Part shown: in pieces, positions 1 through 64,000 of the stretch
Layout: each line of letters starts with the position of its first letter
Numbering within the stretch: the stretch's first letter is position 1
DNA from: Balanoglossus misakiensis
Taxonomy: Eukaryota > Animalia > Hemichordata
Direction: 5' to 3'
Length of the DNA: 64,000 nt
Assembly (NCBI GenBank): GCA_040954595.2
Contig: CM082582.2
Coordinates: 1,054,001 to 1,118,000, forward strand
Translations under genes and position numbers: made by a program
The notes under the pieces: model-generated
The model's input: only the letters and a program-made list of their open reading frames with translations
The model's database searches: none
What the model was told of the DNA's origin: nothing

Positions 1-1536
1 TCTTTGCATATGTTTATCCCTGTCATGTTGCATTGGGCTTGTATCTATGGTAACCTAATTATCAGCAGTAAAGGCCACAACTATGAAACAGTTTTAATAT
101 CAAGCACTCTCTGAATTACATGGCCATTCTCACTGGTGTATATAGTGTAGTCACGTTGTATTTTACTACAACTGATGAAAGTCTCCTAAAAAACCAAATG
201 TGTCTTTACCCACTGTGCACAGAGTATTTGAATGATACTCAGTTGATGGTCATATAGTATAGCGCCCTCTGTGGTAGTATTTTGATTATGGAGGTGGGGT
301 TTAATCTTGTCTTTGCATATGTTTATCCCTGTCATGTTGCATTGGGCTTGTATCTATGGTAACCTAATTATCAGCAGTAAAGGCCACAACTATGAAACAG
401 TTTTAATATCAAGCACTCTCTGAATTACATGGCCATTCTCATTGGTGTATATAGTGTAGTCACGTTGTATTTTACTACAACTGATGAAAGTCTCCTAAAA
501 AACCAAATGTGTCTTTACCCACTGTGCACAGAGTATTTGAATGAGTAGTATTTGAATGATACTCAGTTGATGGTCATATAGTATAGCGCCCTCTGTGGTA
601 GTACTTTGATTATGGAGGTGGGGTTAAATCTTGTCTTTGCATATGTTTATCCCTGTCATGTTGCATTGGGCTTGTATCTATGGTAACCTAATTATCAGCA
701 GTAAAGGCCACAACTATGAAACAGTTTTAATATCAAGCACTCTCTGAATTACATGGCCATTCTCATTGGTGTATATAGTGTAGTCACGTTGTATTTTACT
801 ACAACTGATGAAAGTCTCCTAAAAAACCAAATGTGTCTTTACCCACTGTGCACAGAGTATTTGAATGATACTCAGTTGATGGTCATATAGTATAGCGCCC
901 TCTGTGGTAGTATTTTTATTATGGAGGTGGGGTTTAATCTTGTCTTTGCATATGTTTATCCCTGTCATGTTGCATTGGGCTTGTATCTATGGTAACCTAA
1001 TTATCAGCAGTAAAGGCCACAACTATGAAACAGTTTTAATATCAAGCACTCTCTGAATTACATGGCCATTCTCATTGGTGTATATAGTGTAGTCACGTTG
1101 TATTTTACTGCAACTGATGAAAGTCTCCTAAAAAAAACAAATAAGTCTTTACCCACTGTGCACAGAGTATTTGAATGATACTCAGTTGATGGTCATATAG
1201 TATAGCGCCCTCTGTGGTATGATTTTGATTATGGAGGTGGGGTTTAATCTTGTCTTTGCATATGTTTATCCCTGTCATGTTGCATTGGGCTTGTATCTAT
1301 GGTAACCTAATTATCAGCAGTAAAGGCCACAACTATGAAACAGTTTTAATATCAAGCACTCTCTGAATTACATGGCCATTCTCATTGGTGTATATAGTGT
1401 AGTCACGTTGTATTTTACTACAACTGATGAAAGTCTCCTAAAAAACCAAATGTGTGTTTACCCACTGTGCACAGAGTATTTGAATGATACTCAGTTGATG
1501 GTCATATAGTATAGCACCCTCTGTGGTAGTATTTTG
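1..1536. repeat. 309-bp tandem repeat (satellite), left part, about 5 units; continues off the window edge
   Basis: Unit TCTTTGCATATGTTTATCCC... restarts at 1, 310, 634, 943 and 1253 with near-identical sequence; unit 2 has a 15-bp internal duplication. Confidence 0.97.
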
Positions 1537-2676
1537 GTCTCTCAGATACTGTTCTCATGTGGTTTAAGTCATACCTTTCCAATCGTAGTCAGTGTGTACT
1601 TGTAAATTCCACCCAATCACCTTTCTATCAGCTCGACACTGGGGTACCATAGGGATCAGTTCTTGGTCCCATACTTTTCAATATGTACCCGTCTCCATTT
1701 GGTGAATTAGTTCAAAGTCATGGTTGTCTTTATAGTTTTTATGCAGATGACTCTTCACTTTATATGTCTTTTAGTAAAGACAACGCAGCAAGAACTGTTT
1801 CAAATTTTGAACTTTGTATATCCGATGTTAGGTTTTGGATGTCTGAAAACTTCTTGTGCTTATACGACGATAAGACTGAATTTGTTATTTTCTTTGGTAT
1901 TTCAGGTGATCTGTCTGCTAGAGGGATTTCAGAAATTCGTGTTGGCGATTCTCTGATTCCTGTCCATTGTCAGGCTAAGAGCCTTGGTGTGATCCTTGAC
2001 TCTTGTCTGACAATGAAGCCACATATTGGACAGATCTGCCGCTCTGCCACTTTTCATTTACGTCGCATTGCGCTTATCCGCAAATATTTATCTCATTCTG
2101 CTACAGAGCAATTAGTTCATGCATTCATTACTTCTCGAATTGATTCATGTAATTCACTTTTATTTGGGCTCCCGAAGTATTCAATCAACCGTATCCAACG
2201 CGTTCAGAATATTGCTGCTAGAATTGTTACTCATTCAAAAATCACCTGTCACATCACTCCAATTTTGTATCAGTTGCACTGGCTACCTGTTACACAGCGT
2301 ATTGTTTTTAAGATGTTAGTTCTCATTTTTAAATCCATTCATAAACTTGGTCCAATCTATCTTTCTAGCATGACTAATCTATATGTTCCGTGTTGCAATT
2401 TAAGGTCAGCTGATCAGTTCAAACTCTGCCTTGTTCGATCACGCACTAAGAGTTATGGTGATCGTGCTTTTACTGTTGCTGCTCCAATTCTTTGGAATAA
2501 TCTTCCACTCACCATTCGCCAGGCACCAGACTTATCTGTTTTTAAATCAAATGTTAAAACTTTACTTTTTAAATCTGTTTTTTAGCCATTTGTTGTATTG
2601 TACTTTTGCTTTAAGCGTCATTGATCACATTTTTGTGGATACTGACACTATACAAATAAATTATTATTATTATTAT
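1537..2676 (+). mobile_element. 5'-truncated non-LTR retrotransposon (L2/CR1-group LINE), RT C-terminal half plus 3' UTR and (TAT)n tail
   Basis: Frame from 1536 reads GLSDTVLMWFKSYLSNRSQCV...GVP*GSVLGPILF...YADD...KSLGVILDS...LHWLPVTQRIVFK; premature TAG at 1650 in the GVPQG motif; AATAAA then (TTA)n tail; TATTTTG duplicated at 1530-1536 and 2677-2683. Confidence 0.93.
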
Positions 2677-3450
2677 TATTTTGATTACAGAGGTGGGGTT
2701 TAATCTTGCCTTTGCATATGTTTATCCCTGTCCTGTTGCAGTGGGCTTGTATCTATGGTAACCTAATTATCAGCAGTAAAGGCCACAACTATGAAACAGT
2801 TTTAATATCAAGCACTCTCTGAATTACACGGCCATTCTCATTGGTGTATATAGTGTAGTCACGTTGTATTTTACTGCAACTGATGAAAGTCTCCTAAAAA
2901 AACAAATGTGTCTTTACCCACTGTGCACAGAGTATTTGAATGATACTCAGTTGATGGTCATATAGTATAGCGCCCTCTGCTGTAGTATTTTGATTATGGA
3001 GGTGGGGTTTAATCTTGTCTTTGCATATGTTTATCCCTGTCCTGTTGCATTGGGCTTGTATCTATGGTAACCTAATTATCAGCAGTAAAGGCCACAACTA
3101 TGATACAGTTTTAATATCAAGCACTCTCTGAATTACATGGCCATTCTCATTGGTGTATATAGTGTAGTCACGTTGTATTTTACTGCAACTGATGAAAGTC
3201 TCCTAAAAAAAACAAATGTGTATTTACCCACTGTGCACAGAGTTTTTGAATGATACTCAGTTGATGGTCATATAGTATAGCACCCTCTGTGGTATTATTT
3301 GGATTATAGGGGAAGGGGTAACCTACCTTTTCTATACATGTATATGGTTATCCCTCTTCTATTGCATTCCGCTTGTATCTATGGAAACCTAATTATCAGC
3401 AGTGAATGCCAAATTGTAAAACAGCAACATATTTATTATCAAACACTGTA
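2677..3450. repeat. 309-bp tandem repeat, right part (2 full units plus a diverged terminal unit)
   Basis: Repeat resumes at the exact point where the LINE interrupted it; units restart near 2709 and 3018 and decay after about 3300. Confidence 0.93.
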
Positions 3451-3572
3451 TGGAATTGAATATACACAATATGTTTTGTATGTTTGCTGGCTACATACAT
3501 ACATGCATAAATACGTACATACATATAATACACTCATACTCAAACACACAGCTAATGGACTCTTTTTTTCAT

Positions 3573-3646
3573 CATCCCCACCAGGAATCGAACCTGGATC
3601 TCTTATCACAAAGTGACAAGTGTGTTAACCATTACACCATGAGGAT
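3573..3646 (-). tRNA. tRNA-like cloverleaf resembling tRNA-Gln(TTG), with a non-canonical anticodon arm; probably a pseudo-tRNA or repeat-borne Pol III unit (copy 1)
   Basis: Minus strand ATCCTCA TG GTGT AATGGTTA ACAC A CTTGT CACTTTGTG ATAAG AGAT CCAGG TTCGATT CCTGG TGGGGAT G; A-box TGGTGTAATGG and B-box GGTTCGATTCC. Confidence 0.7.
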
Positions 3647-6095
3647 TTTTTATCTCCACTAACTGCCAACACACTGTCCAATTGCACATTCACTCACTGA
3701 CATATTCAACTAACACACCAGTTTCTTTATTTCAAAAAGTACACAGTAAAACATCACAAATGACAAGACAGGGGTATCAGGAATCACACAAATCATACTC
3801 AATGTTTTACTGAAGCCATTGCTGTAAGATTGCTGTAAGTAATGGCACTATTCAATGGTGTTAACACCACATAGCACAATGATGTACTGCACACATTCAA
3901 GTCACATACCTTTTTGAAGTATTAATAAACACTGATTCTATGAACTGTTAAAATTATTTTTTCTTACATCATCCCTGAATACCAAATTTCACACAAATTA
4001 GGCTAGTGCTTTCACATGTTAACACACAATGCATGGCACTGGACAATCATCCTATCCGATCTGAAACCTCAGTGTCACTTACCACAAAACTAAACACGTT
4101 ATCTACAAATGATTTACGAAACTAATTCGTACACGACACGATACACATTTGAGTGTGTTGATCTCTTAGTTTGTACATGATACTTTGCACTGATGTACAC
4201 CAACACTCACCTTGAGAACTCTTTGGTAGCCAAAACTGTCAAGAAAATAAACAAAACTTTTAAATTAAATCATTAAGTATAATTGTGTATTTAAACAAGT
4301 ACATCAAGATATACACTTGCCTGCATAACACACACCTCTCAATAGCCATAATGTATCAATGTCGAGATGACATCACTCCAAGTACAAGATAGCGAATGAT
4401 GATTTTTTTACAATAACCCCACTACTTAAACAGGACAACAAATTACAATGAATTCACTATCAACCTTGTGATATTCAGAAAATCAATTCTTGGTCACATA
4501 AATTGTCCTGTCCACAAAATGGTTTCATGGCATCAAAATATGTTAACAAGTCAACTCTACTTTTCATGCTCCAACCAGATTTCATTGTCTATGTTTTTAA
4601 CATGCCTGTCACGACTATAGAAAGCATACACACTAAACAGAGTGGTCACCAGCATAATTTGGCCAATTCTATGCTTGTCCTCACATTCTTACGAACAATT
4701 CAAATGTCAAATTATCTAGCAATGTTTCTGTTATGTACTCACACAGATTGTTCCATATTTGAAGCAAATAATTATCAAAAACAAATTGATTACCCTGATA
4801 TAAATTCCAATGAAAACCTTAAGGCTTTTGGTCATGTAAACATACAATATTAACAGAAAAAATAATGGAAAATACAATCCATTTTTACTACTGTTTATGT
4901 TTTGACAAATACATATAAGAGACATGGAAACTATTGAAGTACACATCCCAAAATAATATCCTACCACTGCTTGTACGTTTCATACACACGATACAAGACC
5001 GATCGCCCGAATTCAGCAGATTCGCTTGCCTAAAACCGTTTCTAAATAATCATATGTACCTGTATACACTCCAAAAATAAGCTTAATTTCAACTTGTATG
5101 GAATGAAATAGAAACTCCGATGTACCCAGCCTCTGATGTTTCTATTCCTTCAAGCAAACTTCACCATCTTAACATATATACAATTTGCCAAAACATGCAT
5201 ACAAACGACACCCTTTCAGTATATAACGACAACCGCCATATTGGATGTCGCTCGACACGAAAATAAAAAAGCCTGACAAAACTGCCATCGCCTCATACAC
5301 AATTAAAATCACACTACCATTGGATAAAACACAACTACATAACCAATACCATCAACTCTTACACGTTCAAACCACCGATTCTGTCATTTATACTCATTTA
5401 AAAATAACCACGAGAATATACACATATCCCACTAACCTATATTCAGCTGCTGAACAACAAGAGCACTTGATTCGTTTTCGGATGTGACTACGTGCAACAA
5501 CATACGCATCACCATCACATTCGCGTTGGGATTCAAGACAGTTTCAATATCTCAAGAAGCAATACAACGAGAAGACCTTCTCGGGATGTTATGCACATCC
5601 TGTTGGATATCGCCGCCAAATGTCCACAGATGATAAAACATGATACCAGAATGTTGTATTGGGGACAACCATCAAATGTTCCCGTGCCAGCGCCCTCTAT
5701 ATTCTAGAAACCCTGGTATATCTCAAGAAACATTACCATTTTTAATTATTTTTAAAAGCAAAAGTAAGTTGTCATTTTATTTGTACAATTATTTCTCTAT
5801 ATTAAACAAGTACACATAAACACTAAAACATGTTTTGCCATGTTAACATAAATTTATGACCATTTTAAAATACTATATAGCTTATATTTATTAAAGTACA
5901 AATTCAGATGTTTTTCATTTTTAACCATTTCCACAATCAAAATGAAAAAAAAATCGCATTAATAGTAGATTGGGTTATATTGGATATCATTATGTAAAAC
6001 TGAAGAGTCACTATGGCATGGAAACTACTGAGATATGTGGTAGAAAACCAAAATGCCCAACAAATATGCACAGTGTGTGTTGTGTGTTAGATAGG

Positions 6096-7372
6096 TACAT
6101 ACATACATACATACATACATACATACATACATACATACATACATACATACATACATACATACATACATACATACATACATACATACATACATACATACAT
6201 ACATACATACATACATACATACATACATACATACATACATACATACATACATACATACATACATACATACATACATACATACATACATACATACATACAT
6301 ACATACATACATACATACATACATACATACATACATACATACATACATACATACATACATACATACATACATACATACATACATACATACATACATACAT
6401 ACATACATACATACATACATACATACATACATACATACATACATACATACATACATACATACATACATACATACATACATACATACATACATACATACAT
6501 ACATACATACATACATACATACATACATACATACATACATACATACATACATACATACATACATACATACATACATACATACATACATACATACATACAT
6601 ACATACATACATACATACATACATACATACATACATACATACATACATACATACATACATACATACATACATACATACATACATACATACATACATACAT
6701 ACATACATACATACATACATACATACATACATACATACATACATACATACATACATACATACATACATACATACATACATACATACATACATACATACAT
6801 ACATACATACATACATACATACATACATACATACATACATACATACATACATACATACATACATACATACATACATACATACATACATACATACATACAT
6901 ACATACATACATACATACATACATACATACATACATACATACATACATACATACATACATACATACATACATACATACATACATACATACATACATACAT
7001 ACATACATACATACATACATACATACATACATACATACATACATACATACATACATACATACATACATACATACATACATACATACATACATACATACAT
7101 ACATACATACATACATACATACATACATACATACATACATACATACATACATACATACATACATACATACATACATACATACATACATACATACATACAT
7201 ACATACATACATACATACATACATACATACATACATACATACATACATACATACATACATACATACATACATACATACATACATACATACGTACGTACGT
7301 ACGTACGTACGTACGTACGTACGTACGTACGTACGTACATACATACGTACGTACGTACATACATACATACAT
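6096..7372. repeat. Very long (TACA)n microsatellite, switching to (TACG)n near 7290-7337
   Basis: Directly visible: about 300 perfect tetramers followed by a (CGTA)n block. Confidence 0.99.
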
Positions 7373-7405
7373 GGAAAACACACAGCAAATGGACTCCTTT
7401 TTTAT

Positions 7406-7479
7406 CATCCTCACCAGGAATCGAACCAGGATCTCTTATCACAAAGTGACAAGTGTGTTAACCATTACACCATGAGGAT
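7406..7479 (-). tRNA. tRNA-Gln-like cloverleaf, copy 2
   Basis: Same 74-nt structure as 3573-3646 with two substitutions (perfect acceptor stem ATCCTCA/TGAGGAT, one T-stem mismatch); about 40 bp on one side and 90 bp on the other are shared with copy 1. Confidence 0.7.
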
Positions 7480-7712
7480 TGTTTTATCTCCACTAACTGC
7501 CAACACACTGTCCAATTGCACATTCACTCACTGACATATTCAACACACCAGTTTTTTTATTTCAATAAAAATTCACAAATGCATGTGAGAAATAACAGAG
7601 AGTCAGAAATTGGCATCCACAGGAGTTACTGCATTGCTATATGGTATTATAGAGCAGCCAATGCAGTCTAACACTTTTATTAGCTTATTAAAGGCAGAAA
7701 GTCTCTTTGCTG

Positions 7713-7989
7713 CCCTTTTTTAATAATTATGTGTGATACAAGAGACTGTTAATGTGGATATATAGTGAATCAACGTTCGACCACACACAGCTTCCATCCC
7801 GTTTGTAGGATATGACAGTAAAAACTCGCCCAAAATGAATAAATGGTAAAGACCAATTATTCATTTTGGCAAGATTTTTCACTCTCGTGTCTACAAGCAG
7901 TGTGTGTTGTTGAATGTTGATTCACTATATATCCACATGTACATTAACATAAATGGTGTCTTGCATCAAACATAATTAATGGAAAAGGG
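7713..7989. mobile_element. Palindromic MITE-like element; half copies near 24357-24512 and 26676-26810
   Basis: Arms ATGTGGATATATAGTGAATCAAC / GTTGATTCACTATATATCCACAT; the left arm recurs in two gene introns. Confidence 0.7.
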
Positions 7990-9243
7990 TCCCTTTAATT
8001 TATATACTTATCAAATTGTAAGCTAACCAATATGGTTAGAAGTCTGATTTGCTTGGACGTGAACCAATATGATCTATCAAAATTTTCTGGTAAAAGTTTG
8101 AGTAACTATAACGTGTGCTTTCACCTTTTTTCATCATGTTGCTTGGGCCCTGACAATGCTGCTTTATAGCTACTACAGGATTAGATTACTTCCATTTGGC
8201 AGTAGCATATAAGTGTAATGGTGTAGAAAGTTTATCCTGTTTACTGAAAGAGGAATTGCAAGAGAAACCATGTGTTATAAAAAAAACTAGAAGATATTAA
8301 ATAGCCTTAGTAAACATTTCCCAGAAACATTTCAATGAACAGTTACCATAATGTACTTTACATTAGAGTCAGAGGTGACTAAAAGGCTAATATTGTCATT
8401 TGTGAAATGTACACAATTGTATTTATATTGTCGGTGAACTGTTTAGCTGTGTTGTCAGTTATGTTGAGCTTATTAGATTGGGTGATTGTCTTATTGGGTG
8501 AGTGGTGTCACTGTCTGTCACTTTTCTTTACTGAAACCAAGGGGCCAATTACTTTGAAATTTAGTATGCAGGTTCCTAGGGTGAAGTTGGTAGAGTTTAT
8601 GTAAATTGTGGTGAAATGTGTAATTTTTGATCAATTTTAATTGTGTTTAGTTAAATTCTTTGTACAATTACTTTGAAATTTAGTGTGTAGGTCCTTGGGG
8701 TTGATTTTACTGGAATTTGCTCAATTTGTGACAGAATGTGGAATATGTTATTTCGGAAGCAATTGCTTGTTTGGTCTTTTTTATTTCATAAACCAGATAC
8801 TGTGATTGTTTTTTCTGTTCTTTTTTGTATGTGTGTCTATTTTCACAATTGAAATAAATTAATATAAGGCTATATAAAATAAATTGGAGTTTTATGCTTT
8901 TTGTGTATGTATGAATGTATGTATGTGTGTAAGAAGATTGATATTGTTTGTATGGTTGATATCAGATATCATATGTCTTATAGTGAGAAAGAAACCACTA
9001 CACAATTCCTAGTAGTATTTGTGGTAATATATCTGTTTTGAGAATATAGCCCATTAGTATATTGTAGTCTTTGTACAACTTTTCTTCAAAATGTGTTATA
9101 TGAACAAATAAAATATGGCAAGAAGATGAATTGTTTCGAAGAATGAATCATAATAAACAGTAGAATTTGGTCAATTTTTGTTCAGGCATAAAGAAATAGC
9201 TTGTACATGAGCTTGCACGACGGTATTTGGTCAATACAGGGCG

Positions 9244-9375
9244 CATGCATGTATGTATGTATGTATGTATGTATGTATGTATGTATGTATGTATGTATGT
9301 ATGTATGTATGTATGTATGTATGTATCTATGTATGCATGCATGTATGTATGTATGTATGAATGTATGTATGTATG

Positions 9376-9409
<34 letters not shown>

Positions 9410-10255
9410 TGTATGTATGTATGTACCTATCTAACACACAACACACACTGTGTATATTTAATTCCACAATGCTTGATACTAAAACTGTCCACAAAAAAAC
9501 ATTTGTTTATAACCCCTAAGTGCTTGTCTTCCACACTTACCTTCTCTTGGCATTTTTTTCCACAGATGATGCAATACTGCTCGTCTCTTCATCCTGGTCT
9601 CTTGCGCTCCCCTTTTTACTCTCCCTGAATGCTGACAACACGTACCGTCTCATTGTTCAGTGGATATGCCTTGCTGTCATCTGCATCTGCTCCCTCAGTA
9701 CCCCCTTCTCCCTGGCACAATCATCCAAATACTATCGCAGAGGGCGCTATACTATATGACGATCAACACAATATCATTCAGATAATCTTTGCACAGTGGG
9801 TAAATTAAGCATTTGGTTTTTCACGAGACTTTCATCAGTTGTACTAAAATGAAATGTGTCTACACTATACAAATGACAATGGCCTTCTAATTCAGAGACG
9901 TTGGGAAGGACTAGTGAGCACATACAGCAAATCAGAAGGCCCAAAATGGCAAAGTTGCATGATTACTAATGGGAAACAAAGAATACACAGGGTATATTTA
10001 ATTCCACAGAGTGCTTGATACTAAAATTATTGCTGTTTTACAATTGTGGCATTTACTGCTGATAATAAGGTTACCATAGATACAATTGGAATGGAACCGG
10101 ACAGGGATAAACATATAAAGGCTAGGTTAACCCCCACCCCCTACCACAGAGGGCGCTATACCGATCATCAAGTCAGTACCATTGAAATAAATCTGTGCAG
10201 AGTGGGTAAATTAGGCATTTGGTTCTTCAGATTTTCATAAGTTGCACTAAAATGC
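9244..10255 (-). repeat. Inverted, diverged copy of the microsatellite plus 309-bp-unit module
   Basis: (TATG)n at about 9244-9424 is followed by CCTATCTAACACACAACACACACTGTG (reverse complement of 6069-6095); diverged reverse-complement 309-bp units near 9738-9900 and 9990-10255 contain AGAGGGCGCTATAC. Confidence 0.8.
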
Positions 10256-10613
10256 TATGTGGCCCACTACAAGGACAAATAAGTCAAAAATGGCAAATTT
10301 GATATTTACTTTGAGGTTGACATGGGGCAAAGGAGACAATACAAGAACACTGAAACTCAATTAGTGAAACACTAAAGTTGTACATGTACTTTATTTCTCT
10401 AACAAACTTAGAGAAAATTTACATGGCCATCTTTTTACTCAGAGAACTGATGTTGAAAAGAAAACAATGTTACATCATAAAATTGAAATCCTACATGTCA
10501 CTAATTTCTGATTTTCACAAATGTTCATAAAAAAAACCTGTTCTCTGCAAACCTTACCCCCCCCCCCCTCCTATTGTCGGTGCTTCTAATGTAACTCTCA
10601 ATTTTTCCCTAAG

Positions 10614-11145
10614 GTGTTAAAAGAACCAAATGGTGATGATATGGTAGAAGGGATATTTGAGGGAATAGACATAGATGAGTAAGTATTAACTGCAGTACTT
10701 GCTTCCACCAATTTCCTATCATTTTGTGTACATGTTCACGTCTCTGTGTCTTACCAATCACATTCTGTCCTTTTTATTTTTTTCTAGAAGTGGCATCTTC
10801 TGTGTCAGACGGCAAATACTTACAGTGTCCCACCTTATGCCAGACCTTGGGTACAGAGGAGGCCATATTAGAAAACCTGCCAATGCATGTACACTACTCT
10901 ATCAATCAAGAAATGCAACAGTCACAAAGATTGAGTAAGTTAACTAAACCAAAGCAATCTCCACCCTGCAACTTCCCCAGCACTTACTATCTGCATGCAA
11001 GTTGTGAACTTTTAATTTAGTATTCATTACAGAAACATTTCAGTCCTACAATTCACATGCATCTTATTTTCGTCAACACCAACTTATACAAAATATGATT
11101 TAACCATCTTGTTCTCATTTCTCTCCAATGTACAGAAAGCAGTAG
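10614..11145 (+). pseudogene. 3' exons of a small spliced gene of unknown product (10614-10678, 10788-10934, 11136-11145), possibly transposon cargo
   Basis: Canonical AG and GTAAGT sites with matching phase give VLKEPNGDDMVEGIFEGIDIDE-SGIFCV...ATVTKIE-KQ*; a further GTAAGT..AG intron at 11426-11519 and AATAAA at 11563. Confidence 0.45.
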
Positions 11146-11856
11146 CCTGGATGGATTTACAGAGAGAGAGGCTAGTACACGGCACTCATGTGGACATGCA
11201 CTACCACATATCATATCTCAACGGGACTTCGGTTGTCGCTGTAGTATTTAACCCAAGTTTAACTGTGACACCCACGTCCATACATGGCAAGGTTTTCTCT
11301 CCCAAAAGTTTCAGTTTGGCATCCCAGTTACCATCAGTTGCGCTTTCTCCATGCCTTCTAAGTTGAATGCGATTTACCATCACCGGATTCATACTGTGGT
11401 GCAAAGACAATTAAAAACATCGATTGTAAGTCATTTAGTAGTGATACCATTGTTACCAAACCTCGTTTTAAAATACATGTAATCTGTACTCGAAACTATC
11501 ATTTTTTCTTTCTTTCTAGAATATGACTTGTGAGCGAGTGCCGCGTTTAAATTGATACTGAGAATAAACACCGCTAATCGACGATAAAATCAACGTATTT
11601 TCAAATGCAAGTGAACGCATGGAGGCGGCCATATTGAATTTAGGTAACATCCCAAGACATTCCGACTGGGCTTCAGGTGGATTCGGGAAAGGTCTCTAAA
11701 ACATAATCGGTCATCCAGTTTTGTATACTAAATTTCTAAAAATGTAGGACATGGGAGGTTAACATACCCACAATGACTACACACAAAAAAGGGCCCAGGC
11801 GTTTCGGGGTGCGATTGTTACATACCTTAGCTCCATCATCTGCAACCAGCCAAGGC

Positions 11857-12081
11857 ATGGCTGTGAAATTGCGCGTCATGGAGGATGTCGAGATCCGGAA
11901 TTCCGCCAACGGGAAACTGTTTAGCGTGCCTTGTATGCAGCACGATGGCAACGTTCTGGAACTTAAATTCTGGAAAGAAAATCCGAAGTGGCTGAACAGA
12001 TTACAGAAGGGAGAATACGTACAGCTCCGCAACTTTTCCACTGGAAGAGATAATACCATTTGCCTCTATGATAGAGCAAAG
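11857..12081 (+). CDS. OB-fold-like (RPA/ssDNA-binding-like) exon or gene fragment
   Basis: MAVKLRVMEDVEIRNSANGKLFSVPCMQHDGNVLELKFWKENPKWLNRLQKGEYVQLRNFSTG...; the F-x-V...DG..LELKFW......L..G..V.L.NF pattern resembles OB folds by eye; good Kozak context GGCATGG. Confidence 0.5.
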
Positions 12082-12459
12082 GCCGGGGATGCCATTACGC
12101 CGTTAAACCTGAAATATAGATTGAGAGTGGATATTGCTTTACACAATTTTTGAACATTGAAGTAAAGTATTAGAATGATGGAGTCCGATAGAAAAAGTGA
12201 GTTGGTAATTTCGGCATCCGACTTCGTTATTAAAATGGAAAGATTTGCGATTTGAGATTCGGTTACCACTTGGAAGTTTGAAAGGAAATATTTCATTCAA
12301 GTACAGTGGCAACTACTGGATTATGGAGAATATTTGAAATGTTGATGAACGGAGACCTATTAGAATCAATGAAAACCTACCTTTATTGGTGTTACGGTTA
12401 CTACACCTGACAGACCGCTGGTCTGCGTCCGTTCGATTTTGAGCTCCTAGCTCTTGTGG

Positions 12460-13226
12460 AGACATGCGGAGGTACAGCGGGTTTATTGTTTTTTTGTAAA
12501 ACCATAGTTAAACTCCAAAAATCTTCTTCTCCAGAACGAGCGATGACTGAGTCGCAAGATTCGGGGAGTATGGTCACTACACTGATGTCTATCAAGTTTG
12601 CAAAGAGCATTGTGATTGGTCGAAGATTATGGCGGCCATATTGGATTTTGTAAAAAACAGAGAAAAATTGAAATTCCTTTTTCTAGTCCAAAAATTGATA
12701 GCATACAAATTCTTTTTATGGATATCAATCGTCATGTGACTAAAATATATAAAAAATTTTTGGCGATTTTTCACATGACCTTTGACCTAATTATCACGCG
12801 TTATTATTTCTGCATATCTAATTCCAGGCTAACCTATAGGGCTAGAGGTTTGGTTTTTGATGAATGTGGATTAGTGTGTGATCAAAATATTTTGCTACTT
12901 TTCATGACCCCTTTGACCTCTGCTGACCTCATTAATTATGCACATACCTAATTACAGGCGAACCAATAGAGCTAGAGTTTTGGTTTTTGTTGGACATGGC
13001 CCACTCTGGGGTCAAAAGTATGGGTAAAAAAAAATTGCCCATATGTTGGGTGACCTCAGGTGACCTTTGACCTACTTCACCCTATTTCAGCAGCAAAAAT
13101 ACACACATCCTTGTTATGTCATGAGATAATACATCCGATAGAAAATTCTGTTTCTTCTCATTCATACTGTGCATATATAATTCAAGATCAGCGCTTGGGC
13201 CCAACAATGCTGCTCGCAGCTTTAAT
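12460..13226 (+). mobile_element. 3' part of a Helentron-type (HINE/DINE-1-like) element, copy 1 (diverged subfamily)
   Basis: Similar to 19012-20608 (CTTCTTCTCCAGAAC...GGCGGCCATATTGGATTT); ends GCTTGGGCCC...GCTGCTCGCAGC TTTAATT (subTIR plus 3' stem-loop). Confidence 0.7.
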
Positions 13227-14402
13227 TCTTCTTCTTCTTCTTCTTCTTCCGAGAAATTCGGCCAGGTAGATCTTGAAAACCGCTGCACCTTGGGGGCTGA
13301 AACTTGGTAGGGTGATAGGGGCCAATGAGTAGACGTGCAGTGGCTCGTGAATATTTAATTAGTCACGTGACCTGGCGGCCATATTGCATTTCCTGACAAT
13401 CGTTAAACGAGTCCTTCTCAAAAACTACTGGGCCGATCGAGTTCAAATTTGGTGTACAGGTAGCCTACCTTCTGTCCATCATTTTGCTACAATTGTTTTT
13501 CTGAAAAACTACTTAAAACTTTAAAAATCTTCTTCTCCAGAACCAGCGATTGCCGAGTCACAGGATTCGGGGTATGTGGTCACCTAACCTATGTTTATCA
13601 AGTTTGCGAAGCGCACTGTGATTGGTCGATCATTATGGCGGCCATGTTGGATTTTCGGAAAACCATTGAAAAATGAAAATTCTGTTTTGTAGCCAAAATG
13701 TTGACAGCACGTAAATTCTTCTTTTTGGATATGAGTCATCATATGACCGGAAGTTGTTACAATTTTTCGGGGCAATTTTGACATGACCTTTGACCCAGTT
13801 TTAAAACAACTAATTATATATGCATATCCCCATACCTCCTCTTGTAAAAGCACCACAGTCATGAATTTTGTGGACATGGGTACCAATGCTGCCAGGACAT
13901 GACACAACTATTTTGGTAATTTTGGCAATGACCCTTGACCTATTTCTGAAACATCATTTTTCTGCATATCTAATTCCAGGCTAACCAATAGGGCTAGAGG
14001 TCTGGTTTTAGTTGGACATGGCCCACTCTGGGGTCAAAATTTTATGCCCAAATTTTGGGTGACCTTGGATGACCTTTGATCTAATTTCCCCATATCTCAG
14101 CATCCACAGCAGTTAGAGTCCTGGCTTTTGGAGGGCCGATGGAGCAGATATGGAGTCTTACACAAGACCTCATTAATTATGCGCATACCTAATTCTAGGC
14201 GAACCAATAGAGCTAGGTGTTTGGTTTTTGTTGGACCTAGACTAGTATGGGGTCTGATTTTTTTGCCCAAATTTGGGGTGACCTCAGGTGACCTTTGACC
14301 TACTTTCCAATATCTTGGTATCCACAGCAGATACAGCCTTGGCATTTGCTTGTTACCATGGGAACCGCTTGTGCCAAGCCAACGCTGCTTGCAAGTTTAA
14401 TT
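13227..14402 (+). mobile_element. Helentron-type non-autonomous element, copy 2 (5' head missing; starts in the (CTT)n tract)
   Basis: Highly similar to 19070-20608; one central repeat unit; ends GCTTGTGCC...AACGCTGCTTGCAAGTTTAATT. Confidence 0.8.
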
Positions 14403-14639
14403 GTATTTTGCATTTTCTCACGGTGGCGACCATATTCCTTTGCGGCGAAGATTTATTATTTGTCTGGTTTAAACTTGCATATGCACTCATACTTAGGGTT
14501 CATAATACTTGTACATAGTTCAGTGCATACTTCTGTATGGGCTAAAGGTGGTGCAGTTTGAAAAAAGTGTGATAATTTCCCAAAAGTACCAGCTGATGCA
14601 CCGATTTATGTCTAATCTCTGTTTTGAATTTCTTGGCAG

Positions 14640-15527
14640 CTTAACCCAAGTTGATAGTACCCTTCTTGTCCTGGACAGAAGTCTATCTGTCAGTACAAAT
14701 GGTGTAACCGTATCAGTTGATGACAACTCGTGGCATAATGTTGTCATGGTAATTGAAGAAGGCATTGTGGCAGTTTACTTGAATGGTGTTGCAGTAACAT
14801 CACCCCTTCCATCCTGGACAGGTATCGCTGACTCAGAAAAGTAAGTTGCTAGTGGAACTCCGAACATTTTTAACTCCTACAAAGCCATAGAAAATTGTCA
14901 TCATCACATGTTAAAAATCTATATTTTCCTATACTGTCAAGTTTTCCCAAGCCTCAAGAGAAGTGAACCATTTATTTGTGAAGCAGTTATCTTGTTTATA
15001 ACTTATCTGCTAGGTAGCTTGTCTTACTCCTACATGACAATACAATATCATCATAACATGTTGCGACTTACAACAAAACTGGCCAAAAAAATCAAGGGAG
15101 CAAACTATGGACATCAGCAAAGCTATCTTCGTGGCACTTTCAAATTCAAACTTATGCGGAACGATACTGATTTTCACAGTTTATTTTTGACAACTTCTTA
15201 CCAGCACTTTTAATGAATTCATTATTCTCTTGTTTTTCAACAGCTGTATGGTAATTCTTGGTCAAAGCTATGACGAAAATGGACTCCTTGACAACTATTT
15301 TAGCTTCCATGGTGATGTTACACAGATGAATGTATACGATTATGTATTGACTCCTGTTGAAATCCAGAGTCTGGCTTTGAACTGTTCACAAAGTCCACTT
15401 GGCAATCATGTCATGTGGGTTGAAATGGATCAAGAGTTATTGGGTAGTGTGGTCAAAATCCAGCCATCAGCTTGTGGAAGTACCAGGTGCCCAATTGGTT
15501 ACTCTGGTTCACCATGCACACCTGTTG
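14640..15527 (+). CDS. Pentraxin/LamG-like domain exons (14640-14840, 15244-15527)
   Basis: DDNSWHNVVMV...VYLNGV and VILGQ...SFHGDVTQMNVYDYVLTPVEIQSLALNC are pentraxin motifs; splice phases match. Confidence 0.88.
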
Positions 15528-15537
15528 GTAAATAGCC

Positions 15538-18183
15538 TTATCATATGCTCATGCTGATATCACCTCCTCCTAGTGACGTTTAACGTGAATATCACCACGT
15601 TTAGTGTGAAATATCACCGGTGATATTTCACACTAAACGTCATCATTTCTTGCGCTTATACCCGGAACTATGTTCATGAAAATGGCGACCTTAAAATGTA
15701 AACAAACATAACCCGATACAGGGCCCGGTTTCATGAGATTTGACATACCGGTAGTCAACATCGAAATTCATGGGGTTCTGATGGCCACGGACATGTCTTA
15801 TAAATAAAGGATTTATCTTGGTGATTGATTTGGAAAACAAACGATTATTAGTTACACACGTAGAAAAAATATGACAACGTCACGTCAACACTGTGCGTCA
15901 CGCGCGCGAGCAGTTGTCCAGGTGACCGGTCTGTTTACGTTCATTACGGTCGTTTACCAAATAAAGATAACCCGAAAATTTTCACAATTATACCTTCTTC
16001 AGACTTTTTTTTGTAGTTTTCAGTAAAATAAACAACTACATTTTTTATGGTTACGTTTTAAAAACAATTCAACACTAAAATGAAAACCCGGTCAATAAAA
16101 AGTGGATGCCTACGGCAAAATTTACTCACTTCCTAAATAGACATCGCAATGGAAGCATTCAATGACCCGGAGATGCAGGAAATTTTCCAACTTGCTGAGT
16201 TATTGTGTCAAGATGAAACTGATACTGCTGTACCCGAACAAAATCAGCAACAACAGCAAAATCAAAATCGGTATGTGGAATTTAATGATGGCGATTTGGA
16301 CGACTTTGTGGACCAGCAAAAAAAGAAGAATACCGTAAGGAGTACGAACACGGCAGTGAAGCAGTTTCAGGAATGGTTGTCGAGTATGCGCCCAACAGAA
16401 ACTCGTCGTATAGTTGATATGCCACCCCAAGATCTGGATAGCCACCTTGCTGCATATTTTGTTGGAGCCAGGCAGAAAAATGGTGAGCAGTATGAACCCG
16501 ATACTTTGACGAGCTATCAGCGGGGAATCGAGCGTTATCTGCAGGACAACGGTTACCCGGTCTCCATCATCCGTGACAATGAATTCCAACGCTCCCGAAA
16601 ATGCCTCTCAGCAAAAAGAGTTGAACTAAAAAAACAGGGACGGGGAAATAAGCCACAAGCTGCCGAAGTGCTTACAGATGAAGAAGAACAACTTTTAATT
16701 GAACGAGGATTTGTCGGTCGATCGACTCCCGAAGCGTTGTTCAACGCAGTTTGGATGAACAACACCAAGATGTTGGGCTTTCGCGGTGGCCAAGAAAACC
16801 GGGAATTGAAATGGGGGGATATCAAGCTCAAAAAGACGGCCGACCACAAAGAATATATCGAATTCAATGAAAGGGAGACTAAGACCAGATTTGGACAGGC
16901 TGGTGCAAAACCACGACCCTTCAACCCCAAAATCTTCGCAACTCCCGAGAAGCCAGACACATGTCCCATAGCCACATACAAGGAGTTCGCTAATCGTCGC
17001 CCCGTTGAGATGAATACCCCAGACAGCCCCTTCTACTTGGCAATCAATTATTCGCCCTCATCAACCATATGGTTTAAGAAATCCCCTATGGGAAAGAATA
17101 AGTTGGCAACAGTCATCCAAAGTATGAGCGATAAAGCAGGCATCAGAGGGAAAAAAACCAATCACAGCATGAGAAAAACAGCCATCACGAAATTGCTGCA
17201 TGCAGGCATTCCACCGACCCAAGTACAACAGTTATCGGGCCACAGTCAGCTGCAGTCGGTCAACAACTACGCCACCGCCTCGCTCAGGCAGCAGGAAGAG
17301 ATGTCAAACATCCTCGCTCCAGGTTCATCCAAACAAGTCGAAAATCGCGCAATTTCTAGTTCCGTCAGTTCAAACACGTGTCAGATGGAAGCGGCGACAA
17401 CGGGTGGTATATTTAGCGACGCAGTTATATATGGCGGCTCGTTTAATATCTATGTTTCAAACGCGACGTCGACGGGATCATCATCTATGACACAGACCCC
17501 ACCACCGTACAAACGCCGCCGCCGTGCAGTCATTTATGACTCTCCGTCCTCATCAGAAAATTCCCAGGAATGATCAGACTTTGAGACTCTTTTTGAACTT
17601 TGAAATGAATAGCCTCTGGCTTTATTTGCAATTTAACTGATTTCAAACCGATTTTAAATTCATGACGTTCACTTGTTGTTGCACCCCTAAAAAAATGTGT
17701 TCGATTCAATTTTCAAACATTTTGTTGTTTTGCATGATAGAGAGCGGTTGACCTCCTTTGACAATTTACTATTTAAAAACATCTTTGACTTACCGATGTT
17801 GTCGTTTCCTACCGTTATTTAACATCTTTACAGTTATCCTCATATTTTTATATCACCGCTACGCTACACTTAAAAATGGCGCGTCATGTCAACATGAATG
17901 AAGCCGATTTACAATGTTAATAAAATATCAATGCGCTAAGCGGAATAAAATAATTCATTAAAATTAAAGTGTTCTCGCTTTATTTTTTCATTTTTCTTGT
18001 AAATTCCGAAGTTTGAGCATATGATAAATCGGTTATCGCCCCATATCACCTCTTGTTGGGTCATATTTGCCGCTCGTGTGGGTTGTGAGCTGCATCACAC
18101 TCGTCTTCGACTCGTGTGATGCGGCTCACAACCCACACTCGCGGCAAATATGGCCCAACAAGAGGTGATATGGGGCGATAACC
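15538..18183 (+). mobile_element. CryptonA-type tyrosine-recombinase DNA transposon, apparently full length, inserted about 10 bp into an intron
   Basis: Single intact YR ORF; 14-bp inverted repeat TTATCATATGCTCA (15538-15551) / TGAGCATATGATAA (18014-18027); 44-bp palindrome at 15597-15640; 153-nt terminal hairpin at 18031-18183; GC content higher than the flanking intron. Confidence 0.88.
16149..17573 (+). CDS. Crypton tyrosine recombinase (DUF3504 family, related to ZMYM/KCTD1/QRICH1/KIAA1958 domesticates), 474 aa
   Basis: ARQKNGEQYEPDTL...GIERYL; catalytic set R (GFRGGQE), K (ETKT), HxxR (TNHSMRKT), H (SGH), Y (SVNNY) all present; C-terminal KRRRR is a likely NLS; AATAAA near 17919 and 17944. 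Confidence 0.92.
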   Translation: MEAFNDPEMQEIFQLAELLCQDETDTAVPEQNQQQQQNQNRYVEFNDGDLDDFVDQQKKKNTVRSTNTAVKQFQEWLSSMRPTETRRIVDMPPQDLDSHLAAYFVGARQKNGEQYEPDTLTSYQRGIERYLQDNGYPVSIIRDNEFQRSRKCLSAKRVELKKQGRGNKPQAAEVLTDEEEQLLIERGFVGRSTPEALFNAVWMNNTKMLGFRGGQENRELKWGDIKLKKTADHKEYIEFNERETKTRFGQAGAKPRPFNPKIFATPEKPDTCPIATYKEFANRRPVEMNTPDSPFYLAINYSPSSTIWFKKSPMGKNKLATVIQSMSDKAGIRGKKTNHSMRKTAITKLLHAGIPPTQVQQLSGHSQLQSVNNYATASLRQQEEMSNILAPGSSKQVENRAISSSVSSNTCQMEAATTGGIFSDAVIYGGSFNIYVSNATSTGSSSMTQTPPPYKRRRRAVIYDSPSSSENSQE

Positions 18184-18519
18184 TCATATTATTCATTACT
18201 ATCAAACAATTTTATGCATAATCTGACGAGGAGAAATTGGGTCATATTCACAGAGTTGATTAATCCTAAATCCTTACTTTAACACAGCTCTCCTTGTAAT
18301 GTTGTGTCTGTCCAGGGAAAACTGTGTGAAATTTTGAGTAGTTTTTCCTGTGTACATTCACCAGCCCCTAGCTGCTGTGTGTTGTACTCCAATCACACAG
18401 CCTGCAATCTCCCTACTTTAGGAAGTATAGGGAATCATCATCTGCCCATGCCTGTATCGCTCACTCTTTTTGTTTCTACCGTACATGTATTTAACACTGA
18501 ATGTAATGATACTATTCAC

Positions 18520-18616
18520 AACCACCATCACCATCATCATCATCATAATCATCATCACCACCACCACCACCACCATCATCATCATCATCGTCATCATCAT
18601 CACCATCATCATCATC
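18520..18616. repeat. (CAT/CAC)n microsatellite
   Basis: Directly visible; a similar tract lies at about 30912-30966. Confidence 0.95.
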
Positions 18617-18916
18617 AGTTTCTGCTGTTCCAAGAACTAGGCTTATCATGAGTGTAATTGATCATATCAGTTATTATGCCTATGGATACCATCTCATGAC
18701 TCCTGTCCTATCTTGTAGTGTTTCTTGACAGTGATCTAGTCTATTCACATGTATCAGAAAACAAGCACTTAACAATATCTGGATTTCTCATGAATATGTG
18801 ACAGATATTAACATCTAGTAGTGCATTTACCTAAATGTACCAGTGTATGCATAGGGGATGTGGACCAGTTGTTTAATTTACAAACATTTGTTATTCTTTC
18901 ATTTTTTTTTCTTCAG

Positions 18917-21454
18917 ATAAACATGCTCCTGAAGTCATTTACTGTCCCAATACGACCCGTATAATTAGTCCTAATAGCTTGACAACAGGAGTATGGCAGG
19001 AGCCTATATTTAGGGGCACAAGCCTATCGGGCTTGTGCCCCTATTGGTATTGTTGGAATATTTCTTCTTTATTATTCTTCTTCTTCTGAGATTTTCGGCC
19101 AGGTAGATCTGGAAAACGCCAGCACCTAGGGGGCTGAAACTTGGTAGGGTGATAGGGGCCAATGAGTAGACGTGCAGTGGCTCGTGAATATTTAATTAGT
19201 CACGTGACCTGGCGGCCATATTGGATTTCCTGAAAATCGTTAAACGAGTCCTTCTCAAAAACTACTGGGCCGATCGAGTTCAAATTTGGTGTGCAGGTAG
19301 CCTACCTTCTGTCCATCATTTTACCCAATTGAAATCATGACGTCACACATACCGTTTTTTTTGCTACAATTGTTTTTCTGAAAAACTACTTAAAACTTTA
19401 AAAATCTTCTTCTCCAGAACCAGCGATTGCCGAGTCACGGGATTCGGGGTATGTGGTCACCTAACCTATGTCTATCAAGTTTGCGAAGCGCACTGTGATT
19501 GGTCGATCATTATGGCGGCCATGTTGGATTTTCGGAAAACCATTGAAAAATGAAAATTCCGTTTTGTAGCCAAAATGTTGACAGCACGGAAATTCTTTTT
19601 TTGGATATGAGTCATCATATGACCGGAAGTTGTCACAATTTTTCGGGGAAATTTTCACATGACCTTTGACCCAGTTTTAAAACAACTAATTATATATGCA
19701 TATTCCCCATACCTCCTCTTGTCAAAGCACCACAGTCATGAATTTTGTGGACATGGGTACCAATGCTGCCAGGACATGACACAAATATTTTGGTAATTTT
19801 GGCAATGACCCTTGACCTATATCATTTTTCTGCATATCTAATTCCAGGCTAACCAATAGGGCTAGAGGTCTGGTTTTAGTTGGACATGGCCCACTCTGGG
19901 GTCAAAATTTTATGCCCAAATTTTGGGTGACCTTGGATGACCTTTGATCTACTTTCCCATGGCAATGACCCTTGACCTATTTCTGAAACATCATTTTTCT
20001 GCATAACTAATCCCAGGCTAACCAATAGGGCTAGAGGTCTGGTTTTAGTTGGACATGGCCCACTCTGGGGTCAAAATTTTATGCCCAAATTTTGGGTGAC
20101 CTTGGATGACCTTTGATCTACTTTCCCATGACAATGACCCTTGACCTATTTCTGAAACATCATTTTTCTGCATATCTAATTCCAGGCTAACCAATAGGGC
20201 TAGAGGTCTGGTTTTAGTTGGGCATGGCCCACTCTGGGGTCAAAATTTTATGCCCAAATTTTGGGTGACCTTGGATGACCTTTGATCTACTTTCCCATAT
20301 CTCAGCATCCACAGCAGTTAGAGTCCTGGCTTTTGGGGGGCCGATGGAGCACATATGGAGTCTTACACAAGACCTCATTAATTATGTGCATACCTAATTG
20401 CTGGCGAACCAATAGGGCTAGGGGTCTGGTTTTTTGTTGGATCTAGACTAGTATGGGGTCCAATATTTTTGCCCAAATTTGGGGTGACCTCAGGTGACCT
20501 TTGACCTACTTTCCCATATCTTGCTATCCACAGTAGATACAGCCTTGGCATTTGCTGGTTACCATGGGAACCGCTTGTGCCCCGCCAACGCTGCTTGCAG
20601 CTTTAATTACAGATGATGTCGCCATTGCCAATGTGACACAAACCTACACAATGGGTAAGTTTCCTATAAAATATCATTTCTGATTATAGATAATATATAA
20701 CATTCACACTAACTAAGTTTTTTTTATCGGGGTGGGGTGGGGAGTTGATCTAAACAGAAACCAACAAGCTGAGACAACTTTCCTAAGATTATGGTCAGTA
20801 TGAAGCATACTGGTACAGTTTATTCTTGTGGCCGTTACTCATATATGGCTAGCACATCCTATGTGCGACAGATGATCTTGCTTCCAAGTATTAAAGCCTT
20901 AATTGCTGATACTATTACCATATGTTTATAGGCCCTTTCCTCGATCCCAGGGCAGTACAATGAAGTTAAAACTCGAAAGCATTTGTGTTTGCACGTAATT
21001 GTTTATTGGAAACAAAAGATTTGACCAACTGTTGAGCAAGGCCTTTAATCAGTAAAGTACTTAATATTCTCCACTACTACTGGGGATACCCATACCACAA
21101 ATGTTGTGTTCTCTTACAATGGGCAGTTGAATAAACGTGTGCGGCACCATATCTGTTTAGTATACATATCTTGTTCATGTTTATATGTACAGTCACAATC
21201 AGGAGTTGATAATATGCCTGTGTATACCCACCAGATAGCTCACTTAAATGGACCATTCTAAGTTTGAAAAGAAAATCATGAAAAACATTCAAGAAACGGA
21301 AGCTATTTTGGCTTTAGCACCCATGCCTGTAATGATGTGCATAATTTTGTTCTTACAGGTGACACCTTTTCCTGGGGAACCTACCAGATCAGCTATGTTG
21401 CTTCAGATACAGCTGGCAACAATGCACAGTGCAACTTTTTACTCTATGTACTGC
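18917..21454 (+). CDS. HYR domain exons, the first split by an insertion
   Basis: Removing 19012-20608 restores DKHAPEVIYCP...VWQEPIF|TDDVAIANVTQTYTMG-DTFSWGTYQISYVASDTAGNNAQCNFLLYV. Confidence 0.88.
19012..20608 (+). mobile_element. Complete Helentron-associated non-autonomous element (HINE/DINE-1-like), copy 3
   Basis: 5' hairpin TAGGGGCACAAGCC..GGCTTGTGCCCCTA, (TTA/CTT)n tract, three central repeats of about 160-169 bp (19801, 19961, 20130), 3' subTIR GCTTGTGCCCC and stem-loop GCTGCTTGCAGC; inserted at TT with no long TSD. Confidence 0.85.
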
Positions 21455-21551
21455 GTGAGTGAATTTTTTTATCATTCATACATAAACTTTAAAAATTAAT
21501 TAATATCTTGACAAATTGTCATCTCTACCCCTTGTTATGTCTTGTCACATA

Positions 21552-21741
21552 CTGTAAAACGGGACATTTTCGTGACAGAAAATATTTTGCAATATATCAA
21601 AAGAGGCAACTGTGACACGAGAATTAAATTTCCGCATTCTAGTATTTTACTAACTACTCTGTTATCTCTGAAAAACATTTTATGCGACTTTATTTTCTTC
21701 TTCTTTTTTGACGAAGTTTGGGAAAATTTGCCGTTTTACAG
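21552..21741. mobile_element. TA-flanked MITE (CTGTAAAAC...GTTTTACAG); a relative lies at 23594-23801
   Basis: TA|CTGTAAAACGG ... CCGTTTTACAG|TA. Confidence 0.7.
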
Positions 21742-22453
21742 TAATATGATTGCATCATTATCACTTTTGTCCCTATGTTACTATCAAAAATTATAACAAC
21801 ATCATTCAGAACATACAAGGACACTCAAACCCGTCTAAAACAAACCCTGTCTAATCGGGAAACCTCTCTTCAACCAACAGCTTTTCCTAGTCCCTTTTAC
21901 ATAGAAACATGTTAATGTGTTGGTGTTCTGTTTAAAAGATTTGACTGTGTAATAAATATGGGTGTCACACATACACCATTAAGACAGTTCTGAAGCATCT
22001 CAGAATTGATACTGTCTTAAAAAAACATGTGTGGACGGTGTAAGTGGTCCTGAAACATCTCAGATTTTAGACGGCTCTGCCAGCCAGACCTGAGCCGGTG
22101 TAAGGATTAACACCTCTCCGCAACCCATTGTCTATGGGGCCGAGCCTCAGCGCCCATACATAAACTTTGTGTGTGTGGACACAACATGACTCAAAGGATT
22201 AATGCTCTGTGGTTAGCACTGGCAAATAGTGTCTCAAATTTTACCCTGTGTGAACCTGGTAAAAGAGGCATTGTGCCCTAGTTGCTAGGGTTGTGGGTTC
22301 GTTACCTAGACCTGGACATTTGGGTAGTATTTGCCTGTTGGATGATATATGAGACACAGACATTTGGGTAGTATTTGCCTGTTGGATGATAGATGAAATA
22401 AAATTAAAAAAATATATATAGACAAATAAACTGTGTTCTCCTTTCTTTTACAT

Positions 22454-22646
22454 CATTTGATTGTGAAAAGCCAGCACCACCAGTTAAAGGTATTTCCATC
22501 TGTAATGAGTTTGAGTCGGGTGTGTTCTGTCAGGTGGATTGTTTACCAGGATACAAGTTTGCAAGCACCTTACTATCTCTGCCATAGTGAAGGATCTTTT
22601 AATCCTGAGAATCCAGACGAGGAATTCACCTTCCCTGGATGTTCAG
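22454..22646 (+). CDS. Sushi/CCP-like exon with a mutated acceptor and an internal frameshift
   Basis: PFDCEKPAPPVKGISICNEFESGVFCQVDCLPGYKFA, then in another frame APYYLCHSEGSF...FPGCS; acceptor reads TTTTACAT instead of TTTTACAG. Confidence 0.8.
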
Positions 22647-23049
22647 GTGAGAAAAAAATGATTTGGTATCAGTAAAGAAATATAATCAGGTTGCACATGC
22701 ACATTCAGAAAATTCTCCAAAGAGAGAGAGTTGTGAGAGGGGGTATTCCAGCATTGAGACAATTTTCTTTTAGTGATAAATGAAAAGAGAAATATGAGTA
22801 ATGCAAATTCTTGCTTTACAGTATGTCAAGGTTGTGATTACAGGTAGATAATTTGTTAACATCATATCTGCTTACCCCAATATAAAGCTCCAGTACATTT
22901 GAGCTATTTTCTTAATATTTTGTTCTGGGTAAGCAGCTGTAACTTTCCTGATTGGCTAAGCGGTTTCGCAGTCTAAGTCAATACATCGTTCGCTAGATTG
23001 AAAATTGCATCTTTAACAAAATTTGTTTGTTTGTATTGTTCTACTGCAG

Positions 23050-25908
23050 CTCCTGGGAAGACTCAACGTGGAGTGAATTGTGGCGTGTCATACAATTCAC
23101 AGGCTGGTACATGTAACAATGGTGTCATCCAGCAATTGAGGATCAGTTTTATGAACACTATCAACTATCTGAATGATTTGTTTGGTATTTGTGGCGGTGA
23201 ATGCAACTTTGATGACCTTGAAATAACCTGCGGCGCCTCAAACCGAAGAAAGAGACAGGCTGATACTCAGCTTGTGGTTCAGTTCAGTTTCACAACCAAT
23301 GCGTGAGTAGTAATTGTTATTTTTCGAGTATTTCATTCCCCTTCTGTTCTATTGAAATGACTTTGGTGACATGTCTAGGGTACTGATCCCAGGCTGTGTG
23401 AGGACCAGCTCTGTATTCCCTATACAGCTGGTGTTTGCATTATTGCAAAATATTCCATTCATGCAAGTGAAAACAAATTATTTTGTGTCTTAACACTCAA
23501 ACATTTTCAGTTTTTGGCAACCCCATCATTTCTGCCCACCTTCCTTCATGTTGCGGCATCCTGTATTCTAAAGATTCATGCATTCGAAATATACTGCAAA
23601 ACGTGTTATTTTCGCGAGCAGTAAATTTCTGCAAAACATGTGCTGGTCAAAAAAACGTTAAAATAAAAAGTTGTGTAAAATGTTTTTGGAGATAATGATG
23701 CAGTTAGTGAAATACGAGAACTCGAAAATTCGTCCTCACGTAACAGTCGCCTCTTTTAATATCGCGAAAATTTCCTGTCGTGAAAACAACTCAGTTTACA
23801 GTACACACTTCTGGTTGGTATTGTAATGTGGCATATGTAAGAATTTTTTGCCTGTTGTTTTATCCATTAGCTCTGCTGATGCTGCAGCTGTAGTTATTGA
23901 AGATGCAGTCAAGAATGGTCCTTTTGATACAGCTGAATATTCGGTCGACGCTGAGACATTACAAGTTGAAAGTACAATATTCTGTTCCAATGGTAGTGTT
24001 CTTGTTGGAGAAGAATGTGGTGAGTGCCTATACTCCTCAGTTGTTATGTACTTTAACCCTTTCACTCCCAGTTACCTCTATAGAGGTCAAACCTTACAAT
24101 AGAAAACAATTGGTTTGGACTGAACCATGGTGGTGAAAGGATTAAAACTGTGTCCAAAATTAATATTATAAAAAGGTGTAGATGTTAATATGTTTATATC
24201 GCCTGATATGACCTGTTAGGTGGGGCGTATTGCTGCGAGTGTGGTTGTGAGTCGCAGTGTACAAATTAAAGACAAGTGTGAGTGGTAAATACAACCCAAC
24301 CAAGAGGTGATATAAGGAAATAATTGATTTGATATGCTCATACCAAGGAGGGACAAAGTCTCTTTCTCGCTGCCCTTTTTCCATTAATTATGTTTGATAG
24401 AAGACACAGTTAATGTTATTCTACATGTGGATATATAGTGAATCAACATTCAACCACACACAACTGCAATCCCACTTGTAGACACAAGAGTGAAAAACTG
24501 GCCAAAATGAATGCTGTGTGTTACAATTGTAGTTGTGTTTTAAACCATTAATGCATAATGATCAGTACATGAACAATGTATACATCTGCCTTCAACATTT
24601 TGTATTTCCACAGTATTGTGTCCTGAAGGGTCGTACCATGACACTGAGCTGAGTCAGTGCCATCCTTGTGCAATTGGATATTATCAACCCCTTGAAGGAC
24701 AAACAGCATGCAATGCCTGTCCAAATAATGGAGTCACCAGGGGAAAGAGATCATTATCCATCTTGCAGTGTTTTGGTATGTATAACAGAAGGCAATATCT
24801 CCTCCTCGTCCACAGCCATAGCCTAGTATCTAGCCGTATTTTGTCCGCTTTGCTTCCAAAACTAGCGTCTAGCCTCACTCATGCCACTGGCCCGATAAAA
24901 CCCCATACCCCTTGCCGGGAATTGTGACGTATATATCAAATTATTGTGGTGTGATCCAATATGGAAAGAATGACAATTGGAATGTTCATCTCTTTGGTTG
25001 AAAAAATAATTTTTCAACAATGATGTCTATTGCAGAGAGGTGCGATGTTGGTCACTACTTTGACAACGGGACTTCTCAGTGCCAAAGCTGCCCCATTGGA
25101 TTCTGGCAATCAGAAGAAGGAAAGTTTGTGTGTAATACTTGCCCAAAGGGAATGCTTACATTAGTTGAAGGAGCTACTGATGAGTCACAATGTCAGGGTA
25201 GGTACTTGTGTTATTTGCTATTCTTGACTATCAATCACATGATCTGGCCATGTGACGTACCCATGGCGTTATCATTTGTAAGTGACAGGCAAGCAATATT
25301 TCGGCATCCAGTAAACTTTTTTCCGAGTAGGTTTTTACTTTAGAACCGCCAGATATGTAACATATTCAACAGTTTAACAAATTCACGTGAGTGAAAAGCA
25401 GATAATCGTGAATATCAAAAAATTAATCTTCTCAATTACAGAGGTATGTAAATCAGTGGGAGTCCAACTTAGTGTCAATGGGTCTTGTGAGTCGTGTCCC
25501 ATGGGAACCTATCAATCAAATGCTGAACTTCAGCCATCTTGTATGCCGTGCCCATTTGGCTTCACCACAAGAACAGTCGGTTCAACCTTAAGTGAAGATT
25601 GTAATGTTTGTAAGTATTATGTATACAACTTTTCATGTTGTATCTCAACTGTACTGAACTGAAGGTTGTATTATTGTGCCTCAGTTGTTCAGAATAATGA
25701 TAGTCCTCCAATTTTATTCTATGCTCTTTTTCCATTCCATCAACAGCTTACTGCAATGTTGGTTGGTACTTGAATCAGGAGTCCTATAGATGTGAGAAAT
25801 GCCCTGTTGGAACATATAACTTTGAATTCAACCAGGATGCTTGTCAACCATGCCCAACTGGCTACACTACAGGCAGAGAGGGTGCCCTATATGAAACAGA
25901 ATGTGATG
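23050..25908 (+). CDS. Linker with furin site (RRKR) followed by GCC2/3 (ephrin-receptor-like) Cys-rich repeats
   Basis: Repeated C-P-x-G-[TY]-Y-Q...C..CP...T...G....C pattern in exons 24614-24775, 25036-25197, 25442-25609 and 25747-25908. Confidence 0.9.
24057..24141. mobile_element. Tiny piggyBac-like MITE
   Basis: TTAA|CCCTTTCAC ... GTGAAAGGA|TTAA. Confidence 0.55.
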
Positions 25909-26214
25909 GTAGGAATAAATTTTTCATAATCATAGAACTGATAACATGCATGAAGTGCTTGTGGAGATCAACCTTAACTGTTCAATCTGACACAAACACT
26001 TCATTATAAGAAATTTTCTTCTTTATTTAGAGTATTATTTGATATGTTGTGTGATCCAATATTTTTATATAATTTAATAATGCTCCTCTTTTAACACCTT
26101 TTCTGAAAATTTCACGGAAATAACAATATTGTAATACTGTTTTCTCAGAATTCTACATGTTAGGCTATGGAATGTGATAACCATGCACTGCATCTGGGTA
26201 GTCATCTAACTTAA

Positions 26215-26397
26215 AGGTATACAGTCACCTCCAATTTACAAACGCCCATATATGGCTGAAATGGAGTATATGAGAGTTCTAAAGAACATATGGTGGCGCT
26301 CTTTTTTGCATGTGCCACCCACTGAAAATCTGTGATTGGCTAGATCTCCTTTTGCCATGGTAACTATAGCTAATTTTCCATAGGTGACCGTATACCT
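26215..26397. mobile_element. Kolobok-like MITE
   Basis: TTAA TSD; 16-bp TIR AGGTATACAGTCACCT / AGGTGACCGTATACCT with one mismatch and AG start. Confidence 0.75.
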
Positions 26398-26477
26398 TTA
26401 ACTGGTGATATGTATGAAGATCCCATAGTTTTATTTGGTGGTCAGTTAAAGACATTGCAAGAATTTTTGTTTTCTAG

Positions 26478-27995
26478 ATGCACATGAATGTCGTCTTGGT
26501 CTGGATGACTGTCACCCAAATGCCACTTGCAGGAATCTTGTACCAGGATATGAATGCACTTGCAAAACTGGTTTCACTGGTGATGGAATAACTTGTACAG
26601 GTATGTAACTATCTACAACTGAAATGTCAACAGAAATATGTACAGCTAAAACGTAGACACTACTGTTGATTTAGTATCTCTCTTGCTGCCCTTTTTCCAT
26701 TAATTATGTTTGATACAAGACACTGTTTATGTTATTCACCCGGTACATGTGGATATATAGTGAATCAACGTTCGACAGCACACAACTTCCATTCCGTTTG
26801 TAAGAAATGAATCTGCAAGTGGGTTTAGTTCTTGTCTAATACAAATGGTTCGTCAGGTAGAATAATGTGATGTGATTTTATTCTTGTGTCTAGATAAATG
26901 TGAAGGGTTCTGCTCAAACAATGCTGTTTGCATCAAGGACAGTGATGGCAATCCTGTTTGTGAATGTACTGATGAATATCAAGGTGAAACTTGCCGCCAG
27001 AGAATACCAATGCAAGTTAAAGGTGTGTATACATTTCTTTGTCTTTTAATAACTCAAGATTGAAAAACAATATTCACTAAAGTTTACACATTTGTTTGAT
27101 CTACATGATTACAGTTTACGTTGTCTTGAAAATATTTGTGAATATGGTGAAACTGCAACATCTGCAGTATAACTAGATTTTTGGTCAACTAACCATTTTA
27201 CAATAGTTAAGCATCATAATGAATGGTTTTCTTGCTTTTATCGTAGCATATCGCCCCCGTGACAAATAGAAATATTTAAACTCTTACAGATTCCTCCAGC
27301 TGTCATCATTGGTGGTGTTGCGGGAGGTTTAGCGGCTGTGTTAGTGCTTGGTGTAATAATGTTACTCATGTACCAACGGTAAGTTATTTAGTACTACCAG
27401 AGTAGAATCGAGACAGCTGTAGAAATGTTGCCCATCAGAAAACTGGGAATTTACCTGTATCTTTCCATACATGCATGAGGCAACGTGAAAAATAATCTCA
27501 TCTGTATCGTGGAAGCAAATTTATTCAAAGAGTTCATGCATAGACCTATTAGCGTATAGGGTAACTGCAGGGCATCATGGTATAATTTGCGTTCAACATG
27601 CATGGCGGCTAACAAGGCAAAGTCACGCGACCAGACCGCAAAGTGTCCAACAACCACCTGCGTTATTCTACAGTAGTAACAACATCACAACAAATCCCAC
27701 ATTGATGATGTTCAACTATTTGACATTCAGGTGTGCTCTTGGAGGAAAGAAACATCCAGGCTGGGAAGAACAAGAGGCAACTATGGATATCCATTGGTTT
27801 GATGATACAGATGATGTTGATAGCAAGGCAGGGAAAAGTGTGGAAGATGAGAAAGCCTTCAGAGAAATCTATCACTACAATCCCATGTATAGTGGCGACA
27901 GTGGTAGTGCCAGTGGAAGTGAGGAATGGAGACCAAGGCCTCTTAAGAGTAGAAATGAACTATTTCATGAGAGTCACGGAGACAGATACTTCTAA
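26478..27995 (+). CDS. Two EGF exons, transmembrane exon and cytoplasmic tail with NPxY
   Basis: DAHECRLGLDDCHPNATCRNLVPGYECTCKTGFTGDGITC; CSNNAVC...CECTDEYQGETC; IPPAVIIGGVAGGLAAVLVLGVIMLLMYQR; tail YNPMY...DRYF*. Confidence 0.87.
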
Positions 27996-29625
27996 TGTGC
28001 CATCTCTGTGTGTACATGTATGGTATAATTCAAATGATAACTAGAATGGTTTTCATTTTGTGAGTTGACACAGTACTGTGATAAGCTTGGTATAATCCCA
28101 TAAATGATAACAATAGTAGTTATGCTTTGTCAGACGACAGTACTGTGATAAGCGCACATTAAATTGGTTGGAGTGAAACAGATCTTTATTATTACACTCT
28201 TAGCAACATCTGAATGAAATGATCATAAATAATCATCTTTAAAGTATGTTGGTTATAAGGTTATATATTTTACATATTTTAAAGAATTTTCCTTAAAAAT
28301 TTGTTATGACTTATTATAAGGTATTGTGTAATGAAAAAGATATGATAATACGAGAATTCCTAAACAACAACATATTTTTGTTGAATTTGGAGGACAAATT
28401 TAACAGTGTACCAATTCAGCTCTCCCTTTGCATGCTGACTTGCTTCTGTATTCATACAAGGCAGCATTTATCCTTAACTTGATCAGGTAGAAGGTCTTTT
28501 CATCCAAATGCATAGATTATGAATTATTTCTCTCAATATATTCAGTGACTACCTCCCGATGATATATATCCTCCTGAATTAGTGCTTCAAATTTTGATAT
28601 TTTTCTTGATATTTTTCTTTAATTTGACTTCAACCGTCACCATTCTCCAAGACTGTAAAAGAAGGGAGATGATGATTAACTATTATCAATTTTTTTGCCC
28701 CTTGTACTGTCTTTACAACTGGCCGTATAAATCTGATATTTGTTTGGCATGCGAATTTTGGAATATGGATGTGTATGATCACAATTATAAGATCCTCAAA
28801 ATAAAAGATCCTATCATTTCATTTGGTTAATAACCAGTTCATAGGTGAATGGAAATATAGTTACTCACTTTGAGACCTGACATGTATATATAATAATTCA
28901 AAGTATTTATTCGCATATTTTTATATTATTCATGGTGTTATAGATCAATGGAAATTTTTCAAATTAAATTCATGTATATAAAATGTAGCAATGTAATGTC
29001 ATATGTGAAACCCTTAATCTTGATATTGTAATTCATTGTAGAATATGATTATATTGTGTTATTCACTCAACTTGTGCATGTATGTTTAAGATTCATGCAA
29101 AATTACTTTTTTATACAAACTGTTCCTTTTTGTGTTGTTCGGAGGTGACAACTCATCAACAATGAAATAAGTTTGGGAAATTTTTGAACAAAGTCATGAA
29201 GTGGAAGTACTATAAATAAGTTTAATATCTGTTTGAGTTGTCCTGCCAGAAGTCAACATTTTTAGCTTATACAAATACTGGTGCAACTACAGAACAGTTG
29301 AAGAATTTCATCATTATATTTATGTTTTAATTACAAGTATATCAATTGTACCTTTTCCTTATATTAAAAGCATATTTTTATTATAATATTTAACTGAGTT
29401 CTTTGTCTACTTTTTTAAACTGACAATTTGTCAGTCATTACCATAACCCTGGATTGTATTTCACTGTGTCCAGAGATTCTTCTGTAGTTGTTATAATAAG
29501 ACATCAAACCAGGTCCAATAATCAATATTACTCAGGCTAAGCTAATTACCAGGTCCAGGTTCAAAAAAGAAATAAGAGAAAAACTTACAATTTCAACAGG
29601 ATCATCTTGAACCACTGCTAAGTGG

Positions 29626-30090
29626 TAGTACTCGCACAAGGGGGCTGCAAACATGAAAGTTATAAATGGCGGAGTTCCTGCATTTTCCCCCAATAAACAT
29701 TAATTGATGAACAGTCTTTGTGCTTGTTTATTTTTCTGTGTTACCTCCACCTGTCTTAGCAGTTGCTAATCCAGAATACAAACTATTGCATTTCCCATTA
29801 AGCACCTGCTAACGACTTAATCTGTGTGCCCCATCCACGGATTTAGTGGATTAAGTAAACATCGGTCAGTTCTCACTTGGTAAGAGAATACCCAGTACTC
29901 GCTGACCGATGTTTACTTTATTAACTTAATCCGTGGATGGGGCACACAGATTAAGTCGTTAGCAGGTGATTAATGGGAAATGGATAGCTTTTATTCTGGA
30001 TTAGCAAATGATAAGACAGGTTGGGAAAACGCAGAATGGAACGTACTTCGCCATTTATAACTTTCATGTTTGCAGCCCCCTGTGGTACTA
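29626..30090. mobile_element. Long palindromic (foldback) MITE
   Basis: GGGGGCTGCAAACATGAAAGTTATAAATGGCG and CACCTGCTAACGACTTAATCTGTGTGCCCCATCCACGGATT occur as inverted arms around about 29885. Confidence 0.8.
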
Positions 30091-32709
30091 GGTGTCGGAA
30101 ATGGGTAAGCACACCCTTCCAGCATGCTACACCCGTTAAGACTGACCCAAAGAGACAGATTTAAGTTGAATTTGACTTAACTAACAAATTACTGTTGCAA
30201 GTCAAATCCATATTTTGACTTTATCTCTGACTGAGCGCAGCGTTGTCTGAGAGACACTCCACGTCTTCCTCTTCACAAGCAGCCCACTTCAAGTTTCAGC
30301 AACATCCATAATAGTCCTAAAGTTGAGGTGCCAGTTAAAATTAGGTTTTTGGACCAAACTGGAATAGCTGCCGAAGTTTGGTATTTCAAATGATTGTCAG
30401 GTCACCTGTTTATTATATGACTGTGAGGTTTCTAACAAAAGGGAGATGACATACAATCACAAGTGTAAATCCAATATTGAACATTACTTAAAGGGACAAA
30501 TTGTTCAAATCCTCTTTTGAGCTTATTTGGTCAATTTTGTTTGATATGAAATGTGCCTATTATGCTGTTTGACTTCTTTAAACATGCTTAAATACTGGCC
30601 AATAAATAACTCCACTATGTTTGAAATTAAACCAGATAGTACAATAATACATTCCAAATGTCATCTGTGATAACATCATGCTTTGGACTTTTTTACTTTA
30701 TATATTACATAACATGTTACGGAGGGGGGGGGGGAGAGAGGTGAGAAAAGGAATGTGAGAAAGGAGAAGAAAAGCAAGAGGGCGGAAATGAGAATGTCAG
30801 GATGGAAAGGGAATGAGGGGAGGACTTTGACAGAAGGGGAGGGGAGAGACCGAATAAGTGAAGGTGAGAGAGGAAGTGGTTAGACAGGAAGAAAGGGAAA
30901 TTAAAGCTCAATCACCACCACCACCACCACCACAATCATCATCATCACCATCATTGCCATCATCATTCTGGAGGCATCGTGGCATGTATTGGCCCATGGG
31001 CATCATGGGCCAAAAAAACTGATTCAGTGTAAATGTGCATAAACCACACTTTTGTACGAACTCCTGTAACCGGTGACGCAAGTCGTGAGTGAATTTGTGG
31101 GCGTGTCGCGACCTTTTCTGTGAACGTGATGCAGAGTGATATATTGATGACCCCCAGCCACCCCCACACCCTTTGGTAACACACTTCTTAAACTTTCTTT
31201 ACATAGAATGGACTTCTCAAACCTTCCTTACCAAAGTTCTGATTAAAGATATCTATCTTCTAGGGTACTACCAACAGCGTTTCACGTGACTGTAGACAAG
31301 CATCAAGTACCTGTACACAGACAAGGGCGTGCGCGCGTCCACAATAATTTAAAACGAATGTTTCCACCGCCGTGTGTTTTATGCACATAAACACTGAATC
31401 AGCTTTAATATTGTCCCATGATGCCCCGTGAGTTGTCAGGGTACCAAACTGACAATGCTGGAGAAAAAATGAAGTGTTGACATGCATGTTGTTGAGGGGT
31501 TTCACAATGCATGTTACGGACGCTGGTTTCTCTTAGCAATAGAGTAGAGGCGTAAGGATGGGTTGATCTTGTGATTAAGAATTTTGGCAAAGAAACAGAC
31601 ATTGTGTCATTTAGTTTTGTATTAAACCCCATTCGCGTATTTTGTGTTAAAGCACGAAATACTGCAATAATGAGATACGGTAGTATTTAACACATATAAT
31701 ATAGGTTATAATATAGCTTTATCAATACCAGTGAATTTTGTGACGTCATTGCTGTACATTTTTTTATCTTTTATTTAAAACGCACAATGTTACATCAACA
31801 AATCAAAAGAAGAAACGAACTGAAAACTCACATCATAGCTTCAAAATTTATTACACTTTCTGGATGGTTGCATGATTCCTAAGGCTTGTATACCTTCAAC
31901 CTCAATGTCACGCGGGAGGATTGGTGTTGGGAATGTAACGGGGAATTAAACTCTATCGATGGGGATAACTCGCTTGGCTAATACTGAGAGGTACATATAT
32001 GGAATCGTGCTGACGTCCAGATACATCGACACGAACACTGGGTATTTATGGTAGCAACTGAGAATATAAGAATTTAATGAAATAAACCTACTCGACCACT
32101 TGCGTTCTGAGGACAAGAAGGACACAAATAGTCCGCCATCCAAAAGACCGTTCCAGCATTTTATTTTTACCCGCCAAAAGACGCGGAGATATATTTTTAG
32201 ATGAATGATCCATGCATACTCTGATTGCATAGTACTTGTCTTCCTTGTGTTCCTTAAAACAATGAATGTATTGTATTTTCTTTTCTTTTCATCAGGAATG
32301 CGATAACTTTCTTAACACTTCAAAAGTTTCTTTACTCTTCAATCACTTCTGTCTCAACTTTTAAGTTTAACTTTTACTTCCAAATCTCAGGTCACAAACT
32401 CTATAGACTGCTAAACAATTTTCTTCCTAGTGTTGTATGCGCCACTTGTGAATTTTTGCGAGTGAGATTCACGGGCGTTTGAGCACAATTTATACAAAAT
32501 ATGTTTATCGCCATTAGAAAAACGTTCGCGTAGAATCAATGACGTCATGGTAAATTTTAGCTGCATGCTCCAATAGGGATGATAGGGAGACTACTTGTTG
32601 TAGAGCACCTGAAAATGTACGTATTTCGTCACTTCCTTTTCGCGAAATTTAATTCTTAACGGCATCTTAGTTTTAAGATTTGTGATTCCTTTTTTCTTCA
32701 GTTGTACAT

Positions 32710-32990
32710 TTGCATCACAGAATACTTCTTTGTAGACTATCGAACCTTGGCATCTCAGACACAGTACTAACATGGTTTACATCTTACCTTCAATATAGAT
32801 ATCAAACTGTAATCATCGAAAACACTGCAAGTTCACAGTCACCTCTCGTATACGGGGTGCCACTGCCCCTCTGTTGTTCACCATTTATATAGCCCCACTT
32901 TATAGTAAACCGATTCGTCCCCACATCCTACAATTTCATCAGTACGCCGATGATAACCAGCGATACCTCGCCTTTTCCCATCAAGATTCA
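32710..32990 (+). mobile_element. Degenerate LINE reverse-transcriptase fragment (L2/CR1 group)
   Basis: HRILLCRLSNLGISDTVLTWFTSYL...YGVP, then after a frameshift PLLFTIYIAP...FHQYADDNQRYLAFS. Confidence 0.8.
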
Positions 32991-33045
32991 ACCTCTGACG
33001 TTCCTGTCTTCTAAGGATTGTTGAACTTTAATTCATGCAGTTTGT

Positions 33046-33590
33046 TGTTACGGCCGGTCGTCCTCCGGACGTTTACCTCATCGGCTTCTGTGGGGAATCA
33101 GCCACGTCCGAAAGCTGACGGCGTACATTCTCTCCATCTCCTTCTCCACCCAACATATTCATAAAGTCCGAGAGAGGTACCCGGCAGATCGTAAACCTTT
33201 TGTAGACAGAGACTTGCAAGAAGTTTTCCGAGTAACACAAAGTTCTGGTTTATTACTGGTCACACGTAAGAATTACACGACTCGATCCATGCTCGTTGAC
33301 TCCCATCACGGATCTCCGGTGATAAATGTGTGATCTCAAATTTCACCACACCTTATTAATACGTTAGTCAAGTATTAAGTCATAAAAGGAACACGTCATC
33401 TTGATATTTCTTAAACATGAACTTAGCGCGTGATATCTCTATCTCGTTCTGACATGTATCAATTACACAATCTTGTTTACTCTGGGTCAAGTACCAATGT
33501 CAATACTGGACTAAAACCATATAAGTGAATGACTTCTTAATAAACGTAATCATAAACAAGATCTATGATCGTTAAAACTCAATCGTGACA
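33046..33590 (-). mobile_element. Probable solo LTR (Gypsy/BEL-like)
   Basis: Termini TGTTACG...CGTGACA; flanks TTTGT and CTTGT form an imperfect 5-bp TSD; minus-strand AATAAA near 33249. Confidence 0.5.
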
Positions 33591-33895
33591 CTTGTATTAC
33601 CGCTGGTTTCTCATGATTGTTCATGCATCGGGGAATCTGTAGCGATGAGGTAACGGGCTCTGACGAGAACCGTGATCCACAGAGAAACGTATCTGATTTA
33701 CGTTCATTTATTGTCCGGAATTATTATAGTACATCAAATACGCCCAGTAAAGTACATGAGGAAGGGAACGAGCTCAGTAGCCTGAGGTACTCCCATCTCC
33801 CGTTAGATTATTCTCCCCTAACTTTGGAAACAAAGTTCTCTTATAATTACTTTTCTCAAGGCGTGGTTAACCATGTAAAATATCACAAATACATG

Positions 33896-36800
33896 TAGTG
33901 GCCAGTGTCGTGCCCATTAATTTTGAGTGTTTGGTGGGGTCAACCTTTGCGTCAACATTGATTAACCAGGCCATGCAGAGCTAGTGGCCAGTGTCGTGCC
34001 CATTAATTTTGAGTGTTTGGTGGGGTCAACCTTTGCGTCAACATTGATTAACCAGGCCATGCAGAGCTAGTGGCCAGTGTTGTGCCCATTAATTTTGAGT
34101 GTTTGGTGGGGTCAACCTTTGCGTCAACATTGATTAACCAGGCCATGCAGAGCTAGTGGCCAGTGTCGTGCCCATCAATTTTGAGTGTTTGGTGGGGTCA
34201 ACCTTTGCGTCAACATTGATAAACCAGGCCATGCAGAGCTAGTGGCCAGTGTCGTGCCCATTAATTTTGAGTGTTTGGTGGGGTCAACCTTTGCGTCAAC
34301 ATTGATTAACCAGGCCAGAGCTTAGTGGCCAGTGTCGTGCCCATAAATTTTGAGTGTTTGGTGGGGTCAACCCTTGCGTCAACCTTGATTAGCCAGGCCA
34401 CAGCTAGTGGCCAGTGTCGTGCCCATCAATTATGAGTGTTTGGTGGGGTCAACCCCTGCGTCAACATTGATTAGCCAGGCCAGAGCTTAGTGGCCAGTGT
34501 CGCGCCCATTAATTTTGAGTGTTTGGTGGGGTTAACCCTTGCGTCAACCTGGATTAGCCAGGCCAGAGCTTAGTGGCCAGTGTCGTGCCCATTAATTTTG
34601 AGTGTTTGGTGGGGTCAACCTTTGCGTCAACATTGATTAACCAGGCCATGCAGAGCTAGTGGCCAGTGTCGTGCCCATCAATTTTGAGTGTTTGGTGGGG
34701 TCAACCTTTGCGTCAACATTGATAAACCAGGCCATGCAGAGCTAGTGGCCAGTGTCGTGCCCATCAATTTTGAGTGTTTGGTGGGGTCAACCTTTGCGTC
34801 AACATTGATAAACCAGGCCATGCAGAGCTAGTGGCCAGTGTCGTGCCCATTAATTTTGAGTGTTTGGTGGGGTCAACCTTTGCGTCAACATTGATTAACC
34901 AGGCCATGCAGAGCTAGTGGCCAGTGTCGTGCCCATTAATTTTGAGTGTTTGGTGGGGTCAACCTTTGCGTCAACATTGATTAACCAGGCCATGCAGAGC
35001 TAGTGGCCAGTGTCGTGCTCATCAATTTTGAGTGTTTGGTGGGGTCAACCTTTGCGTCAACATTGATAAACCAGGCCATGCAGAGCTAGTGGCCAGTGTC
35101 GTGCCCATTAATTTTGAGTGTTTGGTGGGGTCAACCTTTGCGTCAACATTGATTAACCAGGCCAGAGCTTAGTGGCCAGTGTCGTGCCCATTAATTTTGA
35201 GTGTTTGGTGGGGTCAACCTTTGCGTCAACATTGATTAACCAGGCCAGAGCTTAGTGGCCAGTGTCGTGCCCATTAATTTTGAGTGTTTGGTGGGGTCAA
35301 CCTTTGCGTCAACATTGATTAACCAGGCCAGAGCTTAGTGGCCAGTGTCGTGCCCATAAATTTTGAGTGTTTGGTGGGGTCAACCCTTGCGTCAACCTTG
35401 ATTAGCCAGGCCAGAGCTAGTGGCCAGTGTCGTGCCCATCAATTGTGAGTGTTTGGTGGGGTCAACCCCTGCGTCAACATTGATTAGCCAGGCCAGAGCT
35501 TAGTGGCCAGTGTCGCGCCCATTAATTTTGAGTGTTTGGTGGGGTTAACCCTTGCGTCAGCCTGGATTAGCCAGGCCAGAGCTAGGGGCCAGTGTCGCGC
35601 CCATCAATTTTGAGTGTTTGGTGGGGTCAACCTTTGCGTCAACCTTGATTAGCCACGCCAGAGCTAGTGGCCAGTGTCGTGCCCATCAATTTTGAGTGTT
35701 TGGTGGGGTCAACCCTTGCGTCAACATTGATTAGCCAGGCCAGAGCTAGTGGCCAGTGTCGCGCCCATTAATTTTGAGTGTTTGGTGGGGTCAACCCTTG
35801 CGTCAACATTGATTAGACAGGCCAGAGCTAGTGGCCAGTGTCGCGCCCATCAATTTTGAGTGTTTGGTGGGGTCAACCCTTGCGTCAACATTGATTAGCC
35901 ACGCCAGAGCTAGTGGCGAGTGTCGCGCCCATCAATTTTGAGTGTTTGGTGGGGTCAACCCTTGCGTCAACCTTGATTAGCCAGGCCAGAGCTAGTGGCC
36001 AGTGTCGTGCCCTTCAATTATGAGTGTTTGGTGGGGTCAACCTTTGCGTCAACATTGATTAATCAGGCCATGCAGAGCTAGTGGCCAGTGTCGTGCCCAT
36101 CAATTTTGAGTGTTTGGTGGGGTCAACCTTTGCGTCAACATTGATTAACCAGGCCATGCAGAGCTAGTGGCCAGTGTCGTGCCCATTAATTTTGAGTGTT
36201 TGGTGGGGTCAACCTTTGCGTCAACATTGATTAACCAGGCCATGCAGAGCTAGTGGCCAGTGTTGTGCCCATTAATTTTGAGTGTTTGGTGGGGTCAACC
36301 TTTGCGTCAACATTGATTAACCAGGCCATGCAGAGCTAGTGGCCAGTGTCGTGCCCATCAATTTTGAGTGTTTGGTGGGGTGAACCTTTGCGTCAACATT
36401 GATAAACCAGGCCATGCAGAGCTAGTGGCCAGTGTCGTGCCCATTAATTTTGAGTGTTTGGTGGGGTCAACCTTTGCGTCAACATTGATTAACCAGGCCA
36501 GAGCTTAGTGGCCAGTGTCGTGCCCATAAATTTTGAGTGTTTGGTGGGGTCAACCCTTGCGTCAACCTTGATTAGCCAGGCCAGAGCTAGTGGCCAGTGT
36601 CGTGCCCATCAATTATGAGTGTTTGGTGGGGTCAACCCCTGCGTCAACATTGATTAGCCAGGCCAGAGCTTAGTGGCCAGTGTCGCGCCCATTAATTTTG
36701 AGTGTTTGGTGGGGTTAACCCTTGCGTCAACCTGGATTAGCCAGGCCAGAGCTTAGTGGCCAGTGTCGTGCCCATTAATTTTGAGTGTTTGGTGGGGTCA

Positions 36801-39800
36801 ACCTTTGCGTCAACATTGATTAACTAGGCCATGCAGAGCTAGTGGCCAGTGTCGTGCCCATCAATTTTGAGTGTTTGGTGGGGTCAACCTTTGCGTCAAC
36901 ATTGATAAACCAGGCCATGCAGAGCTAGTGGCCAGTGTCGTGCCCATTAATTTTGAGTGTTTGGTGGGGTCAACCTTTGCGTCAACATTGATTAACCAGG
37001 CCATGCAGAGCTAGTGGCCAGTGTCGTGCCCATCAATTTTGAGTGTTTGGTGGGGTCAACCTTTGCGTCAACATTGATAAACCAGGCCATGCAGAGCTAG
37101 TGGCCAGTGTCGTGCCCATTAATTTTGAGTGTTTGGTGGGGTCAACCTTTGCGTCAACATTGATTAACCAGGCCATGCAGAGCTAGTGGCCAGTGTCGTG
37201 CCCATCAATTTTGCGTGTTTGGTGGGGTCAACGTTTGCGTCAACATTGATAAACCAGGCCATGCAGAGCTAGTGGCCAGTGTCGTGCCCATTAATTTTGA
37301 GTGTTTGGTGGGGTCAACCCCTGCGTCAACATTGATTAGCCAGGCCAGAGCTTAGTGGCCAGTGTCGCGCCCATTAATTTTGAGTGTTTGGTGGGGTTAA
37401 CCCTTGCGTCAACCTGGATTAGCCAGGCCAGAGCTAGGGGCTAGTGTCGCGCCCATCAATTTTGAGTGTTTGGTGGGGTCAACCTTTGCGTCAACCTTGA
37501 TTAGCCACGCCAGAGCTAGTGGCCAGTGTCGTGCCCATCAATTTTGAGTGTTTGGTGGGGTCAACCCTTGCGTCAACATTGATTAGCCAGGCCAGAGCTA
37601 GTGGCCAGTGTCGTGCCCATTAATTTTGAGTGTTTGGTGGGGTCAACCCTTGCGTCAACATTGATTAGCCAGGCCAAAGCTAGTGGCCAGTGTCGCGCCC
37701 ATCAATTTTGAGTGTTTGGTGGGGTCAACCCTTGCGTCAACATTGATTAGCCAGGCCAGAGCTAGTGGCGAGTGTCGCGCCCATCAATTTTGAGTGTTTG
37801 GTGGGGTCAACCTTTGCGTCAACATTGATTAACCAGGCCATGCAGAGCTAGTGGCCAGTGTCGTGCCCATTAATTTTGAGTGTTTGGTGGGGTCAACCTT
37901 TGCGTCAACATTGATTAACCAGGCCATGCAGAGCTAGTGGCCAGTGTTGTGCCCATTAATTTTGAGTGTTTGGTGGGGTCAACCTTTGCGTCAACATTGA
38001 TTAACCAGGCCATGCAGAGCTAGTGGCCAGTGTCGTGCCCATCAATTTTGAGTGTTTGGTGGGGTCAACCTTTGCGTCAACATTGATAAACCAGGCCATG
38101 CAGAGCTAGTGGCCAGTGTCGTGCCCATTAATTTTGAGTGTTTGGTGGGGTCAACCTTTGCGTCAACATTGATTAACCAGGCCAGAGCTTAGTGGCCAGT
38201 GTCGTGCCCATAAATTTTGAGTGTTTGGTGGGGTCAACCCTTGCGTCAACCTTGATTAGCCAGGCCAGAGCTTAGTGGCCAGTGTCGTGCCCATCAATTT
38301 TGAGTGTTTGGTGGGGTCAACCTTTGCGTCAACATTGATTAACCAGGCCATGCAGAGCTAGTGGCCAGTGTCGTGCCCATCAATTTTGAGTGTTTGGTGG
38401 GGTCAACCTTTGCGTCAACATTGATAAACCAGGCCATGCAGAGCTAGTGGCCAGTGTCGTGCCCATTAATTTTGAGTGTTTGGTGGGGTCAACCTTTGCG
38501 TCAACATTGATTAACCAGGCCATGCAGAGCTAGTGGCCAGTGTCGTGCCCATTAATTTTGAGTGTTTGGTGGGGTCAACCTTTGCGTCAACATTGATAAA
38601 CCAGGCCATGCAGAGCTAGTGGCCAGTGTCGTGCCCATTAATTTTGAGTGTTTGGTGGGGTCAACCTTTGCGTCAACATTGATTAACCAGGCCATGCAGA
38701 GCTAGTGGCCAGTGTCGTGCCCATTAATTTTGAGTGTTTGGTGGGGTCAACCTTTGCGTCAACATTGATTAACCAGGCCATGCAGAGCTAGTGGCCAGTG
38801 TCGTGCTCATCAATTTTGAGTGTTTGGTGGGGTCAACCTTTGCGTCAACATTGATAAACCAGGCCATGCAGAGCTAGTGGCCAGTGTCGTGCCCATTAAT
38901 TTTGAGTGTTTGGTGGGGTCAACCTTTGCGTCAACATTGATTAACCAGGCCAGAGCTTAGTGGCCAGTGTCGTGCCCATTAATTTTGAGTGTTTGGTGGG
39001 GTCAACCTTTGCGTCAACATTGATTAACCAGGCCAGAGCTTAGTGGCCAGTGTCGTGCCCATTAATTTTGAGTGTTTGGTGGGGTCAACCTTTGCGTCAA
39101 CATTGATTAACCAGGCCAGAGCTTAGTGGCCAGTGTCGTGCCCATAAATTTTGAGTGTTTGGTGGGGTCAACCCTTGCGTCAACCTTGATTAGCCAGGCC
39201 AGAGCTAGTGGCCAGTGTCGTGCCCATCAATTGTGAGTGTTTGGTGGGGTCAACCCCTGCGTCAACATTGATTAGCCAGGCCAGAGCTTAGTGGCCAGTG
39301 TCGCGCCCATTAATTTTGAGTGTTTGGTGGGGTTAACCCTTGCGTCAGCCTGGATTAGCCAGGCCAGAGCTAGGGGCCAGTGTCGCGCCCATCAATTTTG
39401 AGTGTTTGGTGGGGTCAACCTTTGCGTCAACCTTGATTAGCCACGCCAGAGCTAGTGGCCAGTGTCGTGCCCATCAATTTTGAGTGTTTGGTGTGGTCAA
39501 CCCTTGCGTCAACATTGATTAGCCAGGCCAGAGCTAGTGGCCAGTGTCGCGCCCATTAATTTTGAGTGTTTGGTGGGGTCAACCCTTGCGTCAACATTGA
39601 TTAGACAGGCCAGAGCTAGTGGCCAGTGTCGCGCCCATCAATTTTGAGTGTTTGGTGGGGTCAACCCTTGCGTCAACATTGATTAGCCACGCCAGAGCTA
39701 GTGGCGAGTGTCGCACCCATCAATTTTGAGTGTTTGGTTGGGTCAACCCTTGCGTCAACCTTGATTAGCCAGGCCAGAGCTAGTGGCCAGTGTCGTGCCC

Positions 39801-42800
39801 TTCAATTTTGAGTGTTTGGTGGGGTCAACCTTTGCGTCAACATTGATTAACCAGGCCAGAGCTTAGTGGCCAGTGTCGTGCCCATAAATTTTGAGTGTTT
39901 GGTGGGGTCAACCCTTGCGTCAACCTTGATTAGCCAGGCCAGAGCTTAGTGGCCAGTGTCGTGCCCATCAATTTTGAGTGTTTGGTGGGGTCAACCTTTG
40001 CGTCAACATTGATTAACCAGGCCATGCAGAGCTAGTGGCCAGTGTCGTGCCCATCAATTTTGAGTGTTTGGTGGGGTCAACCTTTGCGTCAACATTGATA
40101 AACCAGGCCATGCAGAGCTAGTGGCCAGTGTCGTGCCCATTAATTTTGAGTGTTTGGTGGGGTCAACCTTTGCGTCAACATTGATTAACCAGGCCATGCA
40201 GAGCTAGTGGCCAGTGTCGTGCCCATTAATTTTGAGTGTTTGGTGGGGTCAACCTTTGCGTCAACATTGATAAACCAGGCCATGCAGAGCTAGTGGCCAG
40301 TGTCGTGCCCATTAATTTTGAGTGTTTGGTGGGGTCAACCTTTGCGTCAACATTGATTAACCAGGCCATGCAGAGCTAGTGGCCAGTGTCGTGCCCATTA
40401 ATTTTGAGTGTTTGGTGGGGTCAACCTTTGCGTCAACATTGATTAACCAGGCCATGCAGAGCTAGTGGCCAGTGTCGTGCTCATCAATTTTGAGTGTTTG
40501 GTGGGGTCAACCTTTGCGTCAACATTGATAAACCAGGCCATGCAGAGCTAGTGGCCAGTGTCGTGCCCATTAATTTTGAGTGTTTGGTGGGGTCAACCTT
40601 TGCGTCAACATTGATTAACCAGGCCAGAGCTTAGTGGCCAGTGTCGTGCCCATTAATTTTGAGTGTTTGGTGGGGTCAACCTTTGCGTCAACATTGATTA
40701 ACCAGGCCAGAGCTTAGTGGCCAGTGTCGTGCCCATTAATTTTGAGTGTTTGGTGGGGTCAACCTTTGCGTCAACATTGATTAACCAGGCCAGAGCTTAG
40801 TGGCCAGTGTCGTGCCCATAAATTTTGAGTGTTTGGTGGGGTCAACCCTTGCGTCAACCTTGATTAGCCAGGCCAGAGCTAGTGGCCAGTGTCGTGCCCA
40901 TCAATTGTGAGTGTTTGGTGGGGTCAACCCCTGCGTCAACATTGATTAGCCAGGCCAGAGCTTAGTGGCCAGTGTCGCGCCCATTAATTTTGAGTGTTTG
41001 GTGGGGTTAACCCTTGCGTCAGCCTGGATTAGCCAGGCCAGAGCTAGGGGCCAGTGTCGCGCCCATCAATTTTGAGTGTTTGGTGGGGTCAACCTTTGCG
41101 TCAACCTTGATTAGCCACGCCAGAGCTAGTGGCCAGTGTCGTGCCCATCAATTTTGAGTGTTTGGTGTGGTCAACCCTTGCGTCAACATTGATTAGCCAG
41201 GCCAGAGCTAGTGGCCAGTGTCGCGCCCATTAATTTTGAGTGTTTGGTGGGGTCAACCCTTGCGTCAACATTGATTAGACAGGCCAGAGCTAGTGGCCAG
41301 TGTCGCGCCCATCAATTTTGAGTGTTTGGTGGGGTCAACCCTTGCGTCAACATTGATTAGCCACGCCAGAGCTAGTGGCGAGTGTCGCACCCATCAATTT
41401 TGAGTGTTTGGTTGGGTCAACCCTTGCGTCAACCTTGATTAGCCAGGCCAGAGCTAGTGGCCAGTGTCGTGCCCTTCAATTATGAGTGTTTGGTGGGGTC
41501 AACCTTTGCGTCAACATTGATTAATCAGGCCATGCAGAGCTAGTGGCCAGTGTCGTGCCCATCAATTTTGAGTGTTTGGTGGGGTCAACCTTTGCGTCAA
41601 CATTGATTAACCAGGCCATGCAGAGCTAGTGGCCAGTGTCGTGCCCATTAATTTTGAGTGTTTGGTGGGGTCAACCTTTGCGTCAACATTGATTAACCAG
41701 GCCATGCAGAGCTAGTGGCCAGTGTTGTGCCCATTAATTTTGAGTGTTTGGTGGGGTCAACCTTTGCGTCAACATTGATTAACCAGGCCATGCAGACCTA
41801 GTGGCCAGTGTCGTGCCCATCAATTTTGAGTGTTTGGTGGGGTGAACCTTTGCGTCAACATTGATAAACCAGGCCATGCAGAGCTAGTGGCCAGTGTCGT
41901 GCCCATTAATTTTGAGTGTTTGGTGGGGTCAACCTTTGCGTCAACATTGATTAACCAGGCCAGAGCTTAGTGGCCAGTGTCGTGCCCATAAATTTTGAGT
42001 GTTTGGTGGGGTCAACCCTTGCGTCAACCTTGATTAGCCAGGCCAGAGCTAGTGGCCAGTGTCGTGCCCATCAATTATGAGTGTTTGGTGGGGTCAACCC
42101 CTGCGTCAACATTGATTAGCCAGGCCAGAGCTTAGTGGCCAGTGTCGCGCCCATTAATTTTGAGTGTTTGGTGGGGTTAACCCTTGCGTCAACCTGGATT
42201 AGCCAGGCCAGAGCTTAGTGGCCAGTGTCGTGCCCATTAATTTTGAGTGTTTGGTGGGGTCAACCTTTGCGTCAACATTGATTAACTAGGCCATGCAGAG
42301 CTAGTGGCCAGTGTCGTGCCCATCAATTTTGAGTGTTTGGTGGGGTCAACCTTTGCGTCAACATTGATAAACCAGGCCATGCAGAGCTAGTGGCCAGTGT
42401 CGTGCCCATTAATTTTGAGTGTTTGGTGGGGTCAACCTTTGCGTCAACATTGATTAACCAGGCCATGCAGAGCTAGTGGCCAGTGTCGTGCCCATCAATT
42501 TTGAGTGTTTGGTGGGGTCAACCTTTGCGTCAACATTGATAAACCAGGCCATGCAGAGCTAGTGGCCAGTGTCGTGCCCATTAATTTTGAGTGTTTGGTG
42601 GGGTCAACCTTTGCGTCAACATTGATTAACCAGGCCATGCAGAGCTAGTGGCCAGTGTCGTGCCCATTAATTTTGAGTGTTTGGTGGGGTCAACCTTTGC
42701 GTCAACATTGATTAACCAGGCCATGCAGAGCTAGTGGCCAGTGTCGTGCCCATCAATTTTGAGTGTTTGGTGGGGTCAACCTTTGCGTCAACATTGATAA

Positions 42801-45800
42801 ACCAGGCCATGCAGAGCTAGTGGCCAGTGTCGTGCCCATTAATTTTGAGTGTTTGGTGGGGTCAACCCCTGCGTCAACATTGATTAGCCAGGCCAGAGCT
42901 TAGTGGCCAGTGTCGCGCCCATTAATTTTGAGTGTTTGGTGGGGTTAACCCTTGCGTCAACCTGGATTAGCCAGGCCAGAGCTAGGGGCTAGTGTCGCGC
43001 CCATCAATTTTGAGTGTTTGGTGGGGTCAACCTTTGCGTCAACCTTGATTAGCCACGCCAGAGCTAGTGGCCAGTGTCGTGCCCATCAATTTTGAGTGTT
43101 TGGTGGGGTCAACCCTTGCGTCAACATTGATTAGCCAGGCCAGAGCTAGTGGCCAGTGTCGTGCCCATTAATTTTGAGTGTTTGGTGGGGTCAACCCTTG
43201 CGTCAACATTGATTAGCCAGGCCAAAGCTAGTGGCCAGTGTCGCGCCCATCAATTTTGAGTGTTTGGTGGGGTCAACCCTTGCGTCAACATTGATTAGCC
43301 AGGCCAGAGCTAGTGGCGAGTGTCGCGCCCATCAATTTTGAGTGTTTGGTGGGGTCAACCTTTGCGTCAACATTGATTAACCAGGCCATGCAGAGCTAGT
43401 GGCCAGTGTCGTGCCCATTAATTTTGAGTGTTTGGTGGGGTCAACCTTTGCGTCAACATTGATTAACCAGGCCATGCAGAGCTAGTGGCCAGTGTTGTGC
43501 CCATTAATTTTGAGTGTTTGGTGGGGTCAACCTTTGCGTCAACATTGATTAACCAGGCCATGCAGAGCTAGTGGCCAGTGTCGTGCCCATCAATTTTGAG
43601 TGTTTGGTGGGGTCAACCTTTGCGTCAACATTGATAAACCAGGCCATGCAGAGCTAGTGGCCAGTGTCGTGCCCATTAATTTTGAGTGTTTGGTGGGGTC
43701 AACCTTTGCGTCAACATTGATTAACCAGGCCAGAGCTTAGTGGCCAGTGTCGTGCCCATAAATTTTGAGTGTTTGGTGGGGTCAACCCTTGCGTCAACCT
43801 TGATTAGCCAGGCCAGAGCTTAGTGGCCAGTGTCGTGCCCATCAATTTTGAGTGTTTGGTGGGGTCAACCTTTGCGTCAACATTGATTAACCAGGCCATG
43901 CAGAGCTAGTGGCCAGTGTCGTGCCCATCAATTTTGAGTGTTTGGTGGGGTCAACCTTTGCGTCAACATTGATTAACCAGGCCATGCAGAGCTAGTGGCC
44001 AGTGTCGTGCCCATTAATTTTGAGTGTTTGGTGGGGTCAACCTTTGCGTCAACATTGATAAACCAGGCCATGCAGAGCTAGTGGCCAGTGTCGTGCCCAT
44101 TAATTTTGAGTGTTTGGTGGGGTCAACCCCTGCGTCAACATTGATTAGCCAGGCCAGAGCTTAGTGGCCAGTGTCGCGCCCATTAATTTTGAGTGTTTGG
44201 TGGGGTTAACCCTTGCGTCAACCTGGATTAGCCAGGCCAGAGCTAGGGGCCAGTGTCGCGCCCATCAATTTTAAGTGTTTGGTGGGGTCAACCTTTGCGT
44301 CAACCTTGATTAGCCACGCCAGAGCTAGTGGCCAGTGTCGTGCCCATCAATTTTGAGTGATTGGTGGGGTCAACCCTTGCGTCAACATTGATTAGCCAGG
44401 CCAGAGCTAGTGGCCAGTGTCGTGCCCATTAATTTTGAGTGTTTGGTGGGGTCAACCCTTGCGTCAACATTGATTAGCCAGGCCAGAGCTAGTGGCCAGT
44501 GTCGCGCCCATCAATTTTGAGTGTTTGGTGGGGTCAACCCTTGCGTCAACATTGATTAGCCAGGCCAGAGCTAGTGGCGAGTGTCGCGCCCATCAATTTT
44601 GAGTGTTTGGTGGGGTCAACCTTTGCGTCAACATTGATTAACCAGGCCATGCAGAGCCAGTGGCCAGTGTCGTGCCCATCAATTTTGAGTGTTTGGTGGG
44701 GTCAACCTTTGCGTCAACATTGATTAACCAGGCCATGCAGAGCTAGTGGCCAGTGTCGTGCCCATCAATTTTGAGTGTTTGGTAGGGTCAACCTTTGCGT
44801 CAACATTGATTAACCAGGCCATGCAGAGCTAGTGGCCAGTGTCGTGCCCATCAATTTTGAGTGTTTGGTGGGGTCAACCTTTGCGTCAACATTGATTAAC
44901 CAGGCCATGCAGAGCTAGTGGCCAGTGTCGTGCCCATCAATTATGAGTGTTTGGTGGGGTCAACCCTTGCGTCAACCTTGATTAGCCAGGCCAGAGCTTA
45001 GTGGCCAGTGTCGTGCCCATCAATTTTGAGTGTTTGGTGGGGTCAACCCTTGCGTCAACCTTGATTAGCCAGGCCAGAGCTAGTGGCCAGTGTCGTGCCC
45101 ATCAATTATGAGTGTTTGGCGGGGTCAACCCTTGCGTCAACATTGATTAGCCAGGCCAGAGCTAGTGGCCAGTGTCGCGCCCATTAATTTTGAGTGTTTG
45201 GTGGGGTCAACCTTTGCGTCAACCTTGATTAGCCAGGCCATGCAGAGCTAGGGGCCAGTGTCGTGCCCATCAATTTTGAGTGTTTGGTGGGGTCAACCTT
45301 TGCGTCAACCTTGATTAGCCAGGCCATGCAGAGCTAGTGGCCAGTGTCGTGCCCATTAATTTTGAGTGTTTGGTGGGGTTAACCCTTGCGTCAACCTGGA
45401 TTAGCCAGGCCAGAGCTTAGTGGCCAGTGTCGTGCCCATCAATTTTGAGTGTTTGGTGGGGTCAACCTTTGCGTCAACATTGATAAACCAGGCCATGCAG
45501 AGCTAGTGGCCAGTGTCGTGCCCATTAATTTTGAGTGTTTGGTGGGGTCAACCTTTGCGTCAACATTGATTAACCAGGCCATGCAGAGCTAGTGGCCAGT
45601 GTCGTGCCCATCAATTTTGAGTGTTTGGTGGGGTCAACCTTTGCGTCAACATTGATAAACCAGGCCATGCAGAGCTAGTGGCCAGTGTCGTGCCCATCAA
45701 TTATGAGTGTTTGGTGGGGTCAACCCCTGCGTCAACATTGATTAGCCAGGCCAGAGCTTAGTGGCCAGTGTCGCGCCCATTAATTTTGAGTGTTTGGTGG

Positions 45801-48800
45801 GGTTAACCCTTGCGTCAACCTGGATTAGCCAGGCCAGAGCTTAGTGGCCAGTGTCGTGCCCATTAATTTTGAGTGTTTGGTGGGGTCAACCTTTGCGTCA
45901 ACATTGATTAACTAGGCCATGCAGAGCTAGTGGCCAGTGTCGTGCCCATCAATTTTGAGTGTTTGGTGGGGTCAACCTTTGCGTCAACATTGATAAACCA
46001 GGCCATGCAGAGCTAGTGGCCAGTGTCGTGCCCATTAATTTTGAGTGTTTGGTGGGGTCAACCTTTGCGTCAACATTGATTAACCAGGCCATGCAGAGCT
46101 AGTGGCCAGTGTCGTGCCCATCAATTTTGAGTGTTTGGTGGGGTCAACCTTTGCGTCAACATTGATAAACCAGGCCATGCAGAGCTAGTGGCCAGTGTCG
46201 TGCCCATTAATTTTGAGTGTTTGGTGGGGTCAACCTTTGCGTCAACATTGATTAACCAGGCCATGCAGAGCTAGTGGCCAGTGTCGTGCCCATTAATTTT
46301 GAGTGTTTGGTGGGGTCAACCTTTGCGTCAACATTGATTAACCAGGCCATGCAGAGCTAGTGGCCAGTGTCGTGCCCATCAATTTTGAGTGTTTGGTGGG
46401 GTCAACCTTTGCGTCAACATTGATAAACCAGGCCATGCAGAGCTAGTGGCCAGTGTCGTGCCCATTAATTTTGAGTGTTTGGTGGGGTCAACCCCTGCGT
46501 CAACATTGATTAGCCAGGCCAGAGCTTAGTGGCCAGTGTCGCGCCCATTAATTTTGAGTGTTTGGTGGGGTTAACCCTTGCGTCAACCTGGATTAGCCAG
46601 GCCAGAGCTAGTGGCCAGTGTCATGCCCATCAATTTTGAGTGATTGGTGGGGTCAACCTTTGCGTCAACCTTGATTAGCCACGCCAGAGCTAGTGGCCAG
46701 TGTCGTGCCCATCAATTTTGAGTGATTGGTGGGGTCAACCCTTGCGTCAACATTGATTAGCCAGGCCAGAGCTAGTGGCCAGTGTCGTGCCCATTAATTT
46801 TGAGTGTTTGGTGGGGTCAACCCTTGCGTCAACATTGATTAGCCAGGCCAGAGCTAGTGGCCAGTGTCGCGCCCATCAATTTTGAGTGTTTGGTGGGGTC
46901 AACCCTTGCGTCAACATTGATTAGCCAGGCCAGAGCTAGTGGCGAGTGTCGCGCCCATCAATTTTGAGTGTTTGGTGGGGTCAACCTTTGCGTCAACATT
47001 GATTAACCAGGCCATGCAGAGCCAGTGGCCAGTGTCGTGCCCATCAATTTTGAGTGTTTGGTGGGGTCAACCTTTGCGTCAACATTGATTAACCAGGCCA
47101 TGCAGAGCTAGTGGCCAGTGTCGTGCCCATCAATTTTGAGTGTTTGGTAGGGTCAACCTTTGCGTCAACATTGATTAACCAGGCCATGCAGAGCTAGTGG
47201 CCAGTGTCGTGCCCATCAATTTTGAGTGTTTGGTGGGGTCAACCTTTGCGTCAACATTGATTAACCAGGCCATGCAGAGCTAGTGGCCAGTGTCGTGCCC
47301 ATCAATTATGAGTGTTTGGTGGGGTCAACCCTTGCGTCAACCTTGATTAGCCAGGCCAGAGCTTAGTGGCCAGTGTCGTGCCCATCAATTTTGAGTGTTT
47401 GGTGGGGTCAACCCTTGCGTCAACCTTGATTAGCCAGGCCAGAGCTAGTGGCCAGTGTCGTGCCCATCAATTATGAGTGTTTGGCGGGGTCAACCCTTGC
47501 GTCAACATTGATTAGCCAGGCCAGAGCTAGTGGCCAGTGTCGCGCCCATTAATTTTGAGTGTTTGGTGGGGTCAACCTTTGCGTCAACCTTGATTAGCCA
47601 GGCCATGCAGAGCTAGGGGCCAGTGTCGTGCCCATCAATTTTGAGTGTTTGGTGGGGTCAACCTTTGCGTCAACCTTGATTAGCCAGGCCATGCAGAGCT
47701 AGTGGCCAGTGTCGTGCCCATTAATTTTGAGTGTTTGGTGGGGTTAACCCTTGCGTCAACCTGGATTAGCCAGGCCAGAGCTTAGTGGCCAGTGTCGTGC
47801 CCATCAATTTTGAGTGTTTGGTGGGGTCAACCTTTGCGTCAACATTGATTAACCAGGCCATGCAGAGCTAGTGGCCAGTGTCGTGCCCATTAATTTTGAG
47901 TGTTTGGTGGGGTCAACCTTTGCGTCAACATTGATTAACCAGGCCATGCAGAGCTAGTGGCCAGTGTCGTGCCCATTAATTTTGAGTGTTTGGTGGGGTC
48001 AACCTTTGCGTCAACATTGATTAACCAGGCCATGCAGAGCTAGTGGCCAGTGTCGTGCCCATCAATTTTGAGTGTTTGGTGGGGTCAACCTTTGCGTCAA
48101 CATTGATTAACCAGGCCATGCAGAGCTAGTGGCCAGTGTCGTGCCCATCAATTTTGAGTGTTTGGTGGGGTCAACCTTTGCGTCAACATTGATTAACCAG
48201 GCCATCAGAGCTAGTGGCCAGTGTCGTGCCCATCAATTTTGAGTGTTTGGTGGGGTCAACCTTTGCGTCAACATTGATTAACCAGGCCATGCAGAACTAG
48301 TGGCCAGTGTCGTGCCCATCAATTTTGAGTGTTTGGTGGGGTCAACCTTTGCGTCAACATTGATTAACCAGGCCATGCAGAGCTAGTGGCCAGTGTCGTG
48401 CCCATCAATTTTGAGTGTTTGGTGGGGTCAACCTTTGCGTCAACATTGATTAACCAGGCCATGCAGAGCTAGTGGCCAGTGTCGTGCCCATCAATTTTGA
48501 GTGTTTGGTGGGGTCAACCTTTGCGTCAACATTGATTAGCCAGGCCATGCAGAGCTAGTGGCCAGTGTCGCGCCCATTAATTTTGAGTGTTTGGTGGGGT
48601 CAACCTTTGCGTCAACCTTGATTAGCCAGGCCATGCAGAGCTAGGGGCCAGTGTCGTGCCCATCAATTTTGAGTGTTTGGTGGGGTCAACCTTTGCGTCA
48701 ACCTTGATTAGCCAGGCCATGCAGAGCTAGTGGCCAGTGTCGTGCCCATCAATTTTGAGTGTTTGGTGGGGTCAACCTTTGCGTCAACATTGATTAACCA

Positions 48801-50103
48801 GGCCATGCAGAGCTAGTGGCCAGTGTCGTGCCCATTAATTTTGAGTGTTTGGTGGGGTCAACCTTTGCGTCAACATTGATTAACCAGGCCATGCAGAGCT
48901 AGTGGCCAGTGTCGTGCCCATCAATTTTGAGTGTTTGGTGGGGTCAACCTTTGCGTCAACATTGATTAACCAGGCCATGCAGAGCTAGTGGCCAGTGTCG
49001 TGCCCATCAATTTTGAGTGTTTGGTGGGGTCAACCTTTGCGTCAACATTGATTAACCAGGCCATGCAGAGCTAGTGGCCAGTGTCGTGCCCATCAATTTT
49101 GAGTGTTTGGTGGGGTCAACCTTTGCGTCAACATTGATTAACCAGGCCATGCAGAGCTAGGGGCCAGTGTCGCGCCCATTAATTTTGAGTGTTTGGTGGG
49201 GTCAACCTTTGCGTCAACCTTGATTAGCCAGGCCATGCAGAGCTAGGGGCCAGTGTCGTGCCCATCAATTTTGAGTGTTTGGTGGGGTCAACCTTTGCGT
49301 CAACCTTGATTAGCCAGGCCATGCAGAGCTAGTGGCCAGTGTCGTGCCCATCAATTTTGAGTGTTTGGTGGGGTCAACCTTTGCGTCAACATTGATTAAC
49401 CAGGCCATGCAGAGCTAGTGGCCAGTGTCGTGCCCATTAATTTTGAGTGTTTGGTGGGGTCAACCTTTGCGTCAACATTGATTAACCAGGCCATGCAGAG
49501 CTAGTGGCCAGTGTCGTGCCCATCAATTTTGAGTGTTTGGTGGGGTCAACCTTTGCGTCAACATTGATTAACCAGGCCATGCAGAGCTAGTGGCCAGTGT
49601 CGTGCCCATCAATTTTGGGTGTTTGGTGGGGTCAACCTTTGCGTCAACATTGATTAACCAGGCCATGCAGAGCTAGTGGCCAGTGTCGTGCCCATCAATT
49701 TTGAGTGTTTGGTGGGGTCAACCTTTGCGTCAACATTGATTAACCAGGCCATGCAGAGCTAGTGGCCAGTGTCGTGCCCATCAATTTTGAGTGTTTGGTG
49801 GGGTCAACCTTTGCGTCAACATTGATTAACCAGGCCATGCAGAGCTAGTGGCCAGTGTCGTGCCCATCAATTTTGAGTGTTTGGTGGGGTCAACCTTTGC
49901 GTCAACATTGATTAACCAGGCCATGCAGAGCTAGTGGCCAGTGTCGTGCCCATCAATTTTGAGTGTTTGGTGGGGTCAACCTTTGCGTCAACATTGATTA
50001 ACCAGGCCATGCAGAGCTAGTGGCCAGTGTCGTGCCCATTAATTTTGAGTGTTTGGTAGGGTCAACCTTTGCGTCAACATTGATTAACCAGCCCATGCAG
50101 AGC
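33896..50103. repeat. 86-bp satellite array (82/83-bp variants), about 190 units, with higher-order structure
   Basis: Unit TAGTGGCCAGTGTCGTGCCCATTAATTTTGAGTGTTTGGTGGGGTCAACCTTTGCGTCAACATTGATTAACCAGGCCATGCAGAGC repeated head to tail with no spacers. Confidence 0.99.
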
Positions 50104-50714
50104 TACATGTATGTTGCCTGTAAGGCACACATCTCCAATTGGTACATTGGGCCTATCATACTGTACATGTACAACTAGGAAAATGTACTTCATCATATTT
50201 CCATAGTCAGCAGCTTCAAGAACATGTTGCCTTCTCTATATGAATGTTTAGACTAAAAAGAAGTATAAGAAGAATAAAGTTGTCCAATTATTGTTGGCAG
50301 GGGGTGGGGATGTGTGCTCCCATACAAATGTATAAGGGTATGTACTCTTTAAGAAAAACCTTCATATGCAAGAGAAAAATGGTAAATGACAAAGAAAATT
50401 TGACTGGTATTACAATAGGTCGGGTTTTTGGCATTTACACATATTGATGTTATCAACCGGGAAGCACACTACGTGCTGAAAATAATTGGAGACCTCTCGC
50501 CCGGGGTGTCGGCCAATGGCCACATACATTTCCAGTCCTAAACCTTGCATCAGTTCTGTGGTGCGGATTAAGAAATAAGATTGGCGCTACAATATGCCCA
50601 CTTAGTTTGAAATGGATTCTGCATATATACATGTAAACACATTGAAAATGAGACATTACACATATAATCATGGGACAAGAAGGGCAAAAATTAAATTATC
50701 CAGCAGGTGTTCGA

Positions 50715-51370
50715 ATTATGCAAATTAGAACAGTTGTCTAATATTGCCATGTCAACCACGTTGAAATTGTTTTAGGTACCCATATTAATTAAAACCGTGA
50801 AAATGCGATATTACACACCATATAAGACAAACCAGGGAAATTTACATGTTAGAGAAGTTTGTCAGCCATTTTGGATTATGCAAATAAGAACAGTTGTCTA
50901 ATATTGCCATGTCAACCATGCTGAAATTGTTTTAGTTACCCATGTTGATGAAAACCCTGCAAATGCGATTTTAGGCACCATATAAGACAAAACAGGGAAA
51001 TTTACATTTAAGAAGAGTTTGGTGGCCATTTTGGATTATGCAAATTAGAACAGCTGTCTAATATTGCCATGTCAACGACGTTGAAATTGTTTTAGGTACC
51101 CATATTGATGAAAACCCTGCAAATGCGATATTACACACTATTAAAGACAACCATAGTAAATTTACATGTTAGAGAAGTTTGTCGGCCATTCTAGATTATT
51201 CAAATTAGAACAGCTGTCTAACATTGCAATGTCAACCACGTTGAAATTGTTTTAGGTACCCATATTGATGAAAACCCTTCAAATGCGATACTACACGCTA
51301 TTTAAGACGACCATAGGAAATTTACATGTTAGTGGAGTTTGGCGGCCATTTTGGACTATGCAAATGAGAA
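50715..51370. repeat. 160-bp tandem repeat, about 4 diverged units
   Basis: ATTATGCAAATTAGAACAG motif recurs at 50715, 50875, 51035, 51195 and 51355. Confidence 0.9.
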
Positions 51371-51777
51371 GAGTTGAACAAAAAATGCCATATTTGCAAT
51401 GCTGTTGTCTTGTTTTGGGTGCCTATGTTAAGGCTTGAAAATGAAAGCTTATTCACCATTTTGGCACAAACAGTGGCGAGAAGGTGTTCCAATGTAACTT
51501 AGAAGAGTTGCCATATTTGCAATACAGTTATATTGTTTAAGGTATGAATGCAAATCCTGAATATTAGATTTATAACAATTTCATTGGAAAGAACATTTGT
51601 AGGTTCATCATTGACCCCATAGGACTGTCAACTCGACTACAGACAGTCTCGATGAACACAAGACATGATCCCAATTTGCAAGCTGAGTTGAAACTGACTG
51701 CTGCAGTAACTTTAGCTCTGGGAATGTCTTGTGTGATTTAAAGCAATTGATGACCAAATTTAACACAGTTTCTCTGA

Positions 51778-52519
51778 GGTAACCACTTAGCTTTCGTGAC
51801 TGGTTGTTTAAGAATCCAAAAAACATGAATTCTACCCAATGAATTCAACCCTTAGAATTTCACAACTGTAACAGAGTTTGCAGTCATGCACAAAAGTGTG
51901 TATCATACACATAAGAAATTTCTCACATGTATTTTTATGATGGCAATGCATTCGACTGTAAACAAACATTGACATCAGTCAGTAGCGCTATTTTGTCAGT
52001 GAAATGGCTTCATCATCATCCCTCCAACCAAAGTTGAAACTGAGTTGCAAATATTGCACAGCTTGAAATCATAAAATGTTGCAAAATTGAACCAACAGTT
52101 CGGTCAATGATCAAGTTCTTACAGCTATTATTAGAACCAGACAATCTCAGCGAACAAGAGACATGGGCCTTATTTGCAAGTCGAGTTAGAACTGCCTTTG
52201 CCTGCCCACGGACGCCCCAGTTTCAGCAAAAATTATTGCATTAAAATGTGAGTATGGAGAACTATGCTCTGTGTTCCTTTTGTTAGCTTACATAGCTGTT
52301 GTCATTCTAGTTTTTCCTCTGTCCTGTGAACAGAGTTTCAGTTGCGAAAACCGACAGTTCTCAAAGTACAAAAGTACACCTAAATTGCCTCGGTGATGAG
52401 CATGCAGAATTTATCTGATGCTTTTTACTGGCAGAAGGACCCCACCAGTTGCAGATTGTCAATTCCATGGCACAAGGGAATTTACGCTTTGCGTTCAAAT
52501 ATAAATAATTAAAACCTGT
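51778..52519. repeat. About 740-bp segment duplicated in inverted orientation at 60808-61546
   Basis: For example CAAAAGTACACCTAAATTGCCTCGGTGATGAGCATGCAG near 52370 is the reverse complement of sequence near 60920-60960. Confidence 0.88.
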
Positions 52520-53844
52520 TTAATTTTTCTATATGTTCTTTAGTGATGATTCAAAAGTATTATGACTGCTAGTGTGATTAATATTCTATTTTCAAAATGT
52601 GTTTCTCTTAATGATTATGAATACATCAAAATTTATGCTTTAAAATTAAATCATTATACCTGAAATATTGCAAATATTTGGAGGGTTGCATTTAATTTGA
52701 AGTTCTCGATCAAAGTTTTAGGCATAAAAAAGGTGCTACACCCCCGAAAAATTGGTAGCTATGAATTCAATTCAAAGAGTGTTGTAATGTCTGTTTTGCA
52801 ACAGGGTGCCAGTTCAACAAAGCGCATGAGGATAGTAAATCACCTTTGTGAATTTTGTGCACCACAGTAAGAATTCCCTAGAAACTGCAAACTAAATTGC
52901 AAAGCAATCAGACAAAAATGGCAGAAATTGCCAAAAAAAAAAAAACAATATTGTCACTTCCATCACTGGGTTTGTTAAATTGTCATAAAATCACACCTAA
53001 GAACATGCAAACCAAATTTTAAAAAAAATGTGGGTAGAGGTTTCTGAGTATATGACGACCAAAATCACCCCAAAAATATACTTTAAAAATGAAAAATAAA
53101 ATCTGTATAAAGTCTCAATAACATAAATACACACCAATTTCTAAAGCAATCTGACCAGTACCTTCTTGAGTTTCTGAGTTTAGAACAATATCACATTGGT
53201 CCCAATGGTATATTGACATATACAAAATTGGACCTAAAGAGTAAAACACATTTCAAAGATTTTACAATTAAAGCCTCACAAGCTGCCAAATTTTACACAT
53301 CTTTTTCCACAATAACATTTTTCAAATCATCCACCTATCCTTTAAAATCAGCACCATTGAGCCATATTACTTGAATTTGCATGGGGTTTGTCATCTCTCT
53401 GCGATGTGTACCCTCCATATGGAGGCTGATTAAAACAGGTGTGGCGCTCGTTTAATATCTGACTTCTTTAAATTGCAACATACAGGCACATTCATTAGTC
53501 AATAAAATGTTCATGTATACCTATCAGTCAGTTTGTTTAGATGAACAAATCTAAGATGGAAAGTAATATCATGAAAATACTGAAAGATTGGAAACTCTGA
53601 GTTTGAGTCTAAGGATAACAAGGGAACCTCTCTACTATTTGACGCACCAAAGCTATGAAAAACTTCCTTCTTTCCCTCAAATATTTTTTATGAATATGTT
53701 CTACTCCGTGATTAAAATTTCCCTTTTACCAAATGTACATATGTAAGAGACGAGATTTTTTCAGCAAAATTTCAAATGGCCTAGGGTGACTTTTTACCTA
53801 CTTACCCATATTGGGTAGCATGAAACACAGAATGGCATACCAGT

Positions 53845-55026
53845 GGGTTAGAGATACAGCGTTTTATATTAACATGAATTAACATGAAACTAAAAATTTG
53901 ATGGTTTACTTAGGACTGCCTTGATCCATGGTAACCTCATTAAATATGTACATATCTAATTCTAGGCTATCCAGTTGCGGTAGAAACCTGGACATGGACA
54001 ACTTTGGGGTCAAAATCTTTGACAAAATGTTGGGTGATCTTGGGTAAACTTTGACCTACATTCCTATATCTTGGCATCCGGCACAGATACATCCTTGACA
54101 CTTGGAGTGATGGAACTGCATAATGGAGTATTATGTCTCAGCTAGTCACAGTGCTTTTGCTGTGTTTTATGTCTTTTATTCAGCCAAATTAGATGTTTTT
54201 CATTACACATTGGCTGTGTTTGCCAGTACTTTTTAGCTGGTCACACTGCCTTAACACAATGTATTCTCTAAATACTCTGCAATCTTTATGAAGCATATAC
54301 AGCAGACAAAGTTGTGGTAAGACTAAACTTGCCCTTCTTTGTGATTAAAGCATGACCGGCCTGTCTTAGGTGGCCCCTACCTAGGGGCTTTACCCGTCAT
54401 TGGCTCACAGTCTGAGAAATCAGCTCTGCAGGGAAGTTAACGATGTAACCCACCATTAAAGCTTGGATTTCCGCTTTTTGTATTTGATGCCTGGCTGAGG
54501 CCTTCTTAGGATCTACCCAACGCTGAGTAGGCTATCCTGTCATTGGCACACAGTCTCAGGGAGGGAGTCAAAAGTTCAGTATACCATCAAAGCCTTTATA
54601 TTGTCCATTCTTTTTAAGAGAAGGCTGGCTGCTGTAGAAAAATGTTGATCTCAAATTTATCATGTCCAAAAAGCCAGACTTCCAGCCCTATTGGTTAGGC
54701 TGGCATTAGGTAAGTACATAATTAATGAGGCAAGACATAATACTCAATCAAATAGTTCCATCACTCCAAGTGTCAAGGTTGTATCTGCTCCGGATGCTAA
54801 AATATAGGAATGTAGGTCAAAGTTTACCCAAGATCACACAAATGTTTGTCAAAAGATTTTGACCCCGAAGTTGTCCATGTCCAGGTTTCTACTTCAGCTG
54901 AATAGCCTAGAATTAGATATGCACATATTTAACGAGGTTACCATTGCTCAGGGGGGTCTTAAATTAACCATCAAATTTTAGTTTCATATTAATGCATATT
55001 AATATAAAACACTGTATCTCTAACCC
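53845..55026. repeat. Inverted pair of about 290-bp fragments related to the HINE family (53845-54139 and 54733-55026)
   Basis: Arms share CATATCTAATTCTAGGCTA...GGACATGG...GGGGTCAAAA with the 19-20 kb element and are reverse complements of each other. Confidence 0.75.
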
Positions 55027-55414
55027 TACAGGTAAGCCTAGAATTAGGTACATGTACATGCGTAAGTTTTTGACAAGACAGTTAAGCTGTAATATATGTA
55101 CATGAACCTTGACAATTGACTTAAAATAACATAAAGGCAGAACTGATACTGATTGGAGATAGATATTACTAATGACAGTGATGTTAATTACACCAGGAAT
55201 GTTTGTCTTAGTATACGGTAGCTAACCGACTGCTTGAGGTTAAGTAATAAAAGTGCCCACTTGCGATTCACCTTCAAATAGCTACTTAGTCTTTGGTACA
55301 TGTACATTGTTTTTCCAATGATTAGACAAAGGATATACATACGTGTAATTAAGAGTGTAAAATATAAAATATGCTCGACCGTAGTTCCTGTCTTCTGAAT
55401 GATCTTTATTTAAA

Positions 55415-55454
55415 ACCAACGTTTCGGCAGTACACAGACTGCCTTCTTCAGGGT
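55415..55454 (-). ncRNA. Second hammerhead copy in the inverted pseudo-LTR
   Basis: Reverse complement of 57175-57214. Confidence 0.78.
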
Positions 55455-55994
55455 ATACTAATGGAAACAAATAAAACACGATAGGAATCGGTTAAAATAG
55501 GTATGTGGTAAAAAGCAGTAAGTTTCAGAAAATTAACAAAATTGGCATTACAATAAAAGGCGTCTCTGTGTGACTAGAGGTTAAAAAATGAATGGTAATG
55601 ACACAAGTTGTACATTTCATGGGAATAAAATCACTATATATGTGTAGAATGAAGAGAGAAACCAACCTTGATACGAAGTTGCAGCGTATCGAGAAGTACA
55701 GTGATGGTGTTGGAAACTGACTCCCTAGTGTGGGGCAGAAAGATCAAATGTAGACCCCCCAGGTGAGATGAGAATAGAGGAACATGGTATGGAGGCATCA
55801 TCCCTCCTTACGGTTGATACCATTTGGCGATAGGGTACCAAACTCAGTAATGAAGAAGAGTTCTTTTTGACGTCGGGTTTGTGTGTTGGGGCTGAACATT
55901 TTGCAGAGGCCACTGGCATGAAAGTGACTGAGGTTGTGACCAGGTTGGTTAAAATGTTCTGAGACAGGGGTGGGTTTGTTATTTTTGATGGTGT

Positions 55995-56831
55995 GACGTT
56001 TTCGGTTCTATCACTTGGAGTCAGACTCTACGTTACCGCCGCATTTGTTCAAGCGACCAGTCATATGACAAAGCCACTAGTGATCTGAGAGAGCATTTCA
56101 GGGCAAGGGGCTATAATCCACATAAGATCGACCATGACATCAACAAAGCGAAGAACCTAGACAGAAAACAACTCATCAACGCCAACCACTCGAGCCCCAG
56201 ACGACGCAACCAAAGAATTCCCTTGGTTGTCACCTTCAATCCTGTCCTCCCCAAAATTTCCGACATTCTCACCAAACACTGGGGCATTATTTCCAATGAC
56301 ACAGAAATAAACAAGGCCATTAAGGAATTACCAATAACAGCGTACAAACAATCCCCCAACATGAGGAAGATCCTTGTAAGAGCAAACCTGAAAACCACAC
56401 CCATCGATCGCACTACTGGCGACACCAAACGATGTGGCAAATGCAACCAATGTCCCTTTATTTCAGAAACAGACACCATCACAAGTACACACACCGGCAA
56501 AACCCACAAAGTCATTGGGAACATCAAATGCACTACCCGCAACCTTATCTACATCATAACCTGCCAGAAATGCCTAAAACAATATATAGGCGAAACAAAA
56601 AGAGAATTCAAACGACGCCTATATGAACACATCTACACCATCAAAAATAACAAACCCACCCCTGTCTCAGAACATTTTAACCAACCTGGTCACAACCTCA
56701 GTCACTTTCATGCCAGTGGCCTCTGCAAAATGTTCAGCCCCAACACACAAACCCGACGTCAAAAAGAACTCTTCTTCATTACTGAGTTTGGTACCCTATC
56801 GCCAAATGGTATCAACCGTAAGGAGGGATGA
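55995..56831 (+). CDS. Penelope RT C-terminus plus GIY-YIG endonuclease (5'-truncated)
   Basis: SITWSQTLRYRRICS...RGY...IPLVVTFNP...CGKCNQC...CTTRNLIYIITCQKCLKQYIGETKR...RLYEH...VSEHF...KELFFI...PNGIN. Confidence 0.93.
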   Translation, partial: DVFGSITWSQTLRYRRICSSDQSYDKATSDLREHFRARGYNPHKIDHDINKAKNLDRKQLINANHSSPRRRNQRIPLVVTFNPVLPKISDILTKHWGIISNDTEINKAIKELPITAYKQSPNMRKILVRANLKTTPIDRTTGDTKRCGKCNQCPFISETDTITSTHTGKTHKVIGNIKCTTRNLIYIITCQKCLKQYIGETKREFKRRLYEHIYTIKNNKPTPVSEHFNQPGHNLSHFHASGLCKMFSPNTQTRRQKELFFITEFGTLSPNGINRKEG

Positions 56832-57174
56832 TGCCTCCATACCATGTTCCTCTATTCTCATCTCACCTGGGGGGTCTACATTTGATCTTTCTGCCCCACA
56901 CTAGGGAGTCAGTTTCCAACACCATCACTGTACTTCTCGATACGCTGCAACTTCGTATCAAGGTTGGTTTCTCTCTTCATTCTACACATATATAGTGATT
57001 TTATTCCCATGAAATGTACAACTTGTGTCATTACCATTCATTTTTTAACCTCTAGTCACACAGAGACGCCTTTTATTGTAATGCCAATTTTGTTAATTTT
57101 CTGAAACTTACTGCTTTTTACCACATACCTATTTTAACCGATTCCTATCGTGTTTTATTTGTTTCCATTAGTAT

Positions 57175-57214
57175 ACCCTGAAGAAGGCAGTCTGTGTACT
57201 GCCGAAACGTTGGT
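57175..57214 (+). ncRNA. Minimal type I hammerhead ribozyme in the Penelope pseudo-LTR
   Basis: ACC CTGAAGA A GGCAGT CTGTGT ACTGCC GAAAC GTT GGT: CUGANGA and GAAA core, 6-bp stem II, palindromic stem III, 3-bp stem I. Confidence 0.8.
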
Positions 57215-57659
57215 TTTAAATAAAGATCATTCAGAAGACAGGAACTACGGTCGAGCATATTTTATATTTTACACTCTGTTCTACGTCCGATGTGCTCCCG
57301 CCTTCCGCTGAAAACTTCGATAGTTGTAGTTGGACTGACTTTCCTACCTATCCTTTTGTAATTAAGGTTGGGTAGCATTTTCAATGTAATAAGCCCTGCC
57401 TTCACTATAATCTTACACCAAATCAACACTGTTCAGTAATGTGATAGGCTTCAAAGCGACGCTAGTTACATCATAATTCCCAGCAAGGGGTATTAGTTTA
57501 TTGGGCAAGTGGCATGAGTGAGGCCAGACATTAGTTTTGGAAGCAAAGCGGACAGAACACTGCCGGGCATAGACTAGGTAGTTCTGAACGGTCCTGTTTC
57601 ATAAGTCAGGTCCATGACATATGTACCGACATCTGTGATTGGTCCATCTGGTAATCTTA

Positions 57660-59004
57660 GGTCCACTTGAGGCACGGTGATTGGAGGGACCTTATGTGTT
57701 AGGTCTTATTATTATGTATTATTCACTAGACCTTGTAGGTTAGGTCTTATTACTATGTATTATTCACTTTACAGCTCCCTGATTGGTTAATGTGTAGGTC
57801 TGGTCCTCCAGTGTTCACTGCCTCATTATGCAGGACCTTGTAGGTTAGGTCTTATTAACATGCATTTATTCAATTGTCAGCTCCCTGATTGGTTAATGTG
57901 TAGGTCTCCAATTTTCACTGCCTCGTTATGCAAAGTCTTTTGTACTTTCTGAATACAGTTGTCGTATTCTGTCTGGCATGCTGCCTGCGCGTTGTCGAAG
58001 CTCGATCCCAGTGTATAAAGAAAGGCACTCATATAATGATTGGATTTAACATTTCCTTCACTATTCATGGCATTTTTTTGTGATACTGTGAACTAGATAC
58101 TCGAAATAAAAATTGCCAGGAGAATTTTTTTATGTTATTTCCAGTGGCGGTTTGTTGAAATGGGCTAGTGTTTTGTTACGTAATGCTTTTCAGCGCATCA
58201 CTTCGTGTAACACCTGGCTGAATACGAAGTGTGTGCTATTCATTCGAGCAAACCAAAAATATCTTACAATAGAACTGTTTAGAATAGCATTGCATTTCTT
58301 TAATTGGGATACCTCATTAGTTGCTTTACAGGTATGATTACTTTTATTGTACTTCTTTCACGAAGCTGCACCGTCATAGTTCCATTTTTATGAAAACAAT
58401 ATACGAATGTATAAACGGACAACGTACTCCTTTTCACAACATCTACGTCAAAACAAATTTACTTTAAAATAGTAAAACAACAATAATAATATTGATGATG
58501 AGAAGTAGGAGGGTGATTTAAGAAAATATACAACTGTTAGCAAAAATGCTTAGATGTGTTAATCAGATTTTCAAAGTCCATCTAAAAATCATTTAATCTT
58601 TCCAGGGTGCAGTTTATGTTGGAGATAGTATCAGTCAGGCTATTTCTCAGAAAATTAATGAATGATCTGCGGACATACCGAATAATGTGTTACCACAACG
58701 CTAGCCAGGAAGCACATGGGACATTTCACAATGAGGCAGTGAACACTGGGAGACCAGACTGACACGTTAACCAATCAGGGAGCTGTATGGTGAATAAATA
58801 CATATTAATATGACCTAACCTACAAGGTCCTGTATTATGAGGCAGTGAACACATGGGGGACCAGACTGACACGTTAACCAATCAGGGAGCTGTAAAGCGA
58901 AAAATGCATAGTAATAAGACCTAACCTACAAGGTCTAGTGAATAATACATAATAATAAGACCTAACCTACAAGGTCCCTCCAATCAGCGTGCCGCAAGTG
59001 GACC
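57660..59004. mobile_element. Non-autonomous TIR element with about 280-bp internally repetitive TIRs, flanked by TA
   Basis: TA|GGTCCACTTG ... CAAGTGGACC|TA; subrepeats GACCTTGTAGGTTAGGTCTTATTA and CAGCTCCCTGATTGGTTAA are mirrored near 58720-59004. Confidence 0.75.
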
Positions 59005-62000
59005 TAAGAGAAGCGGATAAACCAATCATAACATGCAAAACATGTGTATAGGACGTGTAATGTAGGTCATTTTGAAACAGGACTAATGTGACCATGGACG
59101 TTACCACATTAGACTCTGTATTGTAAGTTTCTGAAGAATCACAAAAAATCATCAACAGTCTACATGTACTTCAACCTTGTGAGAAGTACTGTATAACACA
59201 CAGGATATACTAGTCACTGTTGGTCAGGTTATTACACACTGTGGTCCCATCTGGGGATTACACAAAATTAGGTATGTCTGTGTTCATGGGAAAAATCATG
59301 TGACATTGGCAAGCAGATATGACCTACTGTAAGAACATTTCAAATGAACCAGACAAGTATTTTAGGGAAAACAACATTCAACAATGACAAAAACTGCCTC
59401 AAACCACATCTATCCAACTATCAACAAATTGTATAATATCTACTTCAATCACCACGCCTCCCAAAGTTGAAAGCAATCTGACTGGTAGTTTCAAAGAATA
59501 CAAATTGCAAAAATTGCCCCAAGACCACAATATGTAAATTTCACCAAAATGATATACAACATTACTTGGGTTACCTCTTGGAACAAGCATACCAAAATTT
59601 AAAAGCAATCTAAGGAGTTTCTCAGAAAATGAATTTTGACCAAAAATGACAGATTACAAATTCTGCGACAATTTAAACAAAACCAACTAAGATCACCTAC
59701 CGGAAGTGTCATACTAAATTCTAAAGAAATCAGCCAATCTCTTTAAGAGAAAAAGATTTTTTTTCAAATGGTAAAACAAGACAAAATAATTGCATAAAAA
59801 ATAGACAATTCACGATATAAACTCAAAGTATATCAGGTATGATGACATTACCTACATGCATACAAATGTTCAAAGCAGTCTAACCAGTTGTTGAGTTTTG
59901 ATCAATTCCACATATTTCACAGGTTATTTGCGTATTTTTGCAATGACAACTTCATTTAAGCAAAATCCCATCTACACACCAAAATAAAAAAAGCGTGGTT
60001 TCATGTTTTGGATCAGGGCAGACATACATCCATATATACATGTAACATGCATACACACATGTACACACACACACAAACACATGCATACATGGCTGCATAC
60101 ATACATACATACATACATACATACAGAGGGAAACGGTCTGGTAATCAATGTTGTGACACTAGCATTAGGCCTTAAACCCCGGTGCGGAAAGTACTGGGGT
60201 TCGGATTAACGTGTGTTTGTACAGTTGTTTATTTGGGAGTGGTCGTCGTGCATAATAACTGTGTAATTGATCTCATGTACATAGAAAATAATTGAACACT
60301 TTACACCTCTGTGCGATTGACAGCTGTTTGAATGGCGTGGTTATTGTTTCCCAGGGATGCTTCTGAAAAGCACTGAAACCAGATTTCTCCCAAAATCATC
60401 GTTGTTTCAAAAGCTCGTGTACTTTTTCATCGATAACTTTATGTTGTGTGTGTTTATAAAGCCAACCACTGTCGTTGTGTGGTGTAATTCTTTATGCTTG
60501 GATCTGTTTGGGCCGATTTTCATAGAGCCAAGATCGTTGGTGTTGTCTGTTGTCAGTCAAACGGCATTAAGATTCGCCACTGATTTGGGGGGTCTTTTAT
60601 ACCACGCATCGGGGTTTAATGTTTATCAATTTATATCATATGAAGTTTTATGTATTCATAATTATTCAGAGAAGCAAATTTTTAAAAATGTGAAATTGTT
60701 ATCAATCGGATGTGCACTGACAGCATGCTTATATGGAATACAGGTACTCTAACACAATCAGTCAAAACACTTTTGAATCATCAATAAATAACATATAGAA
60801 TAATTTTACAGGATTTAATTATTTATATTTGAACGCAAAGCGTAAATTCCCTTGTGCCATGGAATTCACAATCTGCAACTGGTGGGGTCCTTCTGCCAGT
60901 AAGAAGCATCAGATAAATTCTGCATGCTCATCACCGAGGCAATTTAGGTGTACTTTTGTACTTTGAGAACTGTCGGTTTTCGCAACTGAAACTCTGCTCA
61001 CAGGACGGAGGAAAAACTAGAATGACAACAGCTATGTAAGCTAACAAAAGAAACACAGAGCATAGTTCTCCATACTCATATTTTAATGCAATAATTTTTG
61101 CTGAAATTGGGGCGTCCGTGGGCAGGCAAAGGCAGTTCTAACTCAACTTGCAAATCAGGCCCATGTCTCTTGTTCCCTGAGACTGTCTGGTTCTAATAAT
61201 AGCTGTAAGAACATAATCGTTGACCAAAGGGTTGGTTCAATTTTGCAACATTTTATGATTTCAAGCTGTGCAATATTTGCAACTCTGTTTCAACTTTGGT
61301 TGGAGGGATGATGATGAAGCCATTTCACTGACAAAATAGCACTACTAACTGACATCCATATTTGTTTACAGTCAAATGCATTGCCATCAGAAAAATGCAT
61401 ACGAAACAATCCTTATGTGAATAATACACACTTTCTTGCACAACTGCAAACTCTGTCACATTTGTGAAATTTTAAGGAAATTCATTCATTGGGTAGCTTT
61501 ATGAATTCTTAAACAAACTTAGTCATGAAACCTAAATGGTTACCTTACACATCTGGCGGCTCGACTTCTGTGATATGATAGTCTTCAATTAATGTGTATG
61601 TGATTCCATACAAATCCATATGATTACCTGAACGTACAAAATAAATAAAAAATAAAAAATAAATTAAAAATAAATAAGTATCTCATACATATGCATAAGT
61701 GCTTGTGATAAATATATCCTGTATTTAAATAAACCTGTCATTTATTGACCTCGTTTTCCTATTAACCCAAAGGACTAGATTGCACTGTAATATTATTACA
61801 GCTTCATTTCAATGCAACAGGTACACTACATCATATTGGAGCAAATATGCCAGCTCAACATTGATATAAAGAGTGTCAAAATATTGGTGGCTACAAAAGC
61901 TTGTGTCCCTTCAATCCATCCTCGCACTCAGGTGAAAACGAACGTCATTAGTTTTTGGGAAAAAACCTCTGAAATCAATTTCGGTGAGGCCAAATGTGTT

Positions 62001-63322
62001 CCAAAGGCAAACCGTTTCTGGTAAACAAATCAATGGCAAATAATTACTTCGGCGACATACCAATCAGTCAACATGGCTGCCTAATCGTTGGATAGCCCGG
62101 TTTCATCTCGCGATCATTCTGTCTTCCGATATGGCGTTGCATGGTTAAATTCGTCTCTTCTTTGCCGACATAGTCAGGCGACAGCGGTCGAGAAGCATAG
62201 GCAGCGACGCCATCTTGTTTACAATGTGAAGCATCGACTGCGCATGCTCAATAATTTTCCGCGTTTTTTTTTTGCCAACGGCGCGCGCGCGGTGTCTGGT
62301 ATAGAGAAAATAACATGCAAGTGCGCGATTATTCATTTGTAAAAAATCAGTTATACATTTGTCATCAACGTTTGAAAACTTTCAATGATCTTACCTCGGT
62401 AAGCATTTCAAAATAGGTACATTTTTATTTAGAACCATCGTATGTGGAAAATAATAAAACACAGAGTGGGGATTGGCCCTATGTTTGACTTGATCATACC
62501 CAGCTCGGTTTGCGTTTTGTCATTGACGAGGGTGTCAGACTTTTGCTGAGAGAGTGAGTTTCTATAGCGTAAACGTTTATCGACTGGACTTTCTGTGCGC
62601 CAACAATTACATTATTTTTGGCCGGGGAACACGTGCAACTTTTGATGACTGTTTTTCTAGCGCCGTGTTTTTATCTTACGACCTAGAATACCTGCTTTCG
62701 TCACCATGGTCTGCTCTGCACGTACTATGCTTTCCAGTTTATGTAGCTTGAAGTTGTACCACATTTTGGTTTCCGAGCTGTAGCGAACATAAAACCGAAA
62801 CTAATAGCTACGTGTTGACCGCAGCGACTGCGTGTTTTTTTGTTGTATTCCCAACCTACAGTTTATTCTCATGCAGCTCAGACTGAGGTCGCTTCTAAGA
62901 GAAAAAACAACAACATATTTTTGGCTGCTGCCAGACCAGGAATGGAAAATCTTGAGTGGCGCTGGGCTGCATTTCTCTGTAGGACTGTAGTTGTATTGTG
63001 CAAGGGTTCGCCAGCATCGCCTTCAGACTTGTTGTCATAGTCACTGGTGGCGGTTTGTCCTGCACTACTCGTCGTTCTATTTGATGTGGTGGTATTATTC
63101 CCAGATGTCTGTGCCGAGGATCCTGCCCGTTTTCCGATTCTCTTCGTTTTGTCGGCCATTTGCTTCACTTTTTCTGTCATTGTTGCGACGTCAGTCTCTG
63201 TTGTTGTTCGAAGGAGGCGAAAGTCCATTCACCATTAATAGCCGAATTTCCAAGATCGTCCGTTAATTACAATGCGACGTCACGCTACCATGTCCTAAGA
63301 AAGACTACAGGGCACATTTTTT

Positions 63323-63456
63323 TATCTCGTGCGCACGACTTACGTGTGCATGTGATATTTTCTCGTGAACACGAGATATGCACGAGATAGCATGTTTCTC
63401 GTGCACACGAGAAAACATCTCGCTGGAACAAGATACTATCTCTTGCACAAGAAATA
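63323..63456. repeat. Cluster of short palindromic CTCGTG/CACGAG repeats, probably a transposon-derived relic
   Basis: TCTCGTGCGCACGA, TCTCGTGAACACGAGA and TCTCGTGCACACGAGA lie within about 130 bp. Confidence 0.55.
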
Positions 63457-64000
63457 GAATAACTGGCAGCCACTATGATGTCTGCCACAGGCAAATTTAA
63501 ATATTCCACTCTGGATCTTCTTTCAGCCCTTCGGAAAACATGAGCATTTATGAAATCCGGCTCTCAATTTTTCGAGAAGTTCCAGCAGTTGTGGTGTCGC
63601 CAAAAACGAATGTATGCCATTCCTGGCGGAAAAAAATATGCAAGAGACGCTTGCAATACACTGCCATCTACCTGACCGCCCTACATGCCTTAATGTAAGG
63701 TAGAAGGTCGGGCGGTAGGAAGAGTTCACCAAAAGAGGGCGCATTTTATCATCCATTGATTTATACTGTGTACGAGCAGAGAAGCCTCAGTGTTTGCGGT
63801 TAGAACCGTATCGGTAAGACAAAGACAGAAGAGTTGACAGACAACAAACTTATTCAGTTTATATCATATAATTCTTACTGTAAAACGTTCCCTGAATAAA
63901 GCCTTGTGCTCATAAGAACATTGAAGATTGTCGCATACAGACCGACACCTTTTTATCTATTGTAGGTATTGAATAGAACGCTAAATACCTGTGTATTTCT

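Follow-up and report, generated by a model that had tools for sequence, protein, structure and literature searches.

A conserved, co-varying end structure of CryptonA elements suggests transposition in the manner of an integron cassette

CryptonA elements possess a real, conserved and co-varying end structure, in which the left-end arm (A) recurs near the right end as an inverted copy (A') that is joined, across a short spacer, to a long terminal hairpin. We describe this structure in an intact element of the hemichordate Balanoglossus misakiensis, located in a window of 64,000 nucleotides (i.e., the whole stretch of DNA that was analyzed), and in relatives of that element. The order of arms and spacers is that of an integron cassette, and it is rather probable, in our judgment, that the element transposes like a self-mobile cassette of this kind, by means of a folded strand and one strand exchange. 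The features on which the argument is based are as follows.

15538-18188, plus strand: whole CryptonA-type element, 2651 bp, delimited by the empty-site joint
15527-15537, plus strand: host side of the target, with a half-site-like word (GGTAA) followed by six bases up to the crossover
15538-15551, plus strand: arm A, left end, starting with the core TTAT; counterpart of attC R'
15597-15640, no strand assigned: perfect 44-nt sub-terminal palindrome near the left end
16149-17573, plus strand: tyrosine recombinase ORF, intact, 474 aa
18014-18027, plus strand: A', arm A repeated exactly in inverse orientation; corresponds to attC R''
18028-18032, plus strand: internal spacer N5, 5 nt, length conserved in relatives
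18033-18105, plus strand: left arm of the hairpin, its first 10 nt being B
18109-18181, plus strand: right arm of the hairpin, its last 10 nt being B'
18182-18188, plus strand: right-end spacer N7, a constant 7 nt that belongs to the element
18189-18192, plus strand: host TTAT, the target core, a direct repeat of 15538-15541
24178-24349, minus strand: degraded solo A'-spacer-hairpin tail of the same family

The boundaries were determined from contigs of four public runs, which represent two samples and two studies and one of which may be the window's own source. A joint from 15537 to 18189, i.e., the empty site, was present in a contig of each of runs X1, X3 and X4, and the same joint appeared as a loose end in run X2; the four letters TTAT fit either side of it. 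The empty site is clean, and the short direct repeat TTAT lies on both sides of the element, without a true target duplication. The element is recently inserted, insertion-polymorphic and intact. A sequence-only reading had placed its ends at 15538 and 18183. The left boundary was right, and the right one was five bases short, as both the empty site and other copies demonstrate an end at 18188. At least nine X1 and at least eight X2 contigs, all from one sample, match the window up to 18192-18194 and then continue into unlike flanks (for rows of several contigs, flank agreement past the right end was 0.56-0.67); each of these two runs also has one diverged copy that stops matching at 18188. 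Copies of the element thus run 5 nt beyond the right end given in that reading, which by the reading's own terms counts in a small way against it; copies were counted in run contigs. Two X1 contigs part from the window at 18183, and they probably represent the left hairpin arm read backwards. A circle joint was absent from the 10 joints listed for the four runs, in contigs that drop rare forms. Other joints, such as 15645 to 18081 (80% likeness, short sides), may be deletion derivatives.

On the host side, the half-site-like word of the window's target lies six bases ahead of TTAT and is absent from most other targets; six bases is the canonical core-site spacing and falls between 5 and 7. By our assignment, the GT at 15528 is likely the splice donor of a host pentraxin-domain exon. 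The host exons at 15191-15527 and 14506-14841 matched Pentaxin (Pfam, E 1e-7) and, weakly, Laminin_G_3, which would place the element approximately 10 nt past the likely donor, within an intron.

Arm A and A' form an inverted pair over 14 of 14 nt, each occurring once in the 64-kb window, and B (18033-18042) and B' (18172-18181) form an exact 10-nt inverted pair. Both pairs, together with the 5-nt gap between A' and B, have the coordinates and exact matches originally claimed, and the internal site is indeed an arm-spacer-arm copy of both ends. What had been missed is that B and B' are only the outer 10 nt of a terminal hairpin with 75-nt arms (18031-18105 and 18109-18183) that are 92% complementary. 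The DNA fold of this hairpin has an energy of -90.2 kcal/mol (z -21.6), and none of 200 shuffles was as low. When the variable part of A' was shuffled, none of 2000 shuffles found an equally good match in the 800 nt that precede the ORF. The internal site had also been described as the reverse complement of the circle junction: its arms do match the junction, and its spacer has 5 rather than 7 nt. Hence, with the right end at 18188, it is not an exact reverse complement.

An Rfam search returned only sub-threshold matches to microRNA hairpins. The hairpin tips of the window (18095-18120) and of loci L001, L003, L053, L075 and L081 share small loops of the form CTCG followed by GC-rich sequence, and they are alike although their stems differ. 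The 8-mer ATATCACC occurs seven times in the element (at 15557, 15589, 15611, 15619, 17850, 18043 and 18164), compared with twice in the rest of the window; these words and the 44-nt palindrome are possibly accessory recombinase binding sites. The solo tail at 24178-24349 has no A-like arm (up to three mismatches) within approximately 5.6 kb on its far side. Two further repeats in the window are likely MITEs, namely a long nested inverted repeat with 94-nt arms at 29734-30036, and an inverted repeat with 43-nt arms at 7747-7943 that has a second partial copy at 24420-24465.

The single long ORF encodes a tyrosine recombinase with matches to DUF3504 (E 2e-22), Phage_integrase (1.6e-11) and QRICH1 (4.9e-8). 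Its residues R212, K245, H339, R342, H365 and Y374 are presumably catalytic, to judge from motif knowledge. H339, R342, Y374 and K245 were invariant, and R212 and H365 were conserved in at least 90% of sequences, in an alignment of 37 sequences comprising the window and 36 of the 120 homologues among the matches listed; the named homologues among these matches come from hemichordates, bivalves and cnidarians. An AlphaFold model (pLDDT 79.7) had its best structural matches in QRICH1 and Cre, and the IntI structure 2a3v ranked 32. The recombinase has no C-terminal accessory domain, and no ORF for reverse transcriptase (RT), RNase H, gag, polymerase or HUH/helicase was found in the element. With its DUF3504 recombinase and single ORF, the element is a Crypton, as first proposed, and specifically a CryptonA-type member of a known family. 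It shares with described CryptonA elements (PMC3212892; Glomhopper, PMC13465315) the single DUF3504 ORF without accessory domain, an animal host, a short direct repeat and the likely existence of non-autonomous derivatives; it differs in that a conserved inverted end copy, spacers of 5 and 7 nt and a long hairpin define its ends. Animal Cryptons are reported to have no terminal repeats (PMC3212892), and the 2026 account of Glomhopper describes no TIRs, with repeats in fungi that are poorly conserved, variable or undetected (PMC13465315). A curation guide gives Cryptons only a short direct repeat (PMC8969392). Because the family is defined by its protein, the terminal repeats of this element are read as an overlooked or variant feature.

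Relatives were collected by alignment search (the best 80 of 386 metagenome loci, plus three loci from genome contigs); an alignment search of viral contigs yielded none. To judge from their contigs, these loci look like animal host DNA, and the CryptonA loci L081, L082 and L083, which are within GTDB bacterial MAG records, likely reflect contamination by host DNA. In 22 loci, the window included, self-BLAST detected a total of 25 hairpins, 90-215 nt in length, located behind the ORF. At the hairpin foot, an ATAA-N5-TTAY-like core was found in 16 of the 25 (one of them off register), and each other spacing from 2 to 9 was found in one to three. This spacer count rests on the self-BLAST hairpins, because a permissive scan of both strands gave many matches at other spacings (5-9 forward loci, versus 15 at N5); a reverse-strand control in the upstream kilobase (three loci at N5) is not a clean null, since one clade has the structure in that orientation. 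The tail was scored in 29 of the 83 relatives, i.e., in 30 loci with the window, with registers fixed by eye; the remaining 54 are mostly short contigs or loci in which no hairpin was found. Far-side sequence of 400 nt or more was available for 22 loci; in 15 of these, the left end agreed with A' at no fewer than 10 of 12 positions, and 13 of these matches beat composition shuffles (p<=0.011); those of L003 and L060 are of low complexity and did not. The seven loci with no left-end match were L008, whose contig begins inside the arm, L012, L015, L016, L025, L077 and L082.

Full elements measured 1.77-2.65 kb, and their recombinases were 36-46% identical to that of the window. At this divergence, the layout A...A'-N5-hairpin-N7, including the adjacency of A', spacer and B that the sequence-only reading had singled out, was conserved across families with different arm sequences. 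In a quick tree of the fetched loci (72 of 84 rows), the layout was present in both of the groups separated by the midpoint root, and it survived reversal of the ORF in one clade. Clustering of layout labels on the tree was tried and was uninformative, as the class without the layout includes truncated contigs. The clade with the tail before the ORF on the other strand has 13 rows (SH-aLRT 100), and there the tail lies approximately 90-255 nt before the matched ORF, on the minus strand, so that the hairpin overlaps the likely promoter side. Reversal of the ORF relative to the end structure was seen in L011, L012, L015, L016, L019, L022, L023, L024 and L027. Tail-like sites of neighboring or nested elements abut element ends in L042 (approximately 3560-3700) and near the ORF of L027, which suggests that Cryptons insert into or beside each other's core sites. 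L023, L024 and L081 are inserted in TA/TACA microsatellites, with repeated targets of T/C followed by NT.

Co-variation of the arms was examined in seven full elements, one per clade. Over positions 5-12, A agreed with the A' of the same element at a total of 52 of 56 positions; permuted A/A' pairings gave a mean of 29.1, and only the true pairing among 5040 reached 52. Since these representatives were chosen for having a match, the result demonstrates that arms differ and that A' follows, not how often this occurs. Within the hairpin, 28 of 33 consensus pairs had changes on both sides in a set of eight hand-picked, related tails. Both A/A' and B/B' therefore co-vary across families, as had been anticipated. 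Given that A and B differ beyond TTAT, we infer that a shared protein-binding consensus does not account for the way in which A' follows A and B' follows B.

The two spacers are unequal in a regular way. In five families, the right end was nearly constant for seven columns after B' and broke at the eighth; the largest family had 9, 9, 9, 6, 9, 9 and 9 of 9 agreeing, and then 5 of 9. These constant columns set the spacer length at 7 nt without recourse to the window. In 27 of 28 loci, the final base of N5 and the initial base of N7 form a pair, of which there are three types, and the first base of N5 was A in 30 of 30. The base before the left end was C or T in 16 of 16 elements. The first base of the right flank was A in 14, T in 9 and G in 7 of 30 loci, and the second host base was T in 28 of 30. 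The N7 of an element equaled its left flank in none of 16 full elements; N7 stays at the right. A variable coupling sequence of the Tn916 type was considered and ruled out by the constancy of the right spacer. By analogy with Tn916-type elements, two exchanges across unlike spacers should place N7 on the left in about half of insertions. The consistent position of N7 on the right, with no left-flank match in 16 elements, points to one exchange.

How such ends could be used is suggested by bacterial systems. The integron attC site is an imperfect hairpin of the bottom strand with unpaired spacers of 5-6 nt, which undergoes one exchange that replication resolves (PMC5027507), and it can fold from single strands or as a cruciform (PMC8946536). 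An integron cassette and the present element share the order of core half-site, gene, inverse core, spacer, stem, spacer and next core. Sequence varies while pairing is kept in both, the site is split on integration, and the crossover is at one spacer edge on the bottom strand, as predicted here for the element. The attC core is RYYYAAC/GTTRRRY with the crossover in AAC (PMC5027507), whereas the core here is ATAA/TTAT. The element also differs in encoding its own recombinase, not IntI-like by fold ranking, in having no attI and no array, and in being eukaryotic; its asymmetry is a 2-nt excess in a spacer. Ungapped pair counts revealed family-specific mismatches at offsets 4-5 of the inner (B) arm, with none in the window; an extrahelical base conserved in that arm was not evident across the families compared. 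CTXphi attP is likewise a fold-back of approximately 150 bp containing two inverted core sites, processed by one pair of exchanges and resolved by replication (PMC5357621). CTXphi depends on the XerCD recombinases of its host and on a fixed dif site, and it is not excised (PMC5357621), whereas the element here encodes its enzyme, has loose targets and splits its fold on integration.

In the mechanism that we favor, joining of the ends would create A'-N5-B-stem-B'-N7-A, which would fold into one hairpin of approximately 95 bp. The foot of this hairpin would be a duplex core site, in which the junction strand has two additional bases. When ends were joined in silico, the bottom strand of 14 of 15 elements formed 10-12 of 12 A:A' pairs in the correct register, and the folds mostly left two unpaired bases in N7; L022 was left out because its N7 is disrupted. 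Tyrosine recombinases form a 3'-phosphotyrosine (PMC5357621), here predicted on the arm side, with a free 5'-OH on the spacer side. With the crossover at the edge between N7 and TTAT, this chemistry would mean that the bottom strand, antisense to the ORF, is cut after ATAA. The element's recombinase would then exchange this single strand with a double-stranded target of loose specificity, leaving a junction for host replication to resolve. For excision, the reaction would be repeated with the folded right end and the left end as partners, again on one strand, and the folds might arise from replication-exposed single strands or by cruciform extrusion. A:A' pairing across the integrated element, a possible dumbbell, would be one way to excise; the A:A' duplex alone has -14.5 kcal/mol and would need 2.5 kb of single strand. 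Alternatively, a locally folded right end could use the host TTAT. The dumbbell is not needed for integration, since in the circle A adjoins B' and extends the hairpin. The incoming host strand can pair (A-T or G-T) with the invariant internal base of a folded partner in 15 of 15 elements and with a double-stranded partner in 12 of 15, so pairing at the cut separates the two models in only three elements; the same bias could also stem from a preference of the protein. For the insertion in the window itself, the 5'-OH base of the element would be opposite a mismatched host base at the reciprocal joint. A folded single-strand substrate, as the sequence-only reading had proposed, is the best reading of these sequence data.

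The published model (PMC3212892; PMC13565253) supposes instead that the TTAT direct repeats recombine with each other to excise a duplex circle. On this view, the hairpin and the internal site would serve as duplex accessory or decoy sites, kept alike by recombinase specificity or by occasional inversion or conversion. The 4-nt direct repeat and clean empty site are as this model expects, Cre is the closest recombinase fold, the repeated ATATCACC words could be accessory sites, and data on active CryptonF in Chlamydomonas were fitted by it (PMC9977147). We nevertheless consider it unlikely. It leaves unexplained a stem of 50-75 bp with compensatory sequence turnover, the tracking of A rather than of a common consensus by A', and the fixed 5/7 asymmetry with a one-sided spacer (0 of 16). 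Furthermore, coral and related loci often lack TTAT in the right flank, and hence have no full direct repeat.

A second alternative, which we regard as improbable, would have the internal site rebuild lost ends on a single-stranded intermediate, as in DIRS elements, or the hairpin prime a second strand, before a duplex circle integrates. The DIRS-1 ICR is 88 nt long, complements both ends without a mismatch and functions after reverse transcription (PMC7192593). Both are tyrosine-recombinase elements in which internal complements of the two ends lie side by side close to the right end, in the a...a'b...b' order of the DIRS ICR, a region that DIRS needs for retrotransposition (PMC7192593). The analogy drawn by the sequence-only reading thus applies to the repeat layout and breaks down in detail: the A part here is 12-24 nt, the B part is a local hairpin, and, unlike the exact DIRS-1 ICR, the spacer is inexact by 2 nt in a conserved manner. 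Templating would give a junction spacer of 5 nt, yet copies keep their own 7-nt spacer, and the element has no RT or polymerase ORF. Because the 2-nt difference is conserved, the internal site cannot template the junction, which rules out the exact-template reading, and a role as pairing partner suits it better than one as template. A third alternative, in which an HUH enzyme acting in trans mobilizes Helitron2-like ends and the recombinase is a passenger, would account for the asymmetric inverted repeats, hairpin, 5' T and insertion upstream of T in a T-rich context that PMC8969392 describes for Helitron2/Helentron, and it is very improbable, as those elements have an HUH/helicase and small hairpins, whereas this one has no HUH ORF, a hairpin of approximately 150 nt, an internal site with the inverted-arm core geometry ATAA-N5-TTAY, and an intact-looking recombinase that travels with the layout across 36-46% protein identity.

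The layout A...A'-N5-hairpin-N7 was undescribed in the Crypton titles and abstract openings found; Repbase or older accounts may mention repeats. The available portions of PMC5753468, PMC12130899, PMC4157794 and PMC9345347 contain no end structure of this kind, and the literature searched, in the text available, contained no description of a folded-single-strand transposition route in eukaryotes. IntI and XerCD were the only tyrosine recombinases known to act on single-stranded substrates in 2016, according to PMC5027507. A 2026 review states that the Crypton mechanism has not been demonstrated and that a duplex circle is assumed (PMC13565253). With an intact polymorphic element, base-exact ends, and a named strand and cut, the question is directly testable with oligonucleotides.

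The layout provides a rule for locating ends in CryptonA families whose limits had eluded curators. Active CryptonF undergoes clean excisions while its copy number rises (PMC9977147), and a folded-strand route offers a reason for such clean excision and copy gain. Whether the reading extends to CryptonA across marine invertebrates we rate at even chances: these elements would be self-mobile integron-like cassettes, the recombinase of which acts on a folded single strand, with the site rebuilt when ends join, one strand exchanged with a loose target and copies gained through replication. A compact single-strand integrase that demands little of its target could be developed from such elements. 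If true, this would mean that animals possess a structure-guided single-strand recombinase, and it would suggest a possible origin of the DIRS ICR as well as the ancestral activity of the domesticated ZMYM/QRICH1/KCTD1/KIAA1958 domain.

Follow-up and report, generated by a model that had tools for sequence, protein, structure and literature searches.

Animal Crypton transposons have been described as lacking terminal repeats: Kojima and Jurka (2011) reported none, the CryptonA rows of their supplement 1 read 'n.d.', and in the available text of that description we found no mention of a palindrome or stem (PMC3212892). Glomhoppers are likewise reported without repeats (PMC13465315), and a curation guide, in its accessible sections, gives Cryptons only a short direct repeat (PMC8969392). 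According to a 2026 review, the transposition mechanism of Cryptons has not been shown by experiment, and a double-stranded circle is assumed (PMC13565253). Active Cryptons of Chlamydomonas gain copies as well as excise (PMC9977147), and the human repeats Eulor5 and Eulor6 are classed as Cryptons, with hairpins and palindromes unmentioned in the available text (PMC5753468). In CTX phage, two inverted dif-like sites with unequal spacers form a forked 150-bp hairpin that undergoes a single strand exchange (PMC3089051). By NMR, two CGAG segments paired with each other have been shown to hold two sheared G.A pairs flanked by C-G pairs, in a pyrimidine-GA-purine context, and the GNA triloop is termed a thermodynamically stable DNA loop in the same report (PMC10085684). 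We analyzed a 64,000-nt stretch of the Balanoglossus misakiensis genome (Hemichordata; GCA_040954595.2, contig CM082582.2, positions 1,054,001 to 1,118,000 of the forward strand; hereafter the window) that carries an autonomous, intact CryptonA copy ending in a long hairpin. An empty allele of the same locus fixes both ends of the element.

The element covers 2,651 bp (15538..18188, forward strand), as delimited by the empty-site joint and the host exons. In runs X1, X3 and X4, which come from two samples and two studies, contigs connect 15537 directly with 18189, which sets the element at 15538-18188 and shows that other alleles lack it. The joint shares four letters, and the target TTAT (18189..18192, forward strand) occurs once in the empty allele, which leaves a 4-nt TTAT ambiguity at the ends. 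The insertion is recent and lies at TTAT, ten bases inside an intron of a host gene with a pentraxin/LamG domain. The last 7 nt (18182..18188, forward strand) are an element-encoded tail that remains at the hairpin end, both in the empty-site joint and in other copies. Other copies in run X1 leave the host flank at 18188 (at least three contigs) or 18192 (at least six), and those in run X2 at 18192 (at least four) or 18193 (at least three). These departure points (18188, 18192-18194) are the best-supported ones, alongside 57 further loose-end entries; joints with an unknown intervening part, possibly internally deleted derivatives or cross-mapping of the arms, were excluded. The family is multicopy, its right end lies at 18188, and TTAT is mostly the landing site, common to most other copies among the matches listed. 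The element has no reverse transcriptase, no classical terminal inverted repeats and no target site duplication, and its mobility is evident from the empty allele in three runs of two studies and from several different right flanks. No relatives were found in a viral sequence collection. Two RNA runs, of which only ~6% and ~12% were sampled, gave no read over 17860-18300.

The only protein of the element is a tyrosine recombinase, encoded by an intronless open reading frame (16149..17573, forward strand) and recognized by profile matches, alignment and predicted fold; the other long frame is antisense and overlapping, and the element encodes no Rep, HUH or helicase gene. Three domains were detected (DUF3504, E-value 2e-22; Phage_integrase, 2e-11; QRICH1 domain, 5e-8), and the catalytic R-H-R-H-Y set is intact. 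When the query was aligned with 29 of its 40 protein matches (30 sequences in all; residues numbered after the Met), H338, R341, H364 and Y373 were invariant and R211 nearly so. Named matches included KIAA1958-like and ZMYM3-like proteins, with oysters and an acorn worm among the sources. The predicted fold was closest to QRICH1 and Cre in Foldseek, with a TM-score on the query of ~0.5 for Cre and 0.38 for the integron integrase; the sequence match to IntI4 was confined to the C-terminal catalytic stretch, and by fold IntI4 ranked below Cre. In all features tested (recombinase domains, catalytic residues, ends and mobility), the element is a CryptonA.

Downstream of the recombinase lies the long hairpin (18033..18181, bottom strand), which runs from foot b (TTAT) to foot b' (ATAA), as delimited by pairing, folding and a model of the circle junction. 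The palindrome, centred on 18107, pairs as the initial annotation had described it, with a TTC apex (18106-08), two symmetric TC/TC internal loops (18101-02/18112-13 and 18074-75/18139-40; 5-6 and 32-33 steps from the centre), two T-G pairs (18091/18123 and 18061/18153) and Watson-Crick pairs everywhere else out to 18031/18183. A third TC/TC, missed by that annotation, sits just outside the hairpin (18029-30/18184-85). On the bottom strand the same letters read as two CGAG/CGAG tandem blocks and a C-GAA-G apex. The view that such GA/GA mismatches and C-GAA-G loops are stable motifs in DNA agrees with the NMR work on CGAG blocks and GNA triloops, in its accessible part (PMC10085684). Position 18061 was C throughout the contig depth of both DNA runs (seven contigs each; the two arms can cross-map), and the T-G pair at 18061/18153 is probably a change private to this copy. 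The pair at 18091/18123, where no variant was recorded, seems to be shared across the family. A corrected pattern of the hairpin design, run on the whole window, matched this hairpin alone.

Either strand folds far better than chance (ViennaRNA, z ~ -22; none of 200 shuffles as good). The DNA model of ViennaRNA gave -87.2 kcal/mol for the top strand versus -83.6 kcal/mol for the bottom strand, placing the top strand ahead by 3.6. In this model the CTTCG and CGAAG loops are equal (3.4), GA/GA gains only 0.4 kcal per loop over TC/TC, and both parameter sets return identical values with no bonus for the triloop or for sheared pairs. Having no model of sheared pairs, the program cannot test a claim of strand preference. 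The folding bias towards the bottom strand proposed in the initial annotation is thus met from two sides: the mismatch context is consistent with it across families, whereas the ViennaRNA energies prefer the top strand.

Several other repeats occur in the window. A 194-nt near-perfect palindrome (29789-29982) with a looser outer inverted repeat lacks the TC/TC design and is probably fold-back or MITE-like. At 55352-57277, a 643-nt inverted repeat of 100% identity surrounds a GIY-YIG open reading frame (55989-56831), and the region resembles a fragment of a Penelope-type retroelement with an inverted duplication. Some 16 kb (33724-50000) consist of an 86-bp tandem repeat with 98-100% identity, whose blocks and recurring spacers form a higher-order satellite. 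Two inverted copies of a 726-nt repeat (51850-52575 and 60752-61477) are 93% complementary, and a reverse transcriptase fragment (1653-2585; RVT_1, E-value 4e-7) is likely a LINE remnant.

The two ends of the element are related by a split inverted repeat. The plain end, box a (14 nt starting with TTAT; 15538..15551, forward strand), is the exact reverse complement of the subterminal box a' (18014..18027, forward strand), which ends in ATAA. Between a' and the hairpin foot lies a 5-nt spacer (18028..18032, forward strand) that carries the third TC and completes an inner core-like site, ATAA-N5-TTAT. The layout thus runs from plain end a through the open reading frame to a', 5 nt, the hairpin from b to b', 7 nt and the end, and each box presents ATAA or TTAT toward a spacer. 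When both ends were joined by script, the stem grew by 14 bp around an asymmetric centre. The left subterminal region (15557..15640) holds repeats of ATATCACC at 15557, 15589 and 15611 and an inverted one at 15619, and it contains a perfect 44-nt palindrome (15597-15640). The same 8-mer recurs in the hairpin arms at 18043 and 18164, and we regard it as a candidate binding motif. In related families (numbered F below, with loci numbered L), shorter palindromes also occur in the plain end, 140-400 nt 5' of the open reading frame (L005, L014, L017, L028, L009, L057 and L060). Like the palindrome at 15597-15640, they contain motifs that recur in the terminal hairpin and lack the TC/TC design.

An a/a' complement of 10-24 nt was found in nine families, this element's and F1, F2, F3, F4, F5, F6, F9 and F19. 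By our own reading it was the best inverted match in 19 of the 47 loci tested; the best inverted match exceeded 30 shuffles in 12/47, one of these being unrelated to the ends. In most families a' (ATAA) faces TTAT or TTAC at the hairpin foot over 5 nt (the gap is longer in F4 and F14), and a family-specific tail of 7 nt comes after the other foot; these spacer and tail layouts were found with guided patterns and by eye. The host flank past the tail mostly begins with AT or GT in other families, not with TTAT, so that only in this element's family is the cut position fixed, and the left boundary is ambiguous in several families because the flanks are AT-rich. At one locus (L054:3471-3580), the plain end of an F3 copy adjoins the hairpin end of another Crypton-type element; this natural junction of foot, 7 nt and TTAT resembles the predicted circle junction and suggests self-targeting. 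An F4 copy (L035:2800-2815 / L036:4668-4680) ends exactly past a', without a hairpin, possibly by a cut at the inner site.

Comparison across families reveals which parts of the hairpin are kept. From the 289 relatives returned by a metagenome scan, we retained the best 80; these formed 26 nucleotide clusters besides that of the window, and 12 family representatives shared 34-57% protein identity. Among these best 80 of 289 relatives, eight other families carry a hairpin of the same design with a different stem 3' of the recombinase. In a ninth (F6) the hairpin is inverted and upstream of the open reading frame; the plain end follows downstream, and the sense strand carries GA. Polarity therefore follows the element end and not the transcript, which favours a role in DNA and argues against a 3' UTR. 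A hairpin scan blind to mismatch type returned, after removal of two pure AT-repeat hairpins (L071 and L072), 51 hairpins with 117 2x2 loops, the window's two loops included. Of the 144 possible letter combinations, just two accounted for 60 of these loops (52 TC/TC and 8 GA/GA). Within 1,200 nt 3' of the recombinase, and leaving F6 aside, 46/68 loops were TC/TC, 5 were TC/TT and 2 were GA/GA; both GA/GA loops belong to a single oppositely oriented hairpin (L009), which clusters with hairpins away from recombinase genes. On the GA strand, every one of the 60 TC/TC or GA/GA loops had a pyrimidine-GA-purine context (CGAG in 38, TGAG in 12 and CGAA in 10), as did 21/21 loops in single representatives of 10 hairpin clusters; the family counts are not independent events, because all families share ancestry. 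The flanking pairs of the loops covary, and no hairpin mixed the two polarities. A C-GNA-G apex (GAA, GCA or GTA) occurred on the GA strand of 17/28 hairpins and never on the opposite strand; the other 11 apices were deleted or decayed, three of them with A replacing the first G. Most families place an outer block 29-32 pairs away from the apex (25 pairs in F9), and the stem sequences align poorly between families.

The alignment of hairpins across families called for in the initial annotation therefore bears it out, in that the TC/TC loops and the TNC apex persist while the stems diverge. Its view that the identical mismatches are unlikely to be random decay is upheld by their uniform polarity and constant pyrimidine-GA-purine context: judged from the sequences, persistence across families excludes decay. 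In some copies the TC/TC had turned into perfect pairs or the loops were lost (L051 and L044), which suggests that the mismatches persist against a homogenising process. Not every relative carries the structure. Among loci with at least 600 nt downstream, the hairpin was present in 15/32 and missing in 17/32, and 7/14 eligible families had it. Several of the misses break off inside the element end (L008, L012, L017, L035/36 and L061/63); F10, F13, F22 and F26 had no such hairpin downstream, an absence for which we have no explanation.

The hairpin is the conserved end structure of a CryptonA transposon. We hypothesize, with slightly more confidence than doubt, that the recombinase uses its folded bottom (GA) strand. 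The ends would be brought together, in a circle or on a single strand exposed at a fork, allowing a to pair with a' and b with b'. The product would be a single dif-like ATAA-spacer-TTAT core, its 5x7 centre unpaired, carried by a rod of ~150 nt. Stabilisation of this rod by the sheared CGAG blocks and the GNA cap would be confined to the GA strand, the TC strand presenting open pyrimidine loops. A cut of the GA strand by the recombinase, immediately 3' of ATAA, would be followed by exchange of a single strand pair with a target that contains TTAT, and host replication or repair would finish the junction. Candidate sources of the single strand are lagging-strand exposure and cruciform extrusion from a circle. 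The expected outcome would be a gain of copies, little need for spacer homology and a tail always at the hairpin end.

The footprint of the insertion can be read against this scheme. Cleavage by tyrosine recombinases falls at the spacer's 5' edge. After a bottom-strand cut 3' of ATAA, the hairpin end would retain the 7-nt tail and the plain end would have the host spacer, which matches the filled and empty alleles; a top-strand cut would put the tail at the plain end, and both products would be expected from two-strand exchange between unlike spacers. The footprint thus fits a cut on the same strand as carries the GA blocks, an agreement that amounts to concordance, not proof, because the cut position is fixed in one family only. 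The initial annotation had likened the mismatches to a strand-selection code of the attC type. Their one-strand polarity stands behind the idea of a code; that the recombinase reads it is conjectural, and the likeness to attC holds in principle only. Use of the GA strand also faces contrary points, namely the top-strand preference in ViennaRNA, the T-G pair that seems fixed in the family (C.A on the bottom strand), the loci without a hairpin and the Cre-like fold.

Other explanations of the hairpin share part of this evidence. Transposition as a double-stranded circle, with ordinary or Tn916-like two-strand exchange where its ends are joined, is possible if somewhat unlikely. In that case the hairpin would be an accessory, either a cruciform extruding in the circle or a signal for loading or directionality, with mismatches that protect a long palindrome from deletion. 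This is the Crypton model in the available text of the literature (PMC3212892, PMC13565253), a circle has been shown for a Starship (bioRxiv 10.64898/2026.09.21.753150), the predicted fold is Cre-like, and the broken or deleted hairpins in many copies show that palindrome instability is real. Any mismatch would break a palindrome, however, yet 60/60 are compatible with sheared pairs on one strand, and the a/a' complement is left without a role. Two-strand exchange between unlike spacers moreover predicts a tail at either end, whereas it was observed at the hairpin end and, by eye, was absent from the left flanks of F2, F3 and F5. We consider it rather improbable that CTCG is instead a directly repeated duplex motif, read by the recombinase or a host protein, with TC/TC as a by-product of its presence in both arms. 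The predominance of the CGAG/CTCG context (38/60) could indeed stem from one ancestral motif. Such a motif does not account for flanks that change together (TGAG opposite CGAA) while pairing and the pyrimidine-GA-purine rule are kept, for an apex that changes only at its middle base in 17/28, or for an outer block that, although the stems are unrelated, most families hold at 29-32 pairs from the apex.

A further alternative accepts the folded GA strand but assigns it to replication or processing, as a hairpin primer, a nick site or a site of protelomerase-like resolution at the inner ATAA-N5-TTAT. The signal would make a single-stranded or hairpin-ended intermediate and would not itself be the substrate of strand exchange. 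The same strand-bias evidence applies here, the F4 locus (L035 = L036) ends as if the inner site had been cut, and, with no Rep or helicase in the element, the source of a single strand is otherwise unexplained. We nevertheless give this alternative little credence: the cut-like end occurs in one locus only, and a/a' rebuilds the core site exactly across the modelled circle junction, which points to recombination there. Least credible of all, in our estimation, is a role of the hairpin as RNA (a 3' UTR structure or small-RNA precursor) or an origin of the mismatches in random decay. The hairpin does lie ~460 nt past the stop codon on the sense strand and gave weak matches to microRNA-precursor models. 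These were all far under the gathering scores (best 40 bits against a threshold of 100), and the Rfam matches fell on both strands alike, as any long hairpin gives. In F6, moreover, where the hairpin lies 5' of the open reading frame, the sense strand carries the opposite letters, and the range of mismatches departs strongly from a random one.

The feature is real and belongs to a known class of transposon. In the literature searched, a body of work that did not extend to Repbase and Dfam entries, where the hairpin may already be noted, we came across no account of such an end structure; the proposed mechanism is new and testable. For such tests the copy offers exact ends, an intact single-exon enzyme, and predictions of the substrate (less than 200 nt), the strand and the cut site. 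If the folded GA strand is indeed what the recombinase uses, folded single-stranded DNA would be the substrate of a eukaryotic tyrosine recombinase, and sheared G.A pairs and GNA loops would have a natural job. Crypton derivatives without a gene could then be sought by this structural signature, and there would be a hint at the former binding target of domesticated DUF3504 proteins (ZMYM, QRICH1 and KCTD1).

In its gene content and size the element resembles CryptonA as published, with a single intronless DUF3504 tyrosine recombinase, an intact tetrad, no GCR1_C, a length of 2-3 kb, and neither a target site duplication nor a classical terminal inverted repeat (PMC3212892; Glomhoppers, PMC13465315). 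Unlike the published accounts, in whose available text terminal repeats are absent, its ends combine a strand-biased hairpin with a split inverted repeat and a dif-like inner site. An asymmetric terminal inverted repeat with a terminal hairpin is also known from Helitron2/Helentron ends (PMC8969392), and strand-specific hairpin recognition from IS200/IS605, to which single-stranded circles belong (PMC13565253). As far as the available text describes them, however, both systems use HUH nucleases and short hairpins, whereas here a tyrosine recombinase occurs without an HUH or helicase gene. Strand-biased circularizing integrative elements (SEs) share the tyrosine recombinase and circular intermediates, copy out one strand and leave a 6-bp spacer to one side; they differ in being bacterial and in needing four genes, and a long GA-block hairpin is not described in the available text (PMC9345347). 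Starships are, like the present element, eukaryotic and built around a tyrosine recombinase, and they move by a circle, but they are giant and fungal, and the accessible text mentions no hairpin (bioRxiv 10.64898/2026.09.21.753150).

Close parallels are the folded single-strand sites attC and CTX attP, with which this site shares a palindrome conserved in structure rather than in sequence. With integron attC and IntI it has in common a structure kept as sequence diverges, a strand bias set by imperfect pairing and only microhomology at the crossover; attC, by contrast, uses single extrahelical bases and an integrase-specific domain, where this element has symmetric tandem GA blocks and a GNA cap (PMC4792948, in its available part). 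The recombinase, too, is nearer to Cre than to IntI4 in predicted fold. The attP(+) site of CTX, used by XerC/XerD, also consists of two inverted core-like sites with unequal spacers and a palindromic link in a hairpin of ~150 bp; its boxes face the spacer with A-T-[A/T]-A and TTAT, and one strand exchange is proposed (PMC3089051). Two inverted boxes around an unpaired spacer were seen here in the modelled circle junction, and elsewhere by eye and with guided patterns. CTX differs in its single-stranded genome, borrowed host enzymes and fixed site, and the accessible text describes no sheared GA blocks (PMC3089051). This element, by contrast, encodes a single enzyme of its own and has dispersed targets, and in the mechanism proposed above it would gain its second site only after the ends join. 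We hypothesize, holding the arguments for and against to be evenly balanced, that animal CryptonA elements are eukaryotic counterparts of integron cassettes and CTX phage, moving as a folded single strand with a site built when the ends meet and with the strand chosen by sheared G.A pairs and a GNA cap, a code undescribed for any recombinase. With its conserved symmetric sheared blocks and split terminal repeat, the layout is closer to CTX attP than to the extrahelical bases of attC.
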